A stretch of DNA of 64,000 nucleotides from Cetorhinus maximus (taxonomy: Eukaryota). Location of the stretch: contig NC_135906.1 of assembly GCF_964194155.1 (NCBI RefSeq), positions 14,446,001 to 14,510,000 of the forward strand. Reading direction: 5' to 3'. Below the pieces are notes generated by a model. The model saw only the letters and a program-made list of their open reading frames with translations. It made no database searches and was not told where the DNA came from. The position numbers and the translations under genes are program-made. This document shows positions 1 to 64,000 of this stretch, piece by piece. Numbering within the stretch: position 1 is the first letter of the stretch; the number at the start of each line of letters is the position of its first letter.

Positions 1-890
1 ATTTGAAGATAAGAACAAGAGTTTTAACATTTAAGCAAGGCTTAATCGGGAGCCAATGTAGGTCAGCCACCATAGGGGTGATGGGTAATCAGGACTTAGT
101 TTTGCAAGACCTTAAGTTTATGGAGAGTAGAATGTGGGAGGGCAGCCAAGGCTGTACTGGACCCCTAGAGGTAACATGCACATTGATATGTTTCCAGTGA
201 AACAGATGCAATGCAAAACTAGCAAGTCTCAAAGTACCAACTACTAGCAGGCTAAGTATTTGTCCTATGTATAGACACATTTTTGAAGATGCTCTTCCAC
301 AATGACACTTCCAGTTGGTTTCTGCATTCTTTATCCATGTCTTTAAGTGATTTGAGCAATTTATAAAGTTCTACCACACAAGGGTTTCAGCCATAGATGC
401 GCTGAAGCAAGGGTGGATTTGAGCAATGTTAACAAAGGTGGAAATAGTAGTGGTGCTGATATGTGGTCAGAAGCACATATAAGGGTCAAATATGACACCA
501 GAATTGTAAACAGTCTGGTTCAGCCTCAGACAGTTCCCAGGGAAATGGATGGAGTCAGTAGCTAACAAATGAAGTTTGTGTTGGGAATAGAAGACAATGC
601 CTTTCACCTTCCCAATATTTATTCACAGGAAATTTCTGCTCATCAGAATTGATGGCAGACACGTAGTCTTACAATTGAAAATATATGTTGAGTGGCTGAG
701 ATGAGGTGGTTGGAATGAGAAGACAAAACCCGCATAATTAGTTGGGCCAAATGGCCTGTTTCTGTGTTGTACATTCTAAATTGTATTGAACTACATAGAA
801 ACAGAGGAGTGGTCAAGAGAATTGGTTGTGAGACAGATAGATGTGGAATCTGACACTGATGTCACAAAGGTTAGGATGTGGATGAGAAAT
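1..890 (-). mobile_element. Degenerate L2-type LINE fragments, interrupted
   Basis: reverse complement of 48-67 encodes ADLHWLP, an L2 ORF2 C-terminal motif; interrupted by a templated insertion and a CR1-type tail. Confidence 0.55.
178..347 (+). repeat. Near-identical direct copy of 1719-1889
   Basis: 170 bp alignable by eye with about 4 differences. Confidence 0.9.
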
Positions 891-1168
891 AGTCAGGCTC
901 CAGGCTCCATCCATGATCTATGCTTAATTGGTTGATCTCAACTAAGCTACCAGTTGAAATACAGCTCCTTATGCTGACAGGGAAACAGAAACCATTGTTC
1001 CTATTCACTATCTGCTGACTACAGCTGGAAAATGAACAGTGAATGTTGGAGCAGGATTAACAAGGTCCTCACAGTTGAAGAGCTTACCTAAATTCATGGT
1101 CTAGGCTTGCGCATGAAAAATTACAGATGGGATAAGGAGGAAGGTGCAACAAATTTAAACACGGTTAC

Positions 1169-1292
1169 CTGCTTCACTATCTGAAAAATCCGACTGGTCC
1201 ATTCTTCCTATTTTGCAATCTGATTCATCGTTGCTTGCAGTTGAAAGCTGCCTCTTCCTTCCAAATCCCATCTCTCTGCCTCTTCCTCTCCT
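1169..1292 (-). CDS. AKAP8: AKAP8-like gene A, coding exon 5 (basic NLS-like region); gene continues beyond the left edge
   Basis: taacag acceptor and gtaacc donor; 124 nt, phase 0 to 1; RRGRGREMGFGRKRQLSTASNDESDCKIGRMDQSDFSDSEA resembles AKAP8 GRKRKQ...DSEGDFSEND. Confidence 0.85.
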
Positions 1293-2227
1293 CTGTTAAA
1301 AATATACCACAGTATTAGTCAACAGCTTAACTTTGACTGGATATCGTTAACCAAGAGATCATGTTCCTCAGGTTCTGATGTGTGGTAGAACTTTATAAAT
1401 TGCTCAAATCACTTTTTTGGAATCAAAGTCCTGCCTGGATTCAGATCCAGTTCTAGCAGGTGTTAAAATCCAGGAACAAATCTCATTCTGCCACTTCAGT
1501 ACAGACCATTATTTCAGTTTCATTGTTTTAAGCACGTTTAATCAAACTGAAGCTTCCGTCTTCAAAACCAGAAAGTAACTTTGGTGCCCAGTGGTTTGTA
1601 AGAACTGCTGACCAAGCGCACACCATTACACTTTCACTGAAACGTACAAGCCTACTAGGAATCATTAGCATAGCCACAGTTGTAACAATGAATGTTAAAC
1701 CTCCCAAATTCCAGGCACGCACATTGATATGTTTCCAGTGAAACAGATGCAATGCAAAACTAGCAAGTCTCAAAGTACCAACTACTAGCATGCTAAGTAT
1801 TTGTCCTATGTATAGACACATTTGTGAAGATGCTCTTCCACAATGACACTTCCAGTTGGTTTTTGCATTCTTTATCCATGTCCTTTAAGCATTCATCCAA
1901 TGAAAGGCCCAAGTACATTTCAAGTTTCTCCCTCAAATGCACATTGCACCTACAGCACTCCAGCAATCCACAGCAACTCTTTTTGCATATTCTGATCCAT
2001 TCCATATATTTGACCATTCCTATTGTTTTTAATCTTATCTTGCTATTGTTTTTAATTTTAATTTTACACTTGACTTCTTTTTTTTAAACATTCATGGTTG
2101 AGAAAGGGCAATTTAAGTGACTGCACAAGACTTGTGGAATATGGGTTCGTTGAGCTGGTTACTGAAATTCACACAGCTGAATACTTAAGTCTACGACCTT
2201 ATAAAACGGGAAAAGTTTTCTACTCAC

Positions 2228-2699
2228 AATTCTGAATCGATTCCGCTCTCTCCTTCGCTGTCTGCCAGCTCCAAACTGTTTTCCTACTCCCTGCACGCCG
2301 AACATCCCAAAACCGGAGGTTAAGGCCTGGGAGAAGAGCGAAGGGAGGTTCCTGGAGGGGGGAACATAGCCCCTGCCTCCATATCCCATCGACAGCTCAT
2401 TCCACTGTGCAGACAGTCGCTCAGAACTTGAAGACGATGAGAACGGGTCATTCCGGAAAGGTCTGTTATTTGGAGGCCTGTCTCTAGACCAGTTCTGACC
2501 CCACTGCTTGCCGGAGCCGTCACGTGCTCTGTTGCGGAACTGATCCCTGCGGTTCCTGGCGGAGCTGTCGAAGCGGTCAAAGCGACCTCCATAGGAATCA
2601 TTACGATTAGGTCCAGATTCACTGTAATCAAAGCCGGATCTGAACAGATCACGGTCATCCAGTGAAGACCTGGAGTCGTAGGACTCGAAAGGTACAAAC
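2228..2699 (-). CDS. AKAP8: AKAP8-like gene A, coding exon 4
   Basis: tttcag acceptor and gtgagt donor; 472 nt, phase 2 to 0; RFVPFESYDSR...DPFSSSSSSERLSAQWNELS...LPSLFSQ...GMFGVQG matches AKAP8 RFQPFESYDSR...SEPLSTPWNEL...PSLFSQ. Confidence 0.9.
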
Positions 2700-4943
2700 C
2701 TGAAAGAGTCGCACAGCAAGCAAGGAATCTGGTCAGTAGCTGGAAAATACCAAGAAACAGTCTGCTGAACAGTCAGAACAGACTGAAATTTAAACAGCAG
2801 AGTTTCAACCAAGCTAGGTGTTTTTTTTAACATTTTCTACAGTGTTTTGTAAATCAGCAGACTCTGGTAATGAATAATTTGCCAGTAATAATAACTGATC
2901 TGTTACCAATTTAAGAGCCTCATTCTTGATTTGATAGCCTACACTTTTCCCAAAGCTAGCACCTGTTAATAATCTGTAACCAATATATAAATGCACTGAG
3001 CTTGTAGATTATTCACAGTGCCTGAGCAATGTGAAAACTAAACATGGTCAATACGTGGATGGAAAACAGATTGCATTTTTTTTCCACATTAGTCCATAGT
3101 GCTATGTTTATTGCCAAGCCGAGAGTGCTATTATACAACTACAGTTAACAAATTCCACTTGTACAGTAGCAGGCACGCATGAACAGGGTTTGATAATGTT
3201 CTCAGTGTTTTATAACTCCTTTCAAACTTATGCTCCTCTCAATGTCACCTGCTAACCTACAGCCAGCAAGACATTTCAATAAGAAATTCAGTACTGGCAT
3301 TTTATTTTTTAAACGTATGCATATTTCAGCACAATAGATCCAGAACTTTTTCTCACAGTTACTGATAAGTAGACAGCAATTCAACTCAGTTGTTCAAATT
3401 ATCAAATCTCTCATAGGTCTGATTCCAACATGAGGACAAAGCAACCCATGTAAACAATACACAAAAGTAATCCAAATGCTTTAAATCCTGGGAGGGTTAA
3501 CAAAACCAATCCCACCAATTCAGTAAATCAGTTACATACATTTGCAGCAGCAAATATACAAATTTCATGGGTTTAGAAAAGGAAGAACTTTCCAGCCTGA
3601 ATGTTTGCCAACAACAAACCTGAGAATATGCTTTACACTAAATATACCACAGAAAATTTCAAATTTAGACTCCAACAAAATAATCAGTACTCAGCAACTT
3701 TAAGCACTAAACATGTGCAAAACATGTGCAATTTAGTTAGGAAACTAAACTGAGATCCCTGTAGTGTAGTAATTCCAGTTAACTGTCTAAAATGTGTACA
3801 GCTGTTGAGATCATAAAGCATCTATTGACAAATCCACACCCAACAATCTGCCATTCCCAAACATTGGCTGGCACGACCCAACAACTAATATTCATGATCT
3901 AAAGCCCGAGATGAAATATGTTCTCACTACCTAACATCCTCAATTCAACAAGCGAGTAACATGCATAAAATCAAAGCAGTTCCAGTATAAGTGCAACCTG
4001 CTTGATGCAGTATCTTCTCTTCTCCAGCCCCCTACATTTCTAACAGCAAAGTTCCACTGGCACTGGTGCCCACCATTACTTCACCCACGGTAATTAACAA
4101 GGCAACTTGCTTGTAAGCTTCAGCAAACTCTTTAATGAAAAGATCATCATGCCAAACTGGATTCTCATTGGTATTTACATATATATCTATATTGTTACTT
4201 TGATATTATGATCACCAGAAATGTGTATCAAGCTACATTACACCTTCCAAAGATCAGGAGTCAATGGTGAATCATAGATGGGTTGCTATGTTGCTGCTCC
4301 AACTGAGGGAAGCAATTCAGACCAGGGACACTCTCCGAGTCAGCATGGCTCAGTTCATAGCACACGGTGCACTTATCAACAAAGCCACTGGGTCTATGAG
4401 TAAACTGTCACTCTATTGCTATTCTGCCATTTCCCCAAAAATGAAACAGCAATATTACTTTATGATAAACCCAAAATTATTCATATCTAATCAGCACAAA
4501 GCTCGTTAAACGCGTTTGAACAATGATGGTGGTGCTCTTTGCCTTTGCCATAACAAAAACACCCTCCTTACCCAAGTGCAGTTGAGAAAATACTTTTCTA
4601 GAACCAAATCACAAATTACTGCCCTCCCAATCAAAGCTATCAACTTGATCAAGTTAGGCCATGGCAGAAACAAGGCCATTCTATCTCCATCACCAGCACC
4701 TCCATTTGGTGGCAATTACTGAACTAATTAAATAGTTAGCTGGGCAAGTTGAAGATAAATAAAACATCATGTCCACAACAGAAAGCCAAGAGACAAAACA
4801 TACCGACTCAGTGAATAAACAATTTTAATACTAATTCAAAGTCTAATCTAAATAGCTCAAAGTATCCAAAGAGCACAGAGCTCCAACTTAGTCTCCTGAC
4901 TCGCACACAGCAGTTCAGCTGCTTTTGAAGCCCTGATAGATAC

Positions 4944-5106
4944 CTTTCCTGATCATCACTTTCGTTGCGAGAAAGGAGATCTAACCGTTGGTTAATTTTA
5001 GCGACAATGGATTCAGAAGTCTGGTTGCCTTTCTGCGAGTCCCAGGATTTGCCACCGTAACCATAATTTGATCCAGAACCTTGTCCATAACTATAGTCAT
5101 CATAAC
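4944..5106 (-). CDS. AKAP8: AKAP8-like gene A, coding exon 3
   Basis: cctcag acceptor and gtatct donor; 163 nt, phase 1 to 2; GYDDYSYGQG...SWD...SESIVAKINQRLDLLS carries the AKAP95-family KINQRLD motif. Confidence 0.9.
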
Positions 5107-5583
5107 CTGAGGATACAAATAAACATGAACGTCAGTGTTCTTCGTGAATCAACCATGTATATGAGTTCTTATGTCACCATTAGGAATGGCTATTACACAC
5201 GATAGAGAAACAGATCAGGTTAGAGGAAGAGGGTTACCAGGTGGTGATATATCAATTTTTAAAAAAATCAGCTATCTAATGCCAAGTGAATAACAGCTAA
5301 ACATACAAGATTATCATAGGTATGAAGAGCATACAAATAATCTTGGTATAGGGAGTGAAAAGACAAGAAAATTTTTGTGTGACCTAGGAACTAAGGTTTT
5401 CTCCCATAATTTCAGATAAATCAATATATAAACTTTTTAAAAGAATAAACCTCAAATAATTTAGATAAACCACTCAATAATAATTTTTTTTGGCTTTAAT
5501 ACTGCAACAGTGCTTCTTTCTGGAAGCAAAACGGGCACTGCAATGACTGCAACAACACTTCAGGAATATTCTGAGTCCAGCAA

Positions 5584-6492
5584 ATGGATTACATTGGTAG
5601 GGTGGTAAATAGTGAGGAGGATAGCCTTAGGTTACAGGAGGATATAGACGGGCTGATCAGATGGGCTGATCAGTGGCAAATGGAATTTAATCCGGATAAG
5701 TGTGAGGTGATGCACTTGGGCAGGACAAACAAGGCACGGGAATACACGATGAATGGTAGGGCCCTGGGAAGCACTGAGGATCAGAGGGACCTTGGTGTGC
5801 ATGTCCACCGGTCCCTTAACGTAGCGGGACAGGTAGATAATGTGGTTAAGAAGGCAAATAGGATACTTGCCTTTATTAGCCGAGGCATAGAGTATAAGAG
5901 CAGGGAGGTTATGCTGGAACTGTATAAAACACTGGTTAGGCCACAGCTAGAGTATTGCGTGCAGTTCTGGAATCCACATTAAAGGGAGGATGTGATTGCA
6001 CTAGAGAGGGTGCAGAGGAGATTTACCAGGATGTTGCCTGGGCTGGAGAGTTTTAGTTATGAGAAGAGATTGAATGGACTGGGGTTATTTTCCCTGGAGC
6101 AGAGGAGATTGAGGGGTTACAAGATGGAGGTGTATAAAATTATGAGGGGCATAAATAGGGTAGACAGGAAGGAACCTTTCCCCTTGGTGGAGGGATCAAT
6201 AACCAGGGGGCATGAATTTAAGGTAAGGGGCAGGAGGTTTAGAGGGGATGTGAGGAAGAATTTTTTCACCCAGAGGGTGGTGAGAATCTGGAACTCACTG
6301 CCTGAAAGGGTGGTAGAAACCCTCATAAGATTTAAGAAGTAATTGGATGTGCACTTGCGATGCCATGGCATACAAGGCTATGGGCCTAGTGCTGGAAAAT
6401 GGGATTAGAATAGTTAGGTACTTGTTTCACCGACGCAGACGCGATGGGCCGAAGGGCCTTTTTCTGTGCTACAGACCTCTATGACTCTATAC
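5584..6492 (+). mobile_element. CR1-type LINE, 3' portion
   Basis: LQEDIDGL...WQMEFNPDKC...RPQLEYCVQFW...FFTQRVV..WNSLP, then 3' tail ending ctctatgactctat. Confidence 0.9.
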
Positions 6493-6888
6493 ATGTTCTC
6501 ATCTCTCTACCTTCTACTCATAAGCCAGCATCTCGGATCTGCTCAATCTGAGGTTTTGACCTCTTCTCCGCTTGGTAACTTCCTATACCCTTGCAGGCTG
6601 AGAAATGTGCACACTACCATCCCATTGAGCAGTTCAGCAATGTCATGTGAAGAATCACTGGCAAGTTCCACAATGAACAAAAAAGGATAGAGAACAAGGA
6701 CAGAGCAACTGCAGAGGACGGCAATTATTGGGAGGCTTTGTATTCTAGAACCTACTGGGCCTTTGGGTGTAGCCATCAGGTTTACAATCACTCCATGTTG
6801 ACTGAGAGTTAAACCAAGTTCCAAGGCTTGGAGTGAAAGTAGCCAAATCACCCCTACCACCCTCAACCACCTCTGATAGAATTTTTAC

Positions 6889-6927
6889 CTTCGCCAGGAG
6901 ATTCTGCATTCCAATTTCCATACGAGC
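6889..6927 (-). CDS. AKAP8: AKAP8-like gene A, coding exon 2 (39 nt)
   Basis: ttacag acceptor and gtaaaa donor; phase 1 to 1; GSYGNWNAESPGE, comparable to AKAP8 GYGAWSAGPANTQ. Confidence 0.75.
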
Positions 6928-7061
6928 CTGTAAAATAAAAGACTGTTTGTTATTACAATGTCCTAATTTGAAAATATATTTCAATAAAAGGCTAACAGTA
7001 CATACTTGATTCTGAAACAGAATGTTGCACAGGATGTCACAATAATCTGTGAAAGTTGGCC

Positions 7062-7475
7062 ACTGAGCCAAAGCTCACAAATAGTACTCTCATCTGAGTC
7101 AGGTGGTTTGTGGGTTCAAGCTTCAGTCCAGACACTTGAGCACGTAATCTAGGCTGACGTTAGTGCCATATCGAGGGAGTGCTGAACTGTTAGAGGCACC
7201 ATCTCATGTGGACTTAAATAATTCAATGGCACTATTTAAAAGAGTTGAGGTGTTGACCCTCCTCCCTCCCCCACACTCCCCCCGCCAGTCTCCTGGCCGA
7301 TATTAATTGCTTAGCCAACATCAGCTTAAAAAAAACTCATTGCTGTTTGCAGAGTTTGCTGTGCACAAATTGGCTGCCACCTTTCTTACATTATAACAGT
7401 GACTACACATCAAAAGTACATAATTGGCTGAAATGTGCTTTGGGACATTGAAATTGTGAAAAATACAAGTTCATC
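7062..7475 (+). mobile_element. Deu-domain SINE (SacSINE1/AmnSINE-like)
   Basis: ttgagcacgtaatctaggctgac...gagggagtgctg core and aaattggctgcc...acagtgactacac tail. Confidence 0.65.
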
Positions 7476-7611
7476 ACTCTTGCTTTGAAAGCCCCAACTT
7501 ATTTTTGTGAATGTAAGTTGGCAATTGCTGACAACTATGCAAAAATGAAGAGCTCTTTGTCTCTGCATAGTCAATCCAAACACAGAATATCAGATGAATT
7601 AGAATCTATTT

Positions 7612-8660
7612 TCAGAATTACAGAATCTTTACAGTGCAGGAGGCAGCCATTCGGCCCATCAAGTCTACACTGGCTCTCTGAAAAAGCATTCCACCTAGTC
7701 CCACTTCCCTGCTTTACCCCCGTAACCTTGCACATTACTTCTTTTCAGCTAACAATCCCATTCCCGTTTGAATATCTCAATTGAACCTGCCTCCACCACC
7801 CTTTCAGGAAATTCGTTCCAGACTCCAACCACTCTCTGGATGAAGAAATTTTTCCTCAAATCACATTTACTCCTTTTGACAATTATTTTGAATCTGTGCC
7901 CTCTAGTTCTTGGTACTCTCTTCAGTGAGAACACTTTCTCACTATTTACCCTGTCCGTACCCCTGAGGATCTTGAATATCTCTATCAGGTCTCCTCTCAG
8001 CCTTCTTTTCTCCAAGGAAGATAGTCCCAACTTCTCCAATCTATCCTCATAGCTACAGTTCTTCATCCTGGGAATCATTCTTGTGAATATCCTCTGTTCT
8101 TTCTCCAATGCCTTCACATCCTTCCTCAAGTATGGCACCCTGAACTGGACACATTACTCCAGGTGAGGCCTAACTAGTGTCTTATACAAGTTTAATCTGA
8201 GCTCCTTAACTCTTGTACTCAATGCCTCTGTTAATAAAGCCTAAGATACAATATGCTTTATTAACTGCTCTCTCAACATGCCCTGCCATCTTCAATGACT
8301 TATGTACATATGCGCCGAGGTCCCTCTGTTCCTGCACCTACTTTAGTCTCTTTATTTTATACTGTCTCACCATATTCTTTCTGTCAAAATGTATCACCTC
8401 ACACTTTTCTGCATTGAACTTTATCTGCCACCTGTCTTCCCAATCCACCAACTTGTCTATGTCCTTTTGAAGTTCGACTATCTTCATCACAGTTGACACA
8501 TTTCCATTCTTCGTATCATCCTCAAATTTTGAAACCATGCCCTGCACACCACAGCCTAGGTCATTAAAATACATCAGGAAGAGCAAGGACCCAACACTGA
8601 CCCCTGGGGAACTCCACTACAAACCTTCCTGCAATCTGAAAAACCACCATTTTTCACTTC
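7612..8660 (-). mobile_element. CR1-type LINE, 3' portion
   Basis: KFEDDTK, WQIKFNAEKC, LEKRRLRGDLIE, FFIQRVV motifs in broken ORFs. Confidence 0.9.
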
Positions 8661-8794
8661 TCTTTGGCAATGATCCTCCATTTTTAAACTATACTCCTGG
8701 AGACTAGGGAGTTGTCTGTTTAACAGAATTCAAGAGGGTCCACAATGCTAGTGTTTGTTTCATTCGAATTTCTTCAATATGTTCACATCTTTAA

Positions 8795-11700
8795 AAATTT
8801 ATTCTTGGGATGTGGGTGTTGCTGACTAGGTAGCACTTATTGCCCATCCCTAATTGCCCTGGAGGTGGTGGTGAGCTGCCTTCTTGAGCACTGCAGTCCA
8901 TGTGGTGTTACACCCACAGTGCTGTTAGGGAGGGAATTCCAGGATTTTGAACCAGCGACAGTGAAGGAACGGCGATATATTTCCAAGTCAGGATGGTGAG
9001 TGACTTAGGAGGGGAACTTCCATGTAGTGGTGTTCCCAGGCATCTGTGGCCCTTGTCCTTCTAGATGGTAGCGGTCGTGGATTTGGAAGATGCTGTCTAA
9101 GGAGGCTTGGCGAGTTCCTGCAGTGCATCTTGTAGATGGTACACAGTGCTGCGACTGTGCGTCAGTCAGGGAGGAAGTGAATGTTTGTGGATGGGGTGCT
9201 CTGTCATAGATGGTGTCAAGCTTCTTGAGTGTTGTGGGAGCTGCACTCATCCGGGCAATGGAGGGTATTCCATCACACTCCTGACTTGTGCCTTGTAGAT
9301 GGTGGACACACATTGGGGAGTCAGCAGGTGAGTTACTCGCCGCAGGATTCTTAGCTTCTGACCTGCTCTTGTAGCCACAGTATTTATATGGCTAGTCCAG
9401 TTCAGTTTCTGGTCAATGGTAATCCTCAGGATGTCGATAATGGGGGCTTCAGCAATGGTAATGCTGTTGAATGTCATGGGGTGATGGTTAGATTCTCTTT
9501 TGTTGGAGATGGTCATTGCCTGGCACTTGTGTGACGTGAATGTTACTTGCCACTTGACAGCCCAAGCCTGGATATTGTCTAGCTCTTGCTGCATTTGGAC
9601 ACGGACTGCTTCAATATCCGAGGAGTTGCAAACGGTGCTGAATATTGTGCAAACATCAGTGAACATCTGACTTTATGATGGAAGGAATGTCATTGATGAA
9701 GCAGCTGAAGATGTTTGGGCTAGGGCACTACCCTGAGGACCTCCTGCAGTAATGTCCTGGAACTGAGATGATTGACCACCAACAACCATCTTCCTCTGTG
9801 CTAGGTATGACTCCAACCAGCGGAGTGTTTTCCCCCGATTCCCATTGACTCCAGTTTTGCTAGGGCTCCTTGATGCCACACTCGGTCAAATGCTGCCTTG
9901 ATGTCAAGGGCAGTCACTCTCACCTCACCTCTGGAGTTCAGCTCTTTGGTCCATCTGTGAACCAAGGCTGTAATTAGGTCAGGAGCTGAGTGATCCTGAC
10001 GGAACCCAAGCTGAGCATCAGTGATCCAGTTATTGCTAAGCAAGTGCCGCTTGATAGCACTGTTGATGACACCTTCATCACTTCACTGATGATCGTGTAT
10101 AGACTGATGGGGAGGTAATTGGCTGGGTTGGATTTGTCCTGCTTTTGCATACCTATGAACATATGAATAAGGAGCAGGAGACCATTCAGCCCCTCGAGCC
10201 TGCTCCGCCATTTAATAAGATCATGGCTGATCTGATAGTAATTTCAAATCTGCATCCCGCCTAGTCCCAATAACCTACCACCCCCTTGCGTATCAAGAAT
10301 CCATCCACCTCTGCCTTAAAAATATTAATTGACTCTGCTTCCACCACCTTTTCAATAAGAGAGTTCCAAAGACTCTCAACCCTCAGAGAAAAAAAAAATT
10401 CTCCTCCTCTCTGTTTTAAATGGGCGACTCATTATTTTTAAACAGTGACCCCTAGTTCTAGATTCTCCCACAAAAGGAAACATCATCTCCACATCCACCG
10501 TGTCAAGTCCGCTCAGGATCTTATAACTTTCAATCACATCGCCTTTTACTCTTCTAAACTCCAGCAGATACAAGCCTAGTCTTTCCAACCTTTCCTCATA
10601 AGGCAACCCACCTATTCCAGGTATTTATCTGGTAAACCTTCTCTGAACTGTTTCCAACACATTTACATCCTTCTTTAAATAAGGTGCCCAATACTGTACA
10701 TAGTACTCCAGATGTAGTCTCACTGGTGCTCTGTATAACTGAAGCACAACTTCCTTACTTCTATATTCAATTCTCCTTGCAATAAATGATAACATTCTAT
10801 TATCTCTCCCAATTATTGCTGTACATGCATATTAGCCTTTTGCGATTCATGCACTAAGACACCCACATCCCTCTGCATATCATGGGTCTGCAAACTCTCA
10901 CCATTTATAGGCATAATATGCCTTTCCTCTATTCTTCCTGCCAAAATGGACAATTTCAGATTTCCCACATTATACTCCATTTGCCAGGTCTTTGCCCATT
11001 CACTTAACCTATCTATATCTTTTTGTACCCTCATGTCCTCCTCTCAAATTACTTTCCTACCTATCTCTGTGTCATCAGCAAATTTGACAACCACCTCAAC
11101 CATCCCTTCATCCAAGTCATTTATATAAACCGTAAACAATTGCTATCCCAGCACTGATCCCTGTGGCACACCACTCGTTACATTTTGCCACCCTGAAAAA
11201 GACCCATTTATGCCCACTCTCTGCTTCCTGTTGGCCAGCCAATCTTCTATCCATGCCAATATGTTACCCTCTATACCATGAGCTTTTATTTTCCGCAATA
11301 GCCTTTGATGTGGCACTTTATCAAATGCCTTCTGGAAATCTAAGTATAGTACATCCACCGGTTCCCTTTTATCCACAGCCCGTTGCTTCCTCAAAGAACT
11401 CCAATAAGTTGGTTAAACATGATTTCCCTTTCACAAAACCATGTTGACTCTGCCTGATTACCCTGAACTTTTCCAAGTACCCTACTATAGCTTCTTAATA
11501 ATAGCTCCTAACATTTTCCCTGTGGACAGGACATACCTGGGCAATTTTCCACACAGCCAGGTAGATGCCAGTGTTGTAGCTGTACTGGGACAACTTGGCT
11601 AGGGGCACGGCAAGTTCTGGAGCACAAGTCTTCAGTGCTATTGCCGAAATATTGCGAGGGCCCACAATCATTGCAGTATCAATGGCCTTCTGCCGTTTCT

Positions 11701-11851
11701 TGATATCACGTGGAGTGAATCAAATTGGCTGAGGACTCGCATCTGTGATGCTGGGGACCTCCAGAGGAGGCAGAGTTTGATCATCCACGTCTGGCTGAAG
11801 GCTGTTGCAAATGCTTCAGCCTTATCTTTTGCACTGATGTGCTGGGCTCCC
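8795..11851 (-). mobile_element. 5'-truncated copy of the tRNA-headed LINE family, split by a nested CR1 (pieces about 8795-10152 and 11521-11851)
   Basis: ALDIKAAFDRVWH RT motif; 3' tail shared with 33915-37086; element sequence resumes at 11521 (tgtggacaggacatacctggg). Confidence 0.8.
10153..11520 (-). mobile_element. CR1-type LINE nested in another LINE
   Basis: YLDFQKAFDKVPH and GVPQGSVLG motifs; CR1 tail at 10153-10210. Confidence 0.88.
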
Positions 11852-12236
11852 AGAACATATGCTTCTGTATATAATTTTTGTTTAAATGTACACTTGAAAC
11901 CTTCTTTTAAAAAATAGACAACACAGGAGGAAATTATTTGATTTTAAATAATCTTCTGGAACTCAAAAGTGTTTAAGTGTGCAGATATAAACAAATGAAA
12001 CATAAGGAAAAGGAAATAAATAACATCTTATTATTTTCAGTACAAAAATGGTTTGTTAATTTTCACAGCAATGCCAAGTCATTTTATCACTGCTACATTG
12101 ATACAAGGTTAAGAAAGTAAAGCAGGATCAAGCATTGGGCTATCCTGCTTATGAACTTCTGTAGATGTTCATGCACAGAGTGGAAAAAAGCAGCTGACAT
12201 GTGCAGTGAAAAGAGGGGATCATGTTTGAATTTGGT

Positions 12237-12448
12237 TGGGGGGCACGGAAGGGGCCGGGGTGGGGGGGCACGGAAGGGGCAGGGGCACATGGCACGGAAG
12301 GTGCCGGGGGAGCACAAATAGGCACAGAAGAGGCCAGGGGGGAGGGGGAGGCAGGAGCACTGAAGGGGCCGGTTTCCGGGGGGGTGCATGGAAGGGTCGG
12401 GGGGGGGGGGGGGGGGGGTTGATGGCACAGAAGAGGCCAGGGGCACAT
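12237..12448. repeat. Imperfect G-rich minisatellite (ggcacggaagggg-like unit) with poly-G
   Basis: about 7 variants of ggcac(g/a)gaag(g/a)ggc separated by G runs. Confidence 0.7.
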
Positions 12449-12929
12449 AAGAATTAGGAGTATGTCATTCAGCCCTCAAGCCTGCTCCACCATTAATACG
12501 AACATACGAAATAGAGCAGAAGTAGGCCATTTGGCCCCTCGAGCCTGCTCTGCCACTCCATGAGACCATAGCTGACCACCTACTTCAAAACCATTTTCTG
12601 CATTATCCCCATCTCCCTTGATGTTTTGAATCAGTCTTATGAACATATTGAAGGAATGAGCCTCCACAGTCCTCTGGGGCAGAGAAGTCCAAAGATTCGC
12701 CATCCCCGGAGTGAAGCAATTCCCCCTCATCTCAGTCCTAAATGCCCTGCCCCTTATTCTGAGACCATGTCCCCTGGCTCTTGTCCCCCCCCCCCTCCCC
12801 CCCCCCCCCCTTTCCCCCCTAGCCCCCGCTAAACATCTTTCCTGCCTCTTGCCCTGTAAGAATGCTGCCTGTTTGAATGAGGTCACCCCTCATTCGCGAC
12901 ATGGGAAGGGATGGTGACTGTGGGGTGAA

Positions 12930-13960
12930 TTGTCCTCGGGAGCGCGCGGGAGATCTTGGGGCATCTGGAGCTCGCCGGGGTATTTACTATTGGAGCGCGC
13001 ACTTGAGGGGGGCGGTTGTGCCTCGCGAAAAGAGGCTGCGCTCACTTGAGTGACGCCATTTTGTTAGGGGGCGGGACGCCGAAACCTTCGGAAACCATTC
13101 AGATTTCCAAGCAACATCCAGGCAAGCGCACGATGGCGATGGCCGTTAGATTATGATGGAGCTTGGCGATATATTTGGGGAGGGGGGGTGTGGCGGTGGT
13201 GAGGGTGAACTTTCACTTGTACTTCAGAAACTTCCCAATCGCGTCATCAAAGTAATAATCGGCCGCGCAGAAATAGTCTTGCAGGAAGAAATTTTAAAAA
13301 GAGGCATGGGGGGGGGGGGGAATGGTGAGCAGAGAAATAAAAGGCGCTGGGGATGAACGAGCGGCCGCAGCGCACGGCCCGCGAGGCTCGTGCAACTCAA
13401 AACTCAAACCCACACCTCGGGCGAGTGACGGCACCGCTGACCAATCGTATGTCGGAACCGCCCCCACCGAAAAGTCCAACAGCCAATCAGCTCCCGGGGA
13501 GGCGGGATTGCCGGCGGCAGCGGGTTGCGTTGGTTCTTTTTCTGCCGTCGACGCCAAATAAAAACCTCCCACTTTTTTTTAAAAAAAACCAACGACGGGA
13601 CAATTTACAGAGACCACCTCTCCCCTCCCACCCCCGATCTCTGTGTCAACCATACGGCCGTACAATTGATATTTTTTTTTTAAAATGAAGGAGATCAAAC
13701 CTTATGAAGCGTCTATCGAGACTTGCTTGACTGACCTGAAAAACGACCGTCCATTTTGCTTCGGCTTCAGAAAGAAGTCTTCGACTCGCCTCTGCTCACC
13801 CGGATGTACCGCCCTCCATCGTCGATTGGCCCAGGCTGAGGCATGTGGGCGGGCCCTTGGCGGAAAGGCGGTCGCCGATTGGTGCCGGTGATCGTCAATC
13901 ATACGCCTCTTGACGACTGTAATCGTGAGAGTCTATAAATTGCCCGACCAGAAGCGCTGA
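12930..13960 (-). promoter_or_regulatory. CpG-island promoter and intron-1 regulatory region of gene A
   Basis: CpG-rich; upstream CCAAT boxes at 13825 and 13878, TGATTGACGA at 13892-13901; intron-1 CCAAT at 13441 and 13483; YY1-type AAAATGGCG at 13054-13062. Confidence 0.8.
13736..13754 (-). CDS. AKAP8: AKAP8-like gene A, coding part of exon 1 (MDGRFS/G)
   Basis: aaaATGG Kozak context in a CpG island, 19 nt then CAG|gtcagt donor; phase fits exon 2; nearly identical to the gene B start. Confidence 0.8.
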
Positions 13961-14599
13961 CCATTAGACCTATCTAGATTCTCAAAGGATGTGGAGCAGC
14001 ATTCGTACTTTTATTTTTTTTTAAATGCTGGATTTAATAAAAATGTTTTTGTCACTTCTGTCCCCTCCTATTCAGAGCTTCCAAACTCTAGACAACTTGG
14101 CTGCTCCTCCAGGTGCCGAGCCCTAAGGGAATTGGCGACCATGGACTTACATTGTCAAGCATTACCATGGAGTAATCCAAAGTACTGTAGTGGTTTGCCA
14201 TTCCCTTCTGCACTATGGCTGACCAGGAAATTCTCCCACTCTTACCAGTTGCTATCAAGTATATTGGAAGGATTTCATGTCAATCTAACAAACTTTGTGT
14301 GGATTTTTCAATGGCTTAGTTCGGAGTATCCAAAACATGGTGGTGGGCTTCCACATCTGCCAGATACCCAACTAGCCAAAACAAGGATTAGGAGTGACAT
14401 TAAGGAGGATGAAGAACTTGATAACTGTTTTAAAAAAAAAGATAAGTGCAAAGAAACTTGAATTTATGTAACACTTTGTCACAACTCAAGATGTGCCAAA
14501 GCCTTTCACAGCGACTGAATTACTTTTATAAGCAATGACAGTTGTTGTTAAAGCAAACAGAGCAGCAAGATTCACCAAGCAGAAAATTAGATGGCCAAA

Positions 14600-16050
14600 T
14601 TTTTTATACATTCATGGGATGTGGGCTTTGCTGGCTGAACCAGCATTTATTGCCCATCCCTAGTTGCCCTTGAGAAGGTGGTGGTGAGCTGCCTTCTTGA
14701 ACCACTGCAGTCCATGTGGTGTAGGTACACTCTCAGTGCTGTTAGGAAGGGATTTCCAGGATTTTGACCCAGTGACAGTGAAGGAATGGCGACATATTTC
14801 CAAGTCAGGATGGTGAGTGACTTGGAGGGGAACTTCTATGTGGTGGTGTTCCCATCTATCTGCTGCCCTTGTCCTTCTGGATGGTAGTGGTCTTGGGTTT
14901 GGAAGGTGCTGTCTAAGGAGCCTTGGTGAATTCCTGCAGTGCATTTTATAGATGATACACAATGCAGTTACTGTGTGTCGGAGGTGGAGGGAGTGAATGT
15001 TTGTGGATGTGGTGCCAATCAAGTGGGCTGCTTTGTCCTGGATGGTGTCAAGCTTCTTGAGTGTTGTGGGAGCTGAACTCATCCAGGCAAGTGGGGAATA
15101 TTCCATCACACTCCTGACTTGTGCCTTGTAGATGGTGGACAGGCTTTGGGAGTCAGGAGGCGAGTTACTCGTCACGTAATTCCAAGGCTCTAACCTGTTC
15201 TTGTAGCCACAGTATTTATATGGCTATTCCAGTTCAGTTTCTGGTCAATGGTAAGCCCCCAGGATGTTGATAGTGGGTGATTCAGTAATGGTAATGCCAT
15301 TGAGCATCAAGGGGTGATGGTTGGATTCTCTCTTTTTAGAGATGGTCATTGCCTGACACTTGTATGGTGCGAATGTTACTTGCCACTTGTCAGCCCAAGC
15401 CTGGATATTGTCCAGGTCTTGCTGCATTTGGACATGGACTGCTTCAGTATCTGAGGAGTCGTGAATGGTGCTGAACATTGTGCAATCATCAGTGAACATC
15501 CCCACTTCAGACCTTATAATGGAAGGAAGGTCATTGATGAAGCAGTTGAAGATGGTTGGGCCAAGGACAGTACCCTGAGGAACTCCTGCAGTGATATCCT
15601 GGAACTGAGATGACTGACCTCCAACAACCACAACCATCTTCCTTTGTGCTAGGTATGACTCCAACCAGCGGAGAGTTTTCCCCCCATTCCCACTGACTCC
15701 AGTTTTGCTTCTTGATGCTATACTTGGTCAAATGCTGCCTTGATGTCAAGGGCAGTCATTCTCACTCTCAGGAGTTCAGCTCTTTTGTCCATGTTTGATC
15801 TATGGCTGTAATGAGGTCAGGAGCTGAGTGGCCTTGGCGAAACCCAACCTGTGCATCAGTGAGCAGGTTATTGCTAAGCAAGTGCTTGCTTGATCTCACT
15901 GTTGATGACCCCTTCCATTACTTTACTGATGATTGAGAATAGACTGATAGGGTGGTAATTGGCCGGGTTGGATTTGTCCTTTTTGTGTACAGGACATACC
16001 TGAGCAATTTTCCACATAGCTGGGTCGATGCCAGTTGTACCTGTACTGGA
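14600..16050 (-). mobile_element. 5'-truncated copy of the tRNA-headed LINE family
   Basis: GVPQGTVLGP, FTDDCT and WKIAQVCPVHKK motifs; family 3' tail at 14610-14720. Confidence 0.85.
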
Positions 16051-17989
16051 ACAGTAATGAAAGGATTGTTGGCCATGGCACCAGAACACCTTAATCTTCA
16101 AATAAAGCCATGGGGATTTTTTTTTTACGTTCACCTGAGTATTCCGATATAGCTTAAATTTAACACTGAATTTGAAGGATGACCCCTTCAACAATAAGGC
16201 CCTCCCTCTACTGTTATCAATCAAGATTATATATTTAAAACCTGGAGTGGGGCTTGAACCATAGCTTTGGTATTCAGTTAATATTGCTAGCTTCTGAATC
16301 AATCTGATGCAGAACATAGCTCCCCTGATTGATATTGAGGTAGACATTCTGAAAAGGCCCATTTTACTTCCTCAATCAAGAGTTAGACATCTTAGCTTGT
16401 AACAGAGGTCCCCAGATTGGGGAGCAGATAAGCATCCTGCATTCACACTCTTGACAGCTGCAGCAATGTGCACAAGTGAGAGGTCAGGAACAGGCTCGGT
16501 TCTTCATTAACATTTCAGTGCAGTACAGAGCGAGTGCAAAGGGGCCATCTTTTAGATGAGATATTAAACTGAAACCCCATCGGACTGTTCAGAGCCCCGT
16601 TTTTATTTGAAGCACAGAATGTTCTGGTTCTTGGCTACCATTCCTCTCTCAACCCAATACTGCCAGACTCGCACGAAAAAAGGCCATTTGCAAAAGGCTT
16701 CCAGTGACTATCAGCAGTAATCCAGCCTGACTCATAACTGTGGAGAAAAATGAGAAGAAAGATGGAGCAAATTAAAGGATCAGTGAAATGTGGCCTTTAC
16801 AGTTCAGCTTTGTAGGTGCCTGTGACCAAACTGTCTGTACCAATGAATCCTGTAGTGTAAGCAAGACTAAATTTGCAACAATGGCAACCTAGTTGTATTA
16901 TGGAACAAGAATGGCTGGATTTGGGCATATAGGAAGGTTACAATAGGGGTCGTTGCCTCTGGCCATGGACAGAAAAACTTACTCAAAGCCCTCGATAGAT
17001 ATGGAATATGGTCATCTGAGGGTTGGGCCCAAAAAATGACCGTGAAAGATGCCAGGTGGAAGAAATTTGGTGCCTCTGTCTGGCCTGACCTGGTCCCACA
17101 CTGCATGTTTGGCATCTAATACCTTCCGAGTAATTAAGATGAATAATCAAAACAATCCTGGAATGAAAAAGCACATTTGTTTGTATTTGCATCCAATAGC
17201 AGGGCAAGTTGAGGATATTTTACAATTTCAACTCTAGCTGTTCGGGAACAAAGAGGTGTTAAAATGTTCTATTTAAGTTGCACTCCAATAATGTTCACTT
17301 GCATTTCTGTGTACACCAGTTGTAAATACAGATAAATAATTCAGGTCTTCATCAAAATATGTAGCAGGTCTGACAGCATCTGTAGAGAGAGAAAACAATT
17401 AACGTTTCAGATCGCTAACCTTTCATCAGGCCGGCTGAGTATTTCCAGAATCCATAGCATTTCGTTTTTGTCAAAGTATGTGGGGAATTGTCGTTTTTAA
17501 AGTTTCTCATTGAAACAAGTCATTCACCATATGGAGTTTCATTTTCAGTTCTGATGAATATGATTGAAAAAGGAACTATTGCAAACATGTAATTCTGATA
17601 CACTTGGTATGTTTTCTTTGTGTCACTCTTGCCACAGAAATTAAATTGCAGCATTAAGCAAATGTTGCATTGCTAGATGCATCTCATCATTTAAGTGAGA
17701 AGTGTTATGGTGTCTGAAAGGTTGGAGCCAAGATCATCTTGTGCAGAGTTGGCATGAGCGGAGCCAAGAGGAGGAGGAGGAATGGTGGGGGCACATGGGT
17801 GGCCGGCAACAGACACAGCTGTGTCGGAGGTAGCGTAAGTGTTGGAGGTATTACAACAAAGAGTAAAGACAACGCAAGGAAACTTTGAGACAGAAAGAGC
17901 TGCACGTCTGGAATCAAAATTTAACTCAGCACTTTTTCAGTTGCAATCCCATGGCTCAAAAATGGGCTGACGTGACAAAATACTGGGAG

Positions 17990-20900
17990 AGACAGATGGC
18001 ATTAGAATAGAGAATAGTAAGTTAATAGGTGGAGTCAGAGTAAGCAAGAAAGTAATGAAGTCTAAATCAGGGTTATACTGCATGTATGTGAATGCACGGA
18101 GTATTGTAAATATGATTGGTGAGTTACAGGCGCAGATTTCCATGTGGAATTATGATGTGGCAAAAGCAGAGATCTGGCCCAAGAAAGGGCAAGACTGGGT
18201 GCTAACTATTCCTGGGTACAAGATGTTCAAAAAAGATAGCAAAGGAAGGAAAGGAGGAGAGGTGACAGTATTGGTTAAGGAGAGTATTGCAGTAATGGAG
18301 AAAGAGGATGTCCCAGAGGATTCAAGGACAGAATCAATTTGACTAGAGCTAAGGAAGAAAAAGGGTGCAATCACATTGCTCAGTGTAGTCTATAGACCAC
18401 CAACTAGTGGAAAGGATGTAGAGGAACAAATCTGCAGGGAAATTATAGAAAGATGCAAACATTATAGTGTAGTTATAATGGGGGACTTTAATTACACAAA
18501 TATATACTGAGATAAAGGTAGTGTGAAGGGCAGAGAAGGACAAGCGTTCCTAGATTATGTTCAGGAGAATTTTTTACAGGAATATGTGTCCAGTTCAACA
18601 AGAAAGGAGGCACTGCTAGGCCTAGTTCTTGGAAATGAGGTGGGCCAAGTAGGTCAAGTGTCAGTTTGGGATGGGGGAACATTTAGGAGACAGTGATCAT
18701 TGTATCATAAGGTTTAGGATAATGGTAGAAAAGGACAATGAACAATCCAGAGTGAGAATAGTTAACTGGGGAAGAACCGACTTCAATGGAGAAGAACAGA
18801 GCAGGGCCAGATAGACTGGAACCAAAGGTTGGCGGGAGAAACTGTAGCAGAACAATGGGCTACCTTCAAAAAAGAAATGATCCGGGCATAGTTAAGGTAT
18901 ATTCCCTCAAAAGGGCAAACAAGTCCAGAGTTCCCTGGATGAAAAAGGAGATAGAGATTAAGATAAAGAAGAAACAGTGTGCTTAAGACAGGTATCAGGT
19001 AGAAAATACAATTGAGAACCAGGCTGAAGACAGAATGTTTAGAAGGGAGGTGAAAAAGCAAATAAGAGAAGAAAAGAGGGATTATGAGAAAAGGTTGGCA
19101 GCCAACAAAAAGGGGAATCCTAAAGTCTTCTATAGGCACATTAATAGTAAAAGGGTGGTAAAAGGAGGAGTAGGACTAATTAGGGACCAAAAAGGGGATT
19201 TACACCTGGAGGCAGGGGGCATAGCTGAGGTGTTAAATGAATTTTTGCACCTGTCTTTACCAAGGAAGCAGATGCTACCCAGGCTATAGTGACAGAGGAG
19301 GAAACTCTGTCACTGGAAGAGTTCAAAATTGATAAGGAGGAGGTATTGGATAAGCTGTCGGTACTTAAAGTTGACAAGGCACCTGGACCAGGTGAGGTGC
19401 ATCCAGGGATATTGAAGGAAATGAGAGTGGAAATTGCAGAGGCACTGGCCATAATCTTTCAGTCTTCTCTAGACTCAGGGGAGGTGCCAGAGGACTGGAG
19501 AATTGTAAACATTACGCCCTTGTTCAAAAAAAAGTTTGTAAGGATAAGCCCAGCAATTATAGACCAGTCAGTTTTAACTTCAGTAGTGGGGATGGTTCTA
19601 GAAACAATTATTCAGGATAGAATTAATAGTTACATGGAAAAATGTGTGCTGATTAGGAAAATCTAGCATGATTTCTTAAGGGAAAACCGTGTTTAATTAA
19701 CTTGCTGGAGTTTTTTGAAGTGATAACAGAGAGGGTGGATGAGGGCAATGCTGTTGATGTGGTGTAGATGGACTTCCAAAAGACATTTGATACAGTGCCA
19801 CACAACAAACCTGAGAGAAAAGTTATAGCTCATGGAATAAAAGGGACAGTAGTGACATGGATACAAAATTGACTGAGTAATAGGAAATAGCAACTAATGA
19901 TTAATGGATATTTTGCAGGCTAGAGGAAGGTTTGTAGTGGAGTTCTCCAGGGGTTGGTATTCGGACCCTTGCTTTTCCTGATATATATTAATGATCTAGA
20001 TCTTGGTGTGCAGGGAACAATTTCAACGTGTGCAGATGATATAAAATTTGGCAGCATTGTAAACTGTGAGGACAGTATACAACTTCAAAAGGACATAGAC
20101 AAGTTGGTGGAGTGGCAGATAGGTGGCAGATGAAGTTAAATTTGGAGAACTGTGAGGTGACCCATTTTGGTAGGAAGAACATGGAGAGACAATATAAAAT
20201 AAGGGTTGCAACTCTAAAGAGTGTACAGGAGCAGAGGGACCTGGGTATATATGTGCACAAGTTTTTCTTAATTCATTTACGGGATGTGCGTGTCACTGGC
20301 TAGGCCAGCATTTATTGCCCATCCCTAAATGCCCTTGAGAAGGTGGTGGTGAACTGCCTTCTTGAACCACTGCAGTCCATGTGGTGTAGGTACACCCACA
20401 GTGCTGTTAGGGAGGGAGTTCCAGGATTTTGACCCAGCAACAGTGAAGGTATGATGATAGATTTCCAAGTCAGGATGGTGAGTGGCTTGAAGGGGAAATT
20501 CCAGATGGTGTTGTTCCCATGTATCTGCTGCCCTTGTCTTTCTAAATGGTAGTAGTCATGGGTTTGGAGATGCTGCCTATGGAGCCTTGGTGTGTTTCTG
20601 CAGTGCCTCATGTAGATGGCACACACTGCTGCCACTGTTTGTCAGTGGTGGAGGGAGTGAATGTTTGTGGAGGGGTGCCAGTCAAGCAGACTGCTTTGTC
20701 CTGGATGGTGTCAAGCTTCTTGAGTGTTGTTACAGCTGCACTCATCCAGGCAAGTGGAGAGTATTCCATCACACTCTTGATTTGTGCCTTGTAGATGGTG
20801 GATAGGCTTTGGGGAGTCAGGAGGTGAGTTACCCACCACAGAATTCCCAGCCTCTGACCTGCTCTTGTAACCACAGTATTTGAATGGCTAGTCAAGTTCA

Positions 20901-22350
20901 GGTTCCGGTCAATGGTAACCCCAGGATGTTGATAATGGGAGATTCAGCGATGGCAATGCCATTGAATGTCGAGGGACGATGGTTAGATTCGTTTTTGTTG
21001 GAGATGGTCATTGCCTGGCACGAATGTTACTTGCCACTTGTCAGCCCAAGCCGGGATATTGTCCAGGTCTTGCTGCACTTGGACATGGACTGCTTCAGTA
21101 TCTGAGGAGTCGCGAATGGTGCTGAACATTGTGCAATCGTCAGTGAAGATCCCCACTTCTGACCTTGTGATGGAAGGAAGGTCATTGATGATGCAGCTGA
21201 AGATGGCTGGGCCTAGGACACTACCCTGAGGAACTTCTGCAGTGATGTCCTGGAGCTGAGATGACTGACCTCCAACAAGCACAACCATTTTCCTTTGTGC
21301 TAGGTATGACTCCAACCACTGAAGAGTTTTTCCCGATTCCCATTGACTCCAGTTTTTCTAGGGCTTTTTGATGCCACACTCAGTCAAATGGTGCCTTGGT
21401 GTCAAGGGCATTCACTGTCACTTTACCTCTGGTGTTCAGCGCTTTTGTCCATGTTTGAACCAAGGCTATAATGAGGCTAGGAGCTGAGTGACCCTGGCAG
21501 AACCCAAACTGAGTGTCAATGAACAGGTTATTGCTAAGCAAGTGCCGCTTGATCGCACAGTTGATGACCCCTTCCATTACTTTACTGATGATGGAGAGTA
21601 GACTGATGAGGCAGTAAGTGGCCAGGTTGGATTTGTCCTGCTTTTTGTCTACAGATCATACCTGGGCAATTTCCCCCATTGCCGGTTAGATGGATTGTTG
21701 TCATTAAAGGTGGCAGGACAGGTGGAAAGAGCAGAGAATAAAGCATATCGCATCCTAGGCTTTATTAGTAGTGTCATAGAGTACAAGAGCAATGAGGTTA
21801 TGCTGAACTTTTAGAAGACACTAGTTAGACCTCAGCTGGAGAATTGTGTACAGTTTTGGGTGCCACACTTTAGGAAGGATGTGAACGCATTGAAAAGAGT
21901 GCAGAAGAGGTTTACAAGAATGGTTCCAGGGATGAGAAACTTCAGCTCTGAAGAAGATTGGAGAAACTGGGTGCATTCTCCTTGGAGAAGAGAAGGCTAA
22001 GAGATTTGATAGAGGTGTTCAAAATCATGAGGGGGTTGGACAAACTGTTCCCACTCGTAAAAGGATCGAGAATGAGGGGGAACAGATTTAAAGTAATTTT
22101 CAAAAGAAGCAAATCGATGTGAGAAAAAGCTTTTTCACGCAGTGAGTGGTTTGAGTTTGGAGTGCACTGCCTGGAAGTGTGGTGGTGGCAGGTTCAATTG
22201 AGACATTCAAAAGGGCATTAGATGATTATTGGGATAGAAACAAGGTGCAGGGTTACAGGGAAAAGGCAGGAGAATGACACTAAGTCATAATGCTCATTTG
22301 GAGCCAGTGCAGACACAATGGCCTCCTTCTGTACGGTAACAATTCTGTAA
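17990..22350 (+). mobile_element. Long decayed CR1-type LINE ORF2 (endonuclease plus RT) with a nested insertion
   Basis: CMYVNARSI endonuclease start, KAPGP, DWRIVNITPLFKK, RT motifs, CR1 tail near 22310-22350. Confidence 0.88.
20262..21700 (-). mobile_element. tRNA-headed-family LINE fragment nested in CR1
   Basis: PQGSVLGP and FTDDCT motifs on minus; host resumes gtgcacaag|...|gtcattaaaggtggcagg. Confidence 0.85.
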
Positions 22351-22624
22351 TATTTTCCACCTGATTGTAAAAGTGAATATTCACTTGAGTGGAAAACGAC
22401 TGTAGTTTCTCGCTTTGATGCTGTATGATCCTGTGTCATTCTAGCTGTGTCCTTCTCCTAGTTTTATCAAATTTTTATCCTCAACTGAGTTTGCATCTAC
22501 AGGATATTAGCTTTCGGTACAGTGCACAGATTAAACTGGAGGTAAGTAAAATTTTTAATCTTTTAGGTATTATTTATGTAACATGTTTGCTTACAATGTC
22601 AAAGAGAAACTTGTTTAAGAAAAA

Positions 22625-25600
22625 CTGGAGGAATTAATGGGACTAAAAGCTGACAAATCCCCTGGCTCTAATGACCAAAATTTGAGGGTTTAAGAGTTCC
22701 CCCATGGAGATAGTGGATACATTAGTTGTGACCTCCAGAGTTCCCAAGATTTCAGAATGATCCCTGTGGATTGGAAATGTAACCTTGCTATCCAAGAAGC
22801 AGAAAGAAAACAGGGAACTATAATCCAGTTAACCTGAAATCAGGAGTAGGTGAAATGCTGGAATCTATTATTAGGGATGGGGGAACAAGGTACTTAGAAA
22901 ATCATAATATGATTGGACAGGGTCAACATGGATTAGTGAAAGGGAAGTACCATCAGGATATAGGGGAACCAGTAGATCCAGTGTATTTGGATTTATGTAA
23001 GGTATTCAATAAGGTGCCACAGGAAAGGTTGTCATGCAAAATTAGGGCTTAGGGATTGGAAGTAATATATTAGCACGGATTGAGGACTGCTTAATAGACA
23101 GAAATAATCAGTTTTGGGTTTGCAGACTGTAACTGGTGGGATACTGCATGAATCGTGTTTGGTCCTCAGCTATTTATAATCTATGTCTGTGGCTTAGATG
23201 AGGAGACCGAGTGTAATATATCCAAGTTCGTTAGCAATGCAAAGGTGGGTGGGAAGATAAGTTGTGAGGAGGATGCAAAAAGTCTGAAAAATTATTTAAA
23301 CAATTATTAAATGAATTGGCAAGAACATGGCAGATGGAGTATAAATTAGGGAAATATGAAGTCATTCAGTTTGATAGCAAAAATAGAAAAGCAGACTATT
23401 TTTTAAAATGGTGAGATTGAGAAATGTTGGCATTCTGAAGGACCTAGGTGTTCTTACACATGAATCACAGAATGTTAATATGCAGGTACAGTCAGAGGTG
23501 TAGTGCTAAATTTTGAGGTGCCAGAGCTCTAAGAAAATGTGTTGACCATATCATTTCTAAATCTACTATTACCTTGTTTTTCTATGCATTAATCATTTGA
23601 GTCCCCAAACATCAGTAAAACTATGCTTTTTAAGTAAAAATTATTAGTGCCGGTAGGCATTTTATTTTGAACCATGGGTATTTTGAATCATTAGTCTTTA
23701 GTATAGCTGGAATTTCACTATGCAACAGTTTAATTATTTAGTTCAAGTCTATTAAAAATGTGAATTACAGAAAACTTGCTTCTGACTGGGGGATAGAACA
23801 TAAAGAGGGCACTGCTTTTCCTGATTTATATTAATAGCCTAGACCTGGGTGTACAGGGCACAATTTCAAAATTTGAAGATAATGCAAGACTTGGAAGTGT
23901 TGTGAACTGTGAGGAGGCTAGTGATAGACTTCAACAGGATATAGACAAGCTGGTGGAATGGGCAGACATATGACAGATGAAATTTCATGTAGAGAAGTGT
24001 GAAGTGATACATTTTGGTCAGAAGAATGAGGACAGGTGACATAAAATAAATGGTACAATTCTAAAGGAAATGCAGGGACAGAGGGACTTGGGTGTATATG
24101 TGCATAAATCATTGAAGGTGGCAGGGCAAGTTGAGGAAGCAGTTAATAAATTATACAGGATCCTGGGTTTTGTAAATAGGGGCAGAGTACAAAAGCAAGT
24201 AAGTTATGGACCTTCATAAAACACTGGTTTAGCCTCAACAGGAAGGATCTGAAGGTTTGAGAAAGGGTGCAGAAAAGATTTACGAGAATGGTTCTGAGGA
24301 TAGATTGGCAAAGCTGAGGCTGTTCTCCTTGGAGAAAGGGTTGAGAGGAGATTTGTTAGATGTGTTCAAAATCATGAGGGGTCTGGATAGAGTAAATGGG
24401 GAGAAACTGTTCCCATCGGCAGAAGGTCGAGAATCCTAAGGTGATTAACAAAAGGACCAGAAGCAGCATGAGGAAAAACTTCTTTATGCAGCAAGTGGTT
24501 TGGATCTGGAATGCCCGGGTGTGGTGGAGGAGATTCAATTATGGTTTTCAAAAGGGAACTAGATAATTATCTGAAAAGATTTTACAGGGCTACAGGGAAA
24601 TGATGGAGGAATGGGGCTAGCTGAGTTGCTGTTACAAAGAACTGACACAGAGACAATGTGCTGAATGGGCTCTTCTGTGCTGTAATCATTCTATGATTCT
24701 AATATAGATACATTCAAGAAATTGATAAACACACAAGGAAGAAAGAAGCTGAAGGTTACCCTGATAGTGTGATCAAGAAGGGCGAGAGGAGGCTCATGTG
24801 GAACATAAATACCAACGTAGATGAGGTGGGCCAAATGGCTGGTTTCTGTGCTGTAAATTTCATGTAAAACTGCCAGCAGGGAATACAAACACTATTCTGC
24901 GTTTCACATCCTCAGGCCATCAGAGCCAAGGAAATAATGTTCAGTAGGCAAATACAGCAGGGTGTTTGGGGATGTTGATGCTGCTTTAGATTCCAGAAAC
25001 CTTGAGCCCATCAGCAAAGGAGAGTTTACTATCAAGTGGTGAATATTAAATCCTTTAAATAGGAAGTGCTGGAGCGGCGCTTCTGTAGCACTACACCCGA
25101 GTACAGCAAGCAATTAAGAAAATGTTACGTTAGCCTTTATTTCAAAAGGATAGGTGTATAATGTGAAAGCCTTACTGCCATAATATAGGGCCTTGGTGAG
25201 ACCACACCTGGACAACTGTACAGTTTTAATCTCCCTAGGAGGCTAAAGGATATACTTGTCTTAGACAAAAGGAAGTGCAGCAAATGTTCACCAGACTGGT
25301 TCCTAGGATTTTTGGTTGGGGTGTGGGGAAAGGGGTGTGATTCTCCTATGAGAGATTGAACAAACTAAGCTTATGTTCCCTAGAGTTTAGAAGGTAATCT
25401 CCTTCAAACTCAAAATTCTTAAGAGGGTTTACAGGGTAAACTCAGAGACCGTTTCTCCCTGGTTGAGGAGTCTAGATCTAGGGGTCAGTTGCAGAATAAG
25501 GGGTTGGCCATTCAGGACTCGGATATTTCTTCAAAGTCGTTAATCTTTCAAATTGTCTACCCCAGAGGGCTGTGGATGCTCTGTCATTGAGTATATTCAA

Positions 25601-25755
25601 GGATGAAATTGCTAGGTTTTTGGAATCTAAAGGAATTGAGGGTTATGAGGATAGTGGAGGAAGGTGAAATTGAAGTACATCAGCCAAATTCTTACTGAAT
25701 GCTGAATCAGATTCATAGGACCGAGTGGCCTACTCCTGCTCCTATTGTATCTTAA
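22625..25755 (+). mobile_element. Old CR1-type LINE interrupted at 23492/25100
   Basis: YLDLCKVFNKVPQ motif; sequence continues gcaggtacag|caagcaattaag across the insertion; CR1 tail at 25720-25755. Confidence 0.7.
23493..25099. mobile_element. Putative non-autonomous hAT-like DNA transposon containing nested CR1 fragments (about 23810-24870)
   Basis: inverted ends cagaggtgtagtgcta / tagcactacacccg; flanking ggtacagt / agtacagc target-site duplication (core gtacag exact). Confidence 0.6.
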
Positions 25756-28700
25756 AATTGGCATAAATATAATTTCTTCCATCTTCTAAAAATAACACTG
25801 AATACAGATGTGATTTTTCCCAGCACCAACCAGTCAGCCTCCTGCATCTTGCTGAAATGCCCATTTTTAAGCCAGCTTAATTTTAACCTCAAGATCATCT
25901 GCTTCACAGCTGATCTAGCACTTTACGTAACAATCAGAATTAACCTTCAATTTCCAAACAGGCCATTTGTAGTGTCCCAACTTTACTGAGATCAGCCAGC
26001 TCAGATCATGGCGGGCAAAATGGACAGCAGCAAGCAACACTTTCTCCCCCCCCCCCGTGTCCATTTTATTCCCACTCCATGTACTGCAGGGATTAAATTC
26101 TTTGCTGGCATACAGTTCCATATGCTACTTTACCTAAATTCCATTATTGTGTTCAACCACAGAGCATCCCACCCTCATCCAATGTTGCACCTCCCAGCAA
26201 GGGGCAATGGATACATGGAACTCTGGAAAATTCACCCTCTTTGGAACCAGAGTGATGTTCCATTCACCGCCCTGGCTGTGATCAGCCAAAACCACGAGAC
26301 AATCTTGGGATCCAACTTTATACTTGTCAAGTAATTTTGTCATGTATCATAATGGAAGCCTCAATTTTTGCTATGCCCAGGAACAAACTAATACATTGTT
26401 TTAGAGAAGTGTGTAAAGGTTCTATAAACACCGCACTATGATCTATTATTGTAGCAGCAGCAATCCAAGTATGAGAAAGCTGTTCATTAACCTTCAATCC
26501 AGGAAACCTATTTTCATCCTTTTTGTTAAAGTGATTTGCCAGCAGTATCTCAGCCCACCTTGGCTAGGACTGTTAATGTACAACCTTATGACTGTTAAGA
26601 CAATTCAATCACAGTTGACCACAAAGATGACCTCCATTTCAACCTACACGTTCCACAATCAGGAATGGAAGCAGAGACTATTATTGCTCTGTCCAATGTG
26701 CAAACAATGACTAAATTTGTAGCTGTCTCCTGGAGAGATTTAGTTTGTTACAAACCCATAAATATATACCAGATAGTAGCTGCCTGAATCTTCCTGGTCT
26801 TACAGGTTCATTGTCCCAACCCCTGGTGCACTTGTTACCCTACATTGGGGCACTAAAAACCCATTTTCATTTCCACTTCCCTCAGATTCATCTAAAAAGA
26901 CATCAGGTTTCACTAGAATACAGTTCCACAAATGGTGGCAGCCCCTCGGGTATTCAATTCACAGGGAATGTCCTCAAACTATTCAACCATGGATGGCATC
27001 CCAGTGGAGACCAAACCCAATCACACCCAATATCAACTTAAGTGCTTCCTAATTATTATTAATCTGAATAGGTACTTCGCCCAGTGACACTCAAATAATT
27101 CCAGGAGTGACTTTGAGGTTAGACTGGCTGAGAGTCTACTTTTAGTTTAAAGTTGAATTGTCAACAGCTAACAGAATCAATACAGCACATGACTACCTAT
27201 TTGAGAGAAGGGGTAATGGAGAAAGGCTGGAAGAAAGTCTCCTCCCAGCCCATTAGTTGTATTTCAACATGTGGAGAAAATTTTAGATGGAACGTTGTCA
27301 TATTAAAGTACAAATCTGGCTCCACAAACTTCCGAATATCAAGTTGCAAGAACTTACCAGATCTTCACAGGGACATGAGCCACCACCACGCAACTGCTAC
27401 ACATATTCAGAAAGCTCGTTCAGAGTAGTAGAGAGAGTGGATCACCACCATTCCCAGTCATGACAGGACAGAGTAGACAAGGAAGGCTTGTATAGGCCAG
27501 GGATAAAAACTGTTCATGGTCACTAAATAGGTTTGTTGAGGAATGAATCTTAAATTCTGTACAATTGTTAGTACAGGAGCAAGTATTTTTTATTCATTCA
27601 TGAGATATGGGCATCACTGGCTAGGCCAGCATTTATTGTCCATCCCTAATTGCCCTGAAGAACATGTTGGTGAGCTGCCTTCTTGAACCACAGTAGTCAA
27701 TGTGGTGCAGGTACGCCCAGTGCTGTTAGGAAGTAAATTTTAAAAAATCAGAGCATTAACTGAAGTCAATATTCAGAATGATAGAAAGGCATTGGAAAAT
27801 ACGGAGTACCTGAACACATGATGTTATCACAACTGACAAGTTTCTAGGTGACAAGGGCATGGTGTTCTGGAAAGTCAGCTGGAATTACAAGTTACCATTT
27901 AAGAGCCTTGCTCAATTTGTCAGGGAGTCACAGGAATTTCCCCTTAGTCTTTCCTCCAAAATTGGCGTGGGGAGGGTTTAATATTGCACATGGTTAAAAG
28001 GTTGTCCATGATGTGGCAGACTTGGCCATTTTAAAATTTTCAGTTTTCATCAGCTTAGCACAGAAAAAGGATTTGGGACCTTCCTGGTCTACATGGCTTA
28101 GGCCCAAATCCCAATGCATTTTGGTTTGGTGACCTCTGAGGAAATAAGGATGAGTCTGTACAGTCTGAAGTATGAACTCCTGTAAATTTACATGTTTTAA
28201 TTACTGCTCTGTGTTTTGAAATCTTGCTCCTCACCCCCGTTAAGCCGAAATCTGCCCTGGACTAGTACATGAAAAGCAGCTGCTTGGGTAAGGTGCAATT
28301 ATCTGTGGATCTGCATTGCACACTAGAATATCTACATGAGCAATAAAATGGCAGATGGAGACCCTAGGAGGGTTAAATGCTTGTCATCTCAATTCAAGCT
28401 GTGACTTCCTGTGAGCAACAAGGAAGTTGATTAAGTAAGGAAATCCCTCACATCTGAGTCCCAAGAGACAAACTGTTTCCCCCTATCAGGCTGGATAGAT
28501 TGGAATTTAATCTGATCATAATTATATAAAATACTTAAAGAGGACTTGACAGGGTAGATGTTGAAAGGGTGTTTCCCCTGGTTGGTTGACCAGAACTAAG
28601 GATCATAGTCTCAGAATGAAGAGAAATTTCTTCAGTAACAAATCTGCTTCTCTAATTTAAAATCTGATTATCTTAGGCCTCTGCTTTTCCTCCTGATAAT

Positions 28701-29242
28701 TTTAAATAGTGCATAATCAAGTATAACATTGAGGTACCTGTCAAGTATAAAGGAAAGCTGATCACTTTTGACATACTAAACATTCTGGAGTCCTGCTGTA
28801 ACCATTTATACATCGTCTGGGTTTCTATATTACTGTCATTTCTCTCATTTTTCTTACTCTCTCTTCCCTTTGTCACAGCGTTATCATCTCATCTAATTAT
28901 TCCCTGACCTCCATCTAACCACAAGCTATTTCCCCCCGTCTCTGTATTCCTCTTTATCAGATGTTCATATACAAATCTCGTAGTTCTAATGAAAGAGCAG
29001 CCTGAAACATGAACTGTACCTTCCTCTCTCCACAGATGATACCCAACCTGCTGAGTGTTTCCAGTATTTTATTGAAAACAGGAGTGCTTGATTTACAAAA
29101 CCCGAAAGCTTCACAATTGACAATTGCAAAGACCAAAATATCCTTTTCATATAACTTCCACATTTTCACAACAACTAGTCCCAAAGAAGATCACTAGACA
29201 TGATCAATAGATTGCCACATTAGTCCGATTATAGAAAGAATG

Positions 29243-29248
29243 TTTATT
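29243..29248 (-). promoter_or_regulatory. Polyadenylation signal AATAAA of gene B
   Basis: tttatt on plus, about 245 nt downstream of the stop codon on the minus strand. Confidence 0.6.
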
Positions 29249-29493
29249 GTAAAATGTTTCACACAAAGGTTCAGGAGAGATTATGGTCTACATCATTGTG
29301 AAAAGCCATTCAGCACAGTACATAGGGAGCATTTACTAGACTCATGAAACAATCAGCTGGAACTCAAGTACAGCAATAACACAAATCTACTAGCAAGTCA
29401 AACAATGAGAAACGTTAAAACTAGTATAAGCTTTAGAGAATGACTGGGGAACATAATCATTTATCCACATCTTTTCAGGAAGTCACACTAAAG

Positions 29494-29973
29494 TTACTCT
29501 AACTCTGTGTCAAATGGTAGCGCATCATCCTCTCCTTCCAGAATCTTATCTTCATCAGCTTCAAATGGCTCTTCGGGGTCCTTGTTTTCATTTGCATCTT
29601 CCTCTCCTTCTCCCAAGTCTTCCATTTCAGCTTCAGGTTCTGCCTCTGCCTCCATTTCTTCATCCGCAGCATTAACTGCTTCCTCAGATCTATCTATTGC
29701 TTCTTCTCCTTCATCACCCCCAGCACCTTCTTCACCATCGCCACCTTCACCCTCTTCGGCACCTTCACCCTCTTCGGCACCTTCACCCTCTTCGGCACCT
29801 TCACCCTCTTCGGCACCTTCACCCTCTTCGGCACCTTCACCCTCTTCGGCACCTTCACCCTCTTTCTTCTCTCCATCATTGGCGCTTTCATTGAGCCCAT
29901 CACCCTCACCTTCCTGCATGCCAGCCTCTTCTTCATCCTTATCATCTGGATCATCAGTGAATGGTTTTTCACC
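29494..29973 (-). CDS. AKAP8L: AKAP8L-like gene B, last coding exon 13 (acidic tail, TAA stop)
   Basis: ccacag acceptor; GEKPFTDDP matches AKAP8L GENPFTDSP; E/D/G-rich to the stop at 29494-29496. Confidence 0.9.
   Translation of the reverse strand, partial: GEKPFTDDPDDKDEEEAGMQEGEGDGLNESANDGEKKEGEGAEEGEGAEEGEGAEEGEGAEEGEGAEEGEGAEEGEGGDGEEGAGGDEGEEAIDRSEEAVNAADEEMEAEAEPEAEMEDLGEGEEDANENKDPEEPFEADEDKILEGEDDALPFDTELE
29743..29864 (-). repeat. 18-bp coding tandem repeat (6 perfect copies plus 14 nt) encoding (EEGEGA)n
   Basis: unit accttcaccctcttcggc repeated without substitutions. Confidence 0.95.
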
Positions 29974-30600
29974 CTGTGGAGGAAAGAAATTTAACAAGCA
30001 GTATTAAATATGGGTGAGGGTTGACTAAAATTGACCATGATGAGATGTAACTCAGCAGTTAGGGTAAGGCTTACTTTGTCCTTTTATACGAGAACCTGAC
30101 TTTAACCCTGTTGATATCAAGGAAGTATGTGCGCAATTTTAGATGCAAATCCATATTCTAACATCAACCAAAGTTTGTGGTCAACAGAACAAAACATTTT
30201 CTCCTCACTTTAGAGCTGGTCTCATCCACATTTGGACCAAAGGTTCCTGTCTGCTAAGCTTTACAATTTTAAGTTAAATTTGTTTACACAATCCTGTTCA
30301 TAGCAAGTGTGACTCCAGAATTAAAAGCTGGCTACAAATTGAGTCGTCTGGAGCAGAAGAAACAAAAACGAGCAGTCTCTGAAAACAGAAAACTGATGTG
30401 TTAGGGGGAAGACTGTTCAAAGTTACGAGCTGTAGCCGAGTGTTTGGACAAGTCAAACAGCTTGGTTTCACATCAACCCTGTGCCAAACCTGACCTGGAA
30501 TGCTCGACAATGAAAAAAAAGTGTTCTTTTTCTTGGCACCAACATTCGTGACCAAACACAAAGTACCACCTTTAAGGAAACGAACATACTACATCCTTAC

Positions 30601-30696
30601 CTTGACATATTTCTCTAGCATTGTTGCAATATTGCTGTTATTCAGGATGCTCTTAGCAATAACTAGACTACCCTTTTTGGCTCTTTCGATAGCTGC
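30601..30696 (-). CDS. AKAP8L: gene B exon 12
   Basis: 96 nt, phase 0 to 0; AAIERAKKGSLVIAKSILNNSNIATMLEKYVK; taccag acceptor and gtaagg donor. Confidence 0.9.
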
Positions 30697-31493
30697 CTGG
30701 TAAGGGAAGAAACAGTAGCAAGTTAACACCGTTAAAGTGGGATTTCACGGATTATGCATCTTTTGTTGAGTTCAATATCTTAGACATAGTATCAAATCCA
30801 TATTTATCCAGAAATATTTTTAATAGTTTAAAATCAAAAGATCGACAAAAGTACAAATGTGCATGCATGGAGTAAAGGGAGAAGATAAACCCGCATCCAT
30901 AATGTACACAATGATTATTTACCTCTGTCCAGTTATCCATTCCCTACCTCATATCTGGCATGCCTCCCCACCCCTGCCAATACCCAGTCTCCCGTACTGG
31001 TCTCTTGATGACAGCATGGGATGTGGGGAAGGGGTGCGCAGGGGAAGAGATGGCCTGTGAAATGGTAAACTGGGATGGTACAGGAAGAAGGGGTGGGGAT
31101 GATATGCGAAGGAACAACATCTGGAAGTTCCCCTCCAAGCCACTCACCATCCTGGCTTGGATATATATAGTCATTCCTTCGCTGTCGCTGGGTCAAAATC
31201 CTGGAACTCCCTCCTGAACGGGACTTTGGTGTACCTACGCCACATGGACTGCACAATTCAAGAAGGCAACTCACCGCCACCTTCTCAAGAGCAATTAAGG
31301 ATGAGCAGTAAGTGCTGGCCCAACCAGCAATGCCCAAATCCCATGTGTGAATTTTTAAAAAGTGGCATGATGGGAAGGATGGAGTAGCATGGGATGGTGC
31401 GTTAAAGTACCGCCGTTGCAAATGGTTTTGCTGGTCTCTGCTAGTTTTATATACGCCAAGATTTTACTGTTTTGAAGCAGTTCCATCACTTAC

Positions 31494-31624
31494 TTTGCGG
31501 TTTCTGTTGTGCTCAGCTGACCTTAAGTGCTGCCCAATGAAGCCAGTCTGCATAGGGATGAACAACTCACAAGCCATACAATGAGCTGCCTCCACCTTTT
31601 TCATGCATTGTTCCATACCAATAC
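31494..31624 (-). CDS. AKAP8L: gene B exon 11 (second AKAP95-type zinc finger)
   Basis: 131 nt; KKVEAAHCMACELFIPMQTGFIGQHLRSAEHNRNRK versus AKAP8L KKVEAAHCAACDLFIPMQ...HNRNRR. Confidence 0.92.
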
Positions 31625-32420
31625 CTACAGCAGAATAAATGGCCCATGTTAGAGAAACAAAATTAATTTGGATTCAAGTCTGCAGAAATTCAAAAGTTAA
31701 ACGAGAGAAGAAACCCATTAGTCAAAGGTAGCCTTACTGTGACCACTCTATAAAAACCAACTGACACACAATAACTCTTGGTTGGTCCAGCTTCTGTAGA
31801 TGCTCTGCAAACAACATTATGTATAATCTAAGCATAATTCACAGCAGTAAATGAACAGTCAATGCCTCTCCTACATGCAAAGCATGAACATAAAATAGGA
31901 GCATGAAATCTGCCCAGCATTCACAGATTCTATCCACACCAATACTTCATAATTACAACTGGCACAGTGGTTTACCACATTTAATACCCAAATTCACACA
32001 GATGTAATCCTTAAAGACTTAGCTTAATCTGCTTTACATTATTTCACTGAACTTCATGTCTGCACAGAGTATTTCTAAGTCAACAATTTTGAGCTGAATT
32101 TGATAATCCAGATAAGGAACATCAATACTGTAGAATACCCTTTTCCCTCAAGTAATATATGGGTAAAGATTGGATAATACTGTCTTTGCCTCTGTTCAAC
32201 ATCTGAAAAGCACATTAAGTGCATGTATTAGGTTTCATTTTCCACCTTCTCAGACTACCTCAAGAAAGACATTAGATAAAATCATTTCAGAAACAAAGTG
32301 TGATTAAAGTAAATTGCAACAAATTCATTTTACACAGCTACATGTGTATAAGTTATTTACAGAAAAAATTCTTACAAGTGAATACGAATGGACATTAATC
32401 ATTTTTAGTTTCTGACATAC

Positions 32421-32526
32421 CCTGGAGTACATCGTGTTGCTGCATCAGCTGCTTTTTCAGAATAGTTTCATCTCCAATCTGCTCCCGGCGTTTCTGCGTT
32501 TTCTTGTTCTTGTTTGAGATGTATTC
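32421..32526 (-). CDS. AKAP8L: gene B exon 10
   Basis: 106 nt, phase 0 to 1; EYISNKNKKTQKRREQIGDETILKKQLMQQHDVLQ; length fits the AKAP8L inter-finger segment better than the shorter AKAP8 one. Confidence 0.9.
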
Positions 32527-33703
32527 CTGAAACAAAATTCAGAGATCATTGCTGCACACAGGAGCTTAAAGTCAACCTGGCTCCCCAGTTACCCAGTGGT
32601 TAATTGAATTATCAGTGATGTGTTCAAACCAGGTAGCTAACAGATATGATTGCTAGTCTGTGCTGATCATTGTCGCAACTGGCCAGAGCCAAGTGTCAAA
32701 ATTCACATTTCTGCTGAATAACTAGTGATTCCCACTGAAAGTGTGCACATGCAAACAGACTATGCTCAAGTGTGATGCCTTACAGTTGCAAAGCCCATAG
32801 AAATTACACCACGAACATAGAATGGCTACTTTGGTCAGGTATAAAAGGACTGCCAACCATTGATGGAACCAAACTATACTTCACGGAGTTCAAGAAAAAG
32901 ATGCTTAAAGCTTGTTGATTATTTATCCTTCATCATGTACCGATAACAAAATACAAACCAGTTTGCTTTAAAAACATGAAAGTAATATGTTCTCATTGGA
33001 TCGGATGAAGGTTATGAAATATTGGTTTTGAGAATTCATGGTTTTGAACTCCCGCATACTCCCAGAAATTTATTATTCTCCATTTATTTTTTGTTTCACA
33101 CATGACTAACTTTCATCTGAAGTTATGGGAAGTTGTACAGCTGCCAAACAATCAATCAAATTTCTCCTGCTTTGAAAGGAAATAGCGAAGCTCCAATAGC
33201 TTAAGCCAATGAATTATTACCAATGCTTCAAGCGGGCCAAAAAGTTATATGTTTGATCCTTGGTCGGGGTACGGTTAATCATCGGCTAGAGTGGAATAGA
33301 TTAGAGGGAACCAATAGTCAGTGTTTCTGCTTTCAATTACTGTGCAATAATGTATGTTGATAAAGCCACTTTAGGAGAGGCATGAAGAAAACCAAAATGA
33401 GGAAAAAACAAAGAAACTTGTTACTACACACCGTTGGTTGCAATATTAGAGCATGGCGTCATGTGTTTTTGGTCCATTGGCCAGAGATCATAACATGGAG
33501 CTCCCCAGGTAGACATATTCATTAATTTTCATATATTTTAAGCTGTTGAGACCAACTGCCTCAGTGTTCTGCTTTAGAATTTATTCACCAATGAAGCAAC
33601 AGCACCAAACCTCCAATCGACATTTCAAACATGACAAACCCTAGGCTGCAGTTCAGCTATCCAGCACAAGAATGAAGACTTTAAAAGGCAGCAATATACA
33701 TAC

Positions 33704-33845
33704 ATCCAAGAAGTCAGCAGTCTGAGCTTTGAGTTTGGTCCCAATGAATTTCAGAGTTTCCTTGTGAAACTTGCTCTTCATGTGAGCAGCAATCTCCTCA
33801 TCTTCAAATGTACGGAACTTACACACTGAGCAGGCATATGTTATC
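33704..33845 (-). CDS. AKAP8L: gene B exon 9 (first AKAP95-type zinc finger)
   Basis: 142 nt; [48 protein letters not shown]; ttgcag acceptor and gtatgt donor. Confidence 0.93.
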
Positions 33846-33914
33846 CTGCAAACAAACAAAACAGGATTAACACAAGAAATCATCCAGCACTGAGGACAGT
33901 AATGAAATTATAAA

Positions 33915-36900
33915 GCGATGGCACGTGGTATTGTTGCTGGACTTGTAATCCAGAGACCCAGGGTAATGCTCTGGAGACCTGGGTTCGAATCCCGCCATGG
34001 CAGATGGTGGAACTTGAATTCAACAAAAATCTGGAATTAAAAAAGTTTAATGATGACCTGAAACCATTGTCGATTGATGTAAAAACCCACCTGGTTCACT
34101 AATGTTCTTCAGGGAAGGAAATCTGTCGTCCTTACCTAGTCTGGCCTACATGTGACTCCAGACCCACAGCAATGTGGTTGACTCTTAAATGCCCTCTGAA
34201 ATGGCCGAGCAAGCCACTCAGTTGTAAGAAACCACTACAAAGACACAAAGGAATGAAACCGGACAGATCACCCGGCATTGGAAATGGCAATCGCAGCCCT
34301 ATCAACCCTACCAAGTCCTCCTTACAAACATCTGTCCGAGTGCCAAAACTGGAAGAGCTGCCTCACAGACTAGTCAAGCAACAGCTAGACATAGTCATCC
34401 TCATGGAATCATACCTTATAGATAATGTCCCAGACTCCACCATCCGGCAGGACAGATCCAGCAGAGGTGGCAGCACTGTAGTATACAGTCGGGAGGGAGT
34501 TGCCCTGGGAGTCCTCAACATCGACTCCGGACCCCATGAAGTCTCATGGCATCGGGTCAAACATGGGCAAGGAAAGCCCTGCTGATTACCACTTACCTCC
34601 CTCCCTCAGCTGATGATTCAGTGCTCCTCCATGTTGAACATCATTTGGAGGGAGCACTGAAGGCGGCAAGGGTGCAGAACGTACTTTGGGTGGGGGACTT
34701 CAATGTCCATCACCAAGAGTGGCACAGTGGCACCACTACTGGCCAAGCTGACCGAGTCCTAAATGACATAGCTGCTAGACTGGGTCTATGGCAGGTGGTG
34801 AGGGAACCAACAGGGGGGGAAAACATACTTGACCTCACCCTCACCAACCTGCCTACTGCAGATGCATCTGTCCATGACAGTATCGGTAGGAGTGACCATC
34901 ACACAGTCATTGTGGAGACGAAGTCCTGCCTTCACATTGAGGATACCACTCGTGTTGTGTGGCACTACCACCGTGCTAAATGGGATAGATTTCAAACAGA
35001 TCTAGCAACTCAAGACTGGGCATCCATGAGGCTCTGTGGGCCATCAGCAGCAGAATTGTACTCAAACACAATCTGTAACCTCATGGCCCGGCATATCCCC
35101 GACTCTACCATTTCCATCAAGCCAGGGGATCAACCCTGGTTCAATGAAGAGTGCAAGAGGGCATGACGGGAGCAGCACCAGGCATACCTAAAAATGAGGT
35201 GTCAACCTGGTGAAACTATAAAACAGGACTATTTGTGTGCCAAACAGCATAGGCAGCAAGTGATAGACAGAGCTAAGCATTCCCACAACAAACAGATCAG
35301 ATCTAAGCTCTGCAGTCCTGTCACATCCAGTCGTGAATGGTGGTGAAGAATTAAGCAACTCACTGGAGTTGTTGGCTCCACAAATATCCCCATCCTCAAT
35401 GATGGAGGAGCCCGGCACAGCAGTGCAAAAGGTAAGGCTGAAGCATTGAGTGGATGATCCATCTCGGCCTCCTCCTGAGGTCCCAGCATCACAGATGCCA
35501 GTCTTAAGCCAATTTGATTCACTCCACTTGATATCAAGAAACGGCTGAAGGCAACTGGATACTGCAAAGGCTATGGGCCCTGACAACATTCCGGCAATAG
35601 TACTGAAGACTTGTGCTCCAGAACTTGCCTTGCTCCTAGCCAAGCTGTTCCAGTACAGCTGCAACGCTGGCATCTACCCAGCTATGTGGAAAATTGCCCA
35701 GGTATGTCCTGTACATAAAAAGCAGGACAGATCCAAACCAGCCAATTACCACCCCATCAGTCTACTCTCAATCATCAGTAAAGTAATGGAAGGGGTCATC
35801 AACAGTGCTATCAAGCGGCACTTGCTCAGCAATAACCTGCTCACTGACGCTCAGTTTGGGTTCCGCCAGGGCCACTCAGCTCCTGACCTCGTTACAGCCT
35901 TGGATCAAACACAAGTAAAAGAGCTGAACTCCCGAGGCGAGGTGAGAGTGACTACCTTTGACATCAAGGCAGTATTTGACCGAGTGTGGCATCAAGGAGC
36001 CCCAGCAAAACTGGAATCAATGGGAAAACTCTCTGATGGTTGGAGTCATACCTAGCACAAAGGAAGGTGGTTGTGGTTGTTGGAGGTCAGTCATCTCGGC
36101 TCCAGGACACCACTGCAGGAGTTCCTCAGGATAGTGTCCTTGGCTCAACCATCTTAACTGCTTCATCAATGACCTTCCTTCCATCATAGGGTCAGAAGTT
36201 CACTGATGATTGCACAATGTTCAGCACCATTCACAACTCCTCAGGTACCGAAGCAGTCCATGTCCAAATGCAGCAGGACCTGGACAATATCCAGGCTTGG
36301 GCTGACAAGTGGCAAATAACATTCAAGCCACACAAGTGTCAGGCAATGACCATCTCCAACAAGAGACAATCCAACCATCGCCCCTTGATGTTCAATGGCA
36401 TTACCATCACTAAATCCCCCACTATCAACATCCTGGGAGGGTTACCATTGACCAGAAACTGAACTGGACTAGCCATATTACTACTGTGGCTATAAGAGCA
36501 GGACAGAGGCTAGGAATCGTATGACGAGTAACTCACCTCCTGACCCCCCAAAGCCTGTCCACCATCTACAAGGCACAAGTCAGGAATGTGATGGAATACT
36601 CCCCACTTGCCTGGATAACTGCAGCTCCCACAACACTGAAGAAGCTGGACACCGTCCAGGACAAAGCAGTCTGCTTGATTGGCACCACATCCACAAACAT
36701 TCACTCCCTTCACCCCCGACGCACAGTTGCAGCAGTGTACACCATCCACAAGATGCACTGCAGGAATTCACGAAGGCTCCTTAGACAGCACCTTCCAAAC
36801 TCACGACCACTACCACCTAGAAGGACAAGGGCAGCAGACAGATGGGAACACCACCACCTGGAAGTTCCCCTCCATGTCACTAACCATCCTGACTTGGAAA

Positions 36901-37086
36901 TATATCGCCGTTCCTTCTGTTGCTGGGTCAAAATCCTGGAACTTCCTTCCTAACAGCACTGTGGGTGTACCTGCACCACATGGACTGCAGTGGTTCAAGA
37001 AGGCAGCTTGCCACCATCTTCAAGGGCAACTAGGGATGGGCAATAAATGCTGGCCCAGCCAGCGAAGCCCACATGCCATAAAAAAT
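33915..37086 (+). mobile_element. Near full-length LINE (endonuclease plus RT, decayed) with tRNA-like 5' head, antisense in gene B intron 8
   Basis: A box about 33919-33930, B box ggttcgaatcc at 33982-33992; DIVILMESYL, VGDFNVHH, SDH, GPDNIP, FDRVWH, FTDD motifs; 3' tail ending cacatgccataaaaaa. Confidence 0.85.
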
Positions 37087-37629
37087 ATTTACACTTCCAT
37101 AGATATTAGCCAACCATTTTAAAGTATTTAAAAACGCAAATGAAATTACACTGCCAATACCAAGACTCGAATGCAAGATCCAGAAGTAATTGTACATTGC
37201 TTATTTTATGGCAATGTTATTCTGAAGTAGATGAAGTGTCAAAATTGAATACCTTGGACTGGTGCCCAAATTCTACATGCAAAGGCACTGCCAGCCTCTC
37301 TTCCAAAAAGGTGAAACCATGGGAGGTGGAGTTACCACCTCCCCCCCAGCTTTAAGTGAAGCAGTTCTATAAACACTGGAGTTTACAGAATTGTTAACTC
37401 CTACAACAGGATGGCACAACCACACATCCAATTCTTCCTCAGTAATGCAGCAAGGGCAGACACAAGCTGAAAAGAGTTGTACACCATTAACAGTCAGTCC
37501 CCATCTTTTCCTAAGCACGCTACACAGAAACTTAGCTTACAGCACTGCACACTTTTAGAACACGCAGATTGTAAAATGGATCAACAAGACATTCTGAACT
37601 CTGGCCAAAATACTAGTAGGCGTCAGTAC

Positions 37630-37696
37630 CTCTCTGCGAGGCGGTCACGGTTCTTCTTGGGTTTGCCAGTCTTCTTCTTCTCTTGCATAGTGGGAA
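37630..37696 (-). CDS. AKAP8L: gene B exon 8
   Basis: 67 nt, phase 1 to 2; FPTMQEKKKTGKPKKNRDRLAE(R), comparable to AKAP8L QRDRMVER. Confidence 0.85.
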
Positions 37697-38651
37697 CTAT
37701 TTGAAATTAAAAAAGGATAAATTGACAATTATAGATAGGAAATTGGGAAGTATGCTTTGTACTGATAAGACTATTAGCACAAACTGCAGATCCAGAAATA
37801 CAACATGATTTAAGAATGTTTTTATACTGCATGATAGGGTGTTATGTTTCTACAACCAAGAAAAACTAATGCCGAATATTAAAACACATGCAGTATGAAG
37901 TTATCACATGTTTAGATAAATGTATATTGTTAAATTGACATGCAAGCCAGGTGTATGTTGCTAAGGCTGTGAATAGTCTCATTTAGTCTGACAGTAACAT
38001 GAAAAGGGATGGAATCTGGCTGCAGAGCAGTTTGTGGTGGAGACTGAAGACAATGGCTTTAGCATTTACAGTGTTTAATTGAAGGAAATTTCAGCTCATC
38101 CACAACTAGGTGTTGGACAAGCAGTTTGACAACACAGGAGACAAAAGCTGAAATGGTTTTCTTTTGGTACTGACGGACGCAGAGAACAACATGCCCAGCG
38201 TCACTGCATCATTTACTATCAGGGAAATCCTTGGGAGCCTCCAGAGGGAATGATGCAGAGACAAAAAGAGGGATTACAGCTGAGCTCTTGCCCTCTTTCC
38301 CCAGTCCTTACTTGAAATTTGCCCAAGCGCAGGAATTCCAACCAGTTTTCTCCTGCCTACTCCAAGCATGCCTCTACTGAGAAGAACTAACTGAGCAGAG
38401 ATTAGGAATCAAACTTAGGATCCTCACTCATTAAAATTTATTCAGCCACCAGGAAAGCCCAGATAATTTCAGTTTTGGAGGGTAAGTGAAGAAGGGAGTG
38501 AATAGCAAGAGTATGACAAATCAATATTCAAACACAAAAACACAGGTGGGCATCTTCGTATTTATGCATTGCACATCTCAACAGAAATCAGGCAGTTATG
38601 CATCATATTTAGAGAAATTACTGAACAAACAACCATTCCAGTCAAACTTAC

Positions 38652-38703
38652 AACGCTTTGGTTTCTTCTCTCCTTTCTCATTTGAATCCTTGTCCTCACC
38701 ACC
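38652..38703 (-). CDS. AKAP8L: gene B exon 7
   Basis: 52 nt, phase 0 to 1; GGEDKDSNEKGEKKPKR; tttcag acceptor and gtaagt donor; keeps frame between neighbours. Confidence 0.75.
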
Positions 38704-40295
38704 CTGAAAAGGATGTAAGCCATAGTAAATCTAAAATTTTGGATCCCGAAGTTTGTAAAACAAAGCAATCCGTTTAGAATTTTGTACCAAAACAAATGCT
38801 GTTCGTAAACAGTGTGCCTTTACAAGTATTGACTATAGTTAACGGATAAACCTCCAAAAATTTAAATGTGCTTCAGCCGCAATCTTAAACACACTCCCAA
38901 TTTTGCCAACGCACTGCACATAGCAACTGACCAACAGATCCCTTATTTTGGTGCTGCCATAGCTTACTATCAAAGGTAGGTGGGGATTCTTCATTCTCTA
39001 AACTTCACTCCCACCTGTTCTATTTCAGTTTCCAACACTGATTTGGGATGGATGGCATTCATTGACAATAGGTTGCCTTTTCTTCACCCTTTTCCCCAAG
39101 CATAATACATTATCTAACCCTAGACCGAATTCTTGTCCACAACCACTTAAAACTGAAGTAGTTTGCTGAAAAAAAACATATGTTGCCATTCAATCTTGCC
39201 ACAAGTTGGTTATTTGTCACAAAGAATGCCATAGCAACATAAACATGCAGGGTGTCATGTAGTTGAACTTGAATTTTGCTTCCTGAATAAAACTCAATGA
39301 GTGTTTTATTGGTTGGGACCAATCTTATATCGGACAACTTACATAATCAATTTTAGTTAACAAAATGAACAAATTTTCAACAGTTGAAGCTCTTTTCTCT
39401 CAATTAATTAGAAACCATATCAACCACAAATTCCATCTCCCATGGTACTGTTAAGTACAATTAAATGCTGTCCATGGCTGAATGGATTTTAATCCTCAGG
39501 TAAGGCAGTGATACTTTCAAAGGGCAATGCTGATCATCTGCACGCCACCCACTCCCACAGTCTGGGAATACCAATTCCAACCCCGTGACCATCTCTGACG
39601 AAGCTATCAGTAACTCCCTAACAGCATGGGTACCTACTACCACCTTCTCAATGGCAATAAGGGATGAGCAACCAATGCTGGTTCATAATGCTCACATCCC
39701 ATGAAAGAATATATAAAAAGCACGGAACAGAGACTGAACTTAGCATTGTACCAGTCTATAGACCTCCAAAACCACACCAGAGAGTCTAACTGCTATCCGA
39801 GGTTCAATTGCATAGCACAACCTAACACATTCACACATGCTGATTATTGAATGTAAAACTATTCACTTTATAGGAAAAAATGTTGAAATCGCAGGTTTCA
39901 TGTTCTTGCTAAGTCCCAAAGTGCTTCAAGTCAGTCCTACCAGTAGTGCTATATGGTCAGAAGAGGCCAGCTCAGACAGCGAACTACCCTTAGCACAATT
40001 AAATTGTCGGCCTAGACTATATACTCAAGTCTCTCAATTGGGGCTTGAACTATCCACCTCTCAGAGATAGAGTGCGCGACCACGCAGCCAAGCTGGATAC
40101 CAAAGGCAATGTGTTGACAAAATTCAAACATCTTCTGTCTTCCTCCATCTTTTCTAGCAAAAAAGTCTTCAGACTACATTAAGATAATTCCAATCCTAGC
40201 TTTGAGTAACAAATGTAAAATTATACCAAATTCCAACATATGTCTTGGCTCTATTCAGGTAGATTTGAAGAGTCTTTGACAATAGTAGTACTTAC

Positions 40296-40324
40296 TGATT
40301 CAACCCCATCATCTTCTTTGTCTT
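40296..40324 (-). CDS. AKAP8L: gene B exon 6 (29-nt micro-exon)
   Basis: ttatag acceptor and gtaagt donor; EDKEDDGVES; phase 1 to 0 is needed to join exons 5 and 7. Confidence 0.7.
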
Positions 40325-40910
40325 CTATAACAGAAACAAAATCAATTGCTTTTGAATAGTTATCATGTGACCAACATAAAGGTTTTAAGTATAGCAACAA
40401 CCTTATTACTGGCAATTTTCTACGGTAGTTATGATAGTCTTACATTATTCTTTTTACGACAATATTGCTTTCACTGGATGAGGTGACGCGCACATTTTTA
40501 ATTTGCATAATCCCCAACTAACTTGATTTCACAAATTGCCCACAGAACAATACTCAAAGCTCAATTCTCCAGCCACCCCAACTGGTGGATTGCAAGCAGA
40601 ATCATTCATCCTCCCCACAAACTCCACCGCGCCCCCCTCCCACTCCATATTTTCATTTGGACAGGTCCTCGTTTTCCTCAAGTTATTCTTCTCTGCAGCA
40701 TATTGTGCATTGCAACCAAATGCACAACATGACACAGCCCCATTTTCAGCCAGCACCAGGATAAAGAACGCACCCGATCCCAACCTTTAGATGTCTCAGT
40801 TGTTCAGCACCCCTACACAATAGCTTAGACCAGGACTCAACTTGCATGTGCTCATCTCATTTATAAACAGCACAAAAAGTCCAAATAAGTAACATTGTAG
40901 TGTCTAGTAC

Positions 40911-41022
40911 CAGCATCAGAATCTTCACCATCATCTGTTTTAGCTTGCTTGTTTTCAGGGTCTTCAGTGCTGCTTGTTGACTGTTTCCTCTTCCTACCTG
41001 GACCACCTATAACCTTCTTCCT
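40911..41022 (-). CDS. AKAP8L: gene B exon 5 (basic NLS-like region)
   Basis: 112 nt; RKKVIGGPGRKRKQSTSSTEDPENKQAKTDDGEDSDA; tatcag acceptor and gtacta donor. Confidence 0.85.
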
Positions 41023-41955
41023 CTGATACAAAGCAAAAACATTTGAATCGCATTTCAAAATCACATTTCAAAAACTCAACATTTGTTTCTGATTAATTAA
41101 AGACTGTTTCTGGTGATGCAAAAGTCAGATTTGAAGATCAGGTAATTATAGAGATGAACAATTCATTATAAATGGTTGCATATAAAACCATGCATTATAG
41201 TACGTGTGGTTTGAACTGACTTAACTGTAATGCAGCTACAGGTGCATGGAGTGTACCCAATGACAATGCAATTTGATTGGCTAAGGTGTACTTTACAATC
41301 TCCCCTCTTGAAAGGACTTTTCCCATGGCTCAGTATGAAATGCACATTTTTCAAGCACCCAGGCTAGAAAAGCCCTCAAATATCCCAGTATGAGAGACTG
41401 GCTCCCAGCTTAGTGGCAGTTTCAGTACTATAAATCAGCCCTGACCTTATAAATCAATCCCTGCCTTGAAAGGCCCTCTATCGATACCCAGTGATACTTG
41501 TATCCTGCCAACACTCACCACCTTCGCTCACACATGGATAACAGACAAAAGCTTCTGAGGGAGGGGAGTGGGCAAGAGTAGAGGGAGAAAAGACGTTCAA
41601 AGTCTTACATCAAGCCAAAACACTCAAGTGCTTCATACAATGAATTACTTTGAAGCCAGTCCTACCTCACTACAATACCTTAAAAAAGCACTATAATGTC
41701 CAAAACCCTAATTCTTCTTTGGATCCTCAACTAAGACAGCTACAAATTCTTCCACAGATGCCGAAAAATGTCAAAATTATACTTAGTGTCAATTAAATCA
41801 GAAAAAGGAACGCATCATTTTTGGATAGTAAAAAAGGGGAAATGGACAATCCACTGAAAAGAAATATCCTGTAACTTGGCCTTCTTGGTCTTTCACTGAT
41901 CACACTCATTGGCTACTGATTGAAATAAAATGCATTGTTTAAAAAAGGTACTTAC

Positions 41956-42418
41956 GCCTCTGTTTCGATTCTTGTCTTTCCTTCTCAGTCTGCCACCAAA
42001 CGCTCTTGCCGAGCCCTGAGCTCGGAACAGGTCCATGGGGATAATGTTTGGGGAGAAGAGCGAGGGGAGGTTTCTGGTGGAGGAGGCAGCATTGAAGCCT
42101 CTGCCTCCCATTGACATGTCATTCCAGTGTGCAGACATCCGCCTGGAACCTCCAGGCTGCATGTAGGGGTCATTCCAGTTTGCTCTCTTATTTGGAGCCC
42201 AGTCTCTAGACCAATTTTGACCCCGTTGGCTACTATATGCTCTGTTGTGGTACTGATCTCTGCGAGTCCCGTAGGAGTTGTCGTAGTGGTCATAGTGACC
42301 TCCATAGGAATCGTTATAATTAGGTCCAGAATCACCGTAACCATAGCCGTAGCCAGATCTGTACGGATCATGGTCATTCATTGAAGACCTGGAGTCATAG
42401 GACTCATAAGGTGTAAAC
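41956..42418 (-). CDS. AKAP8L: gene B exon 4
   Basis: 463 nt, phase 2 to 0; RFTPYESYDSR...LPSLFSPNIIP matches AKAP8L LPSLFSQNIIP; paralogous to 2228-2699. Confidence 0.9.
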
Positions 42419-43309
42419 CTGAAAGAGTTGCAGAGCAAGCAAGGAATCTAATCAGTAGCTGGAAAGGACGATGGCAAAAGCCTGCCACTCAGTGACAGCA
42501 GACTAAAAACTAAACAGGATATTTCAGGTAATCATGGTGTGTGAGGTTATTTCTTCATCTGTAAACAATGTCTAAATTACTGAATACAGCAGCAAAAGGT
42601 GGCTTACTGCAACCAAAAAGACAAAATCCAACTTTCCTTCATAGGGGTGGGAAAACAATACACTTGGCCAACAGCAACCTTTGGAGACAAATGGCTCACG
42701 TCAACTGTCCAATGTTCTATTCTCCACCCCATCCCCCATCACAAGTGTTCATTGGCTGGATGCCATCCTTAAAATCTTAACCTAATTGCTGGAAAGAATG
42801 GAGATTTTACAAGAAAATTACAGCATTCTATACTCTCCACATTACAATGCATAATTTTACTGCAGATGATAATTCTTGACCCATACACATTGAGAATACC
42901 CTGTACAATTAGCCTAAAATCAATTATGCTGACAATCCCAGTGGCTCCAAATTAAAACTAAATTTTGCACCTGGCTAATCTGGCACAGAATACCACACAA
43001 AACAGTCAGATTTAACTTTGTTCTAAACAATGAGTTGTTAGTTAAAGCCTTATATATTGAATCCATGCTTAATTTGAGTTAAAGTTCAAGATGTAATTAT
43101 AAAGGGTGTAAAATAATGAATAAATCAGGGTTTCTCACCATAGTGTAGATAAGCACACATGTTTCTTTGGGGTTGGGCGAGGGTGGAGGGAGGAAAGAAG
43201 AAATGTGTGCCAGCCTATTTAAATTTGAAGTGTCACATCAGTCCCAAGTGCCAATTTCTTCATTTTATGTGTACAGCATTTTACCATTTAGTGACCTTCC
43301 AGAAGATAC

Positions 43310-43517
43310 CTGTTGTATTGGCCTGAAGAGCGACCTGGTGTCTTATCACACTCTAACTGAGAGAGCATGTCCAGACGTTGGTTGATCTTAGCGATGATGG
43401 AATCTGTGTTAGGGTTTTTAGGAGCATCCCAAGCTTTATTACCAGAGTTATAGCCATAATTTCCTGAATAATTTTCTGAATTATCTTGGTTGTAATTGTA
43501 ATCATAGCCATCATACC
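43310..43517 (-). CDS. AKAP8L: gene B exon 3
   Basis: 208 nt, phase 1 to 2; GYDGYDYNYNQDNS...DSIIAKINQRLDMLSQLECD. Confidence 0.9.
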
Positions 43518-44704
43518 CTAACAGGAACAAAACACAAAAGATCAGATATTCACATTAGAAAAAAATAATAGAAGTTATAGGAACAGAAGTTGGCCTTTCA
43601 GCCAGAGTCTGTTCCGCCATTCAATAAGATCATGATTAATCTGTACTGTAACTCAATTTACCCACAACTGAACCATATCCCTCCAAATCTTAGAAATCCA
43701 TTGATCTGTTCTGAAAATTTCAGTTGTCCCAATATTCCTAGATTTTCAGGGGCAAACTGTCCTTTGTTTGAAAAGCTGCTTCTCAACTTCACTCTGAAAT
43801 AGCCTAGTTCTCATTTTAAGACTGCATCCTCCTTGTTCCAGATTCCCTCAGAGGTAATAATTTGTGTTTATCTTAACAGATTGCTTAATCATTTGAGAGA
43901 CCTTAAATAAATAGAACACCCCATAAACATCTAAACCCAAGGGAATACAAGTCCATTTTATGCAAACTGTCAATCCAAGGTCAATATACCCTTTCTTAGG
44001 TTATGTTTCATTTGTTCACTTTTCATGGGAAGTTCAGGGCACCCTTGAACTGAAGAGCTGCCTTCTAAGACTAATTGGAAAGACCTCACATTCCTTTATA
44101 TAAATTGCATTTTAAAGCACCATCTACTATTTATTTTCATGCTTCAAATAGTGCCAAATTTTAAAGAAAAGGCAAACTTTTACCAGAAAGCAACTGCAGT
44201 AAAATTACTAATGATATTTCTATACAAGCAATGGGCTTGGGCACAGGACTACTACCCTCACTTCACTGTAGTATCCCAATCACCGGAAGAGATGCTAAAT
44301 ATGCTTAACTGGATCCCACAGCATTATATTAAGAGTTACAAGTTCTTCTGGTGCCAAAACAAGTATGCCTCCCTCACTTATCACTACCAATACCAGAGCA
44401 GCTTGCTGCTTGTAGCATTTTGCTGGGTGCAAAATGGCTTCTGTGCTTTTCTATATAACTGTCAACATCCAAGTCATGGCCTATAAAGGATTTTGGACAG
44501 TTTGAGACAATATTTGAAGGTATCAATTAAGGTAAATTAAGGTCTTGAGCACCTCTGTACATTAGTCACATGTTCTACTCACAGCAGACTACTAGCCCTT
44601 AGAAGGATGGACAGCTCATCCCAAGAGAGCAGACAATTGCAATGAACGAACTTAGTTTAGTTTCTTTCCCATTATAAGCAGCTTTTAATATTACTCTAAC
44701 AACA

Positions 44705-45068
44705 TGTCCCTATCCCTAGCAAGGCCAGCATTTTTCTCCCATCCCCATTTACAGTTTTGATACAATTGAATTGCATGTTAGGCCATTTCAGAGAGCAGTT
44801 AAGAGTCAACCAAATTGCTATGGGTCTGAGTCATGTAGAGGCCAGACCAGGTAAGGATGGTAGATTTCCTTCCCTAAAGGACATCAATGAACTAAACAGC
44901 TTTTCAGAACAATCCTAGGCATTTCATGATCAGCATTACTGATTATTCCAGATTTAATTAACTGAATTAAAACACACCCAACTACCATGGTAGGATTCGA
45001 ATTATGTCTCTGGATCATTAGTCCAGGCCTCGGGATTAGTTCAGTAAAATAACCAATATGACACCATA
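44705..45068 (-). mobile_element. SINE-like internally deleted derivative of the tRNA-headed LINE
   Basis: matches LINE 5' head/UTR (33915-34235) joined directly to the LINE 3' tail (gggatggg...aatgctggcc). Confidence 0.65.
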
Positions 45069-45325
45069 CCTCACTATCCAATTTATACCCAACATTACAA
45101 ATTTGACTATCAACATTAACTGATTCTAACACAAGTTCTGCTTTAAGCCATTTATTCCTTATACATGCTTACAATGTTAACTGTGATTGAAGTAGCATTA
45201 ATATCTGTCATAGCAATAAAACAAGCTTGAATATTTTAAAATAGCAAATGCCTGACCCCATTAAGCCCAACAGGAAGTTTTCCCAATTCTTGTATTTTTA
45301 AATGATAAGATTAAAAGCAAATCAC

Positions 45326-45373
45326 CTTGACCATCGTCTCCTCCAGCGTTCCAAGAATCATCCTCTCCATACT
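45326..45373 (-). CDS. AKAP8L: gene B exon 2 (48 nt)
   Basis: tcttag acceptor and gtgatt donor; EYGEDDSWNAGGDDGQ; phase 1 to 1; homologous to gene A YG..WNA exon. Confidence 0.75.
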
Positions 45374-48364
45374 CTAAGAGAAACAGAATCACACACTGAT
45401 CATCATTTCAGTTACTTCAACTGATTTCACAAAAAAAATGCACTTCAGTTTGTTTGGAAGGGAGTAAAAACCAGAAGTTTAGAATCATGTTACAATCCCA
45501 CTGACGAGACAATGCAATTCAGTGTAACTATTAAATTTAGCTATGCCCAAGGACTTAAGAGAAACCAATTCTTCCACGTGACACCAATTTTCACCCTTAA
45601 GGGACTGACATGTAACTTGCTCAACTGACCATTGCTCATGCAAGCCAAGCTGAACGGGTTGGTTTAATAGGCATGTTCAGCATAATATTCACCATATCAT
45701 CCCCACCCCCCACTAAAACCTTTCCTCAACCAGACATTTCAGTGCCAGCTGTAATGCATCCTATTGCCACCTGTTCATGATGTACTGACTCAATACAACA
45801 ATGTAACCGCTCGCCTTCTCAATCTCACACATCAGTGATACAAAGCTAAGCAATTAGGCTGATCCTGGAAACATTTTAAATTTTGGTACAGAGTAGGTTG
45901 CAGTAGAAAATGCAGAGAGAAAAGCACATAGGCTGTTAGATCTAAGGTAATGGGGTGAAGAGATCACAATAAAACAAAATAAGCTCTGGGAAGAGTTTTT
46001 TTAAAAAAGTCTATACTTGATTATTAAAACAACTCAGAATAGAAACTGAAGGAATCCTGTAGCTGCAGGAATTGTGAATACATAGATTACAGAACCATAA
46101 CTCAGCTCAAAAGATAGAGTCAAGTCAGCATGGAAGTGTTTAGGGTATTCAGGAAAAATGGAGATGACAGAAGGGAGCTTTAACAGTTAAGACAAAAATA
46201 AAATTAAGGAAACAGAATTTACATCCCAAGAGGACAGGAGGCAGGAAAATGAAAATTTGGCTTGAGCTAACAAGCAGTGCACAAGTATAGGTGTACCAGA
46301 AATTAGCCGTAGTAATTTAACATATGTCTGCACGTTGATACTCAGTCTACAATAGCTCTACAAGGTTAGACCCGAGGCAGTGGAAACTTTACCTTGCTAA
46401 TGGCAGAGATTATAGAAAAAGTAAGCATGTAGTAATAAACCAAGTGACTGTACAGTGGTAAACATGTAAGAATCTGTGTTAGGAATGTACTGGGAAAAAA
46501 TAAGTGAAAGGCCATAACTGAATCTCTCACTAGTAAACAGATTTTATTGCCATCTTGCTGAAGGAAGATTAACCAGATGTAGTTAGAACGTGTTAACATT
46601 ATGGTATTATGTTAGGCTATAATTAAACATATAAACAAACAGACACTGAAGCTGCTTGTATCTTTTTCATCTAGTCTTGTTGTGCAGTCAAGTCAGATAA
46701 GGTTTAATCTACTGAAGAGTTCCTGGTATATGATTTATAATTTATAACTGGCACCTACATCTCATATACTCCATGAAAGAGAGTGCATTTTATTATATCA
46801 TCCACTTGCTTTAATAAAGAGTATTAACTAGATGGTTCAATGTTTCCTTGTCCTTGTACTTATTAAGGGATATCAGCATGCATGCATTCTTCACAAGGGC
46901 AATCGGAATGTATACCAACATCTTATATAACTCAATCAAGAACAAAGTTAACAACAGGGTCTTGCTACAAGTCTGTAGACAATTGATGGCAAGTTATACG
47001 CTCATTCCTATTCATCCAAACTTTGTAGCAAAAATTGTGACTTCATTCAATACAAATTAGGAATGCCCAGTTGTAAGCCCATCAGAAGAATCAGAATAAA
47101 TAGAACTCATGAAGCAATTCCTGTACTATATCAGATGTGATTGTACAAGCAAGCATTGGATTGGTGACAGTAAGATTTTGTTCAATGACAGTGTCAGGAA
47201 AAAACACAAGATTTCAACAGGGCAAGCAACACCACTGAAGGATGACAGAAAATAAATTAATTGGGATTACTCAGAGCCTCCATTACACAATTCCCTGTCT
47301 GCATGCATTCATGCCGACCTCACATCATTAATCTTGCCCTCAAAGGCCCGGCAACTTCAGTCATATTTGCACTTATATTTCATTCATGTTGGTTTGTCCT
47401 TTTTGAATCCTGGAAATTTGGAATGGGTTGTTCATTGGTGGATAGATCCTAAATTAGAACACCAAATCTATTAGCATCAGCAACTGGAGATGCAAGCAAT
47501 TAAAGCACTTGAAGCTCAGACTTTACAGCCAGCACCAAGAAAATGAAACTCGCCATTCATTACACTTGCCCACAGTCTGTGGGGTTTTGCACTGTATTTT
47601 GCAGAACCCTCTACAGGAGATCTGGGATCTGAGAGAACAGGGCAAGGAATGGATGGTGTGTCATCTCAACGAGACTGAAGAATTCTTACTGAGATTCGCA
47701 GAGTCAAAAGTCAAATCATGTACAGAAAGCAAGAGAAAGGAGAAAGAAAAACGGGATTAGGAGAGATACAAGAGATTTTAAAAAATAGAAACTATTATTG
47801 TTTTAAATTGTCCATAATTGAAATCTGGCAGAATAAGATCCCATAAGTAAATTCCCAGTGCCAAGAGAGGATGTTTGACAGCAATTAAAACTTAAGCACG
47901 CCATTAAAATTTCACTTACATTTGAATGGACAAGCCCCAACTTCTTCTGCAGTGTTTAGTGTATATCTATTGGGAAGTAATGCAACTTCAACCTTTTCAC
48001 ATATTTCAATGCTGAGTCCACTCAGCGAAATACTGTTAGAGCAGGGCAACTCCTGCATTCCCACATTTAATTGTGCATATACTGGATGCTTGCTGTCAGA
48101 TTTACTGCTCGGCAGAGTTGGGCACTGATGGTCTCATTATTCTTACCTCAAAATCCCACCTATTGGTCTAACCCTCGCCACCAAATCTCCTAACCCCTGA
48201 ACGTTCCATAGTACATGGCTAATAAAGACAAAAAAGCTCAGGACCCTAAATATAGCTTAATTGAGGTAAAGTGGGAAAAACTTTTGAGAACATAGGGTAT
48301 GGGATGAGACAAAAACATGGCAGAGATGCAAAAGAAAAGGAACCTAGAGATATAGCAAAGGATG

Positions 48365-48805
48365 CTCACAGTATCACAGAATCTTTACAGTGCAGGAGGC
48401 GTTCATTAGGCCCATTGAGTCTGCACTGGCTCTCTGAAAGAGCATTCCACCTAGTCCCACTCCCCTGCCTTATCTCCGTAACTTGCACATTCTCTCTTTT
48501 CAGGTGGCAATCCAATTCCCTTTTGAATATCTCAATCAAATCTGCCTCCACCACCCTTTCGGGGAGCTTGCTCCAGACTCCAACCACCCTCTGGCTGAAA
48601 AAATGTTTCCTCACATCACATTTACTCCTTTTGGCAATTATTGTCAAATGAATGTGAACAGTTTCTCACTATTTACCCTGTCCATGCCCCTCAGGATCTT
48701 GAATACCTCTATTAAGCCTCCTCTCCTTTTCTCCAAGGAAAGCAGTCCCAACCTCTCCAATCTATCCTCATAGCTACAGTTCTTCATCCCAGGAATCATT
48801 CTTGT
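48365..48805 (-). mobile_element. CR1-type LINE 3' fragment
   Basis: FFSQRVVGVWSKLPERVVEA; same subfamily as 7612-8660. Confidence 0.85.
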
Positions 48806-51800
48806 TGAACGTATGTATTTCACGGAATTATAATGCTAACTTTCTGCCCAAATATAAAGCTAAAAGCAATGATATATTTCAAAAGGCGTTTGCCAAAACA
48901 TACACAAATATGACATTTTAGCAAGCTGTTGCAAACCAAGTAGCGGCATCAGTAACTTGGTTCGCGTAAACCAAATTCCTGCAGCAACCATGTCATTATT
49001 CCCCTAGTTAGACTTTGGAACTGGGCTCCCAACTCCACCATCAATCTTTGCAAAACCTCTTGTCCACCAATTCTGAGAGTTTTAATTCTACTCTTTAAAC
49101 AGAGGAAGCCTCGTGACTGACAAACATCTGGACATCCTCAGCAGATGGCTGCTCATTTTCTGTGAAGTGGGTCCTACAAGTATCACACGACAAACTGCAT
49201 TCTAACATGATAAAATGTGCAGAATATTCAAAGGAGCACCTTCGTGGCAACCAAAGTTTAAAGAGGTAGTGGTTTGAGTAAGCTTTTGAATGAAGGATAT
49301 AAAGTAGTAAGCTAGAATGGTTTGACAGCACTGGGCCAAGATAGTTAAAGTTGTTGATGGAAACTTCGCAATCTGACGAGCCAAAAACTCATCTGTACAA
49401 CAAGGTGGGCTTCAGCAGGGGTACACGCCGCGTAAAAGATGTGATTTTTTACAAGATCGATATTGAAGGAAAATGGCCTGTTCCACTTATCAAAAAGTTA
49501 AGAATTTCTCAAAAGTCAAATTGAATCATTTTAAAAAATAATTATGAGAAGTAATATATAAAACTTGGTTATACTGCTCTGTGTTTAACCCATTTGGTCA
49601 AATGTATTTTTTGATAACATGCCAATTTGCCCCCTTATATTTCTATGAAGCTTTTTAATATTAAAATAATCAAAATGCAATTTCCTGTTTATTACAAAGC
49701 AAGACAGGAAAGGTTCATTTTAAAAAAAATAAATTTTATACACACACACCCTCCTTCTGTTGTTCTCAGGTGTTGATCTTCACACTAGTATTAAAGCCTT
49801 TATCAAGCTGAATTCTTTACAAGCACTTGAATGGATTATAGGATTACAAATACATAGCCTGTATTAACTGTAAAAGAACCAAGGTCTTTTTTTAAAAACC
49901 TCAATAAGTGTGAAAAAGCTTTTAATATTTCTGCACATACACCACCTGCAGCAGTATGAAAAGTAATGAAATTCAACGCAGGGGCAACAGTTAGTTACCA
50001 GGATGACAAAACAGCCAGCAGCAGCCATCAACAAGGCCATAGGGGCCCTGAGAGAGATTTGAACAAGAATAAATCTCCAAATCACTCACAATCATCATGG
50101 GTCATAGTATATCTATTTCGAGATGCTCCTCCTCTCCGACCCACTTTTTTTTTTAAGTGACAGGTGTGGGGGTTCCAATTAGTGAATGGATTCAACCTGG
50201 GGTGGGCCCCAGCTTCTTTGGAGGCTGTAAGTGATAGAGGGTAGCAGAGATCTCAGGCTCGGGCCACATGCTTTTGGGACCCTTTTCAGGCTGGAAAGGG
50301 TAGGATGTCAGAGTGGCACCTAAGACTACATACTGGCAAGTTGCAAATGCCTTTCAGTCCACAATGGGCAGCAGATTCAGGCTGCAGATTGTATTTTCTA
50401 CTGATGTGTGTGGAGAATTGATTGGAGCAGGAATCAAGCCAGAACAGTCAGTTTTTAAAGGAAAGGGAAGCATTGTACGATGAAAAAGCAATGCAAAAAG
50501 AGGAACTGCTACAGAGTGTTAGACTATCTACACTGGAGGCATATTACAGGGGCTACATAGCTTAAAAAGGTTAAGAAAATTTACATTTCCAATGTAGCCA
50601 AATGTTTAATCAGCTTCAAGACTCAGAAGTTGTAAAAACGACACAGCACCACCTCCCTGTGAGCACCGGAAATGTCTATTAAGTGTTGCATTCAATTGAC
50701 AAGTTTAATGTTCCAGGTAATACATGCAAGCTGTCCCAAAATAAGAATGAGAGTGTGCAGTTATTTTGCAGTGGGATCTGTATCAATTATCTTCAGCTAA
50801 ATTAAAGTGAACAAATGAAATTGTTCACATATGGTAAATAAGTTAAACATGCAACATGTAGAATTAAAAAAGCAGGACGATTTTGAAAGGGATTCCAAGA
50901 ACATTCCCTCACTGTCTAAAAAATACAGCAAAAGGAATTAATGAAACTATTATGTTGGGATATATAGCCAGGAATACAAAGCTATGATAACACTTCATAA
51001 TATACTCAATAACACAAAAGTACATAAAATACAATTTAAACTTGTGATCATCTGCTACATCTTAATGTCTCAATGGCTAAATAATTCTGCATTTTTTCCC
51101 CTCCTTTAAACTTGCAAGAAAATACTTATTTGCAGGACTTGATGTCCACTCTCTCATTTGGGATATGTTTTCCATCTCCAAGTAACCCTAAAGTAACCAG
51201 TCTGAATGAGAAAGTGACCTGTCATGAATTTGAAAAGTTGTTCTAAAACTGCTGAGCCTTCTAGAACTGGATGACTACTAAGGTAAAAAGACATCAGTGG
51301 ATACAAAAGTTGTTGCAAGGCCTCCCACCCAGTGAAATGCACCCATTACGATATTAGCCCACAAGTTATAAACACAAAGTTCCTCCTGGCACGTGAAATT
51401 CCTCTTCAGGTTTTAGAGAGAAGCAGTAACACAATGCACTAATCCAGCCATGTTTATTTTCATACTCCTGAAGGAACCCAGGTGAAATCAGGATCTCATG
51501 GTGGCAACATGCATTAATACAAGCCACTCCTAGATGCTATTTTTAAATTCAATCCCAATGCAGATCTTAAAATAATCCTAACCTAGAAAAATCATTCATC
51601 CAATTCTCTAATCACCAAGGCAACAACATGATGGAGACAGTTGCACTAGTTTATCTTTGTAACAGTTCATTACAACAGGAAGCAACTACCAGTTGTTACA
51701 CGCAGACAAAACATACAATCGGATGTATAACAATCTGCAACTTTAGGGATTGACACAGAAATAGTAGTAGGTCTTCCAGCCCCTACAGCCTATTCTAGCA

Positions 51801-54800
51801 TTGAAATCAGATCATGTCTGATCCGTATCTAATTCATTTTCCTTAATATCTTTTATAAGACCATGAGTGGATTGTTTTTTAGGCAGAGTTGGGAGAAAAG
51901 CAGGACTTGATGGATGGCAAGAATTAGTCAGCAGATGCTATGCTAATATTGCAGTAATCTGGCTCCAGCAAACAGACTTGAAACTCCTAGAATACAACTT
52001 TCTTCATATCAATATTGCAGCAAAACAATGACCATGATCATAGAATGGTACAGGACAGGAGGCAGCCATTCAACCAAACGTGCCCATGTTGGCTCTCTGG
52101 TAGAGCTTACCCAATTAGTCCCATTTCCTTGGTCTTTGCCCAGTAAATTTTTCCCATGTAAACAAGTTAACTGTCACAGAATAAAACAAAATGTTAAAAT
52201 CAAAAACAGAACTAAAGCTAGGAAGCATTGAAGCACTAGAACTGACTTTCAACTTACTGGGTTTGAGGAGCAACTTGACAAGATTTAAACTTTCACAATG
52301 GCACAAAACTACTGCTGACACTGTTGCACCCAGACCAAGGGAGAGGAGAAACCACGAGAGAAACTACACAAGGTTCGCCCCATAATCTGTACTTTACCTA
52401 CAAGGCCTCTGCATATGCATTTAGCAGTCTTTACCAACGTTGCACCCATTACAAATTGGAGGAAGGGGGAAAACAGGATTTGAAGGGAAATGTCCGAATC
52501 ATTGAATAAAGACAGTCGTAGTAAAATAAAGAATGCCAAGCAGGGAATACTAGTGTATGCATGAATGAATAGTCATCAATAGTAGGGCAGACCAAGGAGA
52601 GGCAAATTGACAGGAGCAAAGGGTATGTGGGGGACACAATGCTGGAGATTACAAAGGTAGGATGGGCAAAAGCATGGATGTATTTAAAGAGCTTGCTTTC
52701 ACAACATCCCAAAGCATTTTACGGCCAATTTTGACGTGCAGTCACTATTGTAATGTCAGAAACCTGCCTGTCAGTTTCCATACAGTCCCAAAAATATCAA
52801 CAAGGTAACGACTGGATCATTTACTGTAGTAATGTTGACTGATGAATAAATATTTGCCAAGAGGAAATTTGGGAGGGAATGATCATTTTGAAGTCAGGAC
52901 AGAGGTAATGGGAGAACAGGACACAGCAAACATTGCAATATTTTGAAATGGATTGTAACTTGGAAGATTCAAGATGAGGAACTGGTTGGAAAAGTCAAGC
53001 CTCAACGTGAAGGGAAAGACTGAAATTTCAATGGCCACAAGGTGGGCAATGTGGCAAATGGAAGAACGCAAAGTGGAAGCGTGGAACAAATCCAACCTCA
53101 ATAATGAGGATACAAACTTATTAAATCAGCCCTTCCGACAACCAGATAAAAGTACATACGCACCAATGGACCAAAATGGCATTGGATTTGCAGACATGAA
53201 ACTGAAGCAAATCTCTATTCACCCAGATGTTGTTGAAGAAATAGCTAGAACACTTAAGAAATGTTTAATGCCAATAGTGGTTGTACAAAATTATCCTCCC
53301 TTTACTATCAATATCACGCTTCATTTTGAGCACAATACTCTTGACAGACTAAAATTAGGGGCTGTTTTCGACCCTTACATCATTTGTTAATTCTAATGAA
53401 CAGTTACTGTCCCTCTCAACAACTGCTTCTGGGGATAAACTGCCATGTTTGTTTCACCTCTAATTCACCACTCTATCCAGCATTCTCATCTAGCATACTT
53501 AAAATGCTAGTGAACAGGAGAAAAAAGTAACCTTTCACACCAAGCAATTCACTAATTGCTTCACAGAATTCAAATCCTCACAAAAAAAATTGTTTGAGGA
53601 AGCAAAGTAAAAGCTAAATCTTCAACCACTTCATAGTTTACTCAATCTCCCTGATGCAGGCTATCCAAGTAGTCACAGAGCTTTCTAGTGACTTATTCTG
53701 GAGTAGGAAATCACATAACTTTAATAACTGATGGGCTACAGAGCTTGGTCTAGTTTTGATGAAAAGCTCAGTCGGTGTCATGGAATGGGAAGATTTAGTG
53801 TTCAACATTAGAGAATGAGGTGCGAAAAAGAATGTCAGTTTCACTGTAGTTTCACCTGGCTGGATAGGTTGGGCATGTAGTTGAAATATACACAAACACA
53901 AAGGCTGTGAGGTTCTACTGCTGAATATCCTACTAACCTGCACAGTCTAAGCATATACACAAAGTACAACCACCTCATAAGATAACTATACATTAGCAAT
54001 GTCTCAGGGAAAGGAAAGGGTGAGGGAAACAAAAACACAATGCCCATTTTGCATGCTATATCTACTGCCTACACTAAGATGAACTGTTCAGTATAAGCAT
54101 GCAAAAGATATGGACCTGTGTGCTGCTTGATTCTTAAGTACAGGACAAGAGTCAACAGAAACCTAAAATGCAGTCATCACAGTGACAGAAACCACAATGT
54201 TCAATTAAACAATTTTTGGAGGGAACAAATTAATAACACCAAATTCTCACCACTGTCATAGACGTTTGCAAAGCAAACAACTTTCCCCTTTTCACCCTTG
54301 CTTGTTACAATTACGAAAGAAAGGGAACTAAAGTTCAGATTGAGATCTATCCTTGACATTCAAGCTGTTGGGGCCATAGAAATGAAATTCATAAAAAAGC
54401 CAATGAGCCAAGAATATAAAGCAAGGTTGGACAGAGGCATAGTTTCACATTTACAGGTGGAAGGGAAAGTTTTGAAGAACATAACATATATTTATTTATA
54501 TTGTGCCCTTAACATAATAAAATATTCAAACGCGCTTCGCAGGAACAGTGAAGCATTTAACATTGAGCCACATAAGTTGGTCAAAGAGGTAGGATATAAA
54601 GCACATCTTAAGAGGAAAGGAAGGTAGAGAAGTTTAGGGTGTGAATTAATGCTAGGTATGCCAGATTGGGGCCAAGCAATTTTGCTGTTAAAGAGTCAAA
54701 CTTTCTTGTAGTTAGGGATGTAGTGCACAAGTTGGTTACACTCTAAAACAAATACATGCTTCGAAAGTCATACCAAATAAATCAATAATAGAACAATCAA

Positions 54801-55764
54801 CTTCATTAACACAGGATTAAATTCAAAGAATGCACCCAACTCTAAAAACATCCTAGCACACGTGTATAACCAGAAACCACTGGTCAGCTACATGGTCCAA
54901 CATAGTCCTAATTTCAAATAAATACCTGAATGAATGACACATCAAGGCACTTTTGCATTACAGGATAAATATAAACTTTTTTTTTTAACCCTATGGAAAC
55001 AAATTACATAGTGAAGTGGAGTGGCACTGACCATCCACACATCTCTTCGCAAATTATAGGTCAACATTGAACTTGAAGCCAGCCACCTTTTAGCCTGGCA
55101 TGAGGGACAAGGAAACAGACTGGGGTAAAGAATGCTCTAAAATAAGTTAAATTGGCAATGCAACCACTTCTAAATATAGCATGGCATAGTGTTGAGCCAA
55201 AAAATCCCCTGCACTGGCAATCTGGTTGAAAAACACCAGGAGGCATCTCACTTAGCTTTGAGAACTGTCAGAAAAATTATACAGGAATCCCTCTCCTAAA
55301 TCACTAACATGTAAGCAGAAACAGGGTTAGGACCATTAGCCTTCCACAGTCGAAGTGCCAGGCAATAATTATCTGAGCTTACCCATTAAGAACTAGGAAC
55401 CACCCTCCCACCATCCATCCATGACAAGGTTGGATTGGTTCAGGAAGGTCCAGCAGTATCTTCTCAAAAATCAGAGGTGGACAATCTTGCCGGTATCTCA
55501 ATTTAATTTTAAAAATGCAAGTCCAGAGAGACTGAAGTTGCTACAAGATTGACTAGCAAAGGAGTATGCAAAAAGAAAAAGGTGCAGGGTAAGAGCTTAG
55601 TGGTACCTGAAAGGGTGATAAAAGTGGATTCAATAAACAACCTGCAAAAGAGAATTGCATAAATGCTTGAAGGGGAACATTTTGCAAGGATGTGTAGAGT
55701 GGAACGAGATGGATGAGCCCTTTCAGAGCTGAGATGGGCACGATGAGTTGAATAGTCATATGAA

Positions 55765-56218
55765 TCATACAAATTTACAGCATGGAAGGAGGCCATTTGG
55801 CCCATTGCGTCTGCACCAGCCAACAAGAAGTCATCCAGCCCAATCCCACTTTCCAGCACTTAGTCCATAGCCTTGCAGGTTTCATGTACATGTTCAAATG
55901 CTTTTTAAATGCTGTGTGTGCTTCTGCCTCCACCACCCTTTCAGGCAACAAGTTCCAGATCCCCATCACTCTGTGTGTGTGTGTGAGAGAGAAAAAAAGT
56001 TCCCCTCCAAACCTTTCTAGACATCTTCTTAACCCCCTGATCATGGACCACTCAACCAAGGGGAAATAGAATTGATAAGAAGGCCCTATCTAGTCCCCTC
56101 AATTTTATACACTTCATTTGGCCTGCCCTCAGCCTTCTCTGTTCCAAAGGAAACAACCCTAGCTTATCCAATTCCCCCTCGAGAGCTAAAACTTTCCAGT
56201 GCAGGCAACACCCTGAAT
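55765..56218 (-). mobile_element. CR1-type LINE 3' fragment
   Basis: RVMGIWNLLPERVVEAE plus CR1 tail. Confidence 0.75.
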
Positions 56219-56229
56219 CTTAAAAGAAT

Positions 56230-57320
56230 TAATAAGGGGAACGAGGGCTGACTATTAAGGAAACTCGCCCAGATTGCTGCAGAGCTCCTTCACTTAAAGA
56301 GCAGGGGGGTGGTCGAGGAACACGCCGAGGCTCGTGGGTGCGCGCGCGCGAGAGCGAGCCCGGGAGCGTGCCTGGGACAGGAGGAGGCGGCGGCCGCCAT
56401 TTTGTGGCGTTTGAGCCAGTCAAGGGAAGATGAGACCCTTTTCAACCGCCATCCTCCCAACACAAATAAGCGTTTCCCATTAAACATCCCGAAAATAAAT
56501 GTCTTTTTTTAAAATCAGGAACAGGGCGGATTTTTTAAAAAATTCAGTTTCACAATCGTCACTGAGGATCCATCTCAACCGCACGTGGGGAAGCGTGCGT
56601 CACGCACTTAAATTATATTTGGCTGGGCTCATAGATCTTTTCTTAAGTACGGATTTGATTTATTTTATAAACGCCAAACAGTCGGGCGGATTCTTAAAAA
56701 AGAATTTAAAAAACGCGAGCGAAATAATAAAGGAATGTTCGACCTCCCTCTTTCGGAGGGAGCCGAGCTGGCCGGCAATGATTGACAGCACCGTTGGCCA
56801 ATCACAGGTGGCCCCGGGAGCAGCTCGGCCAATCACCGAGGGAAAGTTGGGCGGGGCCATCACAGCGGCAAGGCAGCCTCCGATTTATCGGGGCAAAAAA
56901 AGGGGGTGGGGGAGGAAAAAAAACAAACTTCGGGGCGCCATCGAGAGCATCGTTCTCTCAACAAGTTGGCAGCGGACAGAAGTAAAAAGAATTGCTGGAT
57001 GCATGAAAACGTCGAGGGATGTGTGACTTGTGGGGGAGAAGCCCGATTGTACCCACCTCCGTAGCGACCGTCCATTGTGGTTCGGCTTCAGAAAGAACCG
57101 TTCGGGCCTCGGCGACGTCAATAGCGCTGAGGCGGTCAGGTCACGTGGGGAGGGACGTTGCTTGCGTGCATCACGTGGGATGTAAGGTCCGCGGATCACG
57201 TGTGGAGGCACGTCGCCTGCGTGCGTCGCATGGGGCTGCGTGGCCTGTGGGTCACGTGCTCGCACCAGATGACATGCAATTTGTGCGGCCACTTGTCTTT
57301 TGATCCGGCAGACGGACAAT
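56230..57320 (-). promoter_or_regulatory. CpG-island promoter and intron-1 regulatory region of gene B
   Basis: CpG-rich; four TCACGTG E-boxes at 57141-57258; TGATTGACAG-N9-CCAAT at 56779-56802; YY1-type motif at 56395-56403. Confidence 0.8.
57057..57075 (-). CDS. AKAP8L: gene B coding part of exon 1 (MDGRYG)
   Basis: acaATGG, 19 nt, GAG|gtgggt donor, in a CpG island; comparable to human AKAP8 MDQGYG. Confidence 0.8.
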
Positions 57321-57461
57321 CTGTGTATTCCTGGGATGGTGGGATTGTTGTATGAGGAGACGTTCAGGAGACTGGACCTGTATTCTCGAGAGTTTAGAAG
57401 AATGAGAGGCGATCTGATTAAAGCATAAAAAATTCTTACAGGGCTGGACAGGGTAGATGCA

Positions 57462-57974
57462 TAGAGTTGCCAATTGTGATTAAATATATTCTTGGAGGTT
57501 TCAATACATGACTTACCCACAAGCTCCAGCCATTCATTGGCCAACACATCCATCCTTGTGATGCACTGAGCCTCAACTAGCAAGAAAATCCAAAGTTTGC
57601 CTTTTGGTCGATTCATGTAAAATGCAGCTTGAAAATATGTAAATTCATTCAGACTATCATTTTTGTATGCAAGTCCATGCTAAGTTAAATTATACACAGC
57701 ACCCAAGTTGGAACTAATTGGCACATCTCTACTGAGATCAAATAGCTCACCAGGCATGATATGCAAAACAAAAAGACTGATTGGATGTAGCTTGACTGTC
57801 AGCCAAACAGTTTTTTTCACCCATTTTCAATGTTTTTATATCTGGTAAAGAGACAAAAAAAATCTTTTTCAATGCCCCAATGATTTTGCTCCAGGATTGC
57901 ACACAGCAGCATCCTGGAAATTGGTCTTCAATTCCTGGAGATTCCAGGCCAATCTTGGAGAGTTGGCAAACCAA
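57462..57974. mobile_element. Non-autonomous hAT-like element inserted in a CR1 fragment (about 57325-58130)
   Basis: inverted ends tagagttgccaa / gttggcaaaccaa (TAGGGTTGCCA type); target-site duplication (t/a)agatgca; host reads gggtagatgca|ggaaggatgtttcccctgg. Confidence 0.7.
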
Positions 57975-59639
57975 AGATGCAGGAAGGATGTTTCCCCTGG
58001 TATGGAACTAGGAGACACAGTCTCAGAATAAGAGGTGGGCCGTTTAGGACTGAGCTGAGGAGGAATTTCTTCACTCAGAGGGTGGAGAACCTTTGGAATT
58101 CTCCACCCCAGAGGGCTGTGGCGATTCCTAGGTATTAAAGATAGTGTGGGAAAATGGCACTGAAGGTTAAGATCAGTTCCGTCACTGTCGCTGGGTCAAA
58201 ATCCTGGAACTCCTTAACAGCGTTGTGTGTACCTACACCACTTGGACTGCAGCGGTTCAAGAAAGTGGCTCACCACCACCTTCTCAAGGGCAATTAAGGA
58301 TGGGCAATCGATGCCCACAACTCATGAACGAATAAACAAAATAGATCTAGTTGAATGGCGGAGCTGGCTGGAGGGGCTGAATGGCCTACTCCTGCTCCTA
58401 CATTCGTATTTCCACAAGGGAAATACATCTTTTTGATATTCTCTAATCCGCAAGTTGCCAGAGAAATTAAGGATGATCTTTTCTCTTGATTGAGACTCTC
58501 TATACCAATAAAAATAGGGGTCACCTAATAATGAATGAATGAAATTCTGAGAGTAGCACTGAGCCCCAGATAGCAGGAAAATCCAAAGTTCGCCTTTTGG
58601 CCGATTCATATGAAATGGAACCAAAAAAAAGTAAATTCATTCAGACTATCACTAGTATGCAAGTCTGTGATAAGTTAACTGATGATTTTTAGCACCCAGG
58701 TTGGAACTAGTTGGCATACCACAAGTGAGATCAGACAACTCACCATGCACGATAGGGACTGGGCCTGGGATCTTCTAGTTTGTGTGCATTACAATGAGGC
58801 AAACCTCATGCTGATCTTTGATCTACTCCAGTGGGTCCCTGATTAAAATAAAACATCCTTTTTCTGTTCATTTTAACCTAACCAAACCTTCCAACGTTTT
58901 CAAGCCAATAGATTGGTTAATCAGGTAAAAGGACAATGTCCTAAACTAAAAGATGTCCACTTAATGCAAATTAAAAGTATTGACATGATGTAGAAAACAT
59001 GACAATCTTGTAATGAACGTGACACTTGGCCTCCCTTCAATAAAGTGGCACCCATTAAAATGGCAAATAATGTACATTTTTCAAGATATGACAATTGTCC
59101 TTCAGGTACCATACATCAATATTGCAACATTATAGTGTACAAAATACACGGTGCTGATAGTAGCTAGCAACCCTTACAGAATGATATGACTTTTGGGTCA
59201 CCTGAGGTTAGGTAGTAGTATTAAGGTGCATTGTTATGCCTTTGCAATGGATGTCACATTGTCAGCTTCCTCACTCTATGACCTGTTACTTGTTTGCATG
59301 CTCACAGGCTTTTATGTTTTTACTTTGAAGATTGATATATATCTTGAAATTTCTTTCAAAGTGCCTCTGCCTCTTCACCTCTATCTCCTTTAAGCCAAAC
59401 TGTAACACTGACCTCTCATCAGGCATTTCTTTACTTCCACAAATAATGCCTTTGTAGACTTCTTTTGAAGTTACTTTTAAGCCCCCCTCTGTTTTTTTCC
59501 AATGTTAAAGGTACCATATCAATTCAAGTTATTTAGTGCTTACTGTTAGGTACAACCTCATAACCTCACATAACAATATCCCCCAACCTTCCCTCCTCTC
59601 CTGAAGGCACATGCTTGGGTATGCATCCTTGGATTTCTT

Positions 59640-59950
59640 TCTTCACACTCAATGTGTTACAAGTATTAAACTGAGGCTTCAGGTGGAATAAAACATCCCA
59701 TGGCTCCATATTGAAGAAGAACAGGGAAGGTTTCTCTGGTGTCCTGCTCAACATCAATCGGTATCACTTAAAACAGATTAACTGATCATTATCACATTGC
59801 TATTTGTGGGAGCTCGCTATGTGCAAATTGGCTGCTGCATTTCCTACATTACAACAGTAACTACACTTCAAAAGTACTTCATTAGCTATAAAGCACTTTG
59901 GAATGTCTTGAGACGGTGAAAGACATTATATAAATATAAGTATTTCTTGC
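59640..59950 (+). mobile_element. Deu-domain SINE fragment
   Basis: atcccatggc...gaagaagaacaggg...gtgtcctg core and aaattggctgctgcatttcctacattacaacag tail. Confidence 0.65.
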
Positions 59951-60796
59951 TTCCTTTCTATATTGATAGTCTTCTAATATCATGTCTAAAGAGGCATTCT
60001 GTAGAGACTCACAGAAATGACAATATGAAAAGAGGCATCTGACCAAACCAACCTCTATTGGTGTTTAAGGCAGTGCCCATGAGGTGGGGGCATGTGTCAC
60101 TTAGCTGCCTACATCCCTTCTGTGGCATTACCTGTGCCTAGTGGCCCTGGGGAAGAGGCTGAAGAGTAATGATTTAATTTTATATTAATTTATATTAATG
60201 AAATATATATATATTTTAATGAAACATAAGAGTTGTGGAGGCCAGATTACTGAAAGTATTTACAGAGGTGGTAGATAGATTTTTGAAATATCGGGGAGTT
60301 GAAGGCTATGAGGAGCTGGCACAAAAGAGGAGTTGAGGCCTGGGGCAGATCAGCCAAGATCTTATTGAATGGCGGGGCAGGCTGGAGGGGGCGAATGGCC
60401 TACTCCTGGTCCTATTTCTTATGTTCTTATGTTTTTAAACCATGACGGTATTAATGATGTAAGTTTGACATCAGGAGTCAGATGACTGAGAGGCTCCAAT
60501 GTGATTACCCTGAGATCCTTGTAAATAGTTCTCAATAAATTGTTTCAAGTAAAACCATACATAGACCAACTCAAGTTTGCCATAGTATAAACAAAGTCTA
60601 ATGAAGGTATGGTAAGGCAACAAAGCATGGTCACAGTAAAACCTCACCAAAGCTCAGTGACAACACAAAACAGAGGTATGTGATGTCCACTGGTATAGTT
60701 GAGATTTTCTGTGACCAGTGGGCACTGCAGTGCATAAAGGGTGTAAACAACACATAGAACCACATTACAATTTGCTATATGTTTCTGTAATGTCAC

Positions 60797-61025
60797 ACAT
60801 TGCTGAGGTTCTGGAGTCACATGTAGGCCAGGGCAGGCAAGGACGGCAGGTTTCCTTCCCTAAAGGGCATTTGTGAACCAGCTGAGTTTTTACAACAATC
60901 GATGATAGTTTCATGGTCACTGTTAGACTTTTAATTCCAGGTTTTAATTTTTTTACTGAATTCAAATTTTACCATCTGGTCCCCAAAGCATTAGCCTGGG
61001 TCTCTGGATTACTAGTCCAGTGATT
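60797..61025 (-). mobile_element. Head/UTR fragment of the tRNA-headed LINE/SINE family
   Basis: reverse complement matches 33935-34175; retains ctggactagtaatccag anticodon-arm-like segment. Confidence 0.75.
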
Positions 61026-61544
61026 ACGAGCTTACCTGTTTTTATTTATAGACCTTTAATGAATAGCATGGACCAAATGGCCTCCTTTGCCACAATGATG
61101 ATTCGATGAATGACTACAGGAAGCAGTCAAGGATGTGCATGAGCAGCATCCAAAGGTGGGAGTGGAGGCCAGTGGCAACCTGTGATGAGTGGAGCGCTCA
61201 TAGATGAGAGCAGCAGTAAAACTTACAATATAAATAATCCTCTGGTTGTCTCTTGATTTTTGTTGACTTTGTGTTGACCACTGGAATATAATTCACTAAT
61301 CTGGTTTGAAATTCCAGTGACCGTCAAATAGAATGATTATAAATTTTAGGTCCGAGATTGAAAGATTTGTGTTATCCAAAGATGTTAAGGGATGTATGGA
61401 AAAGGCGAGTGTATGGAGTTAGGTTGTCAGTCAGCCATGATCTCATTAAATGGTGCAACAGACTCAGGGGACCAAATGGCCTATATCTGTTCCTATGCTT
61501 CTACCAGTCAACACAAATATCAAATATTTTAATTGTTCATTGAT

Positions 61545-61915
61545 CTGAAAGCAAGAAAGATTTTCATTTAGATAACACGTTTCACCAGCACCCCTCCCTC
61601 CCACTCACTACCACCACCACCACCGGATGCCTCAAAGCATTTTACAGACAATGAAGTACTTTTGAAGTATTGTCACTGTGGTAATGTAGCAAGATCTGAC
61701 AAGCAATCCCCTGCTCTTCTTTAAATAGTGCCACTGGGTCTTTTCCATCTACCTGAGAGAGCACAGGGGGCCTCAGTTTAATGTCTCATTTAGAAGATAG
61801 ACCGCTGGCATTGCAGTCTCTCACAGTATACTGGAGTGGCAGTTTGATTTTTCATGCTAAAGTCCAGGAGTGGGAATTGAACTCAGAGACAAGAGTACAA
61901 CCATTGAGCCACACC
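61545..61915 (-). mobile_element. Deu-domain SINE fragment
   Basis: gaagtacttttgaagt...cactgt tail and ccctgctcttc...aatagtgcca core in reverse orientation. Confidence 0.6.
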
Positions 61916-61934
61916 TAATAACAAAATATTTATT

Positions 61935-62785
61935 CTAAGAGCAAAATATTGCAAACGCTGGTGATCTGAAATTAAAAGCAGAATGTGCTAGAGAAACTCA
62001 GCAGGTCTGGCAGCATTTGTGAAGAGAGGAACAGAGTTAACTTTTCGAGTCCAATATGACTCATCTTTGGAACTGGGCCCAGTGGCCCTGGAGAGGGAGC
62101 GTATGGTTGTCCACTGGTACAGTTGAGGTTTTCTGCGACCAATGAGCACCCCAGTGTATAAGGGGTGTATTCAACATATACAACCACATTGCAAGTTAAT
62201 TTATGTTTCCGTAATGTCACTGTACTGTACATAGTTATACATGTTTATCTTATTTAATGTGCCCTAGGCACTTAATGTTTATTTGTTCCTGCCTGGTCAC
62301 AATGGGATAACTCTGGTTTACATTTGTACATACGAATTAGGAGCAGGAGTAGGCCAACTGACCCCTTACTCTGCCATTCAATAAGATCATGGCTGGTCTG
62401 AAAACTCCACTTTCCTTCCTATCCCCAATACCCTTTGACTTCCTTGACAATACAAGCTTACATGAAGGATTTGAACCCAGGTCCCCATAAGCATTAACCT
62501 GGGCCTCTGAATTATTAGCCTAGTGATATATCCACCACACCATCATCTCCCTACTATAATTCAGTTTGGATGGTGGGGGGGGGAATGGGAAACTCCAGTA
62601 ATTATTATAATAAAAGTAAAATACTGCAGATGCCGAAGATCTGAAATAAAAACATAGTGTGCCTATGACTCTTCAAAGTTCCAAAGAAGAGTCATATTGG
62701 ATTTAAAAAACATTAATTCTGTTTCTCTCTCCACAGATACTGCCAGACCTGCTGGACTTTTCAGCACTTTTCTGTTTTTATTCCA
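61935..62785. repeat. Inverted pair of a common shark short repeat (Penelope-associated type) enclosing other fragments
   Basis: ctcagcaggtctggcagcat...ccaatatgactc..tttggaact (61997-62074) versus agttccaaagaagagtcatattgg...ctgccagacctgctg (62677-62754); related pieces near 17360, 29010 and 63925. Confidence 0.55.
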
Positions 62786-62869
62786 TTAATTACTAATCTA
62801 CTTGAAAAGGGGTCCTCCAACAACAAGTGATGCCCCCCCTCCCCAACCCAAGTCTCAGTCCCATCTGTC

Positions 62870-63900
62870 TTGGGGAGGCAGCTAAGTAACAATGGCGGGG
62901 AACCTGAAGGTTGCAGCTTTCACCTTGCATCTCATTAGGTAAATTAGCATTGTGCGTCAGCCCGATCGACAGCACCCATCCGCCAATCGGAAAGGGAGGC
63001 AGTGCTGCGCCGGCCCACAGGACGCACCAATCAACGGCGGTGGGCGGTTCTTCCGGAGCTAGAAAATTCTGCAGGAGCGGGGCAGAGGCTTTTTATTTGA
63101 ATTCAACGAAATCAAAATGGATTCTTGGTACTCCGGTAAGCGCTAAAACGCTTTTCTTTAACCTTTGAAAGCTCTTGTTCCGTTTACAAGGCGAGTTTAA
63201 TACTTCGCGATTCTAAGAGGGTAATCTATATTTTTTATCTGGAGTGTATGGGAGGGAAGTAGAACGACTTTTATTTCCGTCTCGAGGCGCGTCATGTTCA
63301 AGATGAAACCAACCTAACTTGCTGGGAGCCCATGTCCTGCCCACTCTATGCCTGATTGGTTGTGGGCCCACTTGCCACCGAAATACCGCCGCGCGATTGG
63401 TTAAGGGGACTGTCAATCAGCACCCACTATGTTAGGTTGTCTGAACGCGTTGGGATCACTGTCGTATTTTTTTAAAAACAGCTTAAATAGAAAAAGTTAG
63501 CTCATGTTTTTTTTTTAACTTTTAGTGAGAGCAAGTTAGTGATTTTTTTAAATAAAAAATAAAACGGTCGCGGACACGCAATTCACATGGGCGGTTTAAA
63601 TATTTAGGTTGCGAACTCATTTATTCCTTTTTTTTCCCCCCTCTTTGTCCGTGTTTTTCTTATCCAAAGAAAAGGAAGCGCCTTTCCCTTACTCCGTGTG
63701 TGTAATCGATGGCTGGTTCATGTTAAAATCCCGCATCCTCCGCCTTTTTCAAACATTTTCTCAAGACGCTACAAAATGGCGGCTACTTCTCAGCATGGAT
63801 TGTTCCAGCCGCGCGCGGCCGAGTTGCGCGCGCGAGCACGCGCCAACCTAGCGTACGTGCGCGCGCGAAAAACCCAACCCTTGCATTTGAAAGCCAGAAA
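62870..63900 (+). promoter_or_regulatory. CpG-island promoter and intron 1 of a divergently oriented gene C
   Basis: CCAAT at 62983 and 63027, GC box near 63042, ATTGG-N9-CTGTCAATCA at 63396-63419, YY1-type AAAATGGCGG at 63773-63782, GCGC-rich tract. Confidence 0.75.
63117..63135 (+). CDS. Putative first coding exon (MDSWYS/G) of a third AKAP8-family paralog
   Basis: caaaATGG Kozak context, exactly 19 coding nt, then CCG|gtaagc donor; same length and phase as exon 1 of genes A and B; downstream exons lie outside the window. Confidence 0.55.
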
Positions 63901-64000
63901 TACTACAAATACTCAATAGGGCGGGCAGCGTCTGTGGAGAGGAACAGAGTTAGCATTCATCAAAACTGAAGGAAGATAGAAGGTTAAGAGTTTAATAAGC

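What the first reader, a model, noticed from the sequence alone, without database searches (positions are those of the whole stretch)
63117..63850. Probable third AKAP8-family paralog, head-to-head with the AKAP8L-like gene
Seen: a plus-strand ATG in aaaATGG context gives a 19-nt phase-1 coding exon (ATGGATTCTTGGTACTCCG|gtaagc, MDSWYS/G), the same size and phase as exon 1 of gene A (MDGRFS/G) and gene B (MDGRYG). Its intron 1 has the same motifs at similar distances as A and B, and 63760-63840 resembles the reverse complement of 56335-56415 (ctcaa.acgc.acaaaatggcggc...tgt.ccag...gcgcgcgcg.gcac). Known: mammals have only AKAP8 and AKAP8L in tandem at this locus, with ZNF326 elsewhere. Inference: an inverted duplication produced a third member, giving a three-gene AKAP95-family cluster in this lineage.
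Basis: partly seen in the sequence, partly recalled or inferred. Interest (0 to 1): 0.8.

Follow-up and report, generated by a model that had tools for sequence, protein, structure and literature searches.

The report
Third AKAP8-family gene in cartilaginous fishes
This shark DNA holds the first exon of an intact, spliced third copy of the AKAP8/AKAP8L gene, turned the other way round from its two neighbours; it likely arose by an ancient duplication shared by sharks, rays and chimaeras and likely encodes a nuclear splicing regulator, which makes it a real but ordinary extra family member.

Summary
Confirmed. The 19-nt exon at 63117-63135 starts a 13-exon plus-strand gene (C) that ends about 25 kb right of the window and encodes an intact 630-aa AKAP95-family protein. 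Contigs from four public runs (guessed RNA) join the 63135 donor to the next exon, and show 10 of 12 introns removed. Genes A, B and C share all 12 intron phases and lie in the order BRD4(-), LRRC8(+), A(-), B(-), C(+), WIZ-like(-). C is sister to B (SH-aLRT 99.9; alternatives rejected at AU p<=0.0012 on the full alignment). Chimaera, rays and sharks have both B and C, so the duplication predates their split. Whether A is AKAP8 and B/C are AKAP8L, or all three are chondrichthyan-specific, is unresolved. C keeps both zinc fingers and the Tyr/Gly-rich N-terminus and lacks the mammalian PKA-anchoring helix, so it is likely a nuclear RNA-binding splicing scaffold. Orthologues are already auto-annotated as 'AKAP8-like' (P0001, 99.7% identical). 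My literature searches found no description of the cluster, and amphibians also have extra copies.

The parts
62960..63116 (+). CpG-rich region upstream of the ATG with two CCAAT boxes; likely promoter and 5' UTR of gene C
   Evidence: Sequence; CpG counts; 30-nt likeness to the upstream region of A, 0 of 200 shuffles. Promoter role inferred
63117..63135 (+). Gene C coding exon 1 (19 nt, phase 1)
   Evidence: Sequence; GT..AG joint 63135->67185 in run X14, and the same joint with a few differing letters in X3 and X15
63136..64000 (+). Start of intron 1 of C (4,049 nt). The other 12 exons lie beyond the window (window numbering continued; contig C29 position = 14446000 + number): 67185-67232, 71684-71888, 74258-74738, 79345-79456, 80530-80564, 82556-82598, 84046-84112, 84212-84353, 84560-84665, 86391-86521, 88048-88143, 88657-89064 (stop); AATAAA at 89265. 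The zinc fingers are in exons 9 and 11
   Evidence: Joints; open 630-aa frame; PF04988 genome hit; poly(A) signal
63354..63418 (+). Intron-1 motif cluster: two GATTGG (reverse CCAAT) and GATTGG-N10-TGTCAATC; an NF-Y plus PBX/PKNOX-type composite (name recalled)
   Evidence: Same order and spacing in A and B; genome count
63760..63783 (+). Intron-1 core shared with B, containing CAAAATGGCGGC (YY1-type site, name recalled)
   Evidence: 22 of 24 nt identical to B, 0 of 500 shuffles
29494..57075 (-). Gene B, 13 coding exons, about 650 aa, sister paralogue of C
   Evidence: Homology model (the exon-7 donor probably lies 3 nt further on); 91% identical to P0025; no reads laid
42419..42502 (-). Conserved end of intron 3 in B (counterparts: A 2700-2783, C 74174-74257) with a shared upstream AG at -40; candidate alternative 3' splice module
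   Evidence: 49-56 of the last 60 nt identical among A, B and C, against 26-38 at the other 11 acceptors
1..13754 (-). Gene A, 13 coding exons, 632 aa; continues left of the window to -13230
   Evidence: Homology model, identical over all 632 residues to database protein P0031

Best explanation
63117-63135 is the first coding exon of an intact, spliced, plus-strand AKAP95-family gene (C, 630 aa) that likely arose when the ancestor of neighbouring gene B was duplicated as DNA and inverted in early cartilaginous fishes, and it likely works as a nuclear RNA-binding splicing and transcription scaffold rather than as a PKA anchor. Shown: 13 exons with an open frame; splicing of 10 of 12 introns; intron phases shared with A and B; B+C as sisters; B and C orthologues in chimaera, rays and sharks; two complete zinc fingers; no PKA-helix motif. 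Inferred from human AKAP95 (not tested here): the zinc fingers bind pre-mRNA, and the Tyr/Gly-rich N-terminus drives condensates and binds hnRNP partners. Inferred and less sure (about 0.6): A is the AKAP8 orthologue and B and C are co-orthologues of AKAP8L.
For: Three PF04988 loci on contig C29, one on the + strand. A 630-aa open frame, all introns GT-AG, phases 1,1,2,0,1,0,1,2,0,1,0,0 in A, B and C; shared introns and intron-1 motifs exclude retroposition. Joints. The C model is 99.7% identical to P0001. B+C: FastTree 100, SH-aLRT 99.9. Trees pairing B or C alone with AKAP8L are rejected at AU p<=0.0012 on 390 columns under LG+F+G4, JTT+F+R4 and LG+C20 PMSF. Callorhinchus P0012 groups with C and P0013 with B. 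C-B dN/dS is 0.24 over 497 codons and 0.13 in the finger region. Flanks: BRD4 C-terminal domain on the - strand to the left and WIZ-like fingers on the - strand to the right, so only C (and the LRRC8 gene) run against the block. For A=AKAP8: best LG and JTT tree, SH-aLRT 91.4; its position; 40 diagnostic columns give A 18 AKAP8-like against 14 AKAP8L-like, and C 12 against 17. Function: passages of PMC5105168, 10.1101/536839 and PMC12203939.
Against: A+AKAP8 is not established. The tree joining A with B+C is not rejected (AU p 0.36; a tie under PMSF), it is best on the zinc-finger columns alone and has support 88 in the 123-row domain tree. With outgroups, 10 of 11 rooted arrangements survive. 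On the N-terminal columns alone, rejection of a split B/C is weak (p 0.04). The runs are only guessed to be RNA and are contigs, so they give no level, tissue or strand. Orientation of C in other species was not checked. No functional test was made.
Confidence: 0.85

Rival explanations
1. All three genes arose by duplications within cartilaginous fishes from one ancestral gene, independently of the AKAP8/AKAP8L split of bony vertebrates. This changes the orthology labels, not the reality of C or its sister relation to B.
For: A+BC is not rejected (AU p 0.36-0.52) and is best on the finger columns; clade support 88. A is more identical to C (62%) than to coelacanth AKAP8 (59%). All three lack the extra short segment seen near the N-terminus of bony AKAP8 (alignment).
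Against: A+AKAP8 has the best likelihood on all columns (LG, JTT) and on the N-terminal columns (LG), and SH-aLRT 91.4. A lies in the AKAP8 position next to BRD4 (human order recalled). Slow shark rates or gene conversion could make the three look alike.
Confidence: 0.35
2. B and C split in the jawed-vertebrate ancestor, bony vertebrates lost one copy, and early gene conversion between the facing copies made B and C look like sisters.
For: Exon 4 has low synonymous divergence among the paralogues (dS 0.30-0.38 against more than 1.2 in the fingers), which conversion could cause.
Against: B+C also holds on the finger columns alone (alternatives p 0.001 and 0.011). The conserved stretch has counterparts in coelacanth AKAP8L (P0041) and in the ZNF326-like gene, which points to old constraint. 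No bony-vertebrate C-type protein appeared among the rows placed in trees.
Confidence: 0.08
3. C is a pseudogene, an assembly duplicate, or the exon belongs to an unrelated gene.
For: None found.
Against: Open 630-aa frame, about 61% identity to B, spliced contigs in four runs of four organism codes, and C-type proteins in 11 of 19 listed chondrichthyan species.
Confidence: 0.01

Closest known systems
AKAP8L (HA95/HAP95) of bony vertebrates
   Same: Domain order (YG-rich N-terminus, basic patch, two AKAP95 fingers, acidic tail); 59% identity to coelacanth AKAP8L over the kept columns; no PKA-helix motif; shared LDMLSQLE and QDL.QD.G.EHF.KKVEAAHC.ACDLFIP stretches.
   Different: Present as two copies (B and C); C runs on the opposite strand; orthology to AKAP8L is not proven.
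AKAP8 (AKAP95)
   Same: Same family and locus; both fingers conserved; 56% identity to coelacanth AKAP8.
   Different: C lacks the mammalian amphipathic PKA/DPY30-binding helix (motif scan: 0 matches in C, 4 overlapping in Pongo AKAP8; PMC12203939 passages say it is mammal-only).
Database 'A-kinase anchor protein 8-like' of sharks, rays and chimaera (P0001-P0012)
   Same: These are the orthologues of C: 63-99.7% identical.
   Different: They carry the same automatic name as the A and B types; nothing in the names marks three paralogue groups.
ZNF326 (ZIRD, DBIRD complex)
   Same: AKAP95-type fingers and the exon-4 start.
   Different: Separate, distant branch; in this genome on contig C18, about 2 Mb from a second BRD4_CDT hit.
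Extra AKAP8-family copies in amphibians
   Different: They fall inside the bony AKAP8L or AKAP8 clades and evolve fast; C is old and slowly evolving.

Membership tests
AKAP95 family (AKAP8/AKAP8L/ZNF326) | PF04988 AKAP95 domain above cut-off | tested here: met
   157 bits against cut-off 26.8 on P0001, 99.7% identical to C; genomic exon hit 50.4 bits
AKAP95 family (AKAP8/AKAP8L/ZNF326) | Two C2H2 AKAP95-type zinc fingers with all ligands | tested here: met
   C-x2-C-x12-H-x5-H at residue 342 and C-x2-C-x13-H-x5-H at 435
AKAP95 family (AKAP8/AKAP8L/ZNF326) | Tyr/Gly-rich N-terminal low-complexity region and basic NLS-like patch | tested here: met
   22 Tyr, 27 Gly and 7 YG in the first 260 residues, followed by RKRK; composition only
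AKAP95 family (AKAP8/AKAP8L/ZNF326) | Nuclear location, pre-mRNA binding, condensates, splicing activity | not testable with these tools
   Shown for human AKAP95 (PMC5105168 and 10.1101/536839 passages); inferred for C
AKAP8L orthology group | Groups with bony AKAP8L to the exclusion of AKAP8 and gene A | tested here: inconclusive
   A+K8|BC+L best under LG and JTT, tied under PMSF; A+BC not rejected
AKAP8L orthology group | Lies in the BRD4-AKAP8-AKAP8L-WIZ block | tested here: met
   BRD4_CDT to the left, WIZ-like fingers to the right (Atlas lead only); human order recalled
True A-kinase anchoring protein | Amphipathic RII-binding helix after the second finger | tested here: not met
   A recalled AKAP consensus pattern gives 0 matches in the tails of A, B and C, 4 overlapping in Pongo AKAP8 and 1 in coelacanth AKAP8; no counterpart in the alignment
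Bidirectional (shared-promoter) gene pair | Divergent starts within about 1 kb in one CpG island | tested here: not met
   ATGs 6,042 bp apart; two separate CpG-rich islands; transcription starts not mapped

The most novel reading that the evidence does not exclude
Cartilaginous fishes built their own three-gene AKAP95 cluster independently of the AKAP8/AKAP8L split, so that split is confined to bony vertebrates rather than dating to the start of vertebrates; and the three shark copies cross-regulate one another through a shared, ancient alternative 3' splice element in front of exon 4 whose -40 acceptor shifts the frame.
Probability: 0.2. Interest if true: 0.55.

Novelty: new member of a known kind. 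Interest (0 to 1): 0.33.

Why it matters
It corrects the family inventory. Cartilaginous fishes have four AKAP95-family genes (A, B, C and ZNF326), and the shared database name hides three old paralogue groups. The slowly evolving trio is useful for dating the AKAP8/AKAP8L split and for studying the PKA-independent ancestral role of the family. The N-terminal Tyr/Phe balance differs (B 24/5, C 22/6, A 11/16), and Tyr-to-Phe change alters human AKAP95 condensates (10.1101/536839 passages), so the trio offers a natural comparison. No new mechanism is implied.

Tried and rejected
Rfam scan of L043, L003 and L004 (30 kb, most of gene C): 0 matches. PDB sequence search with P0001: 0 matches. RNA structure at the exon-4 acceptor: 63 predicted pairs, 0 with compensatory change on 3 sequences, so no support. 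Faster evolution of B than C: B-unique changes exceeded C-unique in 12 of 12 non-independent relative-rate tests, but only 1 had p<0.05, so not claimed. Rooting with ZNF326 and cyclostome rows: 10 of 11 arrangements not rejected. The full bootstrap tree timed out; only SH-type and AU values are used. No RNA holder listed on record; 18 of 24 listed runs were guessed RNA. No earlier scan findings for this genome. The C14 PF04988 hit is not a fourth gene but an intronless decayed copy of A. Literature searches (PMC open-licence plus bioRxiv only): AKAP8L+AKAP8+shark, 2 papers (PMC9454494 passages read, not about this; the other listing only); AKAP8L+cartilaginous, 1 unrelated listing; AKAP8+gene duplication+chondrichthy, 0; AKAP95/HA95/ZNF326/evolution, 12 listings; AKAP8/WIZ/BRD4/synteny, 8 listings; AKAP8+AKAP8L+intron retention, 12 papers, 10 listed, passages of one read. 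None of what I saw describes the three-gene cluster; subscription papers, figures and supplements (for example the tree figure of PMC12203939) were not seen. Absence of a type in a species means nothing, because the databases are clustered at 90%.

Full report
Coordinates are window positions; numbers above 64000 or below 1 continue the same count along contig C29 of G000 (contig position = 14446000 + number).

Observation. The exon is there: ATG at 63117, 19 nt, donor gtaagc. Genes A (13754, -) and B (57075, -) begin with 19-nt phase-1 exons too. The stated 81-nt likeness to B is above chance (score 36, 0 of 500 shuffles) but rests on a 24-nt core around CAAAATGGCGGC. Whole-intron alignment is significant only for C-B (0 of 200; C-A 11 of 200; B-A 12 of 200), yet the order and spacing of three motifs are the same in all three genes. 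The composite GATTGG-N10-YGTCAMTC, defined after seeing them, occurs about once per 4.3 Mb in the genome (925 matches) but in intron 1 of each of the three genes. The names NF-Y, PBX/PKNOX and YY1 for these motifs are recalled.

The gene. A genome search with PF04988 gave six matches: four on C29 (two in A, one in B, one on the + strand right of the window), one on C18 and one on C14. With 200 kb to the right and 150 kb to the left fetched, homology searches found a + strand counterpart for the larger exons of A and B. Contigs of four public runs, guessed to be RNA, skip 63136-67184 and 67233-71683 and eight further introns between 79456 and 88657, each in 3 or 4 of the 4 runs or, for one intron, exactly in 2. 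The model has 13 coding exons (63117-63135, 67185-67232, 71684-71888, 74258-74738, 79345-79456, 80530-80564, 82556-82598, 84046-84112, 84212-84353, 84560-84665, 86391-86521, 88048-88143, 88657-89064), all introns GT-AG, and one open frame of 630 aa, 99.7% identical to database protein P0001. A (632 aa) and B (about 650 aa) have the same 12 intron phases; their models rest on homology and database matches, not on reads.

Neighbourhood. A BRD4 C-terminal domain lies on the - strand about 220 kb left of A. A 779-aa LRRC8-family frame lies on the + strand between them. WIZ-like finger exons lie on the - strand to the right (Atlas leads at 0.95 to WIZ clusters, low recognition value). The human order BRD4-AKAP8-AKAP8L-WIZ on one strand is recalled. 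C is therefore the inverted member. B and C face away from each other with ATGs 6,042 bp apart and separate CpG-rich islands, so a shared promoter is unlikely.

Relatives and tree. A search with exon 4 returned 77 proteins; the chondrichthyan ones fall into three groups matching C, B and A. Taking one row per species and type, and leaving out P0031, isoform duplicates and three unnamed partial rows, 11 of 19 listed species have a C type and 5 have all three, including a ray (Narcine) and the chimaera Callorhinchus; where contig lengths are listed, the types of one species mostly share them. FastTree on 49 rows makes A, B, C, AKAP8 and AKAP8L five clades and joins B with C at 100. On 27 chosen rows and 390 columns, B+C has SH-aLRT 99.9, and trees that pair B or C alone with AKAP8L are rejected at AU p<=0.0012 under three models. 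The B/C duplication thus predates the holocephalan-elasmobranch split and is not seen in the bony vertebrates sampled. The deeper question is open: A+AKAP8 versus BC+AKAP8L is best under LG and JTT (SH-aLRT 91.4), but A+BC is not rejected (p 0.36), ties under PMSF and wins on the finger columns; only A+AKAP8L is rejected on the full alignment. Outgroups do not fix the root. The C18 gene groups with Mobula ZNF326. The C14 match is an intronless, stop-ridden copy 88% identical to A.

Likely function. C keeps both fingers, a Tyr/Gly-rich N-terminus (22 Tyr in 260 aa), an RKRK patch and an acidic tail, with dN/dS 0.24 against B. For human AKAP95, the fingers are needed for pre-mRNA binding and the N-terminus binds hnRNPs; HA95 and ZNF326 also enhance splicing of a reporter (PMC5105168, passages). 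Tyrosines in residues 101-210 are needed for condensates and splicing (10.1101/536839, passages). The PKA-binding helix is a mammalian insertion (PMC12203939, passages), and a recalled consensus pattern finds none in A, B or C. C therefore likely works as a nuclear splicing and transcription scaffold; this is inferred, not tested.

Side result. The last 60 nt of intron 3 are 49-56 nt identical among A, B and C, against 26-38 at the other 11 acceptors. Synonymous codons in residues 91-150 are mostly unchanged (42 of 47 C-B, 39 of 43 C-A, 33 of 37 B-A; roughly half in most other stretches). All three have an AG at -40 that would shift the frame, and a coelacanth AKAP8L isoform (P0041) translates the homologous stretch. 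A conserved splice-control element is the simplest reading; gene conversion is the rival; no reads were laid there and no structure or Rfam support was found.

Novelty. The protein is already in NCBI and UniRef under the automatic name AKAP8-like. Six searches of the open library found no description of the three-gene cluster; the passages I read of a 2025 review list three vertebrate members only. Extra copies also occur in amphibians. Verdict: a real, old paralogue that I found nowhere remarked on, a new member of a known family; interest 0.33.

Noticed in passing
L003:174-440 (+), window 42502-42240 (-), window 2783-2520 (-): The end of intron 3 and the start of exon 4 are conserved at nucleotide level among A, B and C, and partly in the ZNF326-like gene, with a shared frame-shifting AG at -40; candidate conserved alternative-splicing or autoregulatory element.
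   Followed up: partly
L055:7309-8879 (G000:C14:53262309-53263879): Intronless decayed copy of gene A, 88% identical, with stops: a processed pseudogene.
   Followed up: yes
L024:2330-4666 (+): A 779-aa LRRC8-family frame (PF12534 plus LRRs) between BRD4 and gene A; not part of the human block as I recall it.
   Followed up: partly
L052-L053 (G000:C18:15.89-15.91 Mb) and L057 (C18:17.94 Mb): ZNF326-like gene about 2 Mb from a second BRD4_CDT hit, as expected for the BRDT-ZNF326 paralogous region (recalled).
   Followed up: partly
L005:8836-9060 (-): A lone C2H2 finger exon of WIZ/ZNF644 type (likeness recalled) 32 kb from the next WIZ-like exon, with a CpG-rich spot about 3 kb away; it may be a WIZ exon or a separate gene.
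   Followed up: no
window 29700-29864 (-): The acidic tail of gene B holds an 18-nt tandem repeat coding EGEGAE units; the chimaera orthologue P0013 lacks the run.
   Followed up: no
window 43517-43310 (-); database proteins P0014, P0016-P0018, P0022, P0023, P0028: Several B-type database isoforms lack the segment coded by exon 3. A plain skip of this 208-nt exon would shift the frame by one base, so they need one extra base; B exon 3 begins G|GTATGA, which would allow re-splicing at a donor one base inside the exon (recursive-type splicing; inferred, untested). C exon 3 has no such GT.
   Followed up: no
database proteins P0253, P0304, P0305, P0326, P0328, P0335, P0337: Amphibians carry fast-evolving extra or diverged AKAP8/AKAP8L-family members, including a third gene in a caecilian.
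   Followed up: partly
window 8900-11700, 14600-15980, 17900-22300, 34200-37100: LINE-like reverse-transcriptase and endonuclease fragments (recognised by eye) in several copies, direct and inverted, in the introns of A and B and between the genes.
   Followed up: no
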